Part shown: in pieces, positions 1 to 64,000 of the stretch
Layout: each line of letters begins with the position of its first letter
Numbering within the stretch: the first letter of the stretch is position 1
DNA from: an uncultured Porticoccaceae bacterium
GTDB taxonomy: Bacteria > Pseudomonadota > Gammaproteobacteria > Pseudomonadales > Porticoccaceae
Length of the DNA stretch: 64,000 bases
Reading direction: 5' to 3'
Assembly (NCBI GenBank): GCA_965662065.1
Contig: CBFIGD010000003.1
Span: forward strand, 60,141-124,140
Translations under genes and position numbers: made by a program
Notes under the pieces: model-generated
What the model saw: only the letters and a program-made list of their open reading frames with translations
What the model was told of the DNA's origin: nothing
The model's database searches: none

Positions 1-800
1 ATATTAGCCTCTGGTGCAAACGTGGTAACGACACCAGGTCCGCCCACTCGTCTAAACGTGCTTTCGCCATGGGCGAACTTAACTGAGGTATTCTCAGATG
101 GCTCCCACATGGTAGTGAATCGCCAGATAGTCTCGTCAGTAGATGGCATAGCAGCTGGTGCGCCATTGCTACTAGTGGCAAAGCCGTTATCCATGTAACC
201 ATCATCACTGCGATCCCTAACGGCTAAACGAAAGCCTAGATTATCTGCTACAGAATGATTGATGTGCGCTTCCAGCATCTTGCCTTCGTCTGTCTCAAGC
301 GTTGCAGCCACCTTGCCTGATGTGCCTTCACCCATGGCAGGTTCGGCCGTGGTCACGTTAATCGCGCCAGCCAATGTATTCTTACCGAACAGGATTCCCT
401 GTGGGCCGCGCAGCACTTCAACTTGCTGAAGATCAAACAGTCCGGTTCTAATTTGGCGGCTCTTGCCATAGTGGACGCCATCAACATAAACGCCCACAGA
501 CTGCTCAAATGACTGGTTAGAACCAACGCTAATACCGCGCATGGAGATAATGGTGTTTACCGCATTTTCGGAAATACCCAAGTTAGGTACAAACCCTGAC
601 AGTTCAGAAAAGCTAGTGATACCGGCATCCTGCATGCGCTTACCATCGATGGCAGTCATGGAGATAGGCACGTCCTGCAGACTCTGCGCTCGTTTTTGTG
701 CTGTTACAACGATTTCTTCCAGCTGTGCTGCATAGGCACCGCTAGAGGCAGTAGCTATGGCTAAAGCTAGCGCACTCATGTTGCGAAATGATGTTTTCAT
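1..800 (-). CDS. TonB-dependent outer-membrane receptor, N-terminal part (gene continues beyond window start)
   Basis: Not in the ORF track because it runs off the window. Reverse complement from ATG at 800-798 reads MKTSFRNMSALALAIATASSGAYAAQLEEIVVTAQKRAQSLQDVPISMTAIDG... This gives a signal peptide, a TonB-box-like EEIVVTA and plug-domain sequence. The N-terminus parallels the complete receptor at 9754-12576. Confidence 0.85.
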   Translation of the reverse strand, partial: MKTSFRNMSALALAIATASSGAYAAQLEEIVVTAQKRAQSLQDVPISMTAIDGKRMQDAGITSFSELSGFVPNLGISENAVNTIISMRGISVGSNQSFEQSVGVYVDGVHYGKSRQIRTGLFDLQQVEVLRGPQGILFGKNTLAGAINVTTAEPAMGEGTSGKVAATLETDEGKMLEAHINHSVADNLGFRLAVRDRSDDGYMDNGFATSSNGAPAAMPSTDETIWRFTTMWEPSENTSVKFAHGESTFRRVGGPGVVTTFAPEAN

Positions 801-1600
801 CGTGAATTTCCCCTTAAAAATTTATTATTATTAACAGCTTTGCGCTGTCGTTTTTATTGTTCGCAATATCTTTTAAAAAAATAATTGCTAGTTACTACTG
901 AGTTTTACATCTTTGCTAGCGTATGGCGTCAAAAGCCGAAGGACTAATTGAGCGACGACAATCAGAATCTAGCACAACTTTATTGATAATGCATGCACTC
1001 TGTGTTGGCCTTATTTTTTGTTGATACGCTTTGTCAGCTGATCACGCATACCTCTGGTCAAAGTGACCTCCATTGCCTTTAGCGTTAGACATTTATCTTG
1101 CTGACTCTTGCTTAGACGGGTTTAAAAGGCAATACCTCCTGACTCTGCGATAAAAATAGCAGTGAAAGATTTGGTTATTTTCAACTAATAGTCTGGCTCC
1201 CCCACCCAGTTCTAGTGAGGAAACCACTAGGTATTAGTTTCGTAAGTACAGCCTATGGATTCAGTACCATTAGATGCAACACCTTGTTAACAGGCGGCTT
1301 CTGGCGCCATGGCATCGGTCTGCTGCTGTCATGTACAAAGCGCATTGCTGAGTCATTATTTTTGCCCTGCTTGACGAAACTCCATGGTCGCAAATAGGCA
1401 GAAACAGACTATTTTACTAGTCACCTACGCTTTTTTAGGGGCTGCGAATCGACAACGCATTGATTCGCTCATGTCACTGCAAGATTTTGTGCAGGCCTGC
1501 AATGAACTGTGGGCCGGGGATAGTGATTAAAACAGCTGCATTATGCTTTGCAATAACCTCTGCCCCTGTTAACGTGCTACAGAAAAAAGGGGGATTGGCG

Positions 1601-2914
1601 ATGCCGTCGCAACAGTCAGCAGGTTCACATAATGAGATCGGATTTTGGCGTGGATGGTCAATTGCAGTTGGCTGTGCCATAGGTTCTGGCGTATTTATGA
1701 TGCCAACGCTGCTGGCGCCTTATGGTCTGTTGGGGCTGGCCGGCTGGCTGGTCGCCGGTGCAGGTACTTTGCTTGTGGCGCTTTCGCTTTCGCGACTGGT
1801 GCGCCGCGTCCCAAAACTTGGTGGGCCCTATGCCTATGTGCGAGCTGGTCTGGGTAACTTTGCCGGATTCTTGATTGCCTGGACCTATTGGATTGCCTGC
1901 ATAGCAGCGGTGGCGGGAATAGCAACGGCCTTTGTCGGCTATTTGGGTGTATTTGTACCATTGATTGCTCAGTCAGCGATTGTGTCGCTGCTTATTTCAC
2001 TGGCGCTGGTGTGGACCATAATCGCATTAAATATCCGCAGTGTCGAAGGCAGTGGTCGTTTTCAAGTGGTTACCACGCTGCTTAAAATAGTGCCGTTGCT
2101 AGTGATGATAGTGATGGGCTTTGCCAATATGCAGCCCGAGTTATTACCACCAGTTAATCCCACTGAGCTTCACCCGATAGCCTTGCTGGCTACGGTCACT
2201 ACGCTAGTCATGTGGTCGTTTGTCGGTATCGAGACGGCTACAGTGCCCGCCGACAATATGGCGGAGCCGGATAAAATGATCCCCCGTATTCTGATTGCTT
2301 CGGTATTAACGATATTGACGATTTACTTCCTTGTGAGTCTTTCGATTGCACTGGTGGTTCCCGCTGAAGAACTATTAGATTCCACAGCGCCCTTTACATT
2401 GGCTGCGACAAAAATAATGGGCCCAATTGGTGGAGTGTTTATCACTGTAGGTGCGCTTGTCTCTACCCTGGGCTCACTGAATGCCAACACATTGACTGCG
2501 GGGAATGTGCCCCTGGCGGCAGCTAAGGATCACCTGTTGCCGGTGCGGTTTGCCACGCTGAGCAAGGCGGGCACACCCATTTTTTCATTCATTATTTCTG
2601 GGCTGTTTGTGTCAGTACTTTTAATACTCAATTACACCAAAGGGTTAGTGGCCGCGTTTACCTTTATGGCTATGCTATCGACGCTGTCTACATTGATGGC
2701 GTACGCGTTTTCGGCTGTTGCTGAGTTTTACTTTTTAAAGCGTGATGATGCAGGTGCAGATCGCAATCGCGCTATTGGACTAGCGGTTGCTGCATTCTTA
2801 TACTCATTTTTTGCCATCTGGGGCGCCGGTGCAGAAATTGTATTTTATTCGTTTATGTTGATCCTGATGGGGATGCCTTTTTATGCGCTAGTCAGAGAAG
2901 AGCCGAGCGAATAA
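1601..2914 (+). CDS. APC-superfamily amino acid/polyamine permease
   Basis: About 12 hydrophobic segments and typical APC sequence (GFWRGWSIAVGCAIGSGVFMMP). Start moved from 1460 to ATG 1601, which follows a purine-rich AAAAGGGGGA. The upstream part of the ORF is not membrane-protein-like. Confidence 0.85.
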   Translation: MPSQQSAGSHNEIGFWRGWSIAVGCAIGSGVFMMPTLLAPYGLLGLAGWLVAGAGTLLVALSLSRLVRRVPKLGGPYAYVRAGLGNFAGFLIAWTYWIACIAAVAGIATAFVGYLGVFVPLIAQSAIVSLLISLALVWTIIALNIRSVEGSGRFQVVTTLLKIVPLLVMIVMGFANMQPELLPPVNPTELHPIALLATVTTLVMWSFVGIETATVPADNMAEPDKMIPRILIASVLTILTIYFLVSLSIALVVPAEELLDSTAPFTLAATKIMGPIGGVFITVGALVSTLGSLNANTLTAGNVPLAAAKDHLLPVRFATLSKAGTPIFSFIISGLFVSVLLILNYTKGLVAAFTFMAMLSTLSTLMAYAFSAVAEFYFLKRDDAGADRNRAIGLAVAAFLYSFFAIWGAGAEIVFYSFMLILMGMPFYALVREEPSE

Positions 2915-2958
2915 CAGTCTGTACTAAAAAGAAGAGCGACAAGACACGAGAGAAGTAG

Positions 2959-3819
2959 ATGCTTAAATTTGATGAATATTCCACCATTGTACAAATTGCT
3001 GTGCGCAATGCACAAAATGCCTTTGTCAGTGACGACAAGTTAGCCGCTGAATGGCAGCCACTGCGCTTTCATGCCAAACCAGACATGTCTGGCGCCATTG
3101 CTGAATATGAGAGGTTTTTGGCACTATTGGATTGCGATGAGGTGATTGAGCTACCAGCAGCAGATAGCTTGACCATCGATAGTATTTACACCAGAGACAG
3201 TATTCTGGTGAGCCCCAAGGGCTTGATACTGTGCAACATGGGGCGCGCGACTCGCACACCAGAGGCCACTGAAAACGCGGCGGTCTATACTCGGCTCGGT
3301 CATACAGTTGCCGGGCAAATTACCAGCCCGGGTACCTTGGAAGGCGGGGATTTTATCTGGTTGGATGAACATCATGCCGCAGTTGGGCTGGGGCCGCGTA
3401 CGAATGAAGAGGGCATTCGCCAGCTGCAAGACATTCTCGGCGCTGATGTCGAATTATTTGTAGTCAAGTTACCTGACCCAGATCACCCGGATGATGTGCT
3501 GCATTTAATGTCAATAATCTCACCCATAGATAAAGACTTAGCCGTGATATACAGACCCTTTATGCCTGAGGATTTTATTTTTTGGCTAGAGCAGCTGGGC
3601 ATGGCATTTGTTGATGTTCCCGAAGAGGAGTATCTGCCCATGGGCTGTAATGTATTGGCCATTGCGCCGCGTTCGGCATTGATGTTGGAGAATTTGCCTG
3701 GCGTTAAGGCCCGGTTGGAGGCCGCAGGTTGCGCTGTTGCGACTTATGCAGGCTTGGAAATTAGCCGCAAAGGTGAGGGTGGCCCGACCTGTTTAACTCG
3801 ACCACTGCAGCGCGTTTAA
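2959..3819 (+). CDS. Guanidino-group-modifying enzyme fold protein (DDAH / arginine deiminase / amidinotransferase-like)
   Basis: 286 aa with the motif series GTLEGGDF, GPRTNEEG, VLHLMS and a C-terminal nucleophile motif GGPTCLTRPL. This pattern matches dimethylarginine dimethylaminohydrolase-type enzymes. The gene starts 44 nt after the permease. Confidence 0.75.
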   Translation: MLKFDEYSTIVQIAVRNAQNAFVSDDKLAAEWQPLRFHAKPDMSGAIAEYERFLALLDCDEVIELPAADSLTIDSIYTRDSILVSPKGLILCNMGRATRTPEATENAAVYTRLGHTVAGQITSPGTLEGGDFIWLDEHHAAVGLGPRTNEEGIRQLQDILGADVELFVVKLPDPDHPDDVLHLMSIISPIDKDLAVIYRPFMPEDFIFWLEQLGMAFVDVPEEEYLPMGCNVLAIAPRSALMLENLPGVKARLEAAGCAVATYAGLEISRKGEGGPTCLTRPLQRV

Positions 3820-3850
3820 GTAAGTGACAATAAGATAGTGAGATAACAAT

Positions 3851-5026
3851 ATGACAAGCCATTTGCAAAGCCTGCCAAGTTGGACCTATTCCAGTGACGC
3901 TTTTTTCGAATTAGAAAAAAGAGCGCTATTTTTATCGACCTGGCAGCTCGTGTGTCACCTGTCCAATATCCCCAATAATGGCGACTACTTCACCTTCGAG
4001 CTTTTTAATGAGCGCATTGTGGCTATTCGCGGTGATGATGGCGTGGTGCGTGCCTTTCATAATGTCTGCTCTCATCGCGCGGCAAAATTGCTCGCGGGTG
4101 ATTCTGGTAACTGTGGCAAGCGGGTTACCTGCCCCTATCATGCCTGGGGTTACGATCTGTCCGGGAATCTGGATAGCGTGCCATATCGCGATCAGTTTGC
4201 GGACTTTGATAATGCGACCCATGGCTTAAAAGCGGTTGAGATGGAAATATTCCAGGGCTTTGTCTTTGTCAAAATAGTGCCCGAAGATGGCCCCAGCGTC
4301 GCCGAGCAGTTTGCGCCTTACCTCGAAGAAATTCTGCCTTATCGGCTAGAAGAATTAGAGCCATTGGCTCGGGTGGTGATGCGGCCGCGCAATGTTAACT
4401 GGAAGCAAATTGCCGATAACTATGTGGATGCGCTGCATATTCATGTAGCCCACCCTGGGCTCTCTGCACTGGTTGGCAATAGCTATGGTCTGGCTGTCAG
4501 TGATAAGGGTGGCTTTATTCATAAGATGTGGGGCGATGTGCGTGAGAGCCGGAAAAACACATTATCTAACCGTCTCTACGATCAAATTATGCCCTCTGTA
4601 GAGCATTTGTCTGCCGACAAGCAAAGGCACTGGGTTTACTATCGGCTGTGGCCAAACCTTGCCTTTGATGTGTATCCAGAGCAGATGGATTTTATGCAGT
4701 TTATCCCCATTAGTGCGACCACCACCATGATTCGCGAACTGCCTTATGCGCTGCCTGATGACCGACGTGAAGTGCAGCTAGCTCGCTATCTAAACTGGCG
4801 GATTAATCGTCAGGTAAATGCCGAAGACACAGACCTGATTAGCCTGGTGCAGGAAGGTATGGGCACTAGTGGCTTTACCTCGGGACCGCTGGCAAAAACC
4901 GAAATTTGTCTCATTGATAGTGCCGAAAAGATTCGCGCCAGCCTTCCTGTGGCACGGTTGAGTGAAAAGCCTGCCGAGGAAATGCTGGCTGCGGCGAATG
5001 CCGAGATGCTAGCGGCTCAGCTTTAG
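3851..5026 (+). CDS. Rieske [2Fe-2S] non-heme-iron oxygenase, alpha-subunit type (GbcA/CntA/Stc2-like class)
   Basis: Rieske ligand motifs CSHRAAKLL and CPYHAWGY are 20 residues apart. They are followed by a catalytic domain with NWKQIADNYVDALHIHVAHP (His ligands). Starts 31 nt after the previous gene. Confidence 0.85.
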   Translation: MTSHLQSLPSWTYSSDAFFELEKRALFLSTWQLVCHLSNIPNNGDYFTFELFNERIVAIRGDDGVVRAFHNVCSHRAAKLLAGDSGNCGKRVTCPYHAWGYDLSGNLDSVPYRDQFADFDNATHGLKAVEMEIFQGFVFVKIVPEDGPSVAEQFAPYLEEILPYRLEELEPLARVVMRPRNVNWKQIADNYVDALHIHVAHPGLSALVGNSYGLAVSDKGGFIHKMWGDVRESRKNTLSNRLYDQIMPSVEHLSADKQRHWVYYRLWPNLAFDVYPEQMDFMQFIPISATTTMIRELPYALPDDRREVQLARYLNWRINRQVNAEDTDLISLVQEGMGTSGFTSGPLAKTEICLIDSAEKIRASLPVARLSEKPAEEMLAAANAEMLAAQL

Positions 5027-5406
5027 GTCTTTAAAATCTCGCTGATTCTTTTAAGGCATCCTTCCATGCTAGTGCGAATAAAGCGCTCAAATTCGACTGG
5101 TGTGACTGACGTTTCCCAAATCAGGCGGCAGCCATCGGCATTGGCAATTACTTGTATGCTGGCATGATGGGATTCCAGTGGGGCAGGGGTTTCAAAACAG
5201 GAATATTCCATGGTGCGCTGATCGGCATCGCGGCTTAATATTCTCTCCTTGATATCACCAGCCCCGGGCAGGGACAGCGCCCGAACCTCACCATCAAATG
5301 TACAGCTGTCAGCCCCCGGCACCCAGTCGATACGATCTGGTGCGCCAACAATGGCCCATAGCTGGTCTGCTGAATGATGAAACTGTTGGTCGATTTTTAC
5401 GGGCAT
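5023..5406 (-). CDS. SRPBCC (polyketide cyclase/START-like) small protein
   Basis: 127-aa ORF. Size and pattern (MPVKIDQQFHHSADQLWAIVGAPDRIDWVPG...) fit the SRPBCC ligand-binding fold. Convergent with the Rieske gene; the stop codons overlap. Confidence 0.55.
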   Translation of the reverse strand: MPVKIDQQFHHSADQLWAIVGAPDRIDWVPGADSCTFDGEVRALSLPGAGDIKERILSRDADQRTMEYSCFETPAPLESHHASIQVIANADGCRLIWETSVTPVEFERFIRTSMEGCLKRISEILKT

Positions 5407-5599
5407 GCTGCGGCCTGTGATTTTTATTATTGCGTCGCAGGATGGTACATCAAGTTATGCAGCTGATGGCAAATTGATTTAGCATCCCTGGTACCTTAGC
5501 CTATTAACAGCGGCGGCGTCAGGCGTTCTAAAAGTGTTTTAAGCCCAAGGGATGTGCCTAGAACAACCCCTGGGCTTTAATCGCCAGCAGACTCTTACG

Positions 5600-5860
5600 T
5601 CAAGACGATTTTTTAGCGCACTGAGAAGATGAAACGAGGAAGTGCTTTGCTTTTATCAGCTCTCTTTTGCTCAGTGCGCCGTCAGCATTCTTGTCAGCGG
5701 CTTTGAACTTGCTGTCTCTTGGGTTGCATCCAGACGCCTTAAGTTCTGCTGAAGTTACTGAACCATCCGCATCAAGGTCAAATCTTTCCATTAGCGGATG
5801 CTTGGCAGCAGCAGCGCTCGAAAACAATGCTAGCAGTAAAACAATACCTATATTTTTCAC
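5600..5860 (-). CDS. Secreted small EF-hand calcium-binding protein
   Basis: Signal peptide MKNIGIVLLLALFSSAAAA plus two canonical EF loops, DLDADGSVTSAEL and DKNADGALSKREL. Confidence 0.7.
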   Translation of the reverse strand: MKNIGIVLLLALFSSAAAAKHPLMERFDLDADGSVTSAELKASGCNPRDSKFKAADKNADGALSKRELIKAKHFLVSSSQCAKKSS

Positions 5861-6026
5861 TCGTTAGTACTCCTTAATCTTTTAATAAAAACGTCTACTC
5901 GAATTTGCATGTCTGGCAGATTAGACATGTGTCTTTTATCGGGCTTCGCTTAGCCAGCGAAGACCCATAATCCTCACTGTGGGGGTTATCTGAGTCAGGC
6001 AAGAATTCTCTAAATTGTACAGGCAT

Positions 6027-6050
6027 AAAAAAACCTCTAAGAAGAGGTTT
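6027..6050 (-). terminator. Rho-independent terminator of the tRNA-Val/tRNA-Asp unit
   Basis: On the minus strand: AAACCTCT-TCTT-AGAGGTTT followed by a T run (7 T including stem). It lies 13 nt after the tRNA-Asp CCA end. Confidence 0.65.
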
Positions 6051-6062
6051 GATTATTGATTA

Positions 6063-6139
6063 TGGCGGACCGGACGGGACTCGAACCCGCGACCTCCGGC
6101 GTGACAGGCCGGCATTCTAACCAGCTGAACTACCGGTCC
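6063..6139 (-). tRNA. tRNA-Asp (anticodon GTC)
   Basis: Reverse complement GGACCGGTAGTTCAGCTGGTTAGAATGCCGGCCTGTCACGCCGGAGGTCGCGGGTTCGAGTCCCGTCCGGTCCGCCA folds as a cloverleaf. Anticodon loop is CTGTCAC and CCA is encoded. Near-identical in layout to E. coli tRNA-Asp. Confidence 0.95.
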
Positions 6140-6158
6140 GTGAATCTTTATCTCTCTT

Positions 6159-6234
6159 TGGTGGGTGGTACAGGGATTGAACCTGTGACCCTCGCCTTGT
6201 AAGGGCGATGCTCTACCAGCTGAGCTAACCACCC
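6159..6234 (-). tRNA. tRNA-Val (anticodon TAC)
   Basis: Reverse complement GGGTGGTTAGCTCAGCTGGTAGAGCATCGCCCTTACAAGGCGAGGGTCACAGGTTCAATCCCTGTACCACCCACCA is a 76-nt cloverleaf. Anticodon loop is CTTACAA and CCA is encoded. Confidence 0.95.
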
Positions 6235-6250
6235 CCTGAGAGAGCGACGC

Positions 6251-6278
6251 ATTCTACCGAACTGGGGGTGCCTGTCAA
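6251..6278 (-). promoter_or_regulatory. Sigma70-type promoter for the tRNA-Val/Asp operon
   Basis: Minus strand reads TTGACA-16 nt-TAGAAT, followed by the GC-rich discriminator GCGTCGC and preceded by an A-rich stretch. The -10 element ends 16 nt upstream of the mature tRNA-Val 5' end. Confidence 0.55.
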
Positions 6279-6357
6279 ACGTTTTTTGGTGCTATATACA
6301 TATTGAGATGACAGCCCTAATATACCGGCTAATTTCACTTGTTTTGAACCGAAAATA

Positions 6358-6711
6358 ATGCAGATTTTTAAAGAATTTAGTATCGAAGCCGCGCATTGCT
6401 TGCCAAATGTTCCAAAAGGACACAAATGTGCTCGCCTACACGGGCATTCCTTTTTGGTTTCGATCCATGTCGAGGGGCCTGTAGGCGAAGAATCTGGGTG
6501 GATTATGGACTTTGGAGATATCAAGCGGGCTTTCGCCCCGATTTATGATCAGCTTGACCATCATTACCTGAATGATATCGAAGGTCTGGAAAACCCCACC
6601 AGTGAAAATTTAGCGCTGTGGATTTGGCAGAAACTCAAGCCCCAGCTACCTCTTCTGTGCGCGGTGCAAATAAAAGAAACCTGCACCAGTGGCTGCATCT
6701 ACCGCGGCTAG
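6358..6711 (+). CDS. queD: 6-carboxy-5,6,7,8-tetrahydropterin synthase (queuosine biosynthesis)
   Basis: 117 aa: [26 protein letters not shown]...[24 protein letters not shown]. This carries the QueD/PTPS His/Cys zinc and catalytic motifs at typical length. Confidence 0.9.
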
Positions 6712-7985
6712 CGCTCTATCGCTGGCGCTTGAGTCACTGTAAGGCCTTCCCAAATGAGCATCAGCACCATCAAACAGATCGGAATCAGGCAGCCGAGTAA
6801 CATGTGCTGCCAAGCGATAAGGTTGATTGCCCAGCCCGCTGATAATGCGGCGGCGGCCTGAAACGAAAATATCGTAAAGTCGTTGATTGCCTGCGCCTTA
6901 AAGCGGTCATCATGTTTGTGGGTGCTTGGCAGCAGCGATGTGCCAGCGACAAATAGGAAATTCCAGCCCACCCCAAGGAGCACTAGCTGCAGCCAAAAAC
7001 CACTGACGCTGGTGTCAGAAAAGCCAATCAGGATTGTGGCGCAGAAGCAGATCAAGCCGAGCACCATCATGCCCCTTATCTTAAAGTGCTTAAATAAAAC
7101 TGGGGCAATAAATGATGGCAGGAACATCGCTGCAATATGGCTTTGAATGACCCATTTGGTATCCATCAGCGAATGCCCATGAAAATGATGCATGCTAATG
7201 GGCGTGCCGGTCATGATAAACGACATAATCACATAGGCTGAAATACCGCTGGCAAGCACTAGACAGAATGAGGGGTTGCGCAACAGTGTCGCAGTAGATG
7301 TCGAGGCTTTTCTGGTACTAGCGGCGGTTATTTGGGGCGGCTTGAACAGGCCCAAAATAGTCGCTGCTACCGAGATGCAGACTGCAGCCAGCAGGAACGA
7401 GCCCTGGTAGCTTACGGCGGTCAGCTGACTACCCATTACTGCGAGTTCCGGGCCAACAAAGGCGGCAATAATACCGCCAGCCATCACCATGGAGGCCGCG
7501 GTAGCGCTATGTTCAATCGCTACAGACTCCATAGCAATAAAGCGTGTTTGCAACAGTGCTGTATTGGTCGTGCCAAGTAGTACCGAAGTGAGGCAAAACA
7601 AGGTGAAACTGTGTAGCTGCAGTGAAACCATGGCCAGCCCACAGCTTCCTATACCTAGGCCCATAAACATCCACAGGGCTTTTTTGCGCCCCAGAGCTTG
7701 CATACTGTGAGAGACCGGGATCACTGCGAGTGCAGTGCCGAGAATCATCAGTGCAATCGGCGTGGTAGCCCATGCTGCGGAGGGCGCCAGTTCAGTACCC
7801 ACCAAACTGCCCACAAGTACCATTAGTGGGATGACCGATCCAGCCAGAGCGGAACTTAAGCTTAGTATCCAAACATTAGTAAAGTCGGCAGTGAAGGCTA
7901 TTTTCATGGATACCATCGTCGTACAGTGAGTTGACGATAAGCCTAGCGCAAATAAGCGCACAGCGCCCAGGTAAAATAAAGGCAT
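6708..7985 (-). CDS. MFS transporter
   Basis: About 12 predicted hydrophobic helices across 400+ aa. The start is uncertain: Met codons at 7985, 7916 and 7907 are all possible. Confidence 0.8.
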
Positions 7986-8088
7986 TGAAAAAATGGTTAA
8001 ACCTACTCTGGTAGGCTACTTTATAAGTAGCCTACTGACAGTTTTTTGGCTGCGGTATTCGCTATTTATCCAAGGAGAGGGACTCTTT

Positions 8089-8448
8089 ATGAACGGAACC
8101 AATCAGCCTGCGGTATCAGAGACCGTGATCAAATTAGTGATAGAAAATCCAATGGTCAAGGTCGATAGGGTAGACGCGTCTATGTCCCTGGCGGAGCTAA
8201 ATGTTGACTCGCTTGAGAAGCTATCCATAGCAATGGATTTAGAAAACGCATTTGGTTTACAGATCACAGATCAGCAAGTTGAAGACGTTAGCACCGTTGC
8301 TGACATTATTGGCCTTGTGGACCAGATGCTCGTTGATAGAGCCGCGCAGGCTCTGACAGGTGAGTCTGACGAAGATATAAACCCAGACGGCCTGGATAGA
8401 GTTAATCAAGACGACCGCCCTGGTCACGACGCTCAGCCGAGTCTCTAA
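8089..8448 (+). CDS. Stand-alone acyl/peptidyl carrier protein-like protein with acidic C-terminal tail
   Basis: Carrier-protein core LAELNVDSLEKLSIAMDLENAFG, where the DSL serine is the phosphopantetheine attachment site. Start moved to ATG 8089, which is preceded by AAGGAGAGG. The last ~40 aa are acidic and low-complexity. Confidence 0.7.
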   Translation: MNGTNQPAVSETVIKLVIENPMVKVDRVDASMSLAELNVDSLEKLSIAMDLENAFGLQITDQQVEDVSTVADIIGLVDQMLVDRAAQALTGESDEDINPDGLDRVNQDDRPGHDAQPSL

Positions 8449-8563
8449 ATAGATCAACTATATCGGCACCGGCCAAGCTACAGGTGCCTAGCTGTACCAA
8501 ACTGCTGTATACTGCCGCTGCTGACTATCAGCGAGTTATTCACTTCAAACGCGGCGCACTTCC

Positions 8564-9397
8564 ATGGTAGAGATCGGCAGATTCAACAAACTCCAAGTTG
8601 TTAAAGAGGTAGATTTTGGTGTCTATCTTGATGGTGATGAGCTGGATACCATACTACTACCCAAGCGTTATGTTCCCGAGGGCTGTGAGATCGGCAACTG
8701 GGTTGATGTATTTCTGTATTTTGATTCCGATGATCTACTTATTGCGACGACAGAGAAACCTAAGGCCGAGGTAGGCGGCTGCGCAATGCTCACTGTGGTG
8801 GATATTAACCACGCAGGTGCATTTATGGACTGGGGACTACCCAAAGATTTGCTAGTGCCTTATAACGAGCAGCAAAAGCCAATGGAAGTGGGCTATTCTT
8901 ATGTGGTGCATGTATTTCATGATAAAAATTCCGATCGCATAGCTGCATCTACTAAGCTCAACCATCATCTTGATGAGGAACCGGTCCATTTTGATGTGCG
9001 TGAGAAGGTCAATCTTCTGATCGCTGGTCGTACGGATCTAGGCTATAAAGCCGTGATTAACGATCAATCTCTGGGACTTATTTTCCGCACAGATGCCTTT
9101 AGGCCACTCAAAATTGGCGAGCGCCTACCAGGATTTATTAAATCAATTCGTGCCGATGGCAAGATTGATTTATTGATATCTCAGAGCTCATTACAGGGCG
9201 ATCACGACTTGGGCGAGCAAATCATCCAGCATTTGCAAGACGCCGGTGGTGAATCTGTATTGACAGATAAGGCCAGCCCAGACGAGATCTACCGCACTTT
9301 TAAAGTATCGAAAAAGAAGTATAAGCAAGCATTGGGCTCCCTCTATAGAAGCAAGCGCATCTTGCTGAGCGCAGAAAAAATTCAGCTTATCAATTGA
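8564..9397 (+). CDS. S1-like RNA-binding domain protein, YitL/CvfB family
   Basis: 277 aa with repeated S1-like modules (GRFNKLQVVKEVDFGVYLDG..., GAFMDWGLPKDLLVPYNEQ) and a C-terminal winged-helix-like end. The pattern is typical of the CvfB/YitL family. Confidence 0.7.
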   Translation: MVEIGRFNKLQVVKEVDFGVYLDGDELDTILLPKRYVPEGCEIGNWVDVFLYFDSDDLLIATTEKPKAEVGGCAMLTVVDINHAGAFMDWGLPKDLLVPYNEQQKPMEVGYSYVVHVFHDKNSDRIAASTKLNHHLDEEPVHFDVREKVNLLIAGRTDLGYKAVINDQSLGLIFRTDAFRPLKIGERLPGFIKSIRADGKIDLLISQSSLQGDHDLGEQIIQHLQDAGGESVLTDKASPDEIYRTFKVSKKKYKQALGSLYRSKRILLSAEKIQLIN

Positions 9398-9532
9398 TCT
9401 TTCCCGACCGCGATAATGTGTCGACGATCTAATTAGTCTAACTCAAATCACGATAAGAGAGCATTTAGCAAAACCTGCTCCGCATGCCAGTTTAGCCATC
9501 ATGGTTTACCTGTGTTATGGTGAACCCGTATT

Positions 9533-9566
9533 TTGTGTGATGTAGCAGAATTAAAGCATCACACAA
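9533..9566. repeat. Perfect 10-bp inverted repeat (TTGTGTGATG-N14-CATCACACAA) upstream of the TonB-dependent receptor
   Basis: Read directly from the sequence, 188 nt upstream of ATG 9754. It could be an operator or an RNA hairpin. Confidence 0.5.
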
Positions 9567-9753
9567 ATTCCTACCTTTCAGATCTTTAAGCCCTAGCGCT
9601 TAATAAATAAAAATTATAAAAGGAATTCGCTTTTTATTTTGTATCTCTCCCTTTACAGGGGGCTGGTGGGTAGTTACGTTTTAAAAAATACTCATACTTC
9701 GATCATTTTTGACGTTGAGTAGTAACAAAAATTCATTTTTGGGGGCTTTAAAT

Positions 9754-12576
9754 ATGTACAGAAATAACAAATTAAGTTTGGCAGTTTCGATTGCCATGGG
9801 TGTTTCATTTGCTGGAATGGCGAGCGCGGAACTTGAAGAAGTGATCGTGACAGCAACCAAGCGTGCAGAGAATATGCAAGACGTGGCAATTGCCATATCC
9901 GCACTGGGTGGAGATGCACTGAAAGAGCTCAACGTACAAACTTTTGATGAGTATGTTGAATATTTACCGAATGTTGTTAATGCAGGTATTGGTCCAGGCC
10001 AGAAAGAAATTTATATTCGTGGTTCTGCGTCAGAGCAGGGCTCAGTAACTGTTTCATCGGCCCAGGGTTCTGCGCCAGGTGTTGCTCTTTATCTTGACGA
10101 GATGCCAGTGTCTTTCGGTGCTCGTAACCTTGATTTATATGCCGCTGATCTTCAGCGTGTAGAGGTTCTAGCAGGACCTCAGGGGACTCTGTTCGGTGCT
10201 AGCTCGCAGTCGGGTACGGTTCGAATGATTAGTAACAAGCCTGTGATTGGTGAGTTTGAAGGTAGCATCGATCTCGGTATAAGCACTACAGCTGGTGGTT
10301 CCGACAGCAGTAAAATGGAAGCTATGATCAACATTCCATTGACTGAAAGTGTCGCGTTGAGAATGGTTGCATACAACGACAATCAGGGCGGTTGGATTGA
10401 CAACGTACCAGCAAGCTTTACGCCAAGTGGCACGGTGATCGATCGTAACTCTCTTGGCTATGGCCCTTACTTCAGTAATTTCCCATTGACCACAAAGAAG
10501 ACTGCTTACAATAACGATCTTGTGCAAGAAGACTGGAATGAGGCTACCTACTCAGGGTACCGCATTGGTCTAGCTGCTGATATCAACGAAGACTGGAGTG
10601 TTTTAGTTCAGCATGCCTCTCAGGAATTAGATGTTGAAGGTTCTTTCCTGATTGATCCTCGTTTGGGCGATGACAAGTCGGCAAAGTTTGCGCCAGAGCG
10701 CAACCAGGATGACTTTGGTCTGACAACATGGACTCTTGAAGGCCGTGTGTCTAACCTGGACGTTGTCTACACTGGTGGTTATTTAGATCGTGAAGTTGAC
10801 GCAGTCGTCGATTATACGCATTACAACAATGGTGGTGGTTACATCACTTACTATATGTGTAGTGGTAATATCTATGCCGCTGATCCGGCCACTGAGACAA
10901 ATAGCTGTTTTGATCCAACAAAATTGTATCGTGACGAAAGCACCAATGAGCGTACTACGCATGAATTCCGTATCAGCACAGATGCAGATAATCGCCTCAG
11001 ACTGCTTGGCGGCGTTTACTTTAATGATGTTGAAACTAAAACTATCGGTGAGTTCCAGTACCTGGGTGCCGGCGATACCTTTAGTGAATTCAACCAGCTT
11101 TACTATGGAAATCCTGACTACCCAGCATACCAGCTTGGCAACGTCACTGTAGATACTGCAGGTACCAATGCAGGTAGTACACCTCGCGGACCAGATACTA
11201 CGTTTTACAATGACTTTACGCGTACAGAAGAAGAGATCGCCTTTTTTGGTGAGATTGCCTTCGATGTTACCGATAAGTTAACCGCTTCTATCAGCGCGCG
11301 TAAGTATGAGTTAGATACCCAGCTACAGGGTGCATCTAACTTCTCCTTTGGCTGTCGCTACAATGGTGCCGGTTTGGCCGATCCTGCTACTGGCACTGCT
11401 GCCGACCAGACCGCCGAAACCTGTACTAGTGAGAAATTCAGTAATGACGTTACTGCCCGTCTTGCTACTTTGGGTGCCTATGGTGCGACTGGCGATGAAA
11501 GCCTTATCTTGAATGGCACCAGCCCTTCAGGCGAGAAAGATATGTTCCGTGGTGGCGGTAGCAACCAGGCGACTCTGGATGCGATCAAAAATGGCAAGCT
11601 AGATATTAGCGATCTTAATGCCGATGGTTCGACGACTGAAAAAGACACCATTATCAAGGTATCTCTAGACTACCATCTGACGGATGACATTATGCTATTC
11701 GGTGTTTACTCCGAAGGTTATCGACCAGCGACACAGAACCGAAATGCGGGCCGTTTGTCGGCTAATCAGTCTGGTGTTTATGAAGGCTATGTCGTTCCTG
11801 TTGTTGCAGTGACTGATACCTTGGAAAACATTGAAATTGGTATGAAAGGTACCTTCCTTGATAATACGTTACGTTTTAACGCAACTTACTATCAGGCAGA
11901 TATTGATAATCTTCAGGTGTCTCGTTTTGATCCGTCCAACGTAGCATTCCTGGTGTTTATGGAGAATGTTGGTGATGCTGAGTCTTCAGGTCTCGATGCT
12001 GATTTTGAGTGGGCTGCTTCAGATAATCTGACCATCTCTGGCGCATTTAGCCTCCTAGACACTGAGATTACTCGAGTGAATGATCAGCTTCAGGGAATTG
12101 CAGTTCCTGTCGGTTCTGACCTGCCGCTGTCTTCGGACTTCTCTGGTAACCTTCGCGCTCGTTATAACTTCAGCATGGATACTATGGGTGCTGATGCATT
12201 TGTTGCTGCTTCAATGACTTATCGTGGCGAGACCCTTGCGGGTATCGTGGGTAGTGCTGCATTTATGGATGACACTGGTTTGCTAGCCTATGGCGCTGCA
12301 TCTGGTATTGATCTTCAAAATGAAGGCGGCACCTTCGGATCGGTTAATGACTCAACTGGTGAGTTACCGTTGAATACTCGTTTTGTCAACGATGCAACAG
12401 TGACATTGAACGCCAGCATGGGTATGTCGAAAGACAACTGGAATGCTGAACTCTTCATTAATAACATTACGAGTGAAGATGGCGCTATGGCTCAGACCGC
12501 AGGTAAGTTCTCGGCTGAACAGAGTGTTCTGCGTCCACGTACCATGGGTCTGCGTTTCTCGTATGACTTTGAATAA
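9754..12576 (+). CDS. TonB-dependent outer-membrane receptor
   Basis: Signal peptide MYRNNKLSLAVSIAMGVSFAGMASA, TonB box ELEEVIVTATKR, plug motifs (VEVLAGPQGTLFGASSQSGTVRMISNKP) and a long beta-barrel. Start moved to ATG 9754. Confidence 0.9.
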   Translation: MYRNNKLSLAVSIAMGVSFAGMASAELEEVIVTATKRAENMQDVAIAISALGGDALKELNVQTFDEYVEYLPNVVNAGIGPGQKEIYIRGSASEQGSVTVSSAQGSAPGVALYLDEMPVSFGARNLDLYAADLQRVEVLAGPQGTLFGASSQSGTVRMISNKPVIGEFEGSIDLGISTTAGGSDSSKMEAMINIPLTESVALRMVAYNDNQGGWIDNVPASFTPSGTVIDRNSLGYGPYFSNFPLTTKKTAYNNDLVQEDWNEATYSGYRIGLAADINEDWSVLVQHASQELDVEGSFLIDPRLGDDKSAKFAPERNQDDFGLTTWTLEGRVSNLDVVYTGGYLDREVDAVVDYTHYNNGGGYITYYMCSGNIYAADPATETNSCFDPTKLYRDESTNERTTHEFRISTDADNRLRLLGGVYFNDVETKTIGEFQYLGAGDTFSEFNQLYYGNPDYPAYQLGNVTVDTAGTNAGSTPRGPDTTFYNDFTRTEEEIAFFGEIAFDVTDKLTASISARKYELDTQLQGASNFSFGCRYNGAGLADPATGTAADQTAETCTSEKFSNDVTARLATLGAYGATGDESLILNGTSPSGEKDMFRGGGSNQATLDAIKNGKLDISDLNADGSTTEKDTIIKVSLDYHLTDDIMLFGVYSEGYRPATQNRNAGRLSANQSGVYEGYVVPVVAVTDTLENIEIGMKGTFLDNTLRFNATYYQADIDNLQVSRFDPSNVAFLVFMENVGDAESSGLDADFEWAASDNLTISGAFSLLDTEITRVNDQLQGIAVPVGSDLPLSSDFSGNLRARYNFSMDTMGADAFVAASMTYRGETLAGIVGSAAFMDDTGLLAYGAASGIDLQNEGGTFGSVNDSTGELPLNTRFVNDATVTLNASMGMSKDNWNAELFINNITSEDGAMAQTAGKFSAEQSVLRPRTMGLRFSYDFE

Positions 12577-12600
12577 GCTTTAGCTATTGTTAGACTCTAT

Positions 12601-12631
12601 AGGGCGAACTTCGGTTCGCCCTATTTTTTTA
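12601..12631 (+). terminator. Rho-independent terminator after the receptor gene
   Basis: AGGGCGAAC-TTCG-GTTCGCCCT followed by ATTTTTTTA. Confidence 0.75.
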
Positions 12632-12647
12632 TTGCCGAGAAAATACT

Positions 12648-14654
12648 ATGACCCAGCCAAACTCAACGACAGCAGCCGATGTGGATCAAGCGCAGAGATT
12701 GCTGGCGGCAAGTAAGCTCGAAGATGCCCACAAGCTTATTGATAATGTACTTGCCCAGAGTCCCGATAACGCTGATGCACTGTATACCTTCGCGGTGATT
12801 CAGCGGCTTAAAAAAGGTCATGTAGAGGCTTTAAAAACCTTAGATAAAGTCTTGCAGCAGCAGCCCAACCTGGCACGAGCCTATCAAGAGCGGGCCCTTA
12901 ATGAGTTGTCGTTAAATAACCCAATGCCGGCGGGAAAGGCTTTGGAGGCAGCGGTAGCATTGGACCCGTCGCTATTAAAAAGCTGGCAGCTTCTTGTGCC
13001 TCTGTACAAGGCCAGCGGCAGCAGTAAAGCTCGCGATGCCCAACAGCAGGTAGATTTTTTGCAAACCCTACCTAGCGAACTTCTCACTGCAATTAGTTAT
13101 TTATCGGCTGACCGTTTGCTGGAAGCTGAGAGAGTTTGTCGCGGCTTCTTAATGCAGAATAAAACGCATGTTGAGGGTATGCGTCTATTGGCCGAAATTG
13201 CCACACGCAACAATATTCTCGAAGATGCAGAGTTTTTACTGGAGAGTGTTGTTGAGTTTGCGCCGGAGCATCTGGATGGCAATATTCAATACGCCCATAT
13301 CTTATTGCGTCGACAGCGCTTTCATCGAGCTTATGATCAGGCTAAAAAAGTATTTGATAATTATCCTGACGCGCGAGCGCGAACTCAGCCAGTCTATGCG
13401 TCTGCCTGCTTTGGCGTGGGCAGAAGTGAGGAAGCGATTGAGCAGTACCTGGAAATGATTGAGTCAGACCCCAGTAATTCGCAGCTCTATGTGTCGCTGG
13501 GTCATATCCATAATACTCAGGGCGATCCCGACAAGGCCGCCGAGGCCTTTAAGCAGGCCTATAAGCTTAATCCCAATTTTGGCGATGCCTATTGGAGCTT
13601 GGCCAATACCAAGTCTTACAAGTTCGATGACCAGCAGGTTGGCGCCATGCAGGAGTCAGAAGCCAGTGCTGATATTCCCTCACTAGATCAGATTCAAATC
13701 AATTTTGCCTTGGGTAAGGCATTTGAAGATCGCCATGACTATACGCAGGCATTTCATCATTACGCCAAGGGCAATGCGTTAAAGAAGCCCACAACGCATT
13801 ATGCTGCAGGGCACCTGCAACGCCGAATTGATTCCCAAATTGCAGTTTGCACGCGTGAATTTCTAGAATCGAAGCAAGGGTTAGGCAATAGCTCACCGGA
13901 TCCTATTTTTATCGTCGGGTTACCGCGTTCAGGCTCTACATTGCTGGAGCAAATTCTGGCCTCGCACTCACAGGTGGACGGCACCATGGAGCTGCATAAT
14001 ATATTGGACCTGGCTAAGCGACTGCGCGGCAGAGATAATGAGAATGACGAGAACCCCAGATATCCGCAGATAATAACTGAATTAGATGACAGCTATTTTG
14101 CGCGTTTTGGTGATCAGTTTATGCAGGACACTCAGGTTTATAGAGACGCCGCGCCGTTCTTTACGGATAAGATGCCCAACAATTTTTTTCATATAGGTCT
14201 AATTAAACTAATCTTACCTAACGCCAAGGTTATCGATGCGCGTCGTCACCCTATGGCTTGCTGCTTTAGTGGTTTCAAACAACTGTTTGGTGAGGGGCAG
14301 GAATTTTCCTATGGCCTGGCAGACATAGGTAATTATTATCGCCAGTATATTAAGTTGATGGATCACTGGGATCAGGTTCTGCCGGACTTTGTACTGCGTG
14401 TTCAGCATGAGGACGTTGTAGATGACCTGGAAACACAGGTTCGTCGTATTCTTAACTTTTGTGGTCTGCCTTTCGAGGAAGCCTGTTTGGCGTTCCATAA
14501 AACGGAGCGCAGTGTGCGTACTCCGAGTGCAGAGCAGGTTCGCCAACCAATTTACAAAACCGGACTGGATCAATGGCGTAACTTTGAAGAACACCTGCAG
14601 CCGTTAATCGATGCACTGGGACCCGATGTGTTAAAGCGTTATCCCATCAATTAG
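12648..14654 (+). CDS. TPR-repeat protein fused to a PAPS-dependent sulfotransferase domain
   Basis: The N-terminal ~400 aa are TPR-like repeats. The C-terminal domain has the 5'-phosphosulfate loop GLPRSGSTLLEQ and the 3'-phosphate motif IDARRHPMACCFS. Confidence 0.85.
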   Translation: MTQPNSTTAADVDQAQRLLAASKLEDAHKLIDNVLAQSPDNADALYTFAVIQRLKKGHVEALKTLDKVLQQQPNLARAYQERALNELSLNNPMPAGKALEAAVALDPSLLKSWQLLVPLYKASGSSKARDAQQQVDFLQTLPSELLTAISYLSADRLLEAERVCRGFLMQNKTHVEGMRLLAEIATRNNILEDAEFLLESVVEFAPEHLDGNIQYAHILLRRQRFHRAYDQAKKVFDNYPDARARTQPVYASACFGVGRSEEAIEQYLEMIESDPSNSQLYVSLGHIHNTQGDPDKAAEAFKQAYKLNPNFGDAYWSLANTKSYKFDDQQVGAMQESEASADIPSLDQIQINFALGKAFEDRHDYTQAFHHYAKGNALKKPTTHYAAGHLQRRIDSQIAVCTREFLESKQGLGNSSPDPIFIVGLPRSGSTLLEQILASHSQVDGTMELHNILDLAKRLRGRDNENDENPRYPQIITELDDSYFARFGDQFMQDTQVYRDAAPFFTDKMPNNFFHIGLIKLILPNAKVIDARRHPMACCFSGFKQLFGEGQEFSYGLADIGNYYRQYIKLMDHWDQVLPDFVLRVQHEDVVDDLETQVRRILNFCGLPFEEACLAFHKTERSVRTPSAEQVRQPIYKTGLDQWRNFEEHLQPLIDALGPDVLKRYPIN

Positions 14655-14656
14655 CA

Positions 14657-15280
14657 GTGATAGTTTCTCATGCTAAAAAGTGTATATTTTTTGCGGTGCC
14701 CAAAACCGGGACCCATGCAGTTCGTGAGCTGCTAAGGAGCCACAAAGGGCCAGAAGACTGGGAACAGCAAATATTATTTGGTGAGCAGTTCTTACCTATT
14801 CCAGCGATAGCAAAAATTCAACATGGGCATATTAGTGCTCAACAGATTAGGCCGCACCTGGATAAAGCTATGTGGCAAGACTATTTTAAATTTGCCATTG
14901 TTCGAAATCCCTTTGATCGATTCATCTCTATTTGTTTTTTCTTGAATCGAAAAAATCCTCTGTTCCTTGAAACACCGCTGCAGTGGATGAAGTCTGCGAT
15001 TCAGGTGCAGCGATTTAGACAGCGAGTATTAGTAAAACCGCAATATCTGCAGTTAACTGACGAGCAGGGCAATATCGCCATGGACTATGTTGGCCGTTAT
15101 GAGACGCTACAGGATTCTGTCGATGAGATTTGTCAAAGGTTGCAGATTAAGTCGAGTCAGCTGCAGAAAAGAAATACTTCAGAGCATCAACAGTACCCTG
15201 AGTACTATGATGAAGAGCTTAAATCTGCGGTCGAAACGTTCTATCAAGAAGACCTGAAAAGATTTAATTATTCCTATTAG
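14657..15280 (+). CDS. Small sulfotransferase (family-2/carbohydrate-type motifs)
   Basis: GTG start 3 nt after the previous stop. Motifs FFAVPKTGTHAVRELL (5'-PSB-like) and FAIVRNPFDRFIS (3'-PB-like). Confidence 0.65.
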   Translation: MIVSHAKKCIFFAVPKTGTHAVRELLRSHKGPEDWEQQILFGEQFLPIPAIAKIQHGHISAQQIRPHLDKAMWQDYFKFAIVRNPFDRFISICFFLNRKNPLFLETPLQWMKSAIQVQRFRQRVLVKPQYLQLTDEQGNIAMDYVGRYETLQDSVDEICQRLQIKSSQLQKRNTSEHQQYPEYYDEELKSAVETFYQEDLKRFNYSY

Positions 15281-16256
15281 TGTAGGCGCCCATCTGCTCG
15301 ATATTCAGTGCGGCATGGATCAGGCGCTGCATAATAATCGGGTTTAGCCCCACCTGATTATTGCTATTAACCAGTGCTCTCGGATTGTCGTCAAGCTGGC
15401 TTGCTGCGCGACCCAATAGTTCACGATAGGTTGTCCAGCCAGCCTCTTCATAGCCATATAGGTGCCAGGTTTTACGCCAGTCTTTGGCCAGGCTCAGCAA
15501 CAGGTTTTTATATCTGGTGGATAGCTGTGAATCATTCTCGGGATTATTTTCAATATCGGCAATCAACTCATTGGCAATAGCTTCAAATTCACCTGGCGCC
15601 ATCACTGGAGCAATATTATAGCGCTCCGTTTTAATGCTGGCCTGCTGTCCCGGCTGGTAGGGGTACGGATTAATTTTAGCCTGTAGCTCCGGTGCAGTGT
15701 CCTCTACACCAAAGGACTCCATCTCGCGTACTGTCTGCCAAAAGCGCGAAGAACCTGAGGTATCTATCACCAGATGAACGCGATCCTGGTCACTGGCATT
15801 GATCACTTTATGTCGACGCCAGGAATCGAATATCCAGCATTCTCCCGCGCGCATATGAATCGCCTGATTACCACAGTGAAAGATGACATTTGGGTTAGTA
15901 ATGATAGGAATATGGATTCTAACTCTGCTATACCAGTGGTAATTAAAATCCACATGCTCACTGACCTCTGCGCCGGCATTCAGGCGCATAAGTCTTGAGC
16001 GCGCCAACACCTCCCCAAAACTGGCCATCACCTGCTGCATATATTCGCAGCTGTGCAATGCTGATGTGGTAGCCATAGGCCCATCGAAATCATTGTTACG
16101 CTGACCATTTAGAGAGATCAGTGGAATGGCCAGATTGCCGGCCAATTTAGAAGGGTGCTCCATCCAGTCGCTGGCAACAAACTTGGCAATTTCGCTCTGC
16201 AGTTGAAGAGCATCAAATTGATAGGGAAGTCGCACGAAAGGTTGGGCTAGTTTCAT
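15264..16256 (-). CDS. Aspartyl/asparaginyl beta-hydroxylase-family Fe(II)/2-oxoglutarate oxygenase (cupin)
   Basis: Motif EHVDFNYHWYSRVRIHIPIITNPNVIFHCG...WIFDSWRRHKVINASDQDRVHLVID matches the AspH/LpxO family core. No transmembrane segment. The 3' end overlaps the sulfotransferase 3' end by 17 nt. Confidence 0.8.
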   Translation of the reverse strand: MKLAQPFVRLPYQFDALQLQSEIAKFVASDWMEHPSKLAGNLAIPLISLNGQRNNDFDGPMATTSALHSCEYMQQVMASFGEVLARSRLMRLNAGAEVSEHVDFNYHWYSRVRIHIPIITNPNVIFHCGNQAIHMRAGECWIFDSWRRHKVINASDQDRVHLVIDTSGSSRFWQTVREMESFGVEDTAPELQAKINPYPYQPGQQASIKTERYNIAPVMAPGEFEAIANELIADIENNPENDSQLSTRYKNLLLSLAKDWRKTWHLYGYEEAGWTTYRELLGRAASQLDDNPRALVNSNNQVGLNPIIMQRLIHAALNIEQMGAYTNRNN

Positions 16257-16410
16257 AGGCTCGATTGAATGTTAGTTATGGAATGCGTGTGTTGAGTATA
16301 AGCGCCGACTGTTATTGGTGCAATTTGGATGCCGCTTTTAGAAATCTTATTGGGCTGTAAGTCTGTATACTTTTCATCATAAAAATCTGATTTGATTATA
16401 GGGGTGATGC

Positions 16411-17424
16411 ATGTCTGCAATAATTATGTCCGAACGAGAGGTCCAGCAGCTGGTGGAAGACTGCCTGACCAGCAATGGCTGTAACCATGAAAATGCCGCA
16501 GCACTTGGCCGCACGATAGCCTCAGCAGAGCGCGACGGTAGTGCTTCTCATGGATTATTTAGAATGCCTGGCTACATTGCTTCGCTGCGTAGCGGCAAGG
16601 TCAATGGCAATGCCAAACCTACAGTGACTCGCCTTTCACCGTCGGTGGTTAAAGTCGATGGCGATCATGGCTATGCACCACTGGCGTTGGAGAAAGGGCG
16701 CGAAGCATTAATAGAAGCTGCCCGTGAAAATGGTATTGCCGCTATGGCACTGGTCAATGTGCACCATTTTGCTGCGCTCTGGGTTGAAGTAGAGCCTATT
16801 GCCGAGGCAGGTTTGGCTGCGATGGCTTTTACAACCTATAAGCCGGCAGTGGTTCCCGCTGGCGCAAAACAGCCATTATTTGGTACCAACCCTATGTGCT
16901 TTGGCTGGCCCCGTGGTGATAAGCCGCCAATGGTATTTGATCAGGCATCGGCGTCTATGGCGCGTGGAGAAGTCATGATTGCCGCGCGTGATGGCCATGC
17001 GGTGCCACTGGGTACAGGCGTGGATGCAGACGGCAACCCGACCACAGAGCCACAGAAGATTATTGATGGCGGTGCACTGTTGCCCTTTGGTGGTCACAAA
17101 GGCTCGACCATTGCCATGATGATTGAGTTGCTGGTTGCTGGCCTTACCGGCATGGACTTTAGCTACGAGGCGCAGAAAAATGATAATAACGATGGCGGCC
17201 CGCCAAATGGCGGCGAATTTATGCTGGCTATCGATCCCAATCGCTTTGGTGATGCACAGGGTTGGTTACGTCATTCTGAGGCGTTTTTAGAGCGCCTAGC
17301 TGATATGGAAGGTGCGCATATGCCCGGTAACCGCCGTTACGCCAACCGTGCCAAGTCCGCAGTGGATGGGATTAGCCTGAGCGAAAAGGTCTATGCCAGC
17401 TGTCTTGAGTTTATTAATGTTTAG
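16411..17424 (+). CDS. Ldh_2-family NAD(P)H oxidoreductase, DpkA-like (delta1-piperideine/pyrroline-2-carboxylate reductase / N-methyl-amino-acid dehydrogenase type)
   Basis: Motifs SHGLFRMPGY, HHFAALWVEVEPIAEAGL, KQPLFGTNP and GVDADGNPTTEPQKIIDGGALLPFGGHKGS. These closely parallel my recollection of Pseudomonas DpkA. Confidence 0.8.
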   Translation: MSAIIMSEREVQQLVEDCLTSNGCNHENAAALGRTIASAERDGSASHGLFRMPGYIASLRSGKVNGNAKPTVTRLSPSVVKVDGDHGYAPLALEKGREALIEAARENGIAAMALVNVHHFAALWVEVEPIAEAGLAAMAFTTYKPAVVPAGAKQPLFGTNPMCFGWPRGDKPPMVFDQASASMARGEVMIAARDGHAVPLGTGVDADGNPTTEPQKIIDGGALLPFGGHKGSTIAMMIELLVAGLTGMDFSYEAQKNDNNDGGPPNGGEFMLAIDPNRFGDAQGWLRHSEAFLERLADMEGAHMPGNRRYANRAKSAVDGISLSEKVYASCLEFINV

Positions 17425-17591
17425 TAATTTTATATCTAAAAGGGTATAAATTAATTAGGCTTGTAACAGTCTCTAAATGATTGATTAGATTGACAGCTGG
17501 TTAGCGTCAAAAATAGACGGCTAGGACGTAACTTGATCGCAATAGGCCGCTAAAGCCAGTTATAACCAGAAAAAATTAAAGGGGAGTCAGC

Positions 17592-19037
17592 ATGAGTCAA
17601 GACATATTCCAGAACTATATCAATGGCCAGTGGGTGGGCAGTTCAGCCGTTATAGAAAATATTAACCCGTCAGATATCAGTGATGTAGTGGGGCACTATG
17701 CCAAAGCGTCTTCGGAAGACTGTCTAGCAGCCATTGCTGCAGCTAACAGTGCATTTGATGGCTGGTCACAAAGTGGCCTTGAGCAGCGCAAGCAGGTGCT
17801 CGATTTTATTGGTGCCGAGTTGATTGCTCGCAGCGGTGAAATTGGTGAAATTCTCGCCCGTGAAGAGGGTAAAACCCGTGCAGAGGGGGTAGGTGAAGTC
17901 TATCGCTCTGGCCAGTTCTTTCAATATTACGGCGCCGAAGCGCTGCGTTTGATGGGTGAAAACACGCAATCTGTGCGCCCTGGTGTGGATGTAGAGGTTC
18001 ACCGTGAAGCGCTGGGTGTGATTGGGATTGTGACGCCATGGAATTTCCCTATGGCAGTAGCGGCATGGAAAGTTGCCCCCGCATTGGCCTACGGCAATGC
18101 AGTGGTCCTTAAACCTGCCGAGCTGGTGCCAGCCAGTGCCTGGATACTGGCAGATATCATTAGCCGCAGTGGCCTGCCTGCTGGAGTCTTTAACCTGGTT
18201 ATGGGTTCTGGTCGCGATGTCGGCGAAACCCTTTGCACATCCCCCGATATTCAGGCGGTAACCTTTACCGGCTCTGTGGGCGTAGGTCGTCATATCGCAC
18301 GCAATGCGATCGACAATATGGCCCGTGTGCAGCTTGAGATGGGCAGTAAGAATGCCCTGGTTGTCCTCGATGATGCCGATATTGATACCGCGGTGACCTG
18401 CGCTGTTGCCGGTGGTTATTTTGGTACCGGACAAAAATGTACCGCCTCTTCAAGAATAATTGTACAGGCCGGTATCCATGATGAGTTTGTTAAAAAAATG
18501 ACGGCTGCTGTCAGCGAACTGGTGGTCGGTCATGCTTTGGCTGAGGGCTCACAGATCGGTCCAGTGGTGGATGCCCGTCAGCTTGAGCAAAATCTCGACT
18601 ATATGCAGATTGCTGTGGATGAGGGTGCCCAGCTAGTGGTGGGTGGTGAGCGTTTGCAGTTAGACACCGAGGGTTTCTTTATGTCGCCCGCGCTGTTTAT
18701 TAATACCAATAATCAGATGCGTATTAACCGCGAAGAAGTTTTTGCTCCCATTGCCTGTGTGATTAAAGTTGATAGTTATGACGAGGCCCTGGAGGTCTCT
18801 AATGATTCGGACTTTGGTTTGACCTCGGGTATTATTACCAACTCGCTCAAGTATGCCGGTCACTTTAAACGCCACTCCAAATCAGGCTGTGTGATGGTTA
18901 ATTTGCCCACGGCGGGTACTGATTATCATGTCCCCTTTGGTGGTCGTAAAAACTCGAGCTACGGTGCGCGAGAGCAGGGCCAATATGCGCGCGAGTTCTA
19001 CACTATTATAAAAACTAACTACAGCAAACCTTATTAA
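17592..19037 (+). CDS. NAD(P)+ aldehyde dehydrogenase (semialdehyde / 2,5-dioxovalerate dehydrogenase-like)
   Basis: 481 aa. Catalytic Glu motif VQLEMGSKNA and Cys motif GQKCTASSR. N-terminus is YINGQWVGSS...NPSD. Confidence 0.9.
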   Translation: MSQDIFQNYINGQWVGSSAVIENINPSDISDVVGHYAKASSEDCLAAIAAANSAFDGWSQSGLEQRKQVLDFIGAELIARSGEIGEILAREEGKTRAEGVGEVYRSGQFFQYYGAEALRLMGENTQSVRPGVDVEVHREALGVIGIVTPWNFPMAVAAWKVAPALAYGNAVVLKPAELVPASAWILADIISRSGLPAGVFNLVMGSGRDVGETLCTSPDIQAVTFTGSVGVGRHIARNAIDNMARVQLEMGSKNALVVLDDADIDTAVTCAVAGGYFGTGQKCTASSRIIVQAGIHDEFVKKMTAAVSELVVGHALAEGSQIGPVVDARQLEQNLDYMQIAVDEGAQLVVGGERLQLDTEGFFMSPALFINTNNQMRINREEVFAPIACVIKVDSYDEALEVSNDSDFGLTSGIITNSLKYAGHFKRHSKSGCVMVNLPTAGTDYHVPFGGRKNSSYGAREQGQYAREFYTIIKTNYSKPY

Positions 19038-19050
19038 TCGGAGCCCAGTG

Positions 19051-20046
19051 ATGAACAGAGACATGCTTCTTATTGATGGGTTGCAGTACGTCAATTGGAA
19101 CCGCGGGTTATTTGAGCAGGCTCAGCGTGCAGGGTTACATGCGATTCATGTGACTATTGCCTACTGGGAAAATAGCCGTGAGACGCTGGAAAATATAGGC
19201 CATTGGAATCGCCATTTTATCGATCATGGTGATCTGATTATGCCAGTCCATGAGGCGGCAGATATTCTTGAGGCCAAGCGTCTTGGCAAAGTCGGCATTA
19301 TCTTTGGTTTTCAAAACTGCTCGCCGATTGAAGACGATGTCAAAATGGTACAGATCCTCCACCAACTGGGGGTGCGGATTATGCAGCTTAGCTACAATAA
19401 CCAGAGCCTGCTGGCGACCGGTTGTTATGAAGAGCAAGACGGTGGCATTACCAGATTTGGCAGGCAGGTTATAAAAGAGATGAACCGTGTGGGCATGATT
19501 ATTGATATGTCTCACAGCGCCGAAAAGTCGACTCTCGAAGCGATTGAAATATCTGAGCGACCCATCGCCATTACCCATGCAAACCCAACTTTTTTCCATG
19601 CCGCGCTGCGCAATAAATCTGATACCGTGCTGCGCGCCATCGGCGAATCGAGAGGAATGCTGGGGTTTAGTATGTATCCGTTTCACTTAAAAAATGGATC
19701 TGATTGCACCTTGGAAGAGTTCTGTCAGATGATCATGCAGACTGCTGAGATGATTGGTGTTGAGCGTCTGGGTATTGGCTCTGATCTTTGTGAAAACTGG
19801 GATTATTCGGTGCTTGAATGGATGCGCAGTGGCCGCTGGACCATGGGTATCGACCATGGCGAAGGAACCGCAGCCAGTCCGTCATGGCCGCGTCAGCCAA
19901 ATTGGTTCGCCGGATCAAAGGATATGCACACTGTGGCGCAGGGCCTTGAAGAAGTAGGCTTTAGCGACGCAGAGGTGGCGGCAATTATGGGGCAGAACTG
20001 GCAGTCATTTTTTGAACAATCATTTATCGGTAAGGATAAAGCATGA
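19051..20046 (+). CDS. M19 (renal/membrane dipeptidase) family metallohydrolase homologue
   Basis: LIDGLQY..., LGVRIMQLSYNNQS, IIDMSHS and ITHANP are the dipeptidase-family metal-ligand regions. The start is 13 nt after the ALDH stop; GTG 19048 is also possible. Confidence 0.85.
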   Translation: MNRDMLLIDGLQYVNWNRGLFEQAQRAGLHAIHVTIAYWENSRETLENIGHWNRHFIDHGDLIMPVHEAADILEAKRLGKVGIIFGFQNCSPIEDDVKMVQILHQLGVRIMQLSYNNQSLLATGCYEEQDGGITRFGRQVIKEMNRVGMIIDMSHSAEKSTLEAIEISERPIAITHANPTFFHAALRNKSDTVLRAIGESRGMLGFSMYPFHLKNGSDCTLEEFCQMIMQTAEMIGVERLGIGSDLCENWDYSVLEWMRSGRWTMGIDHGEGTAASPSWPRQPNWFAGSKDMHTVAQGLEEVGFSDAEVAAIMGQNWQSFFEQSFIGKDKA

Positions 20047-21578
20047 TTAATCAGGTAGCAGATAATCCGTCGACAAGCATAGATTGGCCCGTCTTTATTT
20101 TGAGTGGCGGCTTCTTGCTGTTGTTTGTGGCCACTGCGCTATTTGATTTGAGTTTTCTCTCGGCTGTGGTTAACAGTGCCTTTGGCGGAGCGACCAAATT
20201 ATTTGGCGCTTACTGGCAGGTGTTAATGCTACTGACCTTTATTATTGCCCTGGGCATTGCGGCCTCAGATTCTGGGCGAGCACGATTGGGAAATCTGAGT
20301 GCACCGGATATCAGCACCTACAAGTGGGTGGCCATTATTATGTGCACCCTACTGGCTGGTGGCGGTGTATTTTGGGCCGCAGCCGAGCCTATGGCCCACT
20401 TCATATCCTCACCACCATTATTTGCCGTCGAGTCGGCAAGCCCAGAGGCTGTGTATCCGGCGCTGGCACAAAGTTATATGCACTGGGGCTTTTTGTCCTG
20501 GTCGATCCTTGGTAGTTTGACCGCCATTATTTTTATGTATCTGCACTACGACAAAGGTCTGCCGCTTAAACCGCGCATTTTACTGTATCCGGTTTTTGGT
20601 GAGTTAGTACTGCACGGCTGGCTGGGCGCGTTTATTGATGCTGCCTGTGTAGTGGCTGTAGTGTCTGGGACGGTAGGGCCAATTGGCTTTTTGGGTTTGC
20701 AGGTGAGTTTTGGTCTCTCTGAGCTGTTTGGTGTCAGTGACAGCTATAGCACGCAGCTGGCTATTATTTTGGGCCTGATCGCAATTTACACAGTCTCTGC
20801 GGTGTCTGGTGTTACGCGCGGCATTCAAATTCTCAGCGCATTTAATATTGGTTTAGCCATGGTACTGATGGCATTTATTCTACTGGCTGGGCCAACCGCA
20901 TTTATCTTTGACAGCTTTATTCAGTCGGTCGGTGTGCTGGTAACCGAATTTATCCCCATGGCCAGCTACCGCGCGGATACAGGCTGGGTAAATGGCTGGA
21001 CAGTATTTTTCTGGGGCTGGTTTATCGGCTATGGGCCATTAATGGCGATGTTTATTGCGCGTATCTCGCGCGGTCGCACAGTTCGCGAATTGATTGTTAC
21101 CCTATCACTAATAGCGCCTTTAGTGACTTACTTCTGGTTCACGATAGTCGGTGGCTCCGGCATCGCTTTGGAGCTGGCCAATCCCGGGGTAATTTCCGCA
21201 CCCTATGCTGAGTCTGGGATGCCGGCGGCTCTGTTAGCAATTACTCAGCAATTGCCCTGGGGATTTTTGATGTCGGTGCTATTTTTGGTGCTGACAACTA
21301 TCTTTGTTGCCACCACCGGTGACTCCATGACCTACACCGTTTCTATGGTTATGACCGGCACTGATAATCCGCCGACAGCACTGCGTGTATTTTGGGGAAT
21401 CATGATGGGTGTATTGGCTGCAATATTGATCTCAATCGGTTCTGGTGGCGTCTCGGCATTACAGTCATTTATTGTCGTAACTGCCGTTCCCGTGTCGCTT
21501 ATATTAATGCCGTCGCTTTGGAATGCTCCTAAACTAGTGAAAATTATGGCCGCAGAACAGGGTCTTACACAATCTTAA
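20043..21578 (+). CDS. BCCT-family (betaine/carnitine/choline-type) transporter
   Basis: BCCT signature GWTVFFWGWFIGYGPLMAMFIARISRGRTVRE and ~12 TM helices. The ATG overlaps the dipeptidase stop (ATGA). Confidence 0.9.
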   Translation: MINQVADNPSTSIDWPVFILSGGFLLLFVATALFDLSFLSAVVNSAFGGATKLFGAYWQVLMLLTFIIALGIAASDSGRARLGNLSAPDISTYKWVAIIMCTLLAGGGVFWAAAEPMAHFISSPPLFAVESASPEAVYPALAQSYMHWGFLSWSILGSLTAIIFMYLHYDKGLPLKPRILLYPVFGELVLHGWLGAFIDAACVVAVVSGTVGPIGFLGLQVSFGLSELFGVSDSYSTQLAIILGLIAIYTVSAVSGVTRGIQILSAFNIGLAMVLMAFILLAGPTAFIFDSFIQSVGVLVTEFIPMASYRADTGWVNGWTVFFWGWFIGYGPLMAMFIARISRGRTVRELIVTLSLIAPLVTYFWFTIVGGSGIALELANPGVISAPYAESGMPAALLAITQQLPWGFLMSVLFLVLTTIFVATTGDSMTYTVSMVMTGTDNPPTALRVFWGIMMGVLAAILISIGSGGVSALQSFIVVTAVPVSLILMPSLWNAPKLVKIMAAEQGLTQS

Positions 21579-23351
21579 TTGGAAAGCGCTTTGCACAGCA
21601 ATCAGTACCCGACAGGACAGCAAGCAGCCAGCAGTGCGCAGGTACTGCGGCTGCGTCCTGCCAGTCAGGTTATGCAGCTGGAGCGACTGGGTAGTTTTCA
21701 CCAATCACGACTGAGCTTTATGCGTACGCTGGTGCGCCGCATGGTCAATGAGAACTGGCAGATTACCACTCAGTTATTTGACCTCGATGAGCAGGGCTAT
21801 GGCACTGTGGTCTATCAGGTCGAGGCTAGATACGGCATCTTTAGTTTTGTGTTGTTCTCCCATTATCTGGATCCAGAAAGCCGCAATGATCGTGTTATCG
21901 CCAATCAATGGGACCTTACCATGGCCCTGTGTGAAGGCATTGTCGATGCTGAGCAACTGGCATTTTTACGCAGCAATGTCCCCAGGCAGGAGGCGGGCCG
22001 TGTTGACTCGCGCGTGCTGGTATTATCTCGCGCCAACCGCAGTGCACGAACCTTTGACTATGTGGTTGATGAGCTGACCCATGGCCGTCAGCCCTGTGTT
22101 GATGTGATTGCCGAGGTTGGTTATCTGTATCGCACCACCGCGGCCTATGGCAGTGGCAAACTGGGAATGGCTGACTGGGAAAAGGTACAGGTCAAGCACC
22201 GCGACTTTGCCCGACCTTTTGCGGCAGAGATGTTTACCTGTTTTATGCTGCGCCACTTTAGTATGCAACAGGCGGATTATTTGGCTGACCAGAGAGCGCC
22301 GCGAACTGCGGTGCTTCTCGATGATGACATTAAGCGCTATATAGGTATAGGTAATTCCACCGGCCTGGGTATGGCGCCATTTTTAATTAATCATCCGCTA
22401 CTCATTAACCAGTGGATTGAAATGCGTGAAACCGCATTGGCAAGAGCGGTTGCGGCCGGTGAAGCCGGTGTTGATGAGGCTACACTAGCCCGTTTAGATG
22501 CGGCAACTCAGCGCGTTATCCAGCATCTGAGTGAAATTGTTACCGGTGACGAACGACAAAACAATGCCAATGTGCTGGTGCGTGAAGAATTAGCGCTATT
22601 GCACCAATGGCTGCAGGAGCAGGGTTCGGTATTGGTGAACAATCATCATGTGTGGGCTGATCTTATTCAGTATGCCGAGCAGAGTTGGCATATAGAAACT
22701 CAGGAACTGATCAATACGCTATTGATCGAGCTTTACCCCGCGTTAGTTGACGGACTGGAAGAGCAGATGAGCGTGGAAGAAGTGCAGCAAGTCACTCCTG
22801 AAATGTCGGTCGCTGAGCTACTGCAAACCATTGAAGAAAAATATGATTGGGCACTGGCCATAGACTTTAGCAGGTATGAGTCCATGGGTGTATTTTGGTA
22901 CCGCTCTCAGGAAAAAATGGAGCCGCGCCTGGGTCAAACCAATATTGATATGGGCATGGAAAAGGAAATGCCACTGGCCATTGGCCGCCATGTACGCGAA
23001 TGCTACAACCAGTTATGTGCCTATAACCACAGCCGTCCAGATCAGAATGTGGCACATTTTATAGTGCAGAATCCGACGTACAGCGGCATTGTTGCCCGCA
23101 TTCAAACCATGGCTTTGAGTCAGTATGGTGAGATTCGTGAGAATCTGGCACACAAAGATGTGCTGCCTATCCATCTGCTGCGCTGCAAGCTGTCCTTTTT
23201 TGGCGTGAGTAAATTTGACCCTCGCTCACGCCTCTGGGTGCGCAATACTATGTTCCAAGGTGCGCCGCTGATCAGTGATTTTGGCAAACCTTTTGCCGAT
23301 GATTGGCAGTTTCCTATCAAACCTGTGTTGACCTGCCCTGAGCAACCATGA
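21579..23351 (+). CDS. Large soluble protein of unknown function (590 aa from TTG 21579; 559 aa if ATG 21672 is used)
   Basis: An uninterrupted ORF that starts directly after the BCCT stop codon. No TM segment, signal peptide or catalytic motif that I recognise. The coding call rests on ORF length and operon position. Confidence 0.7.
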   Translation: MESALHSNQYPTGQQAASSAQVLRLRPASQVMQLERLGSFHQSRLSFMRTLVRRMVNENWQITTQLFDLDEQGYGTVVYQVEARYGIFSFVLFSHYLDPESRNDRVIANQWDLTMALCEGIVDAEQLAFLRSNVPRQEAGRVDSRVLVLSRANRSARTFDYVVDELTHGRQPCVDVIAEVGYLYRTTAAYGSGKLGMADWEKVQVKHRDFARPFAAEMFTCFMLRHFSMQQADYLADQRAPRTAVLLDDDIKRYIGIGNSTGLGMAPFLINHPLLINQWIEMRETALARAVAAGEAGVDEATLARLDAATQRVIQHLSEIVTGDERQNNANVLVREELALLHQWLQEQGSVLVNNHHVWADLIQYAEQSWHIETQELINTLLIELYPALVDGLEEQMSVEEVQQVTPEMSVAELLQTIEEKYDWALAIDFSRYESMGVFWYRSQEKMEPRLGQTNIDMGMEKEMPLAIGRHVRECYNQLCAYNHSRPDQNVAHFIVQNPTYSGIVARIQTMALSQYGEIRENLAHKDVLPIHLLRCKLSFFGVSKFDPRSRLWVRNTMFQGAPLISDFGKPFADDWQFPIKPVLTCPEQP

Positions 23352-23364
23352 AAGTCTCGCCATT

Positions 23365-24096
23365 ATGAAGGTGTCTAAAAATGAGCTGATGGCCTCATTA
23401 AAAAAGGCATTTGAAGGCCTGGGCTTCCAGCCTGGAGACTATCAGAACGCCGCAGATATGGTGGTCTGGTTGCAGACCCATGGTTTCGATGGCTTTGATC
23501 GATTGCAGTCGGCTTTGGCCTCTCTGAACATCACAGGGCCAACCCATGCGGCGCTGGTACAGGAAGATGAGCACAGTACGGTATTAGATGGTAAAGACAG
23601 TTCTATTTTACTTTGCGGTAGCGAGGCGATTGACTTGCTGGTTGCCCAGGTGATGCAGGGTTCTGGGGCACTATTACAACTCAATAACTGTTATAACCGA
23701 ACCTTTATCTTGCAGCGTCTGATCAAGGCGTCGCAGCGCAATGTCGCTTTTATTGCCTATTGGCGACAGGACGATCACTGTGTAAAGGTGTCTGTTGCGG
23801 CGCGAGCCAGTCTTCCCGAGTATCATAATTTTGCAATGACAGAGCCACTGGAACCGCAGTCCCTTACGGTGCTTGCGGGCATGGATTTAGCGGCTATCGA
23901 ACAGCAATTTGCGGCACAGTTTAAGCTGGGCCCGCTGCTAAAAACCTATACTGAGGCGCAAATGACAGCCTGTTATCTTGACTCCGTTGAGCAGGGCATA
24001 GAGATCGACGAGGCCCTGTGGCAGATGCTCGAAGCGTTAATTACCAGAATTCTGGTTGAATCCACCGAAAGCTCAAGAGCCGGCGCCGGAGACTAG
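23365..24096 (+). CDS. Protein of unknown function, 243 aa (possibly the DUF3726-type family; unverified)
   Basis: Last gene of the operon, linked to the upstream gene through a 6-codon bridging ORF. The N-terminus LKKAFEGLGFQPGDYQNAADMVVWLQTHGFDG is only weakly reminiscent of the Ldh_2 N-terminal helix pair. Confidence 0.65.
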   Translation: MKVSKNELMASLKKAFEGLGFQPGDYQNAADMVVWLQTHGFDGFDRLQSALASLNITGPTHAALVQEDEHSTVLDGKDSSILLCGSEAIDLLVAQVMQGSGALLQLNNCYNRTFILQRLIKASQRNVAFIAYWRQDDHCVKVSVAARASLPEYHNFAMTEPLEPQSLTVLAGMDLAAIEQQFAAQFKLGPLLKTYTEAQMTACYLDSVEQGIEIDEALWQMLEALITRILVESTESSRAGAGD

Positions 24097-24120
24097 GGCG
24101 CAGCTCATTGTGATTAATGC

Positions 24121-25017
24121 CTATCCCGGCATGTCCATTTCAGCCTGATTGATTAACCAGTAGCGAAAAGCTTCCACATGAGGGTGAACATGCTGGTTGA
24201 CTGGCGTGGCTAAAAAGAATGACTCTGCGGTTGCTACAGGCTCTGTAAAAGGTGCGACTAAACGACCGCTGGCAAGCATATTTGCCGCCAGTGATGTGCG
24301 GCTAAGGGCGACACCATGCCCCAGGGCTGCCATTTCCATGGCAGTCATTAATGAATCAAAATGCACGCCTTGAGAGGAGTCTACCTCATGATAGCCGAGC
24401 TGATTTAGCCAAAAGCCCCACCCCTCCTCATAGCCAATAACATGCAAAAGAGTATGTTCCGAGAGTTCAGCAGGTGTCGCCGGCGGTCTTTTTTCGTCCA
24501 GCAGCGTTGGGCTGCATACAGGAATAAGATCATCCCAGGTAAGCCGGTTGCTGGAAAAGCCGGGCCACAACCCTTTGCCATATCTTATTTCCACGTCCGC
24601 TTCTTTATCCGGATCTGCAACCCAGATATTACTGGTAAAGCGCAGCCCTATATCAGGGTGCAGGGCACGAAAGTCGGCCAGTCTTGGAGCCAGCCAGTGA
24701 TTAAAGAAAACCAGATTAACTCTCACAGTAAGGGTTCTACTGCGCTCCTTGCCAAATATCTCATCGGTAACCACAGCAAGTTTTTCAATCGACTCGCGTA
24801 CGCCTGGAATATAGGCTCGCCCGGAATCAGTAAGTTCTAAACCGCGCGGCAGGCGTTTAAACAGGGCACAGCCAAGTTGCGCCTCCAGACCTTTGATTTG
24901 CTGGCTGACGGCGGCCTGAGTCATATGCAGTTCAGCCGCGGCCTGGGTAAAGTTTAGGTGGCGCGCTGAGGCTTCAAATGCGCGTAGCCAGTTTAGGGGT
25001 GGCAGTCTTTTTTTCAT
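24121..25017 (-). CDS. dddR: LysR-family transcriptional regulator, DddR-like by position
   Basis: HTH LNWLRAFEASARHLNFTQAAAELHMTQAAVSQQIKGLE. Start moved to ATG 25017, because the longer ORF would overlap the IclR gene. It is the last gene of the dddT-B-C string, as in the Marinomonas dddTBCR layout. Confidence 0.8.
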   Translation of the reverse strand: MKKRLPPLNWLRAFEASARHLNFTQAAAELHMTQAAVSQQIKGLEAQLGCALFKRLPRGLELTDSGRAYIPGVRESIEKLAVVTDEIFGKERSRTLTVRVNLVFFNHWLAPRLADFRALHPDIGLRFTSNIWVADPDKEADVEIRYGKGLWPGFSSNRLTWDDLIPVCSPTLLDEKRPPATPAELSEHTLLHVIGYEEGWGFWLNQLGYHEVDSSQGVHFDSLMTAMEMAALGHGVALSRTSLAANMLASGRLVAPFTEPVATAESFFLATPVNQHVHPHVEAFRYWLINQAEMDMPG

Positions 25018-25030
25018 GGCGCTTCTCTTG

Positions 25031-25825
25031 CTAGCTAGTGCTGTTATCGGGGTCGTCAATAAGGCGCCCCAGTTCTTCTGCGGCGCTGCGCAGAATAGGA
25101 AGATAGTCGAGCAGTTCGGGTAAGCTTTTACGAATGACCGGGGCATGGGTAAACAGGCAGGCAAAGAGCTTGCCTGCACTATCCAGTACCGGGACTGCGC
25201 AGGCGACCATACCATCGGCAAACTCTTCGTTATCTGTGCCCACCCCAGTGTTTTTTATTCGCCCAAGCGCCATTTCTAAAGCGTCGGGGCTGGTTATAGT
25301 ATTTCTGCTGTACTGGCTTAGTGGCAGCTTATTAACCAGGATCTGACGCCGTTCTTTGGGCAGTGAACTGAGGTACAGTTTGCCGCTGGCAGTGCACCAG
25401 GTTGGTGTGTGGCTGCCTACCTGTAGATGTATCTGCAAGGGCCAGTCGGTTTGAACCCTATCGTAGTAGATCATGTCGGTGCCGTTGGGAATGGCAATGC
25501 CGCAGGTCTCACCAATCTGTTCGGTAAGCTTGGTCAAAATAGCCTGGCGTACGGCTTTAAACTTGCTGCTGTAAAGTATGCCCAGTGCCACGCCATGCAG
25601 ACGATTGCCCGGCATAATCAAGCCACGCATTGAGGTCTGTACATAGCCGTCGGCCTGGAGCTGATTGAGCAGGCGATGCACGCTGGGCTTGGGAATATCA
25701 AGCTGATAGGCGAGGTCGGCTGGCGACAGCGGCCGCTCAGCCCTGGCCACGGCCTCAATAATTTCCATGACTCTGGATATCGAGGAGCCTTTCTCGCGAG
25801 GCGCTGCTGTGGTTGCTTCAGGCAT
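25031..25825 (-). CDS. IclR-family transcriptional regulator
   Basis: An N-terminal winged HTH (ISRVMEIIEAVARAERPLSPADLAYQLDIPKPSVHRLLNQL) plus an IclR effector domain. Confidence 0.9.
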   Translation of the reverse strand: MPEATTAAPREKGSSISRVMEIIEAVARAERPLSPADLAYQLDIPKPSVHRLLNQLQADGYVQTSMRGLIMPGNRLHGVALGILYSSKFKAVRQAILTKLTEQIGETCGIAIPNGTDMIYYDRVQTDWPLQIHLQVGSHTPTWCTASGKLYLSSLPKERRQILVNKLPLSQYSRNTITSPDALEMALGRIKNTGVGTDNEEFADGMVACAVPVLDSAGKLFACLFTHAPVIRKSLPELLDYLPILRSAAEELGRLIDDPDNSTS

Positions 25826-25840
25826 TGCTAGTTCCTGTGA

Positions 25841-27337
25841 CTATTTCATCGTCGGCATGGAGAACATGGCACCTTCCCGCACACCGGCAGAGGGCCAGCG
25901 CTGAGTGATGGTTTTGCGCTTGGTATAAAAACGCACAGCATCCGGACCATAGGCATGCAAATCACCAAATAGCGAGCGCTTCCAACCACCAAAGCTGTGA
26001 TAGGCAACGGGTACAGGCAACGGTACATTGATACCTACCATGCCCACCAGTATTTGATCGGAGAAATAGCGCGCCGCTTCGCCATCTCGGGTAAAGATGC
26101 AGGTGCCATTGCCATATTCATGGTTATTAATAATATCCATGGCTTCTTGCATGGTCTCTACTCTTACTATTTGCAGTACCGGACCGAAGATTTCTGCGGC
26201 GTAGCTATCCATGTCAACGGTGACATTGTCGATCAGTGTGCCGCCGACAAAGAAGCCATTTTCATGCCCTTCAATTTGCGGGTTGCGACCATCGACCACC
26301 ACGCTGGCACCCTGCTGTTCGGCGCTGTCAATAAAGCCAATTACCTTTTGCTGATGCTGTTTGGTAATCACCGGACCAAAGTCATTGCTGGCATTGGTGC
26401 AGGGGCCAACTTTTAGCTCCTGCATGGCAGTCGCCATTTTGCTGACCAGAGCATCCGCAGCGGCATCGCCCACGGCTACAGCAACTGAGAGCGCCATGCA
26501 GCGTTCACCGGAGGAGCCAAAGGCTGCCCCCAGTAGCTGTGCAACCGCATTGTCCATGTCGGCATCGGGCATGATGATGGCATGGTTTTTCGCGCCACCC
26601 AGTGCTTGGCAGCGTTTGCCGTTGGCATTGGCAGTGCTGTAAATATACTCGGCAATAGGGGTAGAGCCGACAAAGCTGACAGCCTTGATAGCGTCATGGT
26701 GGAGCAGGGCGTCGACGGCTTCTTTATCGCCGTTGACTACATTCATCACGCCATCGGGCAGGCCGGCCTCTTTAAGCAGGGCGGCGATAAATAACGTGGA
26801 GCTAGGGTCACGTTCTGAGGGCTTTAAGATAAAGCAGTTACCACACACAATCGCCATTGGATACATCCACAGTGGCACCATGGCAGGGAAGTTAAACGGG
26901 GTAATACCGGCAACTACACCCAGCGGCTGAAATTCGCTCCAGCTATCAATATTCGCGGCGACATTTTTGCTGTGCTCGCCTTTTAAGAGTTCTGGCGCGC
27001 AGCAGGCATATTCAACATTCTCAATACCACGCTGCAATTCGCCGGCGGCATCATGGCTAATTTTGCCATGCTCTTCACCGATCAGGGCGCAGATTTTATC
27101 GGCATTTTGTTCGAGTAACGCTTTAAAATTAAACATGACGCGGGCGCGTTTAATCGCTGGAGTATCGCGCCACGCGGGGTAAGCCGCCTGAGCAGCAGCG
27201 ATAGCCTGTTCAACCGTAGCCTGAGATGCCAGGGCAACCTGTTTACTGACTTCGCCGGTAGCTGGGTTGTAAACATCTTGGGTGCGCGCGCTCTCGGAGG
27301 TTAGCTGGCCGTTAATTAAATGTCCTACTACTGTCAT
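25841..27337 (-). CDS. dddC: CoA-acylating (methyl)malonate-semialdehyde dehydrogenase, DddC-like
   Basis: 498 aa of MmsA type: FNFPAMVPLWMYP, ALGGAKNHAII (no catalytic-Glu ELGG) and SSGERCMALS. Positioned after dddB. Confidence 0.85.
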   Translation of the reverse strand: MTVVGHLINGQLTSESARTQDVYNPATGEVSKQVALASQATVEQAIAAAQAAYPAWRDTPAIKRARVMFNFKALLEQNADKICALIGEEHGKISHDAAGELQRGIENVEYACCAPELLKGEHSKNVAANIDSWSEFQPLGVVAGITPFNFPAMVPLWMYPMAIVCGNCFILKPSERDPSSTLFIAALLKEAGLPDGVMNVVNGDKEAVDALLHHDAIKAVSFVGSTPIAEYIYSTANANGKRCQALGGAKNHAIIMPDADMDNAVAQLLGAAFGSSGERCMALSVAVAVGDAAADALVSKMATAMQELKVGPCTNASNDFGPVITKQHQQKVIGFIDSAEQQGASVVVDGRNPQIEGHENGFFVGGTLIDNVTVDMDSYAAEIFGPVLQIVRVETMQEAMDIINNHEYGNGTCIFTRDGEAARYFSDQILVGMVGINVPLPVPVAYHSFGGWKRSLFGDLHAYGPDAVRFYTKRKTITQRWPSAGVREGAMFSMPTMK

Positions 27338-27365
27338 TGTTTTGTCCTCAAACCTGTTAGTGGAA

Positions 27366-28523
27366 TTACCAGAGCTTTTTATAGATCTCGATGATCTCTT
27401 GTGCGCTGGGAACCCTTGGATTATTGCCCGGAGATCCAGATGCCAGTGCCTGCTCAGCCATCACTTCGAGGTTGTTGAAAAAGTGCTCGCGCTGAATGCC
27501 AAATTGCGCTGGTGTAGGCACCTGGAGTTCTTCGTTGATGGCATAGAGTTCGGTCATCAGTTTTGCATTGGCTTGGTCGGTGCTGTCGCTTTCGCTGGCC
27601 ACGCCCATGGCGCGGGCGCAGTCGGCATAGCGCTCTGCTGCAGCGGGAATACTGTACTCGGTCACCATAGGCAGCAGCATGGCATTGGAGAGACCATGAG
27701 GCACATGGTAAAAGGCACCTATTGGACGCGACATACCATGTACCAGTGCCACTGAGGCGTTAGAGAAGGCAATGCCAGCCAATGTAGAACCCAGCATCAT
27801 TTCTTCGCGGGCCTGCTGGTGGCTACCATCATGAAATACCCTGCGTAGATTCGGTGCCAAGAGTTTCATCGCAGCAATGGCCTGGCTATCGCTATAGAGG
27901 CTGGCCTTTTTACTGACATAGGCCTCCATGGCATGGGTCAGGGCATCGATACCTGTATCTGCAGTGGTGCGTGCAGGCAGGCTTAATGTGAGGTTGTAAT
28001 CCACCAGCGCGGCGGTGGGCATAAAGCCAATGCCGACACAGAGCATTTTTTCATCATTGGTTTCATCGGTAATAATGGTCACCCGGGTACATTCAGAGCC
28101 GGTGCCTGCGGTAGTGGGAATGGCAATAATCGGTAGGCCAGGTTCGGTAACCACCCGGGGGAATTTATAGTCACGCATTACGCCGCCGTATTTACCCAAA
28201 ATCGAAATGGCCTTGGCGCTATCGATAGGACTGCCGCCGCCAACAGCAATAATACTGTCATAGTTGCCGTCGCGTACCTGATCAACACCAGCCTGAATTG
28301 AACTGACGGTTGGCTCTGGCACTGTGTCTTGGAAAATATCCGAGTCGATGCCAGCGGCACTAAGGCTTTCTTGAACGGCACTTACATAGCCGAGCTGAAC
28401 CATCATGTTATCGGTAATAATTAATGGGCGACGGCATTCCAGTGCGCAAATGATATTGCCGACTTCTTTGCTGGCGCCGTCGCCAACTTGCAGTATGCGC
28501 GGTAGAATTATTTGGGTAGACAT
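27366..28523 (-). CDS. dddB: Iron-containing (group III) alcohol dehydrogenase, DddB-like
   Basis: GGGSPIDSAKA and His-rich metal motifs (HAMEAY, LVHGMSRPIGAFYHVPHG). Start moved to ATG 28523, 4 nt after the dddT stop. Confidence 0.85.
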   Translation of the reverse strand: MSTQIILPRILQVGDGASKEVGNIICALECRRPLIITDNMMVQLGYVSAVQESLSAAGIDSDIFQDTVPEPTVSSIQAGVDQVRDGNYDSIIAVGGGSPIDSAKAISILGKYGGVMRDYKFPRVVTEPGLPIIAIPTTAGTGSECTRVTIITDETNDEKMLCVGIGFMPTAALVDYNLTLSLPARTTADTGIDALTHAMEAYVSKKASLYSDSQAIAAMKLLAPNLRRVFHDGSHQQAREEMMLGSTLAGIAFSNASVALVHGMSRPIGAFYHVPHGLSNAMLLPMVTEYSIPAAAERYADCARAMGVASESDSTDQANAKLMTELYAINEELQVPTPAQFGIQREHFFNNLEVMAEQALASGSPGNNPRVPSAQEIIEIYKKLW

Positions 28524-28527
28524 AGGG

Positions 28528-30081
28528 TTAATCCTGTGTGGTGATTGCAGAATCAGAGCTTGAAGATTCATTATGCAGGGATTTAAAGAGTCCGAAAGCC
28601 GCCATAATTAAAACAATTGAGAAAGGCAGTGCGGCTACAATTGAAGCCGTTTGGAGTGCCTTGAGGCCACCGGCATAGAGCAACACTGCAGCAACAGCAC
28701 CTATAGCCAGCCCCCAAAATATGCGAAAGCGCGGTGCCGGTTCTTCATTGCCCATGGAAATTAATGTGCAGATAACTAATGTTGCCGAGTCTGCGGAGGT
28801 GACAAAGTATGTGACCAGCATAATGGTGCAGATGCCTGCCATAAGGGGTGTTAGCCACTGGCCCAGATCCATCAGGTCAATGGTTTTAAACAGCGCCGTG
28901 GTGGTGTCTTGATTGACTGCCTCGACCACGCCGCCATCGCCAAATAGCTCTATATACATGCCAGTACTGCCAAATATAGTGATCCATAAAAGCGCCAGCG
29001 CGGTGGGCGCCAGTAGCACGCCTAGAACAAACTCGCGCAATGTGCGGCCGCGAGAAATGCGGGCGATAAATACAGCCACAAAAGGTGACCAGGCAATCCA
29101 CCAGCCCCAGTAAAATATAGTCCACCAACCCTGCCAGGGGTTTGCTTTGTCTGGATCAATCCACAGCCCCATAGCCGGCGCGTTAATCAGATAATCAATG
29201 CTGTTATTAAACAGCGAGCTGAGCTGGTAGCTGGTTGGACCAAAGATAAAAAACAGTAGCAGTATCAATAGCGTTAGGCGCATATTAAATACGCTGAGAA
29301 TGCGAATGCCACGATTGACGCCGGTCAGTACCGAAATGGTCGCGAAAATGGATATGCCAGCAATCAGAATCATTTGATTGCTGATCGCAATGTCTATACC
29401 GACCAGATAGTTAAGCCCAGCATTCATTTGTTGAGCGCCCAGGCCGAGGGAGGTGGCAATACCAAAGACTGTGCCTATTACTGCCAGTAGGTCTGCAATA
29501 AAACCAATAGGGCCATAAATTCGCTCCCCAAAAATGGGGTAGAGGCTGGAGCGAATCGCCAGTGGCAGACCTTTGCGATAGGAAAAATAAGCCAGAGACA
29601 GTCCCAGCACCGCATATAGTGCCCAACCGTGGAGTCCCCAGTGCATAACCGTGAGACGCATGGCGATCGAGGCAGCCTCTGGCGTCATAGATAGGCTCGG
29701 ATCAAGAAAGGGGTTGGCCTGAAAGTGCGCTATGGGTTCGGCAATGCTGTAAAACAGGATGCCAATTCCTATGCCGGCACCAAATAACATGGAGAACCAG
29801 GCGAACAGGCCAAACTGTGGCTGGTCCGTGTCTGCACCCAGTCGAATACTGCCAAAGCGGCTAAACACCAGATATAGCGAGAGCAGTAAAAATACATTCA
29901 TCAGCCCTATGTAATACCAGGCCAGTTCAGTGGAAATATAATTTTTGGCACTGCCGTAGACCGAGGCCGCGTACTGAGGGTCGACAACGGTGAAAATGAC
30001 AAACCCTAATACCAATAATGCAGAGCCAATCGCCATGACGGGATGAGCACCGGCTAAGAAGCCACTGGTTTGGTTGGACAT
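28528..30081 (-). CDS. dddT: BCCT-family transporter, DddT-like (DMSP importer by context)
   Basis: BCCT signature GWWTIFYWGWWIAWSPFVAVFIARISRGRTLRE. Divergent from the dddD-like gene. Confidence 0.85.
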   Translation of the reverse strand: MSNQTSGFLAGAHPVMAIGSALLVLGFVIFTVVDPQYAASVYGSAKNYISTELAWYYIGLMNVFLLLSLYLVFSRFGSIRLGADTDQPQFGLFAWFSMLFGAGIGIGILFYSIAEPIAHFQANPFLDPSLSMTPEAASIAMRLTVMHWGLHGWALYAVLGLSLAYFSYRKGLPLAIRSSLYPIFGERIYGPIGFIADLLAVIGTVFGIATSLGLGAQQMNAGLNYLVGIDIAISNQMILIAGISIFATISVLTGVNRGIRILSVFNMRLTLLILLLFFIFGPTSYQLSSLFNNSIDYLINAPAMGLWIDPDKANPWQGWWTIFYWGWWIAWSPFVAVFIARISRGRTLREFVLGVLLAPTALALLWITIFGSTGMYIELFGDGGVVEAVNQDTTTALFKTIDLMDLGQWLTPLMAGICTIMLVTYFVTSADSATLVICTLISMGNEEPAPRFRIFWGLAIGAVAAVLLYAGGLKALQTASIVAALPFSIVLIMAAFGLFKSLHNESSSSDSAITTQD

Positions 30082-30181
30082 AGGTAGATTTCCCCTGAGA
30101 TTTTATTATTTTAATAATCATCTTATAACGATACGATTCTTATTGTTATCCATCTAAATCTTTGCTGCAACCACTAAAAAA

Positions 30182-30236
30182 CATGTCTTTGGCCATAAAA
30201 TATTTATGCGCCCATTAGTAAAATCATGTCTTGGGC
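30182..30236. promoter_or_regulatory. Direct repeat CATGTCTT(T/G)GGC (two copies, 43 bp apart) in the dddT/dddD divergent control region
   Basis: Copies at 30182-30193 and 30225-30236, each followed within a few nt by TAAAAT/TAAAAT-like sequence. Candidate regulator-binding sites. Confidence 0.35.
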
Positions 30237-30391
30237 TAAAATCAAGAATGGCGGGCGACGCAGCCCAGTTATACGAAACCCAGGTATAAAAAAATATTGG
30301 CCTTAGGGGCATTATTTGTTGCTGGTCTGGTGGCGACTTGGTTCCTATGATCGCGGCATATTCAGGCCGGGCTCAGAGTGGGAACATCCCT

Positions 30392-33001
30392 ATGCAAAAT
30401 CACAGTCATTTACCTCTTTCAGGGGTTCGCGTTGTCGACTTCGGACAGCAAATTGCAGGCCCCGCCGTGGCCATGGTGTTGGCTGACCTGGGGGCTACGG
30501 TAATCCATATTGATCCGCCCGCAGGCGCGCAGTGGAAACATCAAGCTAATGCCATTTTGAACCGCAATAAAAGCTGCCTGACGCTAGATTTAAAAAGTGC
30601 CGAGGGTTTGGGCCAAGCCATGCAGCTAATTGATCAGGCGGATGTGGTGCTTGAGTCATTTCGCCCCGGTGTGATGCAGCGACTGGGTATCGACTTTGCC
30701 CAATTGCGTGAGAGCCGCCCCGAGTTAATTACGCTGTCAGTGCCAGGCTTTGCCAGCAATGATGTGTTGCGCAGTCAGTGGAAGGCCACCGAAGCGGTGG
30801 TTGCAGCCACTGCAGGTGCCTTTACTGATATGGGCTTTAACCGCGTGCTGATGGGTTTAAACCCCTGTTTCTCGCCATTGCCTTTGGCGTCGTCCTACAC
30901 TATAACGCTGGCGGCAAGCTCCGTAGTGCTGGCGTTGTTGGCCAGACAGAGATCAGGTTTTGGTGATCATATAGAAGTGCCGGTGGTTGCGGCGATGATG
31001 GAAGGGCTGTCTTACAACTCCTATCAGGTGGCAGATCTACCCGAGCGATACAAGACCATGCGCGAGCTGGAAATTGAGTATCGCCGGGCTAACGGCATTG
31101 CGTTTGATCTTAGTTATGAGCAGCTGCAGGAATATCTAGATCCATTTTATCGCACTTACGAATGCGCCGATGGGCGCATGTTTTATGTGGTCTGCCCCTC
31201 TCATCGCAATCATGCCCGCCGTTGCCTGGAAGCACTTGGACTCTATGATGAGATGCTGGCTGAGGGCATGCCGGAGGTAGAAAATCTGCACCTGCCAATT
31301 AGCGAATGGGAGGGTGAAGCCTCACTGGGTGTCTATCCGCTACCAAAAAGATGGGCGGATATTATCAGTGCAAAAATGAAGCTAGTTATGCTCACCAAAA
31401 CGTCTTCCGAATGGGGGGTGATTTTCGGTGAGCGTCAGATTCCCGGTGCGCCCCACAGAACCACAAAAGAATGGGTAAACAGTCAGCACTGTAATGATGC
31501 AGGCCTGATTGTTGAAGTGGATGATCCTGAGTATGGTTTGATGAAACAGCCGGGCCCAGTCGTTTGGTTGGAGGAGTCTGCGCAAAAAATGCTGGCACCT
31601 GTAGCACGCAAGTTTGTTTCTTTTGATCAGGCATTGGCGGAGCTGGTCGCGTTACAGTGCAAGCCTATTGTGCAAGACTTGCACGCTGATCTATCCGCGG
31701 GCTGGTTGCAGGGTCTGCGTGTACTGGATTTAACCAATGTGATTGCTGGGCCTCATTCAACGGCATTTCTGGCCCGCTTTGGTGCCGAGGTGACCAAAGT
31801 TGAGCCCGTAGTACCCACGTATGATCCGCTGATTGGCACTCTGTTTGCGTTTCAAGCGGATATGGGTAAACGCAACGCCCTGATTGATATTAATAGTCCA
31901 GAGGGCCGCGAAGCATTTAATCGTTTAGTACGCTCGGTAGATCTGGTGGTGATCAATGCGCCAGACCGTCAGATGAAGCCCCTGGGGTTGGATCATGACA
32001 GCCTGCAGGCGATCAATCCCGGTGTGCTATTTTGCCGACTCGACTGTCTGGGTGGGCCCATGCCTGCACGCAAGAGCAACTATATTGGCTACGACGATAT
32101 TATTCAGGCCAACAGCGGCATAATGAGTCGCTTTGGCGGCGTCGACACGCCAGAGGAGCACGCACATCTGGGTACGCTCGATGTGAACTGTGGCTTTGCC
32201 GGTGGCTTGGCGATGGCAGTGGCGCTGTATCACAAGGCTAAAACCGGTCAGGTAAGCCGTGCACGCACGTCACTTTCGGCGGTCACCAATTTGGCGCAGC
32301 TGCCATTTTGTTTCGACTATGCCGGACTGGAAGATTTTAATGAGCCCTCTGGCCGTCAGGCGATGGGTAATCATGCCTTATCACATTTTTATGCGACCTC
32401 AGATGACTGGATATTCCTGGATGCGGATAGGGCAGATCTGAGCCAATTGGAAAATATTGAAGGTCTGCAGGGCATTGCGATTACGGCGGATATATCGACC
32501 TTCTTGACCGTCGCCTTCCAGCAGGCCTCTGCCGAAAAGTGGATGACACGCTTGCTGGCCGCAGATATCGCCGCCGCGCAGCCTCAGTCTATTGAAACCC
32601 TGCGCGAGCAATATAGTCGGGTTGCCGATGGTAGCGTGGGTATAGAGCGCGGCAGCTTTGCCTTTTCGATCTACCCAGATCACCCCAGCGGCCATCAGCT
32701 TACGCAGATTGACCATTATGCAATTCGCCCACAAAACGCGCGTATCTTTGCCATCAGCCCCACAGAGGCTCATGGTCATTCCACCGCTGAGGTATTGTCT
32801 GATGTGGGTTACAGCCAGGCGCAGATTGATTCTATGCTAGAGCAGGGTATTGCCGGCCTTGGCTGGGGTAAGACATTCTTGCCCGCCGATACCATGGGTG
32901 AGCCGTTGCCTGAATTAGAGGGTCTTTTCAGCGCAAAGGAGACAGAGACTGTAAGTTGGATCGATACCGAGTCGACCGATGGAGATATCTTGATCAGATA
33001 A
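30392..33001 (+). CDS. dddD: DddD-type DMSP CoA-transferase/lyase (two fused class III CoA-transferase domains)
   Basis: Two CaiB-like domains in one polypeptide. The first begins LSGVRVVDFGQQIAGPAVAMVLADLGATVIHIDPP. The second begins mid-protein at LQGLRVLDLTNVIAGPHSTAFLARFGAEVTKVEP. Gene order dddD <> dddT-B-C-R matches the published Marinomonas MWYL1 arrangement. Start set at ATG 30392; the ORF opens at 30338. Confidence 0.85.
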   Translation: MQNHSHLPLSGVRVVDFGQQIAGPAVAMVLADLGATVIHIDPPAGAQWKHQANAILNRNKSCLTLDLKSAEGLGQAMQLIDQADVVLESFRPGVMQRLGIDFAQLRESRPELITLSVPGFASNDVLRSQWKATEAVVAATAGAFTDMGFNRVLMGLNPCFSPLPLASSYTITLAASSVVLALLARQRSGFGDHIEVPVVAAMMEGLSYNSYQVADLPERYKTMRELEIEYRRANGIAFDLSYEQLQEYLDPFYRTYECADGRMFYVVCPSHRNHARRCLEALGLYDEMLAEGMPEVENLHLPISEWEGEASLGVYPLPKRWADIISAKMKLVMLTKTSSEWGVIFGERQIPGAPHRTTKEWVNSQHCNDAGLIVEVDDPEYGLMKQPGPVVWLEESAQKMLAPVARKFVSFDQALAELVALQCKPIVQDLHADLSAGWLQGLRVLDLTNVIAGPHSTAFLARFGAEVTKVEPVVPTYDPLIGTLFAFQADMGKRNALIDINSPEGREAFNRLVRSVDLVVINAPDRQMKPLGLDHDSLQAINPGVLFCRLDCLGGPMPARKSNYIGYDDIIQANSGIMSRFGGVDTPEEHAHLGTLDVNCGFAGGLAMAVALYHKAKTGQVSRARTSLSAVTNLAQLPFCFDYAGLEDFNEPSGRQAMGNHALSHFYATSDDWIFLDADRADLSQLENIEGLQGIAITADISTFLTVAFQQASAEKWMTRLLAADIAAAQPQSIETLREQYSRVADGSVGIERGSFAFSIYPDHPSGHQLTQIDHYAIRPQNARIFAISPTEAHGHSTAEVLSDVGYSQAQIDSMLEQGIAGLGWGKTFLPADTMGEPLPELEGLFSAKETETVSWIDTESTDGDILIR

Positions 33002-33139
33002 TGTGCATCAGCCATCGTTGTCAGCGTCGATTCTGCCCAGGGTGTCGATGTTTCTGCTGAGTTGCAGTTGGTGACGGCGGCGGCTTACAGGACCATCAGA
33101 TCACCAACATTGCTTCAATAGCGGCAACTAAATTAGGCT

Positions 33140-34174
33140 TTATAAACTTAGCTGCCAGCCCAGGACTAAGGAATAATCCGTTTCTAATTGTGGGCCGTTT
33201 AAATCTTGGTAAACCGATCTTATAAATTCAACCGCTAAACGGTTTGTGGTGGAGCCTGGCATAATCCAATTAAGGCCAGCAGCTAAATCCACACGCTGAC
33301 CGCCACGTAAATCAGGGTCTGCTGTTGGCACCATGTTTTTCATCATTGGGTTTAGTTTATTGCTTTCACCATCTACGTCGTCCCAGTATTCATAGGCCAC
33401 CCGAACTGACCAGCTGAAAGAATGCGCGAAGGGACGTGCATGCCAGGCTGTCATCATGATGCGATCACCCAGGCTGTAGCCATTGTCGTTTTCATCCAGG
33501 CGTAATGTCGCAATAGTTTGCACGCCCCAAGAGTAGGTTGGCTGGTGACTGTTGTAAGTCAGGCCAGGCTTAAGATCATAGGTCCCTGAGCCCACTTGCA
33601 TGGCATAGGGTAGAACAACCTTGTTGCCCATACTCATACCAGTCACATCTTTCTCATCGATGGAGCCTGTGGGCAGGCTAAGGCTCATATTTACTATTAG
33701 CGTACTGTTTAGGGTTTCTTTTAAACGGTACAAACTACCGACTTTGATATCACCCAAACCATCAGTTCCGGTAGTGAATGTTGACCGCATGGGCATCATG
33801 CCCGTGCCACCCATCATTAGCATACTATGATCCATTTCATTGCTAATCACTGGCACCATTAGCATCAGCGTTAGATCATTACTAGGGGCGTACATAGCAC
33901 CTAGCATATGCATTTCCATAGACATATTTTCTGGTGCGACACTGTAGTCGTCTAAAATCTTATTGGTACTAATATTGCTGCTGCCATCGAGATTGCCATC
34001 CATTTCCATCAGCATATAGCGGTAAGAAAACATCCATTCGCCTTCGTTGTGCATGTGCTCGCCCATAACACCTACAGGGCCATGGCTATCGGCGCGGCGG
34101 GATGCGTCGGCCAAAGCGACAGAGCCGAGTAACAAGACAAAAAGAAAGGTAAAGAGAGAACGAAACAACAACAT
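33140..34174 (-). CDS. Met/His-rich outer-membrane beta-barrel protein (Phenol_MetA_deg-like 'transporter' family, tentative)
   Basis: Signal peptide MLLFRSLFTFLFVLLLGSVALA and alternating beta-strand pattern with a C-terminal ...LVLGWQLSL. Met clusters include HMHNEGEWMFSYRYMLMEMDG, MSMEMHMLGAMY and MDHSMLMMGGTGMMPM. Confidence 0.6.
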   Translation of the reverse strand: MLLFRSLFTFLFVLLLGSVALADASRRADSHGPVGVMGEHMHNEGEWMFSYRYMLMEMDGNLDGSSNISTNKILDDYSVAPENMSMEMHMLGAMYAPSNDLTLMLMVPVISNEMDHSMLMMGGTGMMPMRSTFTTGTDGLGDIKVGSLYRLKETLNSTLIVNMSLSLPTGSIDEKDVTGMSMGNKVVLPYAMQVGSGTYDLKPGLTYNSHQPTYSWGVQTIATLRLDENDNGYSLGDRIMMTAWHARPFAHSFSWSVRVAYEYWDDVDGESNKLNPMMKNMVPTADPDLRGGQRVDLAAGLNWIMPGSTTNRLAVEFIRSVYQDLNGPQLETDYSLVLGWQLSL

Positions 34175-34276
34175 AACAGCCCCATGGATGGTAAAAAACC
34201 GCAGACTATCAAAGCGTTGAGTAAAACAGAATGTGACATATTGTCACAGGCACAAGGCAAACATGAACCTTGGCTT

Positions 34277-34963
34277 TTAAATAAGTGCTCTAAGGGCAGC
34301 CAGACCCACAGGTTTGCCATTGTATTCTGCCATTGCATCGAGCAGGCAGTCCCAGAGAAACTCCGCCATACTCACATCAGTGAGAACATAGAAGCACTGG
34401 GTACTGCCCAAATCATGGCGAATAACAATAGCGTTAGCCTTGGCCACAGATGTTTGCGCAACTTCACCATTGGCAAATTTATGGGCGCGCAGGTCCACCG
34501 CACAAATTTTAGAGAACATCTCTGCCGCCTGGTCACCTGTAACCGCGAGCCAGCAGTGACTATCGGCCCTTGGCAGCGCATAGGTCTGTGGCCCGACTGG
34601 ACTGTTGTTTAATTGCTCGATTTGAGTGGATGCCGCACTCAGGTCACTGAGTACTAATAGCTCTTGATGTGACAACTTTGCCACCAGACCTGCATCTATT
34701 TGCAAGGCGCAGCTATTGGGCTGCTGGGGTACGATAACCCCTAGCGTCGCAGCCCAGTCTGGTGCCCCGGCACCTTTATAGCCAGTGCGCGGCAAGGTTG
34801 ACAGGTCTGCAAGCCCCAGCTGTTGTGCCTGTGTTAGTTCAGTTTGGGCGCCATAATGCTTGACCAGTATCAGATCACCGCATTGCTCAAACTCTGCACC
34901 CAGTTCAGTATGGCGGCGAGATAGCTGGCTGCGGCGTATTGCCTGTGTTGGGGTAATACTCAT
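34277..34963 (-). CDS. soxG: Sarcosine oxidase gamma subunit
   Basis: Position directly after soxA (2-nt gap), ~228 aa, and SoxG-like sequence. Confidence 0.85.
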   Translation of the reverse strand: MSITPTQAIRRSQLSRRHTELGAEFEQCGDLILVKHYGAQTELTQAQQLGLADLSTLPRTGYKGAGAPDWAATLGVIVPQQPNSCALQIDAGLVAKLSHQELLVLSDLSAASTQIEQLNNSPVGPQTYALPRADSHCWLAVTGDQAAEMFSKICAVDLRAHKFANGEVAQTSVAKANAIVIRHDLGSTQCFYVLTDVSMAEFLWDCLLDAMAEYNGKPVGLAALRALI

Positions 34964-34965
34964 GG

Positions 34966-37866
34966 CTATAGCTCCTGACGCAGGTTGTCTGAGTCATAAA
35001 ACGGCAGTTCTACAACCTCGGCAGTAACGCGCACACCGCCGGATGATTTGATAATAATACTGCTGCCTGCCGGAGCACTCTCGGGGTTGACATAGGCTAG
35101 CCCAATAGGCTTTTTCAATGTCGGTGAATAGTTGCATGAAGTCACTCGCCCGGTCATCTGCTCACCATCGAGAACAAGGTGGCTCTCTTTGGGGATAGGT
35201 GCGCTAAGATCATTGATAACAAAACCGACCAGGCTGCGTAGCTGGGGTTTTTTGTCTAGCTCGCTAATGGTTCTGCCACCGACAAAGAAGGGTTTTTTGC
35301 GGCTCACTGCCCAGCCCATCTGTACCTCCATAGGGTTCGACATGGCGTCAGTGTCCTGACCAATAATAATATGGCCTTTTTCCAGGCGCAGTATTCGCTG
35401 CGCTTCAATGCCAAAGGGCCTTATGCCCTGTGACTGTCCCGCCCCCATAAGTGCGTCCCATAGGGCCTCACCACAGTGCTGGGGCACATGAATTTCGTAA
35501 CCCAGTTCACCCACAAAGCCGACGCGAATCAAGCGCGCTGCTATACCGGCTACGGTACCTTCACGAACACCCATATAGGGAAAGGCACTGGCGGATAGAT
35601 CCACGTCTGTGCATAGCTTGTTCAGTACTTCCCGCGCCTTGGGGCCCGCAATATTAACGCCGCAATAGGCAGAGGTGACATTGGCTATATCGATATCCAG
35701 GCGCCACTGCGCATTCCATTTGAGCATATTTTGGTAGACGCGATCTACGCCGCCGGTGGTGGCTGTGACATAGTAATGGTCATCGCTAAACCTGCAGGCA
35801 ACCCCATCATCTATGACTACGCCGGCCTCATTGGTGAGCAGGGCATAGCGTGCTTTACCTACTGGTTGTTTAGCAAAACCAAAGGTATAGAAACGATTGA
35901 GGAATTCACCGGCATCTGGGCCGCGCACTTCAATACCACCGAGCGTGGAAACATCCACCAGGCCAACATTGGCGCGTACATTGTTAACTTCATCGTTGAT
36001 GCAGCTCTGACTGTTGGTTGCTGAGCCATAGAACGCGGGTCGATACCAGGCCCCGGCTTGCAGCATCTGGGCACCTGCTTCCAGGTGGCGATAGTGCATA
36101 TTACTGCGACGCGCGGGGTAGAAGCTGCGTCCTGCACTGTGGCCGAGGTGCTCGGGGGCAAATGGCGGCCGCGCTGTGGTGACACCAGTTTGGGCTACCG
36201 TGCGGTTGGTTGCCGCAGCTACCAGGCGGGCTGCCGCCAGTGCCGAATGACGGCCCTGAGAGGGCCCCATGCCACAGGTCGAGTAGCGTTTAACCAGTTG
36301 AATATGTTCATAGCCATCGCGGGTCGCATTAATAATATCGGCAATGGTCAGGTCCTCGTCATAGTCGACGAATTCTTTACCGCTAGGATGGGCGAAAATA
36401 GGCCATGGGTGGTTGGGGCTGACCGATTTTCTGGCAATCTGGGCAGGAATATTTGCCTTGGTCAGGCCCAGTGCATTGGTGGCTATAGTCGCCGCCCGGG
36501 AGGCTTCAGCTAAACAGGCATCAAGATCCCAGTGGCTATTGACCGAACCGGCTATATGCAAGCCAGTGGGGCAGTTGGTTAGGGTAAACATGGCGCTGTC
36601 GTCGTCATAGCTGAGCTGGCCGCCAGCCTGACAAGCCAGCTGATAAGTGGGGGTGTAGCCCACTGCCATACACAGCAGATCACAGGCAATCACCTCACCT
36701 CGATCGGCACAGATGCCTGGGCTGACTATTTTGCGAATCTCGACACCAGATAAATGATTATCTGCTCTGTGCGCCTCATAGACTGCCCAGCCAGTTTCTA
36801 TGCGAATGCCGCGGGCCGTCGCCGCTGCAATCATGCTGTCCATATGAGGCTCTTCACGCAAATCAATGATAGCTTTTACATCAACCCCGGCATCGAGCAG
36901 ATCCAGGGCATTAGCGTAGCCGTCATTATTGCCAGTGACAATTACTGCAGCCTGACCAGGGCAAACTGCATAGAGATGAATCAGCCGTTGCGCGGCGCTG
37001 CTCATCATGACACCCGGCAGATCGTTGTTGTGGAAAACGGCTTGCTGCTCCAGTGCGCCAGTACACAAAATGGTCTGTTTGGCGCGCACCTTGTACAGGC
37101 GTTTGTGACGAATAATGGGCAGCCAGTTATCGGCAAACCAGGCATTACAGACGGCGTCGGTCATGCAACTAATATTACTCTTGGCCTCTATCTGTTGAAT
37201 CAGTTGCTCGCGCAACTGCGGGCCGCGAACAGCCTCGGTATCAAAGCGGGCATAATTTAATGAGCCACCGAGGGTAGGATTTTCATCAACCAGCAATACT
37301 TCACAGCCATCAACCGCCGCGGTTAGTGCGGCCTGCATTCCCGCTGGGCCAGCGCCCACTACCACTATATCGAAAAATTTATACTGCTTGTCATAGTAGT
37401 CTGGTTCCAGCTGTTGATTGATCACGCCAAGGCCCGCTTTTTTGCGAATTAGCGGCGCCCATTTCTCCCATATGCCGCGCGGCTTAAAAAAGGCTTTGTA
37501 GTAAAAACCCACAGGTAAAAAGCGTGAAAATAGTCCTAGCAGAGCGCCGCGATCACGGTTGAGGCTGCCGCTGTAGTTCTGACCTGTAACGTCCAGATTG
37601 TCGCTAATGAGTTCACGGTCGGCCAGAGCATTGGGGTTAGACGGCAGCTGCACCAGGGTATTGGCATCCTGGCCGGCCATGGTTAATACGCCGCGTGGGC
37701 GGTGATATTTAAAGGAGCGGCTCAGCAGCCATTGCTGATTAGCAGCCAGTGCACTGGCAATGCTATCACCGGCAAAGCCCTCACAGGGTTTGCTTTCAAA
37801 GCGAAAGTTTAGTGGCGCGTCGCGATTAATTAGGCTGCCATAGGGTTTGGGAAGACGCTGTTTCAT
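34966..37866 (-). CDS. soxA: Sarcosine oxidase alpha subunit
   Basis: 966 aa. N-terminus ...FRFESKPCEGFAGDSIASALAANQQWLLSRSFKYHRPRG, an NAD-binding VVVGAGPAGMQAAL, and a C-terminal GcvT-like folate domain. Confidence 0.95.
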   Translation of the reverse strand: MKQRLPKPYGSLINRDAPLNFRFESKPCEGFAGDSIASALAANQQWLLSRSFKYHRPRGVLTMAGQDANTLVQLPSNPNALADRELISDNLDVTGQNYSGSLNRDRGALLGLFSRFLPVGFYYKAFFKPRGIWEKWAPLIRKKAGLGVINQQLEPDYYDKQYKFFDIVVVGAGPAGMQAALTAAVDGCEVLLVDENPTLGGSLNYARFDTEAVRGPQLREQLIQQIEAKSNISCMTDAVCNAWFADNWLPIIRHKRLYKVRAKQTILCTGALEQQAVFHNNDLPGVMMSSAAQRLIHLYAVCPGQAAVIVTGNNDGYANALDLLDAGVDVKAIIDLREEPHMDSMIAAATARGIRIETGWAVYEAHRADNHLSGVEIRKIVSPGICADRGEVIACDLLCMAVGYTPTYQLACQAGGQLSYDDDSAMFTLTNCPTGLHIAGSVNSHWDLDACLAEASRAATIATNALGLTKANIPAQIARKSVSPNHPWPIFAHPSGKEFVDYDEDLTIADIINATRDGYEHIQLVKRYSTCGMGPSQGRHSALAAARLVAAATNRTVAQTGVTTARPPFAPEHLGHSAGRSFYPARRSNMHYRHLEAGAQMLQAGAWYRPAFYGSATNSQSCINDEVNNVRANVGLVDVSTLGGIEVRGPDAGEFLNRFYTFGFAKQPVGKARYALLTNEAGVVIDDGVACRFSDDHYYVTATTGGVDRVYQNMLKWNAQWRLDIDIANVTSAYCGVNIAGPKAREVLNKLCTDVDLSASAFPYMGVREGTVAGIAARLIRVGFVGELGYEIHVPQHCGEALWDALMGAGQSQGIRPFGIEAQRILRLEKGHIIIGQDTDAMSNPMEVQMGWAVSRKKPFFVGGRTISELDKKPQLRSLVGFVINDLSAPIPKESHLVLDGEQMTGRVTSCNYSPTLKKPIGLAYVNPESAPAGSSIIIKSSGGVRVTAEVVELPFYDSDNLRQEL

Positions 37867-38159
37867 CTTGAGTCCTCCGTGGCACTAAAATCAATACGCT
37901 CAGCGAATATTTCGCTAGCTTCAAAGGTGCGAATTACCTCGTCAGTTATGGTGTTGCGCTCGGCTAGAAACCAATATGAGCTGGGGGTATGACACCACCA
38001 CTCGGTGACTGTGCCTGCAGCATTGTCATGAAAGAAAACATGCTCAGCCCAGGCTCTTGAGTCTGTGGTGTTAGGGTCGGGCATGGGGTGGTATTCACCG
38101 CCATAGGTAAATTCAGAAATATTGCGTGGGCCATTTAAGGGGCAGGTTAAAAGTTTCAT
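37863..38159 (-). CDS. soxD: Sarcosine oxidase delta subunit
   Basis: MKLLTCPLNGPRNISEFTYGGEY... is the typical SoxD start. Start moved to ATG 38159, which is preceded by GAGGGGAA. The stop overlaps the soxA start. Confidence 0.9.
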   Translation of the reverse strand: MKLLTCPLNGPRNISEFTYGGEYHPMPDPNTTDSRAWAEHVFFHDNAAGTVTEWWCHTPSSYWFLAERNTITDEVIRTFEASEIFAERIDFSATEDSR

Positions 38160-38169
38160 TGCATTCCCC

Positions 38170-39411
38170 TCAGTGGCTGGCGGCAGTGGCGCCGGCTTCG
38201 TTAATTTGTTCAAAGCGATAGAAGCGCTCTAACTCAAATGGCTTAATGAGTTCAGGCACCTTCTTGGTAGCGACTAATTCGGCCATGGTGACACCGCAGA
38301 TTGGTGTGGCCTTAAAACCCCAGGTACCCCAGCCGGCATCGAGATAATAATTTTCTACCGGGCTCAGGCCCATAATGGGGCTGTAGTCTGGGGTCATATC
38401 TGTAGTGCCCGCCCATTGACGCAGCATTCTGGCCTGGGCTAAAAATGGAAATAATTCCAGAGCGGCGGCGCTGAGTGACTCACGCTGATCTAATGTGGCT
38501 CTGGTGTTATAGAGCGGGTAGGGGTCAGAGCCTCCGCCTATAACAAATTCACCGCGCGAGGTCTGATGCACATACACATGCACCTGAGGTGAGCTGACAT
38601 GGGGTGTTAAAATCGGCTTGTAGGGTTGGGTGACCATGGCCTGAAGTGGGTAGCAGTGAATAGGCAGTGGAATCCCCGCTTTTTTAGCCACGATGGAACT
38701 GGCACCAGCGACTGCCTGCACCACGGCACCACATTCAACCCGACCGCGGTTGGTTTTGACGGCAGTGACTCGGCCCTGGGTAATCTCAATATCCTCAACT
38801 TCGGTGAGCTGGTGCAGTTCTACGCCGCGGTCACAGGCGCCTTTGGCATAGCCCCAGGCTACTGCATCATGGCGGGCTGTGGCGCCGTCAGCATGCCAGA
38901 GTCCAGCCATAATCGGGAAGCGTGAATCTTCAGACATATTCAGGTTAGGGACTAATTCGGCAATGGTTTGGCGATCGACCAATTCTGAGCGCACACCAAG
39001 ATGTTGGTTGACCTCGGCACGCCAGCGGAAGCTGCGGATGGCGGCATCGCTATGGGCCAGAGTGAGCTGACCGCGGTTTTCCATCATCACGTTGTAGTTA
39101 AATTCATTACTCAGGTTGTTGTAGAGTTTGACCGATTCGCGATAGAACTTAACCCCGGATTCAGTCAAGTAGTTGGAGCGGATAACTGCTGTGTTGCGCG
39201 CCGTATTGCCGCCGCCCAGATAGGCTTTCTCTAAGATGGCTACATTGGTAATGCCGTGATACTTGGCTAGATTGTAGGCAATAGCAGCACCATGGCCGCC
39301 GCCGCCAATGATGACCACGTCGTAGTGCTTTTTAAGCTCTGTGGCAGGGGTGAAATGATGTTTTGCCGGGTATTTATTACTGAGCCCGTACTTTAATAAC
39401 CCAAACGGCAT
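38170..39411 (-). CDS. soxB: Sarcosine oxidase beta subunit (FAD/FMN)
   Basis: YDVVIIGGGGHGAAIAYNLAK dinucleotide fold, 413 aa, in soxBDAG order. Confidence 0.95.
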   Translation of the reverse strand: MPFGLLKYGLSNKYPAKHHFTPATELKKHYDVVIIGGGGHGAAIAYNLAKYHGITNVAILEKAYLGGGNTARNTAVIRSNYLTESGVKFYRESVKLYNNLSNEFNYNVMMENRGQLTLAHSDAAIRSFRWRAEVNQHLGVRSELVDRQTIAELVPNLNMSEDSRFPIMAGLWHADGATARHDAVAWGYAKGACDRGVELHQLTEVEDIEITQGRVTAVKTNRGRVECGAVVQAVAGASSIVAKKAGIPLPIHCYPLQAMVTQPYKPILTPHVSSPQVHVYVHQTSRGEFVIGGGSDPYPLYNTRATLDQRESLSAAALELFPFLAQARMLRQWAGTTDMTPDYSPIMGLSPVENYYLDAGWGTWGFKATPICGVTMAELVATKKVPELIKPFELERFYRFEQINEAGATAASH

Positions 39412-39446
39412 AGTGTTTTGCCCCTACAGTTGCAGGCTAGTCGTTG

Positions 39447-40325
39447 TTAGCCAGCCAGAAATACCACAGTTTTATTACCGTCGAGAAAGACGCGACGCTC
39501 TACGTGATACTTAACAGCCTTTGCCAGCGCCATGCATTCGTTATCGCGACCAACTCGTACCAAATGCTCCGGACTATGGCCATGGTCAACCCGGGTCAGA
39601 ATCTGTTCAATAATTGGCCCCTCATCAAGGTCTGAGGTGACGTAATGGGCTGTTGCACCTATCACCTTCACACCGCGGTTATAGGCTTGATGGTAAGGCT
39701 TAGCCCCTTTGAACCCGGGCAAAAATGAATGGTGAATATTAATACAGCGCCCAGAGAGTTTCTCAGTCAGGCTGTTTGACAAAATCTGCATGTAGCGCGC
39801 CAGTACTACCAGCTCGGATTTAGTCTCTTCAATAATCTCCAGTAGGCGTTTTTCCTGCTGAGCTTTGGTGTCTTTGGTCACTGGCAGGTGGATAAAGCGA
39901 ATACCTTCGCGTTCAACCATGGGGCGCAGATCCTGATGATTGGAAACCACTGCTGTAATTTCCATATTAAATTCGCCTTTGCGACGGCGATACAGAAGAT
40001 CATCCAGGCAGTGGTCGTATTTAGACACTAATAGCAAAGTCTTTACCGCCAGTGCCGGATTGTGAAACTTCCAGCTCATATCAAATTCGTCTGCCAACTG
40101 GGCGAAGGCATGTGCCATGTCGTCAATCGATGGCGACTTTTCCTGACGGCGAAATACCGCGCGCATAAAAAATTTATCGGTTGATTCATCATCAAACTGC
40201 TCAAGGGCACAGATGTAACAGTCTCGATCGGCGAGAAAACAGGTTACCGCGGCTACAACACCACTCCCAGCGCGGCAGGTTCCGGTAAAAATAAAATTGT
40301 CACTTTTATTGGTGGTGGCGGTCAT
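39447..40325 (-). CDS. purU: Formyltetrahydrofolate deformylase
   Basis: An N-terminal ACT domain plus a formyltransferase core (INIHHSFLPGFKGAKPYHQA), 292 aa. Confidence 0.95.
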   Translation of the reverse strand: MTATTNKSDNFIFTGTCRAGSGVVAAVTCFLADRDCYICALEQFDDESTDKFFMRAVFRRQEKSPSIDDMAHAFAQLADEFDMSWKFHNPALAVKTLLLVSKYDHCLDDLLYRRRKGEFNMEITAVVSNHQDLRPMVEREGIRFIHLPVTKDTKAQQEKRLLEIIEETKSELVVLARYMQILSNSLTEKLSGRCINIHHSFLPGFKGAKPYHQAYNRGVKVIGATAHYVTSDLDEGPIIEQILTRVDHGHSPEHLVRVGRDNECMALAKAVKYHVERRVFLDGNKTVVFLAG

Positions 40326-40773
40326 TATAGCTACCTTGGGGCAGGTTCAAGTTGACCGGTATTTTAGACCGGCTGGGCTAAAAGCGTTAGGGAAATCTTT
40401 GATAATGGATAACGGGTTAAATAATGGCGGTGCAGGCGATAGCGGTCAAAGGGAACAGGCTGGAATAAGTGTCATTAATCGGTTGAACTTCTATCAGTCT
40501 GCACAGCGACTAAACGGCATCATTGTGTTTGAAGGTATGCTCGCAAAATTAGATAGCGCTATTGCATCATGGTGGTCGATCGGTGGGTTTTGGTGTTGTG
40601 AGCACCGATAATAGTGGCCCAGAAGAGACCTAGGCTCTGTTTCCTGAGCTCACAACTTAGACGTCATCTGGCCTGGATTACAGTGGGATGTTTTGCCTTG
40701 CGGATATAGGTTCTCTGGCTATTATTGCAAAACTATCTTGATTACAGACGCTAAACCTTGCACTCTTTAACCC

Positions 40774-41385
40774 ATGAGTATAAATCGATTACGTCTCCTG
40801 ACTACGTTACTAATGAGCCTGGCAATTTCTGGCTGCTCGACCTATCAGCCCAAGCAAACCAATGACGTCTGCCAAATTTTTTGGGGTGAGACAGATTGGT
40901 ACAAAGATGCGCGAAAATCCAGCAAACGTTGGGGTACGCCCATCGGGGTGATGATGGCAATTATCAATCAAGAGTCTACCTTCCGTGCAGATGTTAGGCC
41001 CGAACGTCCCAAATTTTTGTTTATCCCGCTGCCGCGCAGGTCCTCCGCCTATGGTTATGCTCAGGCACAGGATCCAGCCTGGAATGACTACCGTAAAGCT
41101 ACAGGGAACTGGAGCCATGATCGCGATGACTTTGGCGACGCGATAAACTTTGTTGGCTGGTACACTAATATAACTCAGCGCCGCCTTGGGGTTTCCAAAT
41201 GGGACGCCTATAAACAGTACCTGGCCTATCACGAGGGTTGGGGTGGTTATTCTCGAGGATCATTTAATAAAAAACCGACACTGCTAAAGGTGGCGAAAAA
41301 AGTTAAGCGCAAAGCGGCTACCTATGGTGCGCAGCTTAAGAAGTGCAGCGGGGCATTGGACAGGTCGGTTAAGGGCTGGTTTTAG
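40774..41385 (+). CDS. Lipoprotein with lytic transglycosylase (SLT-like) domain
   Basis: Lipobox LAISGCS. Catalytic-type motif MAIINQESTF followed by AYGYAQ. Confidence 0.65.
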   Translation: MSINRLRLLTTLLMSLAISGCSTYQPKQTNDVCQIFWGETDWYKDARKSSKRWGTPIGVMMAIINQESTFRADVRPERPKFLFIPLPRRSSAYGYAQAQDPAWNDYRKATGNWSHDRDDFGDAINFVGWYTNITQRRLGVSKWDAYKQYLAYHEGWGGYSRGSFNKKPTLLKVAKKVKRKAATYGAQLKKCSGALDRSVKGWF

Positions 41386-41494
41386 ACACGGAGAGCAGCG
41401 CAGTTGTCAGTGCTGGATCGGTTGTCTCCGGAGAGGCATTGAAAGACTCCCCCAACTAGATACTATACAAATAATAAAAAATCACGAGTGTGTA

Positions 41495-42982
41495 ATGTTA
41501 AAAAATCATGTTGATGTCGTTATCGTTGGGGCAGGTCTGTCTGGAATAGGGGCTGCCTGTCACCTTGAGCGGCACTGCCCAAATAAAACCTATGCCATTC
41601 TCGAAAGTCGCGACGCAATGGGTGGTACCTGGGATCTATTCCGCTATCCAGGTATTCGTTCTGATTCAGATATGCACACATTGGGTTACAGTTTTAAGCC
41701 CTGGCGACATGAAAAGGCTATTGCTGATGGTCCAGCCATTCTTGAATATATTAATCAGGCTGCGAAAGAATATGAGGTCGAGCAGCACATCCGCTACAAC
41801 CAGCGCGCGACTAAAATTGCCTGGGATACAACTACCGGGCTGTGGACGCTAACGATTGCGGGGACCGGTAAGCGGGCCAAAAAAATGACCTGTAAGTTTA
41901 TTTACAGCTGCACCGGTTACTATCGCTATGACAAAGGGTATACCCCGGATTTTCCCGGCAGTGAGCAGTTTAAAGGCCCTATCATTCATCCTCAGCAATG
42001 GCCTGAAGATTTGGATTATGCCGGTAAAAAAGTGGTGGTGATCGGCAGTGGTGCCACGGCAATTACGCTGGTTCCTGCCATGGCCAAAACAGCAGGTCAT
42101 GTGACCATGTTGCAGCGCTCGCCGACCTATGTGGTGTCTCGGCCTGAAGAGGATGCATTTGCCCTGGGCCTGGCCAAATACCTGCCAGCTAAACTGGCTT
42201 ACCTGATAACCAGATGGAAAAATGTCTCTCAGCAGGCATTGCTCTACCAATTGAGTCGCCGTCGCCCGGAAAAAGTTAAAGCCATGCTTCGTAAGCTAAC
42301 GCGACTATCGCTGGGTGCGAGCTATGACATTGATACGCATTTTACTCCGAAATATAACCCCTGGGATCAGCGGCTCTGTCTGGTGCCCAATGGTGATTTA
42401 TTTCATTCATTGCGCAAAGGCACTTCAGAGGTTGTTACAGACCATATCAAAACTTTTACCAAAACCGGTATAAAGCTGGAGTCCGGTACTCTGCTTAAAG
42501 CGGATATTGTGGTCAGCGCGACAGGACTTGAATTACTGGCAATGGGTGGCATGCAAATTGTGGTGGATGGTAAAACAGTTAAGTTGCCAGATACGCTGGG
42601 GTATAAAGGTATGATGCTGAGTGATGTGCCTAACTTTGTGCTGGCCGCGGGTTATACCAATGCATCCTGGACGTTAAAGTGTGACCTCACCAGTGAATAT
42701 GTCTGCCGCATGTTGAATCACCTCGACCGGCATAGTCTCGATTACTGTGTCGCGCGAAACAATAACCCCAATTTAGAGCGTGTTGCGTTTTTAGACCTGG
42801 CATCTGGCTATGTGGACCGCTCAATCGACCAGTTTCCAAAGCAGGGCAAAGTCTCGCCCTGGCGTCTTCAGCAAAATTACTTGCTAGATATTTTGAGCCT
42901 GCGTTTTAGTAGGATGAGAAGTGATGAGATGGAATATGGCAGAGCCACTGCCGCGCAGGAGAGTGGATCAAAGGCGGCCTAG
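41495..42982 (+). CDS. Type I Baeyer-Villiger / flavin-containing monooxygenase (EthA-like)
   Basis: FAD motif VVIVGAGLSGIGAA, BVMO fingerprint FKGPIIHPQQWPED and NADPH motif VVVIGSGATA. Start moved to ATG 41495. Confidence 0.85.
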   Translation: MLKNHVDVVIVGAGLSGIGAACHLERHCPNKTYAILESRDAMGGTWDLFRYPGIRSDSDMHTLGYSFKPWRHEKAIADGPAILEYINQAAKEYEVEQHIRYNQRATKIAWDTTTGLWTLTIAGTGKRAKKMTCKFIYSCTGYYRYDKGYTPDFPGSEQFKGPIIHPQQWPEDLDYAGKKVVVIGSGATAITLVPAMAKTAGHVTMLQRSPTYVVSRPEEDAFALGLAKYLPAKLAYLITRWKNVSQQALLYQLSRRRPEKVKAMLRKLTRLSLGASYDIDTHFTPKYNPWDQRLCLVPNGDLFHSLRKGTSEVVTDHIKTFTKTGIKLESGTLLKADIVVSATGLELLAMGGMQIVVDGKTVKLPDTLGYKGMMLSDVPNFVLAAGYTNASWTLKCDLTSEYVCRMLNHLDRHSLDYCVARNNNPNLERVAFLDLASGYVDRSIDQFPKQGKVSPWRLQQNYLLDILSLRFSRMRSDEMEYGRATAAQESGSKAA

Positions 42983-43024
42983 AAAATTTTCCAGGCCGCA
43001 GACAATCGTCAGGCGTGCTGAGGA

Positions 43025-44692
43025 TTACTGGCTGTAAACGCGCTTGCCAGCCACCCAGGTCTCGAGGACCTGCGTCTGCCACAGGGTCTTTGGCTCAATG
43101 TGAAAAATATCTCGGTCGAGGATAATAAAGTCTGCCCACTTGCCCGCGGTTAATCCGCCTAGTCTATCTTCCTGGTGAGCGGCCCATGCGGCATCAATAG
43201 TAAAGCTGCGCATAACCTCTTCTAATGTCATGGCTTCTTCGGCAATCCAGCCACCTGCAGGCATATTGTTCTGGTCCTGCCTGGTGACTGCGGCATGGAT
43301 TCCATGAAAGGGGTTGGCCAGTTCAATAGGGTAGTCTGACCCAGATACGACGCGACTGCCCTGGTCGAGAAACGAACGCCATGCATAGGCGCCTTTTAGG
43401 CGTTCTGCCCCGATTCGATCTTCGGCCATGTTCATATCACTGGTGGCATGGGTGGGCTGCATCGAAGGAATAACATCCAGAGCTTTAAAGCGCGCAATAT
43501 CATCCAGGCTCACAATTTGGGAATGTTCAATACGGTGGCGCAGATGGCGACCACCCACTGTGGCGTAAGCATGCTCAACTTCGTCCAGTCCAATACGATT
43601 ACCCTTATCACCAATAGCGTGAATTGCGACCTGAAAATCAGCTGTAATCGCCTTTTCAAAGAGGTGACGAAGTTGCTCGCGGCTCGTCAGCAGCAGTCCT
43701 GTATGGCCGGCTCGGTCTGCATAGGGCTCAAGCATAGCCGCACCGCGACTGCCGAGTGCCCCGTCTGTGTAGACTTTGATGCTGCGCACCGAATAATAGT
43801 CTTGGGCATCGACACTGTGCCCCGCGGCTAAAGCTTCTTCAATATCCTCATTGGTAGACGCGAGCATGCCGTAAATGCGTACCTGCATATCGCCCTGGTC
43901 CGCTATCTGGCGATACAGTTTATGTTCAGCGGCGCTAACACCAGCATCATGGGTGGAGGTGATGCCCAGACTTAACAGATGTTGACTCACCGTATCCAGT
44001 GCCAGCGAGATTTCATTATTGTTGGGTGACGGGATAACCCTGGTTACCAGATTCATTGCGTTGTCGATCAATACGCCTGTCGGTTGGCCGCTGCTATCTC
44101 TAATAATTTCACCACCCGGGGGTGACAATGTTTCTTTGGTGATGCCAGCCAGTGCCAAGGTTTGGCTATTTGCCCAGCCAGCATGACCGTCAATACGCTC
44201 TAGCCATACAGGACGATCGCTAATCTGTGCGTCTAGTATAGCGGCACTGGGAAACTGTTTTTCAGGCCATAGCACCTGATTCCAGCCGCGGCCCTGAATC
44301 CACGTCAGCGCCGGATTTTTGGCCGCATACTCGGCTACTTTCTGAGCGGCTTGCGCAGCTGAGTCGAGATTGCGGATATCCACGGTAAGTAATGTGTAAC
44401 CCAGAGTCGACACATGACCATGGGCATCAGTTATGCCGGGGATAAGAGTTTTGCCCTGACCGTCTATTTTCTCCGCATCGGGATAGGCAAGCGAGAGCTG
44501 TTCGTCACCAGTTGCCATTACCACACCGTCTTTGATGGCGATGCTCTGGAACTGCTGTAGCTGGCGCTCATTGTCAAAGGTATAGCCGTTGATATTGTCA
44601 ATCACTAATGTGGTTGGAGCTGGTTGTTCAGAGCAGCCAACGACCACTAAGGCGAGCAACATATAGGTGGTGAGCCAGTTAAATTTTGCCAT
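43025..44692 (-). CDS. Amidohydrolase-family (YtcJ-like) metallohydrolase lipoprotein
   Basis: Lipobox LVVVGCSEQ and metal motif GITDAHGHV, ~555 aa. Start moved to ATG 44692. Confidence 0.85.
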   Translation of the reverse strand: MAKFNWLTTYMLLALVVVGCSEQPAPTTLVIDNINGYTFDNERQLQQFQSIAIKDGVVMATGDEQLSLAYPDAEKIDGQGKTLIPGITDAHGHVSTLGYTLLTVDIRNLDSAAQAAQKVAEYAAKNPALTWIQGRGWNQVLWPEKQFPSAAILDAQISDRPVWLERIDGHAGWANSQTLALAGITKETLSPPGGEIIRDSSGQPTGVLIDNAMNLVTRVIPSPNNNEISLALDTVSQHLLSLGITSTHDAGVSAAEHKLYRQIADQGDMQVRIYGMLASTNEDIEEALAAGHSVDAQDYYSVRSIKVYTDGALGSRGAAMLEPYADRAGHTGLLLTSREQLRHLFEKAITADFQVAIHAIGDKGNRIGLDEVEHAYATVGGRHLRHRIEHSQIVSLDDIARFKALDVIPSMQPTHATSDMNMAEDRIGAERLKGAYAWRSFLDQGSRVVSGSDYPIELANPFHGIHAAVTRQDQNNMPAGGWIAEEAMTLEEVMRSFTIDAAWAAHQEDRLGGLTAGKWADFIILDRDIFHIEPKTLWQTQVLETWVAGKRVYSQ

Positions 44693-44819
44693 CAGAGTTA
44701 TATCTCTTGGTTCATTATTGGATTTATATGCACAAGAAAGTGCCACTTATAGTTTGTCCTATTTGGGGTAATTGCGCGAGTCTTTCTTCCCCAGAGCCCA
44801 GAGGCTGCTGAATTTTCCG

Positions 44820-44847
44820 TTGACTAATCATTAAAAACTGGTACATT
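44820..44847 (+). promoter_or_regulatory. Candidate sigma70 promoter upstream of ilvI (TTGACT-16 nt-TACATT)
   Basis: Read from the sequence. It would give a ~225-nt leader. Confidence 0.3.
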
Positions 44848-45076
44848 GCAGCTGTTCTGTGCCTACCAGCGCAGAGATTATGGACAAAGTACCAAGTTGG
44901 CGTTATCCACGTCGCTGGTCATCATCAGGGAGGGCGCTTGAACCCGAAGCGCCAGCTACAGTCAAACAGCACTTACCAGTGTGACTGCAACTTGTCGCAA
45001 TCGCGACACCACTTTTGATGTTACAGCCAATTGCCACTGAGAAAAGTCCTGAGCATAATTTTAATGAGGACATATT

Positions 45077-46813
45077 GTGGAACTCTTATCCGGCGGTGAT
45101 ATTTTAATCCGCGCTTTAAAAGATGCAGGTGTTAAGAACGTTTGGGGTTACCCGGGCGGCGCTGCACTGCATATCTATGACGCCCTGTATCGACAGGATG
45201 ACGTCTACCACCTATTAGTTCGCCATGAGCAGGCTGCGGTTCATGCTGCTGATGGTTTTTCCCGCGCCACCGGCGAAGTTGGCACAGCACTGGTGACTTC
45301 TGGCCCGGGTGCGACCAATGCTATCACCGGTATCGCCACTGCCTACATGGATTCGATTCCATTGGTGGTTATCTCTGGACAGGTTCCGCTGACCAAAATT
45401 GGCCAAGATGCCTTTCAGGAAACCGATATGGTTGGTGTCTCCCGGCCCATCGTCAAGCACAGCTTTTTGGTGACTCGCGCTGAAGATATCGCTGAAACTA
45501 TTGCCAAGGCTTATTACATTGCTGCGACAGGCCGTCCCGGCCCAGTGGTTGTTGATATCCCTAAGGATGTGACTGACCCAAGCCACAAGGTACCTTATAA
45601 CTACCCAACTGAAGTGAAGATGCGCTCCTATCAGCCCACTGATAAAGGCCATCGTGGCCAGATTAAACGTGCGGTTAAAACACTTATTGATGCCAAAAGG
45701 CCGGTTATCTATGCCGGAGGCGGGGTAGTGATAGACAATGCATCAGAGCAACTTATTGCATTGGCGCAGGCGCTGAATTATCCAGTGACCAATACATTGA
45801 TGGGGTTGGGTTGTTACCCGGGCACTGATCGGCAGTATCTGGGTATGCTGGGCATGCACGGTACCTTCGAAGCCAATACGGCGATGCATCATGCGGATGT
45901 TATCTTTGCCATTGGCGCGCGTTTCGACGACCGGGTGACCAATGATCTGGATAAATTCTGCCCTCATGCAACCATTATTCACGTTGATGTGGATCCGACT
46001 TCAGTGTCGAAAAATATCGACGCACATATTCCGATTGTGGGTACCTGCACCTCGGTACTAACGGAAATGCTGGCGATTAATAAAGCGCTGAATATCAAGC
46101 CAGATGCAGAGGCTATAGCCGAATGGTGGACGCAGCTGGATCAATGGCGCGCTGACAAAGGTATTTATACAGCTTCACGCTATGAAGAAAGTGCTGGCAG
46201 CTGTATCAAGCCGCAAGATGTGATTAAGATGCTCTACAAAATTACCAACGGTGAGGCTATTGTGACCTCTGACGTCGGTCAGCATCAGATGTTTGCTGCA
46301 CAGTACTATCTGTTTGACAAGCCACGCACCTGGATCAACTCTGGCGGCCTTGGCACCATGGGCTTTGGTCTGCCTGCGGCCATGGGTTGTCAACTGGCAT
46401 TCCCAGATAAAGACGTGGCCTGTGTTACTGGTGAAGGCAGTATTCAGATGAATATTCAGGAACTATCGACCTGCAGTCAGCACAAATTGCCAGTAAAAAT
46501 TATCAATCTCAATAATGCTGCCCTGGGCATGGTGCGCCAGTGGCAGGATATGAATTACAGCAGTCGCTACTCAGAGAGTGTCTATGAAGACTCATTGCCA
46601 GATTTTATAAAGCTGGTCGAGGCCTATGGCCATGTGGGTATGAAAATTACGCATATTGATGAGCTCGAAGATAAGATGCGTGAATGCTTCGCAATGAAAG
46701 ATCGCGTGGTGTTTATGGATATTGATGTCGATCGCTCTGAGCATGTTTACCCCATGCAAATGCCCGGCGGTTCGATGCGTGATCTGTGGCTAAATAAGAC
46801 GGAGAGAACCTAA
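45077..46813 (+). CDS. ilvI: Acetolactate synthase large subunit
   Basis: GTG start. [37 protein letters not shown] parallels E. coli IlvI. TPP motif [14 protein letters not shown]. Confidence 0.95.
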
Positions 46814-47307
46814 TGAAACGGATAATCTCTATTCTTTTAGAAAATGAAGCTGGCGCACTTTCAAGGGTTGTCGGCCTGTTTTCCCAGCGCGGGTATAATA
46901 TCGATACGCTGACGGTAGCGCCAACTGATGATGATACCCTGTCACGTTTAACGCTGACTACACAGGGTGATGATCATATGGCAGAGCAGATTGTAAAACA
47001 GCTGCATAAGCTAATTGATACCATCAAGGTTGTTGATTTAACCGTTGGTTCGCATATTGAGCGCGAGTTGATGCTGGTTAAAATTAAAGCAACAGATAAT
47101 GAGATTCGCACAGAATTAAAAAGCTGTGTGGAGATCTTTCGGGGCCACATTATTGATGTGACTCCAGCGACCTATACCGTGCAACTGGCTGGCGACAGCG
47201 AGAAGCTGGATGCCTTTATCGAGGCAGTTCGGGAAATGGGTATCATGGAAGTGGTGAGAAGCGGTGTTTCCGGAATCTCCCGCGGCGATAAATTTTTACG
47301 TGTATAA
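46813..47307 (+). CDS. ilvH: Acetolactate synthase small (regulatory) subunit
   Basis: [38 protein letters not shown] (ACT domain). The start overlaps the ilvI stop. Confidence 0.95.
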   Translation: MKRIISILLENEAGALSRVVGLFSQRGYNIDTLTVAPTDDDTLSRLTLTTQGDDHMAEQIVKQLHKLIDTIKVVDLTVGSHIERELMLVKIKATDNEIRTELKSCVEIFRGHIIDVTPATYTVQLAGDSEKLDAFIEAVREMGIMEVVRSGVSGISRGDKFLRV

Positions 47308-47339
47308 CTCTTTTTAAATACTGACTTTTATTAAATTAG

Positions 47340-48365
<1,026 letters not shown>

Positions 48366-48390
48366 GCTGCATTGATAGCGATGGACTCTA

Positions 48391-48421
48391 AAACGGCCCG
48401 CTTTTAAAGTGGGCCGTTTTA
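48391..48421 (+). terminator. Rho-independent terminator after ilvC
   Basis: AAACGGCCC-11 nt-GGGCCGTTT followed by TTAC TTT. Confidence 0.6.
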
Positions 48422-48481
48422 CTTTAGGTAACGTAAAAAAATGCTTCAGGCCCACAACAATTAACCTTAAATGAGCAGCGG

Positions 48482-49270
48482 ATGAGTACAGTAGACAGCA
48501 CAACTAGAGTAGTCGGCCTGGACGGCGGTATTAATTTTCGTGATATAGGTGGCTATGTTAATAATCAGGGTCGCACCGTTAAATGGCGCAAGATTATGCG
48601 CTGTGGACATCTGGCCAATCTCACCGAGAATGATCTCGATAGCTTGGAGCAGATGGGCATTAGCACGATTCATGATTTTCGTCGTCAGGAAGAGCAGGAG
48701 CAGTCGCCCAGCTGTGCAGTGCGGGCTGAATTTATCGATGATTACCAGATTTCAATTGGTGATATCTCCCGTTTTTGGGAGTTTCTCTTTGGCGGTGAGC
48801 TGACCGCCGATTCTTCCCACAAACTGGTGGTTAATTCCTACCGCAACTGTATTGAAAATGTCATTCCGGCTTTTAGCCGATTTATGCGCCATATTGTTGA
48901 TAATAGCGACAGTGCCTCAGTATTCCACTGTTCAGCGGGTAAAGACCGAACAGGTATGGCGGCAGCACTTGTTCTTTCGGCACTGGATGTCCCTCGCCAG
49001 ACGATTATTGAAGACTACATGCTGACCCTTGAGCACTATGATTCAGAGAGCCTGATTGATCTGGTTGAAGGGCACCTGCGCGACGCCAAGGTTGAGACTT
49101 GGGACCGCGACTGGTTAGTGCCTTACTGTTCTGTTCATGAGGACAATATTATCGCCTTTCTGGACGCCATTGATGCCGGTTACGGTGATGTTAAAAATTA
49201 CCTGATCACAGCTCTGGGTTTATCCCAGGCTGATCTGGACAAAATGCACAGCTGCTATTTAGAGGGCTAG
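48482..49270 (+). CDS. Protein tyrosine/serine phosphatase (Y_phosphatase3-like)
   Basis: Active-site loop HCSAGKDRTG (CX5R). Confidence 0.8.
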   Translation: MSTVDSTTRVVGLDGGINFRDIGGYVNNQGRTVKWRKIMRCGHLANLTENDLDSLEQMGISTIHDFRRQEEQEQSPSCAVRAEFIDDYQISIGDISRFWEFLFGGELTADSSHKLVVNSYRNCIENVIPAFSRFMRHIVDNSDSASVFHCSAGKDRTGMAAALVLSALDVPRQTIIEDYMLTLEHYDSESLIDLVEGHLRDAKVETWDRDWLVPYCSVHEDNIIAFLDAIDAGYGDVKNYLITALGLSQADLDKMHSCYLEG

Positions 49271-49318
49271 CGCCTATAATGCCCGTAGACGTGATGGCCA
49301 GAGGTCAAAGGTAGCGGT

Positions 49319-50107
49319 ATGAATAAAAAAGCGGACACAGAAGAGAAGGTCGTTAATCTCAAGTCGGCAGAGGCAGCTAGTGCGCCTGCGCGCCGTAAAG
49401 GTATTTATCTCTTGCCTAACCTACTCACCACTGGTGCCCTTTTCGGCGGGTTCTATGCTGTGCTGTCTGGCTTTAGCGGCCAATATGAATGGGCAGCCAT
49501 GGCTATTTTTGCGGCGATGATTTTTGATGGGCTGGACGGTCGCGTTGCACGCATGACCAATACCCAAAGTGACTTTGGCGTTCAGTACGACAGTCTGTCC
49601 GACATGGTGTCCTTTGGCGTTGCACCGGCAGTAGTTGCCTATGGCTGGGGAGTCAGCAGCCTGGGTAAGCTGGGTTTGGCTGCGGCTTTTGTCTATGCCT
49701 CCTGTGGAGCACTGCGGCTGGCTCGCTTTAATGTTCAAGCAGAGCTGTCCGATAATAAAAACTTTACCGGCTTACCCAGCCCGGCTGCCGCAGCTATTGT
49801 TGCAGGCTTCGTATGGTCTACCTACCAATCACAGATGTCGTCCAGTCTGGCGGTTGTTGGCGCCCTGATTACCGCGGCCTCTGGTTTATTGATGGTGTCT
49901 AACTTTAAGTACCCCAGTTTTAAAGAAGTGGACTTGCGAGGCAAGGTACCCTTTATTGTTATCCTCTCTGTGGTGATGGGTTTTGTGGTGATCACGATAG
50001 ACCCACCGCGGATCCTGTTTGCCATGGCAGTTGTTTTTGGTTGTTCCGCACCGTTGATCTGGGTATGGAAAAAGTTAAACCCGCTGTCGGACAAGAAGGC
50101 GAATTAA
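49319..50107 (+). CDS. pssA: CDP-diacylglycerol--serine O-phosphatidyltransferase
   Basis: CDP-alcohol phosphatidyltransferase motif DGLDGRVAR...G...D...D, a multi-TM protein of 262 aa. Confidence 0.85.
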   Translation: MNKKADTEEKVVNLKSAEAASAPARRKGIYLLPNLLTTGALFGGFYAVLSGFSGQYEWAAMAIFAAMIFDGLDGRVARMTNTQSDFGVQYDSLSDMVSFGVAPAVVAYGWGVSSLGKLGLAAAFVYASCGALRLARFNVQAELSDNKNFTGLPSPAAAAIVAGFVWSTYQSQMSSSLAVVGALITAASGLLMVSNFKYPSFKEVDLRGKVPFIVILSVVMGFVVITIDPPRILFAMAVVFGCSAPLIWVWKKLNPLSDKKAN

Positions 50108-50415
50108 TTTAGTCTTGGCTTCTGTGCTGAAAACTGTTTGAATGGCCCTATGAAAAATTCCACGAAAAATGGTGCTGCGAACATCAGTCTTGCGACTGCT
50201 TCGTCTGCACGTGGACTACTTCTTCTCCTGCCCTGAGGGGCATCTATCGTTATACCTCACCCAAAATTCCATTTATTGCAATAGTTGCAATAAAATTCTA
50301 GCCCCGCAGGGGGTGAATCCGTTTTACAATGTAGCCATCAGAGTTTAAGCCATGAGTTTAGGTTTTAACGTAAGCGCCTTAAGAGGCGTGGCGCCAATTA
50401 GCAAGAGAAGAGATC

Positions 50416-51975
50416 ATGAAGAGCACAGAGCAGTCTAAAGAAAAATTAGTCATTTTTGACACCACATTGCGCGATGGCGAACAGAGTCCGGGCGCATCCA
50501 TGACTAAAGATGAAAAGGTGCGTATTGCCAAAGCCCTAGAAAAAATGCGCGTGGATGTGATTGAAGCCGGTTTTGCCATCTCCAGTCAGGGTGACTTTGA
50601 GGCCGTACAAGCCATCGCCAACACGGTAACCGAAAGCCGTATCTGTAGTCTGTCACGGGCCATTCGTGGCGATATTGAGCGTGCTGGCGAAGCTTTAAAG
50701 AGCGCCAATGCCGGTCGCATTCATACCTTTATCGCCACCTCACCGATTCACATGAAGCACAAGTTGCAGATGGCGCCAGATCAGGTTCTTGAGCAGGCAG
50801 TGGGAGCAGTAAAGATAGCGCGTGGCCTGATAGATGATGTTGAGTTTTCCCTGGAAGATGCCAGCCGCACCGAGTTTGAGTTTATGTGCCGTATCACCGA
50901 AGCAGTAATCAATGCAGGTGCGCGAACCATCAACCTGCCAGATACCGTGGGCTATTCAGATCCGGGTGAATATGGCGCAATGATCAGACGCCTGCTAGAT
51001 ACAGTACCCAATGCCGATAAAGCCATTTTTTCCGTACATTGCCACAATGATCTAGGCCTCGCTGTAGCCAATAGCCTCTCGGCTGTACAGGCCGGTGCTC
51101 GGCAGGTTGAATGTACCATCAATGGTCTGGGCGAGCGCGCCGGTAATGCCTCACTGGAAGAATTGGTCATGGCTATTCGAACGCGCAAAGACCTATTCCC
51201 AGTTGAAACCGGCATAGATACAGTGCACATAGTGCCAACTTCGCGCCTGGTTTCCAGCATTACCGGTTTTCCTGTGCAGCCCAACAAAGCGATTGTGGGT
51301 GCCAATGCCTTTGCCCATGAATCAGGAATTCATCAGGACGGTATTTTAAAATTCCGAGAAACCTACGAAATCATGAAAGCCGAGGATGTTGGCTGGAGTA
51401 CCAATAAGTTGTCACTGGGGAAGTTGTCTGGCCGCGCCGCATTTGCAGCTCGTCTTGAAGAGCTGGGTATTAGCTTTGATGGCAAAGAGGATTTTAATCA
51501 GGCATTTTTGCGCTTTAAAGAGCTGGCAGACAAGAAACGAGAAATTTTTGATGAAGATTTACAGGCGCTAGTCTCTGATGTGCAGATGGGTGCAGCGGGC
51601 GATGCTTTGACTGTTATCGATCTTGAGGTTTTATCAAAGTCAGGTCAGTCGCCCCACGCCAAGATAGGGGTGCGTTATCAGGATCGGGATCACAGCTCCG
51701 AAGCCAGTGGTGATGGCGCTGTAGATGCGATTTTTAATGCCATTGAAAAACTGGTTAACAGCGAGACAAACCTGCAGCTTTACTCGGTCAATGCGGTCAC
51801 CCAGGGCACAGATTCCCAGGGTGAAGTAACGGTTCGCCTGGAAAAAGATGGTCGTATTATCAATGGTCAGGGCGCAGACACTGACATACTTTTGGCCAGT
51901 GCCAAAGCCTATTTAAATGCGCTGACCCTAATGCGCAATCCTGGTCGATTGCATCCACAGCTTGGCGGTGTCTAG
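50416..51975 (+). CDS. leuA: 2-isopropylmalate synthase
   Basis: [32 protein letters not shown] and a C-terminal LeuA dimerisation/regulatory domain, 519 aa. Confidence 0.95.
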
Positions 51976-52769
51976 TGGCAAAAGCGCTGCACAATCAGTA
52001 CCTGCAAACTCTCGGCATTGTGCAATATGTGCCCAGAGACTTACCGCTGGTATCTATTGTTGCGCAGCCAGCAGATGGCTTGATCAAAAGCACTGCGCGC
52101 GCTAGCGAGCGTGATTTCAATCCGACTGGCGAGCCTGTCACCCAACCAGTAAGCGGCGCTGCTCTGAGCCTCGAAGCCATGACTAAAAGTATGGCGGAGC
52201 TAGGCAATATTGGTGTACAAGACAAGTCGAAAGTGCCACGAGTAAAGCTGGCCGAGCTCGCCTCGGTCAAAGAGGTAGACGCGACCAGTGATATTGCGGT
52301 GAAGTTTGCGCTGTGGCAGCCCACCGATGAAGTGCTGGTGTGTAGTTCAGTAGAAGATAGTTTGCCAGATCCGGAACAAATTTTGCTGCTGGGTAATATT
52401 TTACTGGCAATGGGGCAGGGCAGCGGTCAGTTGCCGCAAATGGATATTGTCGAATGGCCGCCCTATCCTAATGCCAGTGGTGATAGCACTGAGGTGCGAG
52501 AGTTTTTGGCCACCTTGATCAAAGCGCGCATCAATAGTAAGTCAGCCAAGATATTGCTATTGATGGGTGCTGCTGCGGCCCATTGGCTACTGACCAGCGA
52601 TGAGACGGCGGCAGTCGCCAATGGTCAGGTATATGTTTATGGCCAGGTTACGGCGTTGCTGGTGCCCTCTCTTCAAGAGATGATTGAACAGCCATTGACC
52701 AAGCGTAAAACCTGGCAGACCATTCGTTTTTTGTCGCCACAGCGGCATGTGCATAAAACACAATCTTGA
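51975..52769 (+). CDS. holD: DNA polymerase III psi-subunit-like protein (extended form)
   Basis: The N-terminus NQYLQTLGIVQYVPR resembles E. coli HolD ...WQLQQLGITQW. The gene overlaps the start of rimI, matching the conserved holD-rimI pairing. GTG start overlaps the leuA stop. It is much longer than the E. coli protein. Confidence 0.5.
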   Translation: MAKALHNQYLQTLGIVQYVPRDLPLVSIVAQPADGLIKSTARASERDFNPTGEPVTQPVSGAALSLEAMTKSMAELGNIGVQDKSKVPRVKLAELASVKEVDATSDIAVKFALWQPTDEVLVCSSVEDSLPDPEQILLLGNILLAMGQGSGQLPQMDIVEWPPYPNASGDSTEVREFLATLIKARINSKSAKILLLMGAAAAHWLLTSDETAAVANGQVYVYGQVTALLVPSLQEMIEQPLTKRKTWQTIRFLSPQRHVHKTQS

Positions 52770-53221
52770 ATTCCTCAATCAATCAGCACTGTTCTATACG
52801 TGAGATGCAGATTACCGACCTCGATCAGGTAGTTGCCATAGAGCAGCTCGGGTCAAAGTCCCCCTGGACCGTTCAACAGTTTCAGCAGAGCCTCAATGAT
52901 GCGAGGGTACTGGTGGCAGCAGAAAAAATTATCGGTTTTTTGGTGGTTGCCACTGTCCTTGATGAAGCGGAGATACATAACCTGGCCGTCCATCCCGACT
53001 ACCAGGGCGCAGGGTTTGGCTCTCTATTGCTGGATCATGCTATCGCTCATGTGCACGCTGCAGTAACTCAGGTGCATCTCGAGGTCAGGGCGACTAATTT
53101 TGCTGCTATAAGACTCTATCTGCAAAGAGATTTTGTGACAGTGGGTCAGCGCAGAGACTACTATAAAACGGAGTATGGTCGCGAGGACGCACTGCTGATG
53201 TCCCGTTCAGTTGGTGCTTAA
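52766..53221 (+). CDS. rimI: Ribosomal-protein-alanine N-acetyltransferase (GNAT)
   Basis: GNAT acetyl-CoA motif HNLAVHPDYQGAGFGSLLLDHAI. The start is either TTG 52766 or ATG 52805. Confidence 0.8.
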   Translation: MNSSINQHCSIREMQITDLDQVVAIEQLGSKSPWTVQQFQQSLNDARVLVAAEKIIGFLVVATVLDEAEIHNLAVHPDYQGAGFGSLLLDHAIAHVHAAVTQVHLEVRATNFAAIRLYLQRDFVTVGQRRDYYKTEYGREDALLMSRSVGA

Positions 53222-53274
53222 AATGGCTGAAACTTGTTACTCCTAGAATACTACAATTATATAAGAGGCTGTAA

Positions 53275-53727
53275 ATGGATATTGATATGTTGTATTGGCA
53301 CTGGTTAGTGCTGGGCGTGCTACTGATAATTGGCGAAATTTTTATCCCCAGCTTTACGATACTCTGGTTTGGTTTGGGTGCGCTGGTAGTGGGTGTTGCG
53401 GCGCTGTTTGTAGATATGCCCTTTAGTATTCAGGTATTGCTGTGGACGATCGCATCGGTTGGTTTCACGGTACTCTGGTTTAGAGTTATCAAGCCGAAGA
53501 TGGATGATCGCAACAATGCTGGTTTGGCCCGTGAGTCGGCTATTGGTGAATCTGGTCTGGTGATTAAATTACCGGCGGGGCAGACTAATGGTAAGTTGCG
53601 TTTTAGTACGCCAGTGTTGGGTGAAGATGAATGGGCGTTTAGCTGCGATGCAGAGGTTCAGCTGGGTGACCGTCTCCACATTAAAGAAATTTGCGGCGAT
53701 GTTTTAGTGGTTGCCAAACTTAGTTAA
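53275..53727 (+). CDS. NfeD-family membrane protein
   Basis: Three N-terminal TM helices plus a C-terminal OB-like soluble domain. It lies directly upstream of an SPFH gene, the classic nfeD-stomatin operon. Confidence 0.8.
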   Translation: MDIDMLYWHWLVLGVLLIIGEIFIPSFTILWFGLGALVVGVAALFVDMPFSIQVLLWTIASVGFTVLWFRVIKPKMDDRNNAGLARESAIGESGLVIKLPAGQTNGKLRFSTPVLGEDEWAFSCDAEVQLGDRLHIKEICGDVLVVAKLS

Positions 53728-53748
53728 TTATTCCAAGGAGAATATCTA

Positions 53749-54600
53749 ATGGAAGGTAGTATCGTTGTAGTAGCAGTTTTGATTCTGGTTCTGGTGACTC
53801 TATTTAAAGGTATTCGTCTGGTACCCCAGGGGTCTAAGTGGGTTGTTCAGCGACTGGGTAAATTTCATAAATCACTGCATCCCGGATTAAATCTTATTAT
53901 TCCCTATATTGATGATGTGGCCTTTAAAGCAACCACCAAAGATATTGTTCTGGATATTCCCTCTCAGGAAGTGATCACACTGGATAATGTGGTGATTATT
54001 GCCAATGCGGTGGCTTACATAAATATTATTAGCCCAGAAAAAGCGGTGTATGGTGTTGAAGACTACGAGCTGGCTATTCGCACTCTGGTTCAGACATCGC
54101 TGCGTTCCATTGTCGGTGAGATGGCCCTCGATGATGCGCTGTCTTCACGTGACCAGATTAAGGCTAAGCTTAAAACCTCAATTTCAGGTGATATTGCCGA
54201 CTGGGGTATCACCTTGAAGACTGTAGAAATACAAGATATTAACCCCTCTGGCACTATGCAGCAGGCTATGGAAGAGCAGGCTGCGGCAGAGCGTCAACGT
54301 CGCGCCACGGTAACCCGTGCCGACGGTGAGAAGACGGCGGCGATTTTAGAGGCCGATGGTCGATTGGAAGCGTCTCGTCGTGATGCAGAGGCGCAGGTAG
54401 TATTGGCTGAAGCCACAAAGTCAGCGCTGACCAAGGTCAACGAAGCTATCCAGGATAAAGAGTTGCCTGCCATGTACCTTTTAGGAGAGCAATATATTGA
54501 TGCTATGAAGGCCATGTCTAACTCACCTAACGCTAAAATAGTGGTGTTGCCAGCAGATTTGCCGGCTGCAGTACGAGGCATCATGAATAATACCAAGTAA
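53749..54600 (+). CDS. SPFH/band-7 (stomatin/QmcA-like) protein
   Basis: An N-terminal membrane anchor, an SPFH core (VPQGSKWVVQRLGKFHKSLHPGLNLIIPYID) and a coiled-coil EQAAAERQRRA. Confidence 0.9.
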   Translation: MEGSIVVVAVLILVLVTLFKGIRLVPQGSKWVVQRLGKFHKSLHPGLNLIIPYIDDVAFKATTKDIVLDIPSQEVITLDNVVIIANAVAYINIISPEKAVYGVEDYELAIRTLVQTSLRSIVGEMALDDALSSRDQIKAKLKTSISGDIADWGITLKTVEIQDINPSGTMQQAMEEQAAAERQRRATVTRADGEKTAAILEADGRLEASRRDAEAQVVLAEATKSALTKVNEAIQDKELPAMYLLGEQYIDAMKAMSNSPNAKIVVLPADLPAAVRGIMNNTK

Positions 54601-54630
54601 TCGAGGCAACGTTGGCCGTAGTAAAAAATG

Positions 54631-54659
54631 CGTCAACCAAAGTCGTTGGTTGGCGTTTT
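54631..54659 (+). terminator. Rho-independent terminator after the SPFH gene
   Basis: CGTCAACCAA-AGTCG-TTGGTTGGCG (one G-U pair) followed by TTTT. Confidence 0.55.
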
Positions 54660-54694
54660 GTTGAATGGATTAACTCAGGGTGAAGGAAAACGCG

Positions 54695-55072
54695 ATGTTT
54701 AAATTATCTCTCTTAGCTGCGGCTGTCGTAGTTCTCTCAGGATGTAGCAACGGTTATAGCTACGGTGCTCCAGAAAAAGTAATCATAGATACCCTGGGGG
54801 TCGACCCCTATGAATACCAGGTTGATCTTGCCGACTGCGAAGAATACGCCCAGCAGGTTAATGTTAGTGAGCAAACTGCAGAGAGAGCCGTCGAGGGCGC
54901 TGTTGTCGGCGGTGTGCTTGGTGCCGTGTTGGGTGACAGTGGTACGGCCAAGCGCAGTGCGGGTGCCGGTGCAGTGTTAGGCGGTGTAAAAGGCAATAAA
55001 CAGGCTCGCTATGAGCAAGATCGCATTGTTAAACGCTGTTTAACTGGGCGAGGTTATAGCGTTTTAAACTAA
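54695..55072 (+). CDS. Glycine-zipper outer-membrane lipoprotein
   Basis: Lipobox VVLSGCS and glycine zipper GAVVGGVLGAVLGDSG...GAGAVLGGVKG. ATG 54695 is preferred over GTG 54680. Confidence 0.7.
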   Translation: MFKLSLLAAAVVVLSGCSNGYSYGAPEKVIIDTLGVDPYEYQVDLADCEEYAQQVNVSEQTAERAVEGAVVGGVLGAVLGDSGTAKRSAGAGAVLGGVKGNKQARYEQDRIVKRCLTGRGYSVLN

Positions 55073-55109
55073 CTGGGTAAGCAGTGCAGGTCAGCCATAA
55101 TAACTGCTG

Positions 55110-55625
55110 CTAGCTCTTGACTGGCCGCTTTTGTAGCTTTCTCTGTAGGGTTCTGCGGTGCATCCCTAGGCTTCTGGCGGTGGCTGAAATATTGCCCGCA
55201 TTTTCAGTAAGCACGCGCTGAATATGTTCCCATTCTAGCCTATTCACTGAGGGCGGAGACTGCTCAAGGGCGACATCACCAGCGCTATTTTCAAAGGCGG
55301 CAATAATTTCGTCGACGCCAGCTGGCTTGCATAGGTAGTTGCTGGCCCCCATCTTTATCGCCTCTACGGCTGTTGAAATACTTGAATAACCAGTGAGTAT
55401 CACCACTTGAATGTCAGGTTTATGAGTACGTAGCTGCTGTAATATTGATAGGCCGGATTCCTGTTCGAGCTTCAAATCAAGAACCACGCGATCGATAGAT
55501 TGATCACAATGGGCGATCGCCTGCGCACCATTAGTTGCAGTTATTACTTTCTCACCACGGCGTACCAGCATTCTGGCCAGCACTGAACTAAACACAGCAT
55601 CATCATCGATCAGAAGATAGTTCAT
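55110..55625 (-). CDS. Response regulator, RegA/ActR/RoxR-like
   Basis: A receiver domain (LLIDDD..., VVLDLKLEQESG) plus a short Fis-type HTH ISATARSLGMHRRTLQRKLQK. Confidence 0.85.
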   Translation of the reverse strand: MNYLLIDDDAVFSSVLARMLVRRGEKVITATNGAQAIAHCDQSIDRVVLDLKLEQESGLSILQQLRTHKPDIQVVILTGYSSISTAVEAIKMGASNYLCKPAGVDEIIAAFENSAGDVALEQSPPSVNRLEWEHIQRVLTENAGNISATARSLGMHRRTLQRKLQKRPVKS

Positions 55626-56896
55626 CCTGCACCTTGGGCTAGGGGTAAATTAATATGAGTCAATGTGCCAGGCTCGGCATTACCCGCATTTTGCAGGCTT
55701 ACAGAACCGCCAAATCTGGACAGTGTTGCCTGAGATAAAAACAGGCCAAGGCCAAGGCCGTCGGCTTTATCTGTAACAAATGCTTGCCCCAGCCGATCAA
55801 TGCCACCCAGATCCAAACCACTGCCATAGTCACGTATCTCAATATTTGCCACGGTCGCATTCCAGCTAAGGCACACATCAACGTTTTGACTGGCATCCGC
55901 AGCATTATTTAATAAATTAAGAATAGATTGGGCAATGGTAGGTTCAAAAATAGCATTGTTGTTAGGGCTGTCTATAACGTTTATTTTTGCCTTTAGATGC
56001 GGATGCATAAGCTGCCAGCGCTCGAGTATAGCGGCAAAATATAACCGCACTGGCTGCGGTTCCAGTTGATTTGACTGGGACTGTTCTGCGGTGGTCAGCA
56101 GCTGTTTTAAGGTGGTTTTACACTGCTCTATTTGTTGATTGAGCAGAATAATGTCCTGATTATCTGGCGCGCCAGCCACCATCTCATCAACCAGTAATTT
56201 CATGGTGTTTAAGGGTGTGCCAAGTTCATGGGCTGTGCCTGCCGCCAAGGTGCCTACGGCTAGTAGCTGCTCATTGCGAAGCTGCTCCTCACGTTGCAGG
56301 GCGAGCGCTTGCTGCTGTATTTTCAAGGTGGCAGCCATGCGACTTATGAAATAGATAATAATGCCAGTACTAATAGCAAAGTTGGCCCACATACCCAGAA
56401 TATGCAGACTACTGTTGCCGGTGCCATGGTGGCCGCTCGGTGCAATGGCGGCAATTGGTACATAGTATTTTAATAACAGACTATAGGCGGCCAGCGCAGT
56501 GACAGCGATCAAAATACTGTACCGCTTTGAAACTGTAATCGCAGCAATACTAATGGGAATCAGATAATAGGAAATAAAGGGATTGGAGGCGCCGCCGCTA
56601 AAATACAGCAACATAGAAAAGAACAGAATATCGGCTAACAGGTGAATAAAAATTTCATTGTCTGCAATGGGCACCGGCATGCGGCTGCGCTGCCAGGTAG
56701 CTACAGTAACCGAAGCATAGATTGCCAGTACTAATGCAATGACGTTAGCCGGCAGCCCAATCGGATTGATGGCGGTAAAGTAGATGAGAGCCAGCACCTG
56801 GCCAATCAATGCGACACCGCGAATTAAGCTAAGGCGAAAGAGGTTTTGTCGTGCAGCTGAGCCCGTTTGCTGGCTGTTGTTTTTGATCATTCGCAA
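55622..56896 (-). CDS. Sensor histidine kinase, RegB/ActS/RoxS-like
   Basis: About six N-terminal TM helices, H-box AAGTAHELGTPLNTM and an ATPase G-boxes region DYGSGL...GLGLGLFLS. The stop overlaps the regulator start. Confidence 0.8.
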   Translation of the reverse strand: MRMIKNNSQQTGSAARQNLFRLSLIRGVALIGQVLALIYFTAINPIGLPANVIALVLAIYASVTVATWQRSRMPVPIADNEIFIHLLADILFFSMLLYFSGGASNPFISYYLIPISIAAITVSKRYSILIAVTALAAYSLLLKYYVPIAAIAPSGHHGTGNSSLHILGMWANFAISTGIIIYFISRMAATLKIQQQALALQREEQLRNEQLLAVGTLAAGTAHELGTPLNTMKLLVDEMVAGAPDNQDIILLNQQIEQCKTTLKQLLTTAEQSQSNQLEPQPVRLYFAAILERWQLMHPHLKAKINVIDSPNNNAIFEPTIAQSILNLLNNAADASQNVDVCLSWNATVANIEIRDYGSGLDLGGIDRLGQAFVTDKADGLGLGLFLSQATLSRFGGSVSLQNAGNAEPGTLTHINLPLAQGAG

Positions 56897-57019
56897 ATGG
56901 TATCAGAAATGCCCGCAAGGCAGTGTGGCAAATTGTCGCAACTGGCCGTTGCCTAGCAGTGGTGGTAGAGCCGCAAAGCGGTTACCATGGCGCCAAAATA
57001 GTCTACAGAGTGTTACCCC

Positions 57020-57385
57020 ATGCATCCACTGTCTGATGATCTGCAAGAAAACCTTGATCGACTTGTTGTTGAGAGTCTCGAGAATGGCTGTATCTGGGGG
57101 TTAAAAGATAGCGAGGACAACTGGGCGCTGGTTGGCTCCACCGACAATGACAGCATAGATGTTATACCGTTCTGGTCCGCCCAGGCGTTGGCGCAATCAC
57201 TGTGCAATGGTGACTGGGATGTTTATCAGCCGGTGGCCATAGAGATGGAAGAGTTCCTCGATGACTGGCTCCCTGGCATGCATGCCGATGTGTTGATGGT
57301 TGGTATTAACTGGAATGAAGATCTTGAAGGCCAGGAGATGGAGCCACTGGATGTGCTTGAAGAGTTTGAAGCCGAACTGGACTAG
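57020..57385 (+). CDS. Small acidic protein of unknown function (DUF2750-like, tentative)
   Basis: A 121-aa non-overlapping ORF. IWGLKDSEDNWALVGS...VIPFWSAQALAQ resembles my recollection of that family. Confidence 0.55.
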   Translation: MHPLSDDLQENLDRLVVESLENGCIWGLKDSEDNWALVGSTDNDSIDVIPFWSAQALAQSLCNGDWDVYQPVAIEMEEFLDDWLPGMHADVLMVGINWNEDLEGQEMEPLDVLEEFEAELD

Positions 57386-57430
57386 TACTTAGCACAGCCG
57401 ATAAATTGCGATAATGAAGTAGAGCGAATA

Positions 57431-58132
57431 ATGTTTTTAGACCCTTTCCATAGCAGTAAGCAAAATACGATCGTCATCAGCGCCGCGCAGGCTAGCAGTT
57501 TTGCCAAGTCGGTAAGTAATGATTTTAATCCTATCCATGATGTCGATAGCAAGCGCTTTTGCGTGCCTGGAGACCTACTGTTTGCGCTGGTACTGCAGCG
57601 CTATGGGCTAAGTCAGGAGATGTCATTTAATTTCTCCGGAATGGTATCGGCGGATACGGAGCTGTTATTCCCGCAAGCCCCAGGCGCTGATTTCGAAATT
57701 CTTGATGGTCGCGGAAAATGCTATTTGCAGGTTAGCCGCAGTGGTGAGTCTATAGATAATCTGGCTGTAATTGAGCAGCTGGTGCGCAACTATGTATTTT
57801 TCTCGGGTCAGAATTTTCCCTATATTTTGCAACCCCTGATGGCACAGAAAAATGTCATGATCAATCCGCAGCGGCCACTGGCAATCTACCATGCCATGTC
57901 ATTGAAATTCGACACATTGGCGCTGGATGAGCCTGGCGTTCAACTGGCTGAGACCAGTCTCGAGGTCAATGGCAAACGCGGAGATGGTGAGTTTAACTTC
58001 CGTCTTATGAACGGTGATCAAGTTGTCGGCTCCGGGGTTAAAAAAGTTATCCTAAGCGGCCTGCGTGAATATGAGCAGGGCGCTATGGATAAAATGGTTG
58101 CTGACTACCTGCGTTGGGCGTCGCAGGCTTAA
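57431..58132 (+). CDS. Hotdog-fold (MaoC-like motif) protein of unknown function
   Basis: The motif SNDFNPIHD near the N-terminus is the hydratase-type D-x-N-P-x-H signature. 233 aa. Confidence 0.55.
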
Positions 58133-60951
58133 CTCGCCAAAATACCTTTCAAGAAGTGCCCAGTATGAGAGCCCACAACCTCGGCTACCTCTTCTGGCGT
58201 ACCTGCGGCGACAATCTGCCCGCCACCTGAGCCGCCCTCAGGTCCAAGATCTACCACCCAGTCTGCGGTTTTAATAACATCGAGATTATGCTCGATGACA
58301 ACCACAGTATTGCCGTGGTCACGCAGGCGATGCAGCACTGCTAAAAGCTGCTCAATATCATGGAAGTGTAAACCTGTGGTTGGTTCATCAAGAATATACA
58401 ATGTTTTACCTGTATCACGCTTGGACAGCTCTTTGGACAACTTAACCCGCTGAGCTTCACCGCCAGACAATGTGGTTGCCGACTGCCCCAGGCTGATATA
58501 CGAAAGCCCCACATCAATTAATGTTTGTAGCTTGCGCGCAATTGCAGGAATGGCGTCAAAAAACTCACGAGCATCCTCAATTGTCATCTCTAGCACCTGA
58601 TGAATATTCTTGCCTTTAAAGTGAATATCCAATGTTTCCCGGTTGTAGCGTTTGCCCCGACACACATCGCAGGGTACATAGACATCCGGTAAAAAGTGCA
58701 TCTCGACCTTGGTCACGCCATCGCCTTGACAGGCCTCACAGCGACCACCTTTAACATTAAAGCTGAAGCGTCCCGGGTTATAACCCCTTGAGCGGGCTTC
58801 CTGAGTCGCAGCAAAGATCTCTCTGACCGGGGTAAAAATGCCTGTGTAAGTGGCAGGATTAGAGCGTGGCGTTCGGCCAATAGGGCTCTGATTGATATCA
58901 ATACATTTATCCAGCAGATTGAGGCCGGTTATCTCTGTATGAGCTGCGGGCTTTAAGGTGGTAGCCTTGTTTAATGTTACCGCAGCCGCCGGGTACAGCG
59001 TTTCATTGATCAAGGTAGACTTGCCAGAACCTGACACACCAGTGATACAGGTAAACACACCGATAGGAATTTCCAGGTTGACCTGCTGCAGGTTATTGCC
59101 AGTGGCACCAATGACTTTGAGCTTCTTGCCACTGCCCTTATTGCGCTGTTGTGGAATCTTGATGCCACGTTTACCAGACAAGAACTGGCCGGTAACGGAG
59201 TTTTTATTGGCCTTGATTTGCTTGGCGGTACCCTCGGCAATCACTCTGCCGCCATGAATCCCTGCGCCTGGACCTATGTCAATAATATGGTCGGCGGCGC
59301 TAATGGCATCCTCATCATGTTCTACGACAATGACAGTGTTACCTAGATCGCGCAATCGCACCAAAGTCTTCAGTAGGCGTTCATTGTCGCGTTGATGCAG
59401 CCCAATTGAAGGTTCGTCGAGGATGTACATAACCCCAACCAGACCCGCACCGATCTGACTGGCGAGTCTGATACGCTGAGCTTCACCACCAGACAATGTG
59501 TCGGCGCTGCGATTTAATGACAGATAATTAAGACCTACATCAACCAGGAAATTAAAACGTTGGCGAATTTCTTTGATTATTTTATCGGCGATTTCGCCCT
59601 GACGGCCAGGCAGATCGAGGGCTTCAAAATAGTCGCAACAGTCACCCACCGGCATGCTGACGATATCTTCAAGACGGCGATCGTCGATAAATACATTGCG
59701 TGCAGATTTGCGCAGGCGTGTGCCCGAGCATTCGGGGCAGTTGGAGGTGGTCATGTACTTGTTGAGTTCTTCGCGTACCGAATTAGATTCGGTCTCGCGA
59801 TAGCGACGTTCCATATTGTGGATGACGCCCTCAAACTTATGCTGGCGGCGGAATACCGAGCCGCGGTCATTTACGTAGTTAAATGTGATTTCTTCATCGT
59901 CGCTGCCAAATAGTATCTTTTGCTGATGGATTGCCGAGAGTTTTTCCCAGGGCTGATCAATGTTAAAGTCGTAGTGCTCAGCGAGACTGGTGAGCATGTT
60001 GTAATAAAACAAAGTGCGTCGATCCCAGCCGCGAATAGCGCCCTCAGAGATCGACACCTCAGGGTGCTGAATCACGCGATCAATATCAAAAAACTGATGT
60101 ACGCCCAAACCATCACAGGTGGGACAGGCACCAGCCGGATTGTTAAAGGAAAATAGCCTTGGCTCTAATTCATTGAGGCTGTAATTACAGACTGGGCAGG
60201 CAAATTTTGCCGAGAAAATTTGATCGGGTTTTTTCTCATCCATATAGCTGATAGCGACCAGCCCCTCGGCTAAAGTCAGCGCAGTTTCGAAAGACTCGGC
60301 AAGCCGCAGGCCAATATCCTCTTTGACCTTAAATCGGTCAACCACAATATCAATGCTGTGTTTTTTCTTTTTATCCAGCGCGGGCGCCTCGTCGAGATCG
60401 CACACCAGGCCATCGATTCGAGCGCGAATAAAGCCCTGTCGACGCATGCTTTCAAACAGGTGCAGATGTTCGCCTTTGCGGTCCTTTACCACAGGCGCCA
60501 AGAGCATCAGTTTGGTGCCCTCAGGTAGTTCCATCACCTGATCGACCATCTGGCTCACAGTTTGTGCATTTAGAGCCTGGCCATGGTCCGGGCAGCGCGG
60601 CTCACCGGCGCGGGCAAACAGCAGGCGTAGGTAGTCATAAATTTCGGTAATCGTACCAACGGTGGAGCGCGGGTTGTGAGAGGTAGACTTCTGTTCAATC
60701 GAAATCGCGGGCGAGAGCCCTTCGACATGGTCTACATCGGGTTTTTCCATCATCGATAGAAATTGACGGGCATAGGTCGACAGTGACTCAACATAGCGTC
60801 TTTGTCCCTCGGCATACAATGTATCGAATGCCAGAGACGATTTGCCAGAACCGGAAAGCCCAGTAATAACAATCAGCTTGTCGCGAGGGATGTCGAGGTC
60901 AATGTTTTTAAGATTATGGGTGCGAGCGCCGCGTACCTGAATGGTGTCCAT
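58129..60951 (-). CDS. uvrA: Excinuclease ABC subunit A
   Basis: 940 aa. [53 protein letters not shown], two ABC ATPase modules and zinc-finger cysteines. Confidence 0.97.
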
Positions 60952-61171
60952 GAACGTTTCTTTCTACTCTGGTTAAACGACCGATTATAGGGCGCGGGTT
61001 GCCCATTGGGCAAAGTGAATTTTTATATACTTTACAATACGGCCGTCGCCAGAGGTCAGACTGCCATGGAGGGCCTAAAAACTGCATGAAAATACTCTGG
61101 CTATAGTGGTCGGCAATCTACTGCGCTGTTACTATGTACGACCTGTAAGTTAACTCGAATTTGAAGCTACC

Positions 61172-62542
61172 TTGACTGATCTCTCAGCATCCCCTGGTTT
61201 TTCGTCGATTGAAAAGCGCGCAACCTTTTCCCTTGCGAGCCTGTATGGCTTTCGCATGCTTGGCTTATTTATGGTGCTGCCTGTACTGGCCCTGTATCAA
61301 GATAACTATGAGGGCGCGACGCCACTTCTGCTTGGGTTAACCCTGGGCATCTATGGCCTGACTCAGGCCGTTCTACAGATTCCGCTCGGACTATTGTCAG
61401 ATAAAATTGGCCGCGCGCCAGTTATTGTTGGCGGGCTGCTAATGTTTGTTTTCGGCAGTGTAGTGGCAGCCATGGCCGATACCATGCACGGGCTTATTTT
61501 GGGTCGCGCCCTACAGGGCATGGGTGCCATTGCCAGCTCCCTGATGGCGATGGTGACTGATCTCACCTCTGAAGAAAATCGCACTAAGGCTATGGCCTCT
61601 ATAGGGGCCAGTATTGGCCTATCTTTTATTGCGGCGATGATTGCTGGCCCATTGATTGCCTCGGCTATGGGCCTGTCAGGCGTATTCTGGATTACGGCAC
61701 TACTGGGTTGCATCGGTATTTTGGTGTTTTTACTGCTGGTTCCCCGAGTGGTCTCGATACAGAAGAATCGCGAAACATTCGCTGATCTTAATCAAGTCGG
61801 CTTGCTGTTAAGGCAGCCCACATTACTGCGGCTAAATGTCGGTATTTTTGCCTTGCATCTGGCTCTGATGGCGGCCTTTGTGGTGATTCCAACAATGCTG
61901 TCCAATCAGCTCGGGATTAGTAGCCATAATCTTTGGTGGGTGTATTTGGGACTTTTGGGTGGTGGTTTTGTAGCCATGTTGCCGGTCATGATTCTGGGTG
62001 AGAAGTATCAGCGCCAGAAGCTGGTCTTTGTCTCTGCTATTGGGTGCATGACGCTGGCCATGTTGATGCTGGGGCAAGAACAGAGCTTTACATTAACCCT
62101 AGCAATGCTGCTGCTCTTTTTTGCCGCCTTTAACCTGCTTGAAGCAACATTGCCCTCATGGCTGAGCAAAGCCTGCCCAGCAGGTAGTCGCGGTACAGCC
62201 ATGGGTATTTACTCTACCAGCCAGTTTATGGGTGCCTTTGTTGGCGGGACATTAGGTGGCTGGAGTCTGCAGCAGTTTGGCAGTACCGGCGTCTTTTTAT
62301 TGGTGGCGGTAGTTTTAGCTTTCTGGTGGATTTTATCCCTGAGTTTGAAATCACCGCGGACATTACAGACACTGGTCCTCCAAGTGGGTGAGATGGAGCA
62401 CAGGGATTTTGTAAAAATAATTTCAAATGTTGTCGGCGTAGAAGATATACTCGTGGTCAAAGGTGAGTCGCTTGCCTATGCCAAGGTCGATAAAAAGATC
62501 CTCGATATGCCAAGCATCAAACCTTACCTAAATCGTAATTAA
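61172..62542 (+). CDS. MFS transporter (YajR-like, with extra C-terminal soluble domain)
   Basis: 12 TM helices plus a ~70-aa C-terminal domain. The position between uvrA and ssb matches Pseudomonas-type genomes. TTG start. Confidence 0.8.
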   Translation: MTDLSASPGFSSIEKRATFSLASLYGFRMLGLFMVLPVLALYQDNYEGATPLLLGLTLGIYGLTQAVLQIPLGLLSDKIGRAPVIVGGLLMFVFGSVVAAMADTMHGLILGRALQGMGAIASSLMAMVTDLTSEENRTKAMASIGASIGLSFIAAMIAGPLIASAMGLSGVFWITALLGCIGILVFLLLVPRVVSIQKNRETFADLNQVGLLLRQPTLLRLNVGIFALHLALMAAFVVIPTMLSNQLGISSHNLWWVYLGLLGGGFVAMLPVMILGEKYQRQKLVFVSAIGCMTLAMLMLGQEQSFTLTLAMLLLFFAAFNLLEATLPSWLSKACPAGSRGTAMGIYSTSQFMGAFVGGTLGGWSLQQFGSTGVFLLVAVVLAFWWILSLSLKSPRTLQTLVLQVGEMEHRDFVKIISNVVGVEDILVVKGESLAYAKVDKKILDMPSIKPYLNRN

Positions 62543-62566
62543 ATCAGCATAGAACAGGGGAAAAAA

Positions 62567-63082
62567 ATGGCACGCGGAGTCAATAAAGTAATCATCGTGG
62601 GTAACTGTGGTCAGGATCCGGAAACTCGCTTTATGCCATCAGGTGGCGCTGTTACTAATCTGAGTATCGCTACGTCTGAATCATGGAAAGACAAAAACAC
62701 CGGTGATCAGCAGGAGCGCACTGAATGGCACCGAGTGGTATTTTTTAATCGTCTGGCAGAGATTGCTGGCGAATATGTAAAAAAAGGGTCCAAATTGTAT
62801 GTTGAGGGTTCTTTGCGCACGCGCAAGTGGCAGGGTCAGGACGGTCAAGACCGTTACACCACAGAAATTGTTGCCAGCGAAATGCAGATGCTCGATAGCC
62901 GCGGTGGCCAGCAGGGCGGCGGTGATTACCAGCAGTCATCCAATCAGCAGTTTAGCCAGCAGAATGCTCCGCAGCAAAATGCCCCACAGCAGCAAGCCTC
63001 TAGTGCGCCCCAGCAGGGTCAGAGCGCACCTCAGCAAGCGCCGCAGGGAATGGATAGCTTTGATGACGATATCCCGTTCTAG
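62567..63082 (+). CDS. ssb: Single-stranded DNA-binding protein
   Basis: [40 protein letters not shown] (OB fold), a Gln/Pro-rich linker and the acidic tip DDDIPF. Confidence 0.95.
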
Positions 63083-63130
63083 AACTACAGGTATTGATCA
63101 CTATTACAATAATTAAATGATGAGGTTGTT

Positions 63131-63607
63131 ATGACAATTCAAGTTGGCGATAAAATTCCTGAGGGGATGTTGACAATAATGGGTACTGAGGGTCCTACAG
63201 GCATCAGTACAGCAGATATTTTTAATGGGAAAAAAGTGGTTTTGTTTGCTGTTCCCGGCGCATTTACACCTACCTGCTCTATGGCGCACCTGCCGGGCTT
63301 TGTTGTGCATGTTGACGAGATCAAGGCCAAGGGCGTAGATACAGTTGCCTGTATGTCGGTTAATGATGTGTTTGTTATGGATGCCTGGGGCAAATCTGCC
63401 AATGCAGAGCATCTGATGATGCTGGCCGATGGCAATGCTACCTTTACTGAGGCTCTGGGCCTGGTACTGGATGGTTCAGGTTTTGGTATGGGTACACGCA
63501 GTTTGCGTTTTGCCATGATCGTCGATGATGGTGTTGTGAGTCTGCTGAACGTTGATGCAGCGACTCTCGATGGTTCTAGTGCCGAGGCTATTTTAGCAGC
63601 GCTTTAA
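63131..63607 (+). CDS. Peroxiredoxin, Prx5 subfamily
   Basis: Peroxidatic Cys motif PGAFTPTCS, 158 aa. Confidence 0.9.
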   Translation: MTIQVGDKIPEGMLTIMGTEGPTGISTADIFNGKKVVLFAVPGAFTPTCSMAHLPGFVVHVDEIKAKGVDTVACMSVNDVFVMDAWGKSANAEHLMMLADGNATFTEALGLVLDGSGFGMGTRSLRFAMIVDDGVVSLLNVDAATLDGSSAEAILAAL

Positions 63608-63631
63608 TGATCAGTAATAAAAACAAGTGAT

Positions 63632-63659
63632 AAAAAGGCGGCCACTGGCCGCCTTTTTT
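63632..63659. terminator. Bidirectional rho-independent terminator between the peroxiredoxin gene and fabB
   Basis: AAAAAGGCGGCC-ACT-GGCCGCCTTTTTT. The perfect GC-rich stem is flanked by an A run and a T run. Confidence 0.7.
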
Positions 63660-63686
63660 GTGTGACTGCACCTAGTCAATGAAATG

Positions 63687-64000
63687 CTAGTCAGCGAAGC
63701 GTTCCATCACCAATGTCGCATTGGTGCCGCCAAAGCCAAAGCTGTTAGACATAATGCGATTAAGTTGCTTCTCTTTGGTTTGCAAAAGAATCGGCAGACC
63801 CTGCGCATGCTCATCCAGAGTATCAATATTGGCTGATGCAGCAACAAAGTTACTCTCCATCATCAACATGCAGTAAATGGCTTCATGAACACCTGCAGCG
63901 CCCAAGCTGTGGCCAGACAGAGATTTGGTCGAACTAATATCCGGGCAGTTTTCAGCAAAGGTATTGCGAATTGCCCCAAGCTCAGCAATATCACCTACTG
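63687..64000 (-). CDS. fabB: Beta-ketoacyl-ACP synthase I, C-terminal part (gene continues beyond window end)
   Basis: The frame is open to the window edge. The C-terminus ...[19 protein letters not shown]...[20 protein letters not shown] parallels E. coli FabB ...[20 protein letters not shown]. Confidence 0.85.

Follow-up and report, generated by a model that had tools for sequence, protein, structure and literature searches.

Described systems closest to the cluster

The homABCDER operon with homT was described for the catabolism of homarine (N-methylpicolinate), an algal metabolite, by Ferrer-Gonzalez et al. (Nat Microbiol, March 2026; PMC13236597). The operon imports homarine and yields N-methylglutamate, as validated by knockouts and isotope tracing, and growth on homarine requires homB, homC, homD and homR (PMC13236597). 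The N-methyl group is retained through ring opening, the intermediates C7H9NO5, C6H9NO4 and C6H9NO3 were reported, and N-methylglutamate is converted to glutamate via N-methylglutamate dehydrogenase (PMC13236597). HomC was described as a peptidase and HomD as an ALDH, a transporter lies within the operon, and homE is variably present on either flank (PMC13236597). The homA and homB profiles were specific, and those of homC and homD were promiscuous (PMC13236597). The mgd genes often co-occur with hom, are commonly mis-annotated as sox and are needed for full growth on homarine (PMC13236597). SAR92/Porticoccaceae were named as carriers and expressers of hom, and SAR92 genomes hold the operon; Porticoccaceae transcripts of homC and homD rose upon homarine addition, and homB expression in situ tracked homarine concentrations (PMC13236597).

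The pathway for trigonelline (N-methylnicotinate) acts on an isomeric N-methylpyridinium carboxylate. In TgnABCDE, the ring is opened with the N-methyl group retained in a two-protein step, after which an amide is hydrolyzed and an aldehyde oxidized. TgnA and TgnB pair a flavin reductase with an oxygenase. The end products are succinate, methylamine and formate, whereas the hom pathway ends in N-methylglutamate. This pathway of Acinetobacter baylyi is cited in the homarine study, in which HomAB was likened to the flavin system TgnAB and HomA was said to carry FAD-binding motifs (PMC13236597).

Gene content and synteny of the cluster

The window is the whole 64,000-nucleotide stretch of Porticoccaceae DNA that was analysed. 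According to the sequence and the ORF read-out, six plus-strand ORFs were located at 16411–24096, as the initial annotation had listed them (Table 1). With a probability of about 0.88, the cluster represents the homarine catabolic operon in its Porticoccaceae form, with the genes arranged as homE-homD-homC-homT-homB-homA. Its component list is that of the operons of Cobetia sp. OBi1 (ACFLL8_11490–11520) and Ruegeria pomeroyi DSS-3 (SPO3188–3192), and we infer orthology with these genes from synteny, family identity, gene sizes and the published description. The lengths of homA and homB were 732 and 1,773 nt here versus ~700 and ~1,700 nt in the paper (PMC13236597). The gene order in Cobetia is E-A-B-T-C-D-R. 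Unlike the Cobetia and R. pomeroyi operons, the window was without homR and had a 17-nt insertion at the homB/homA junction. The published taxon range also includes SAR92/Porticoccaceae, and a sox/mgd-like cluster lies nearby. The initial annotation had proposed that the genes form a tightly coupled operon for the breakdown of an N-methylated zwitterion imported by the BCCT carrier and had listed "homarine-type compounds" among the candidate substrates; both proposals agree with the match to the hom operon. Its further claim of a route for an osmolyte not yet assigned was overtaken in March 2026, when the same gene set was published (PMC13236597). The operon is real and coherent.

Table 1. Positions of the hom-like genes and of neighbouring features in the window.
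Feature	Position	Strand	Remark
Reductase	16411-17424	+	337 aa
Intergenic region 5' of homD	17425-17591	.	retained promoter/operator region and putative site of a ~940-bp deletion
ALDH	17592-19037	+	481 aa
M19 homologue	19048/19051-20046	+	332/331 aa
BCCT carrier	20043-21578	+	511 aa
Orphan protein	21579-23351	+	590 aa, TTG start
6-codon ORF	23348-23368	+	peptide MKVSPL
DUF3726 protein	23365-24096	+	243 aa
GcvA-like LysR	24121-25017	-	downstream of homA; NCBIfam GcvA subfamily 303.9 bits, above cut-off
Heterotetrameric sarcosine-oxidase-like cluster (gamma, alpha, delta, beta)	34277-39411	-	sub-cut-off sox models
Delta-size ORF of sox-like cluster	37863-38213		
purU	39447-40325		

The conservation of the gene set was evaluated in 88 HomB loci from Alpha- and Gammaproteobacteria, in which the core order ALDH-M19-(BCCT)-590aa-DUF3726-(Ldh_2) was recurrent. 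An M19 gene of at least 50% identity on the same strand occurred in 82 of the 88 loci and an ALDH of at least 50% identity in 65; the BCCT gene was within the operon in 21. The Ruegeria sp. TM1040 megaplasmid had the order LysR | ALDH-M19-BCCT-hyp-DUF3726-Ldh. The order in Phaeobacter pPGA1_262 was LysR-ALDH-M19-hyp-DUF3726, which is the reversed order homR-D-C-B-A of R. pomeroyi SPO3192–SPO3188 (PMC13236597). The neighbourhood check that had been suggested for the six genes thus returned a set syntenic in 88 other loci, and hence the arrangement is far beyond chance. A promoter consensus scan gave fewer promoter-like sites than shuffled sequence, and terminator-like sites were at chance level.

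The close packing of the genes was confirmed in the sequence. The ALDH TAA was separated by 13 nt from the ATG at 19051, the likely start of the M19 gene (10 nt if the alternative in-frame GTG at 19048 is used). The M19 and BCCT genes overlapped as ATGA at 20043–20046, and the BCCT stop TAA (21576–21578) was immediately followed by the TTG of the 590-aa ORF.

Protein families and the candidate route

The family names proposed initially (DpkA-like Ldh_2, ALDH, M19 and BCCT) were recovered by Pfam matches and a PDB search. The 590-aa HomB had no match in Pfam, NCBIfam or PDB sequences. Its homologues numbered more than 7,800 in a 90%-identity collection, with 1,369 representatives at 50% clustering, and the nearest named relatives were Porticoccaceae. 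The AF2 model of HomB (pLDDT 73, pTM 0.75) gave no Foldseek match in the PDB at E <1, and HomB is presumed to be an orphan fold and the core of the ring-opening enzyme. The 243-aa HomA matched DUF3726 (E 3.2e-13), as did 20 of 20 sampled members, and had a sub-threshold Ldh_2 match (E 2e-5). The top 27 Foldseek PDB matches of its AF2 model (pLDDT 78) were all Ldh_2-family proteins, with E-values of 2.4e-7 to 1e-4; the profile–profile similarity of HomA to Ldh_2 was insignificant, and the His of the Ldh_2 His-Gly motif was missing in most HomA homologues. These models suggest that HomA has a reduced (degenerate) Ldh_2-like fold. A DUF3726-size ORF followed HomB in 82 of 83 loci, overlapping the homB stop where its start could be placed, and natural HomB–DUF3726 fusions of 760–960 aa were found; HomA may be the partner subunit of HomB. 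Unlike TgnA and TgnB, the two proteins comprise a DUF3726 protein with a predicted Ldh_2-like fold and a protein for which neither a family nor a PDB fold match could be detected, and no flavin-related Pfam domain was seen in either. The expectation that these two proteins belong to the pathway held, and they occupy the homB and homA positions of the published operon. The main text of the paper does not name their protein families, and the HomA model, the lack of a PDB fold match for HomB and the fusions were not found in it (PMC13236597).

HomB shared 39–45% identity with the gene at the HomB position in Ruegeria, Phaeobacter and others, and HomA was ~19–29% identical to its alphaproteobacterial counterparts. 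Moreover, promiscuity is common among BCCT carriers and DpkA-type reductases. A hom-family cluster that acts in Porticoccaceae on different or broader N-methylated heterocyclic zwitterions, for example other N-methylpyridinium carboxylates or cyclic imino acids with an N-methyl group, would be consistent with this divergence. The Cobetia mutant in the in-operon transporter grew more slowly but still grew on homarine, hence homarine transport was redundant, which could also fit a broader range (PMC13236597). However, this is very unlikely, as the rise of Porticoccaceae homC and homD transcripts was specific to homarine amendment and homB expression followed homarine in situ (PMC13236597). Furthermore, the 54–61% identity of HomC, HomD and HomT between Porticoccaceae and alphaproteobacterial loci suggests that their function is conserved. 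The 511-aa carrier matched BCCT (E 8.1e-151) and shared 57–68% identity with the BCCT encoded inside the operon in other hom clusters, versus 28–33% with other BCCTs of the same loci. It is the probable homT, a homarine importer; the gene was variable among relatives, being broken in L086 and absent in L087.

The 481-aa protein matched Aldedh (E 3.7e-155), and its top NCBIfam models, 2,5-dioxovalerate DH and KGSA DH, were both under cut-off. Its identity was 56–61% to the ALDH of most hom-like alphaproteobacterial clusters and 63% to a Pseudomonas plasmid ALDH, versus 30–39% to ALDH paralogues. The gene is predicted to be homD, encoding an ALDH of the alpha-ketoglutarate-semialdehyde/2,5-dioxovalerate dehydrogenase type. 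HomC matched Peptidase_M19 (E 1.2e-73) at profile positions 38–318 only, and in 82 of the 88 loci it shared 54–60% identity with the M19 protein of the hom-like cluster. A Gln and a Tyr of HomC were aligned to the Glu of the GIEG segment and the His of the LTH segment, respectively, in the canonical M19 enzyme GliJ. This Glu is presumably a bridging metal ligand, and HomC appears to be a homologue of M19-family amidohydrolases in which the metal site is non-canonical. The Gln substitution was not found in the main text of the homarine paper (PMC13236597).

The best PDB match of HomC, the bacterial "amidohydrolase" 2i5g, carries the same Gln and Tyr substitutions. The dgcAB-side M19 protein belongs with 2i5g to the M19 subfamily of HomC, in which Gln replaces the GIEG Glu of GliJ, and it and HomC are both tied to methylated-amine catabolism. 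An M19 gene and a small gene beside dgcAB, mentioned in the initial annotation, do exist as pepD_hp_dgcAB, with the arrangement pepD_hp_dgcAB_fixAB in Vibrio natriegens and P. aeruginosa (PMC12093977). The cluster could accordingly be an accessory module of glycine betaine/dimethylglycine demethylation. However, no dgcA, dgcB or etf gene adjoined it, and the one dgcAB locus compared, Ralstonia L084, had no HomB, ALDH or BCCT counterpart. Because the M19 protein of L084 was only 34% identical and its small gene was DUF5943+V4R rather than DUF3726, the two sets share distant M19 paralogues and not a module, and this explanation is extremely improbable.

The 337-aa protein matched Ldh_2 (E 7.5e-101). 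Its closest solved structure was DpkA (1wtj, 2cwf, 2cwh), the delta1-piperideine-2-carboxylate/pyrroline-2-carboxylate reductase and N-methyl-L-amino-acid dehydrogenase; 1wtj/2cwf was the best PDB sequence match (E 1.6e-89), and other Ldh_2 enzymes in the PDB gave 3.8e-43 or weaker. The protein fell short of the cut-offs of the NCBIfam equivalog models for the dehydrogenases of sulfolactate, ureidoglycolate and malate. An Ldh_2 gene was at most 6 kb from HomB in 43 of 88 loci, on the homA or homD side, in agreement with the variable homE of the paper, and was thus dispensable in about half of the 88 loci. The gene is likely a homE-like auxiliary encoding an NAD(P)H-dependent imine/N-methyl-amino-acid reductase. 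The homE of the paper would then be of the Ldh_2 family, which its main text does not name (PMC13236597).

Catabolism of betaines derived from proline, hydroxyproline or pipecolate, or of a dipeptide-like osmolyte, had also been proposed. DpkA-type enzymes reduce pyrroline- and piperideine-2-carboxylate, and the ALDH resembles the KGSA dehydrogenase of hydroxyproline pathways. However, Pfam and NCBIfam searches detected no racemase/epimerase, Rieske or flavin N-demethylase, D-amino-acid oxidase or deaminase in the operon. The dispensability of the Ldh_2 gene argues against these routes, and the Gln of HomC speaks against a true dipeptidase. Genetic evidence links the syntenic clusters to homarine, and the published phenotypes leave these substrates highly improbable (PMC13236597).

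For homarine, a route can be proposed from these assignments. HomT would import homarine, and HomB and HomA would together form a single enzyme for the activation and opening of the N-methylpyridinium ring. The resulting amide, possibly the N-formyl-N-methyl enamide C7H9NO5, would be hydrolyzed by HomC with C6 lost as formate, which fits the formula arithmetic. The KGSA-dehydrogenase-like HomD would oxidize the C5 aldehyde (C6H9NO3), giving the acid C6H9NO4 (N-methyl-2-iminoglutarate or its enamine). The DpkA-like HomE would reduce the N-methyl iminium to N-methylglutamate (C6H11NO4); reduction of a 2-carboxy imine or N-methyl iminium, as by DpkA, would be the chemistry needed in this last step. 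The three reported intermediates are compatible with these steps by formula arithmetic, and the same formulas fit an alternative route in which a lactam is hydrolyzed and a 2-oxo acid is then decarboxylated.

The four-subunit sox-like cluster with purU, 10 kb downstream of hom (34277–40325), resembles MgdABCD/SoxBDAG and may demethylate N-methylglutamate to glutamate. The soxA, soxB and soxG models scored under cut-off (874 vs 1164, 465 vs 529 and 42.7 vs 144 bits), which is compatible with MgdABCD but no proof. The cluster is a candidate for the N-methylglutamate dehydrogenase mgdABCD (mgd or sox).

Regulator and homB/homA junction

The 167-nt gap between the reductase and ALDH genes had the size given in the initial annotation, and relatives carry a LysR gene there. 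A hom-type LysR, present in 50 of 88 HomB loci, was divergently transcribed between Ldh_2 and ALDH in three relatives (L086, L087/L088 and L089/L090). The window was colinear with L089 and L086 except for the LysR-bearing segments L089 2907–3846 and L086 4896–5832, which were missing here, and ~75–80% of aligned positions in the gap matched the LysR–ALDH intergenic region of L086. No copy of the hom-type LysR was found by tblastn in the 64-kb window. The alignments indicate that the gene was cleanly lost from the hom cluster of this genome by a ~940-bp deletion, and regulation must therefore differ from that in the model organisms. Knockout of homR in R. pomeroyi abolished growth on homarine, hence the operon here may not be inducible (PMC13236597). 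Neither this loss nor the insertion described below as the source of the 6-codon ORF was found in the main text of that paper (PMC13236597).

The GcvA-like LysR downstream of homA gave no reported match to the upstream LysR of L086 and only partial alignments, at 25–39% identity, to the hom-adjacent LysR clade (L001, L002 and L003). By these comparisons, it is judged not to be hom-type and may be part of the neighbouring ddd cluster. Its identity to the LysR located downstream in L086 was 94%.

The 6-codon ORF (ATG AAA GTC TCG CCA TTA TGA) bridged homB and homA, as had been noted before, with one ATGA overlap at the stop of homB and another at the start of homA, but it was not conserved. A 17-nt insertion at this junction was absent from L086, L087 and L089, in which homA started 5 nt past the homB stop. 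The ORF is thus an incidental product of this lineage-specific insertion. The changed junction and the missing LysR segment, with its flanking promoter region kept, could together mark a gene set that is regulator-less here, being silent or decaying, constitutive, or rewired, for example to the GcvA-like LysR. Such a state, which would modify the homarine assignment and not exclude it, is rather unlikely: homR could sit elsewhere in the genome, and the LysR beside homA is conserved. Moreover, the insertion left both reading frames open, the six ORFs were intact and of full length, and translational coupling was preserved.

Identification of a probable homarine catabolic operon

The six-gene cluster was identified, with a probability of about 0.88, as a homarine (N-methylpicolinate) catabolic operon, which is already known from the literature (Ferrer-Gonzalez et al., 2026; PMC13236597). 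The match was made on the described features of the hom genes and not on the SPO3188-3192 or Cobetia sequences, and it is for want of that direct comparison that the probability is held at this level. The main text of that paper defines homABCDER in two organisms, namely, Cobetia sp. OBi1, in which a regulator and the betaine-type transporter gene homT accompany five catabolic genes, and R. pomeroyi DSS-3, in which SPO3188-3192 are homA, B, C, D and R in that order. Sizes of approximately 700 nt for homA and 1,700 nt for homB are given there, with the two genes adjacent in 97.7% of 11,755 genomes. HomC is presented as a predicted peptidase, HomD as an ALDH-like oxidoreductase, and homE as an auxiliary, variably present gene that lies on the homA or the homD flank or is absent; the HMMs for homA and homB are specific, and those for homC and homD match many paralogues (PMC13236597).

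In the window, the gene for the 590-aa protein agreed in size with homB and belonged to a specific orphan family, and the DUF3726 gene directly downstream of it corresponded to homA. M19 and ALDH genes, corresponding to homC and homD, lay near homB, directly upstream in the operon and translationally coupled. The Ldh_2 gene flanked homD here and homA in at least 40 other loci, and was missing from about half. No family is named for homE in the main text of the homarine paper; as the only variably placed flanking gene, Ldh_2 fits it. The hom-type LysR gene homR, a regulatory accessory outside the core homABCD, had no homologue anywhere in the 64-kb window. The betaine-like catabolic operon perceived in the initial annotation was real, coherent and rightly sensed, and its label of unassigned function is outdated, as the cluster is explained by the published operon (PMC13236597).

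According to the same main text, knockouts of homB, homC, homD and homR could no longer grow on homarine, and growth of a homT mutant was slower. Isotope tracing indicated that the ring was opened with the N-methyl group kept; the products were N-methylglutamate and, through NMGDH, glutamate, and the intermediates had the formulas C7H9NO5, C6H9NO4 and C6H9NO3. The operon was carried by SAR92 genomes, homarine addition raised Porticoccaceae homC and homD transcripts, and Porticoccaceae homB was expressed in situ (PMC13236597). For a function of the window operon in growth on homarine, with induction by it and N-methylglutamate as product, the evidence consists of these published data on orthologous clusters and Porticoccaceae transcripts. 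Homarine is an abundant phytoplankton metabolite, and its degradation operon connects this compound with glutamate and with the cycling of carbon and nitrogen by major marine clades. Recognition of the operon takes the cluster off the list of unexplained loci and gives a correct annotation to six genes, two of which are everywhere labelled "hypothetical" or "DUF3726".

The six plus-strand ORFs were found where they had been placed, and all junctions could be read off the sequence. The reductase was followed by a gap of 167 nt. The ALDH TAA preceded the M19 ATG at 19051 by 13 nt (an in-frame GTG at 19048 would leave 10 nt), the M19 and BCCT genes overlapped as ATGA, and the TTG of homB came directly after the BCCT TAA. 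The domain calls (Ldh_2, Aldedh, Peptidase_M19 and BCCT) were borne out by Pfam and NCBIfam, and the description of the reductase as DpkA-like held, with delta1-piperideine-2-carboxylate reductase (1wtj/2cwf, E 1.6e-89) as the closest solved structure and other Ldh_2 enzymes far behind. A 6-codon ORF (MKVSPL) overlapped the homB stop and the homA start, with ATGA at both ends. It was created, and the HomB C-terminus lengthened, by 17 nt inserted here in comparison with three relatives. The first four codons repeated the homA start (MKVS), and by sequence the insertion looks like a small duplication of that start. The insertion was absent from the relatives, and the 6-codon ORF is judged to be incidental rather than a mini-gene under conservation. 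Scans for consensus promoters and terminators were uninformative.

Conservation across genomes

The initial annotation held that the operon reading would fall if the gene set lacked synteny elsewhere; comparison of 88 loci with the homB gene decisively showed the opposite. An M19 gene of at least 50% identity, on the same strand and within 3 kb of homB, was present in 82 of the 88 loci, an ALDH gene of at least 50% identity in 65, the specific LysR clade in 50, an Ldh_2 gene in 43 and an in-operon BCCT gene in 21. The next ORF after homB was of DUF3726 size in 82 of 83 loci and overlapped the homB stop wherever its start could be placed. Clustering at 90% left more than 7,800 members of the large HomB family (1,369 representatives at 50%), with Porticoccaceae as the nearest named relatives. 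The gene was found by tblastn in 168 plasmid records, including Phaeobacter, Sinorhizobium, Aminobacter, Vibrio, Pseudomonas and Caballeronia. The same search with HomA returned only five plasmid records, the family being too divergent.

Identity values separated the cluster genes from their paralogues. The window ALDH, M19 and BCCT proteins were 54-61% identical to those of alphaproteobacterial clusters; the ALDH and BCCT paralogues there reached 28-39%. Across hom clusters elsewhere, the M19 and ALDH proteins shared 54-63% identity with the window copies (ALDH paralogues in the same loci, 30-39%), and plasmid M19 genes outside hom-type clusters reached at most 43% identity to the window M19. 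Aligned over 94-98% of its length, HomB showed 39-45% identity to the product of the homB-position gene in Ruegeria, Phaeobacter, Shimia and others. The gene order was LysR followed by ALDH-M19-BCCT-hypothetical-DUF3726-Ldh on the Ruegeria sp. TM1040 megaplasmid, and LysR-ALDH-M19-hypothetical-DUF3726, adjoining dmd DMSP genes, on Phaeobacter inhibens pPGA1_262; a Pseudomonas plasmid carried the same gene set divided into two divergent units. When reversed (R-D-C-B-A), the hom order of R. pomeroyi is exactly the Phaeobacter/Ruegeria arrangement observed. Species-representative genomes were also scanned, with a roseobacter-first alignment of HomB as the seed, and yielded at least 80 further loci, six Ruegeria species among them. 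R. pomeroyi was not among these listed loci, nor among the 120 listed relatives (at least 74% identity) of R. lacuscaerulensis HomB, and a full-text literature search for SPO3188-3192 found no annotation outside the homarine paper.

The homT gene was split into pieces of 43 and 448 aa in one Porticoccaceae relative (L086, 8464-9994) and absent in another (L087, 7870-8001); hence, by sequence, the dedicated transporter appears dispensable in this family.

A kinship with dimethylglycine catabolism was also considered. The initial annotation mentioned that an M19 homologue and a small gene flank dgcAB in Pseudomonas, and such an arrangement, "pepD_hp_dgcAB_fixAB", is documented in V. natriegens and P. 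aeruginosa (PMC12093977). The proposed common module did not stand, the likeness being paralogy of one gene. The M19 protein of a Ralstonia dgcAB locus was only 34% identical to HomC, the small gene between M19 and dgcA (8102-8635 of that Ralstonia solanacearum megaplasmid locus, L084, annotated as "4-vinyl reductase") encoded DUF5943+V4R and not DUF3726, and no dgcAB or etf genes were found in the 64-kb window. What the DUF5943+V4R protein does in dimethylglycine demethylation does not seem to have been described. A Paracoccus M19 match was set aside, as it lay in an unrelated carnitine-like context.

HomA, HomB, HomC and the proposed pathway

All 20 sampled HomA members carried DUF3726, for which a literature search found no papers. 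Many HomB homologues were 760-960 aa long, and those tested had a C-terminal DUF3726 (e.g., the 804-aa Arcobacter and Malaciobacter proteins). In these fusion proteins (P0133, P0136, P0159 and P0230 among them), the HomB family was N-terminal and DUF3726 C-terminal, an order that matches that of the separate genes. These natural fusions support the view that HomB and HomA form one enzyme. Some of the longest HomB homologues (885-936 aa) showed no DUF3726 match in their C-terminal extensions. The invariant motifs of the pair were TTAxYGSGK, GIGNSTGLGMAP and the HomA C-terminal ESR-GAGAG.

Structure prediction, as the initial annotation had proposed for the two unknown proteins, gave an Ldh_2-like predicted fold for HomA and no PDB fold match for HomB. 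The HomB AF2 model had a pLDDT of 73 and a pTM of 0.75, and Foldseek against the PDB returned nothing at E <1. The most conserved HomB motifs fell at low pLDDT, and the model may therefore lack something that HomA or a cofactor would supply. For the HomA model (pLDDT 78), the top 27 Foldseek PDB matches were all of the Ldh_2 family (E 2.4e-7 to 1e-4, probability 1.00). Membership of HomA in that family was nevertheless rejected: the Ldh_2 Pfam score was 24.4 bits against a cut-off of 38.8, Ldh_2 was seen in one of 20 members, hhalign gave a probability of 4-5% with two different HomA alignments, and the His of the Ldh_2 His-Gly motif was not conserved in most HomA sequences. A HomA profile search of the PDB gave nothing significant, and the fold comparison was the one result linking HomA to the family. 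By its model, HomA looks like a degenerate Ldh_2-like fold outside the Ldh_2 family.

The main text of the homarine paper likens HomA to TgnA (PMC13236597), which would make HomAB a TgnAB-type pair of flavin reductase and oxygenase. No flavin-related Pfam domain was found in HomA or HomB, HomB lacked a PDB fold match, and the HomA model was only Ldh_2-like; the search for flavin domains thus gave no support to the TgnA analogy. The alternative, which we put forward tentatively and consider rather doubtful as a whole, is that HomAB is a new N-methylpyridinium ring opener unlike TgnAB, made of a catalytic orphan-fold HomB and an obligate degenerate Ldh_2-fold HomA, the two being fused in some lineages, and followed by an M19 deformylase or lactamase with a remodelled metal site. 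Separately, the homR deletion would imply that in this lineage regulation was rewired or homarine is no longer used. In such an enzyme, HomA may bind NAD(P)H or the 2-carboxy-iminium group.

HomC matched Peptidase_M19 (E 1.2e-73) with the 37 N-terminal profile positions unmatched. The binuclear zinc site of canonical M19 enzymes consists of HxD, a bridging Glu and two His, and the corresponding residues of GliJ, the canonical reference enzyme, are those we take to be metal ligands. In the alignment to GliJ, both segments that contain His were conserved in HomC, as was the Asp of GSD; both HomC and its best PDB relative, the "amidohydrolase" 2i5g, had Gln opposite the Glu of GIEG and Tyr opposite the His of LTH. 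The N-terminal region of HomC reads IDGLQY in place of HxD. These residues suggest that HomC and 2i5g belong to a subfamily of M19 whose metal centre is altered, and the Gln/Tyr substitutions together with the unmatched N-terminal profile make canonical dipeptidase activity of HomC unlikely.

Homarine has six skeleton carbons and a methyl, and N-methylglutamate has five and a methyl, with C2, its carboxylate and the N-methyl kept; the lost carbon is thus most simply C6. The steps assigned here to HomAB, HomC, HomD and HomE are inferred. HomAB would open the ring by C5-C6 cleavage and oxidation to C7H9NO5, which by formula arithmetic fits 2-(N-methylformamido)pent-2-enedioate. The M19 amidohydrolase HomC would take off the formyl group, C6H9NO3 fitting the deformylated C5 aldehyde. 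HomD, whose best NCBIfam models were of the KGSA-dehydrogenase type, would oxidize the aldehyde to C6H9NO4, which fits N-methyl-2-iminoglutarate or its enamine. Reduction of an N-methyl iminium is textbook DpkA chemistry, and by such a reaction the DpkA-like HomE would give N-methylglutamate (C6H11NO4). The same formulas also fit a route of 6-oxidation, lactam hydrolysis by HomC and 2-oxo acid decarboxylation.

The predicted HomA fold, the HomB-HomA fusions and the non-canonical metal site of HomC narrow the hypotheses and count against a simple TgnAB-like flavin model. These features, the lack of a fold match for HomB, the Gln/Tyr residues of HomC, the homR loss and the origin of the 6-codon ORF in a 17-nt insertion were not found in the main text of the homarine paper (PMC13236597). 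The interest that remains lies in HomAB ring-opening chemistry and the natural homR deletion.

Loss of homR and neighbouring genes

In three Porticoccaceae relatives, the Ldh_2 and ALDH genes were separated by a LysR gene of the hom-adjacent clade. The window was colinear with the relatives L086 and L089 except for a clean loss of approximately 940 bp holding this LysR gene (2907-3846 in L089, 4896-5832 in L086). The homR-homD intergenic region was kept in the window, with approximately 75-80% of aligned positions matching. Within the hom-adjacent clade (the upstream copy of L086 and the copies of three other hom loci, L001-L003), gammaproteobacterial copies were 30-33% identical to alphaproteobacterial ones (E 1e-39 to 1e-49). 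The GcvA-like LysR downstream of homA fell in a different clade; the ddd genes next to it may be its targets. The clean homR loss offers a natural experiment on pathway regulation.

Features of the window in and around the hom operon
Feature	Coordinates	Strand	Remark
Amino-acid permease	within 1460-5026
Amidinotransferase/DDAH-like protein	2959-3819
Rieske ring-hydroxylating oxygenase alpha subunit	3851-5026
TonB-dependent receptor	9709-12576		upstream block
TPR-sulfotransferase	12648-14654		upstream block
Small sulfotransferase	14657-15280		upstream block
Asp/Arg beta-hydroxylase-like cupin	15264-16256	opposite	upstream block
Junction of homR loss	17418-17424
homC	19048-20046	+	Peptidase_M19
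homB		+	590 aa, 1,773 nt; no Pfam, NCBIfam or PDB sequence match
Region of 17-nt insertion and 6-codon ORF	23335-23368
homA		+	243 aa, 732 nt; DUF3726
GcvA-like LysR	24121-25017
IclR regulator	25031-25825	-	dddD-type DMSP cluster
MMSDH-type ALDH	25841-27337	-	dddD-type DMSP cluster
Fe-ADH	27366-28571	-	dddD-type DMSP cluster
Second BCCT	28528-30081	-	dddD-type DMSP cluster
Double CoA-transferase-III protein, 887 aa	30338-33001	+	dddD-type DMSP cluster; divergent
344-aa ORF	33140-34174	-	between dddD gene and sox-like cluster; no Pfam/NCBIfam match
sox-like gamma	34277-34963	-	sarcosine-oxidase-like heterotetramer
sox-like alpha	34966-37866	-	sarcosine-oxidase-like heterotetramer
sox-like delta	37863-38213	-	sarcosine-oxidase-like heterotetramer
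sox-like beta	38170-39411	-	sarcosine-oxidase-like heterotetramer
purU	39447-40325	-	adjoins sox-like heterotetramer
FMO-like monooxygenase, 552 aa	41324-42982		score far under trimethylamine monooxygenase cut-off

The DMSP cluster noted beside the operon was recovered as a dddD-type gene set (25031-33001), and the hom-ddd juxtaposition also occurred in the relatives L086, L087 and L089. All subunits of the sarcosine-oxidase-like heterotetramer (34277-39411) scored under the NCBIfam sox cut-offs. By sequence, this cluster may be a candidate N-methylglutamate dehydrogenase (mgdABCD, NMGDH), and mgdABCD is tied to homarine use in the main text of the homarine paper (PMC13236597). In the upstream block, the small sulfotransferase and cupin genes were absent in L086 and L087 and present in L089. 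Other possible methylated-amine or guanidino genes lay at 1460-5026 and 41324-42982.
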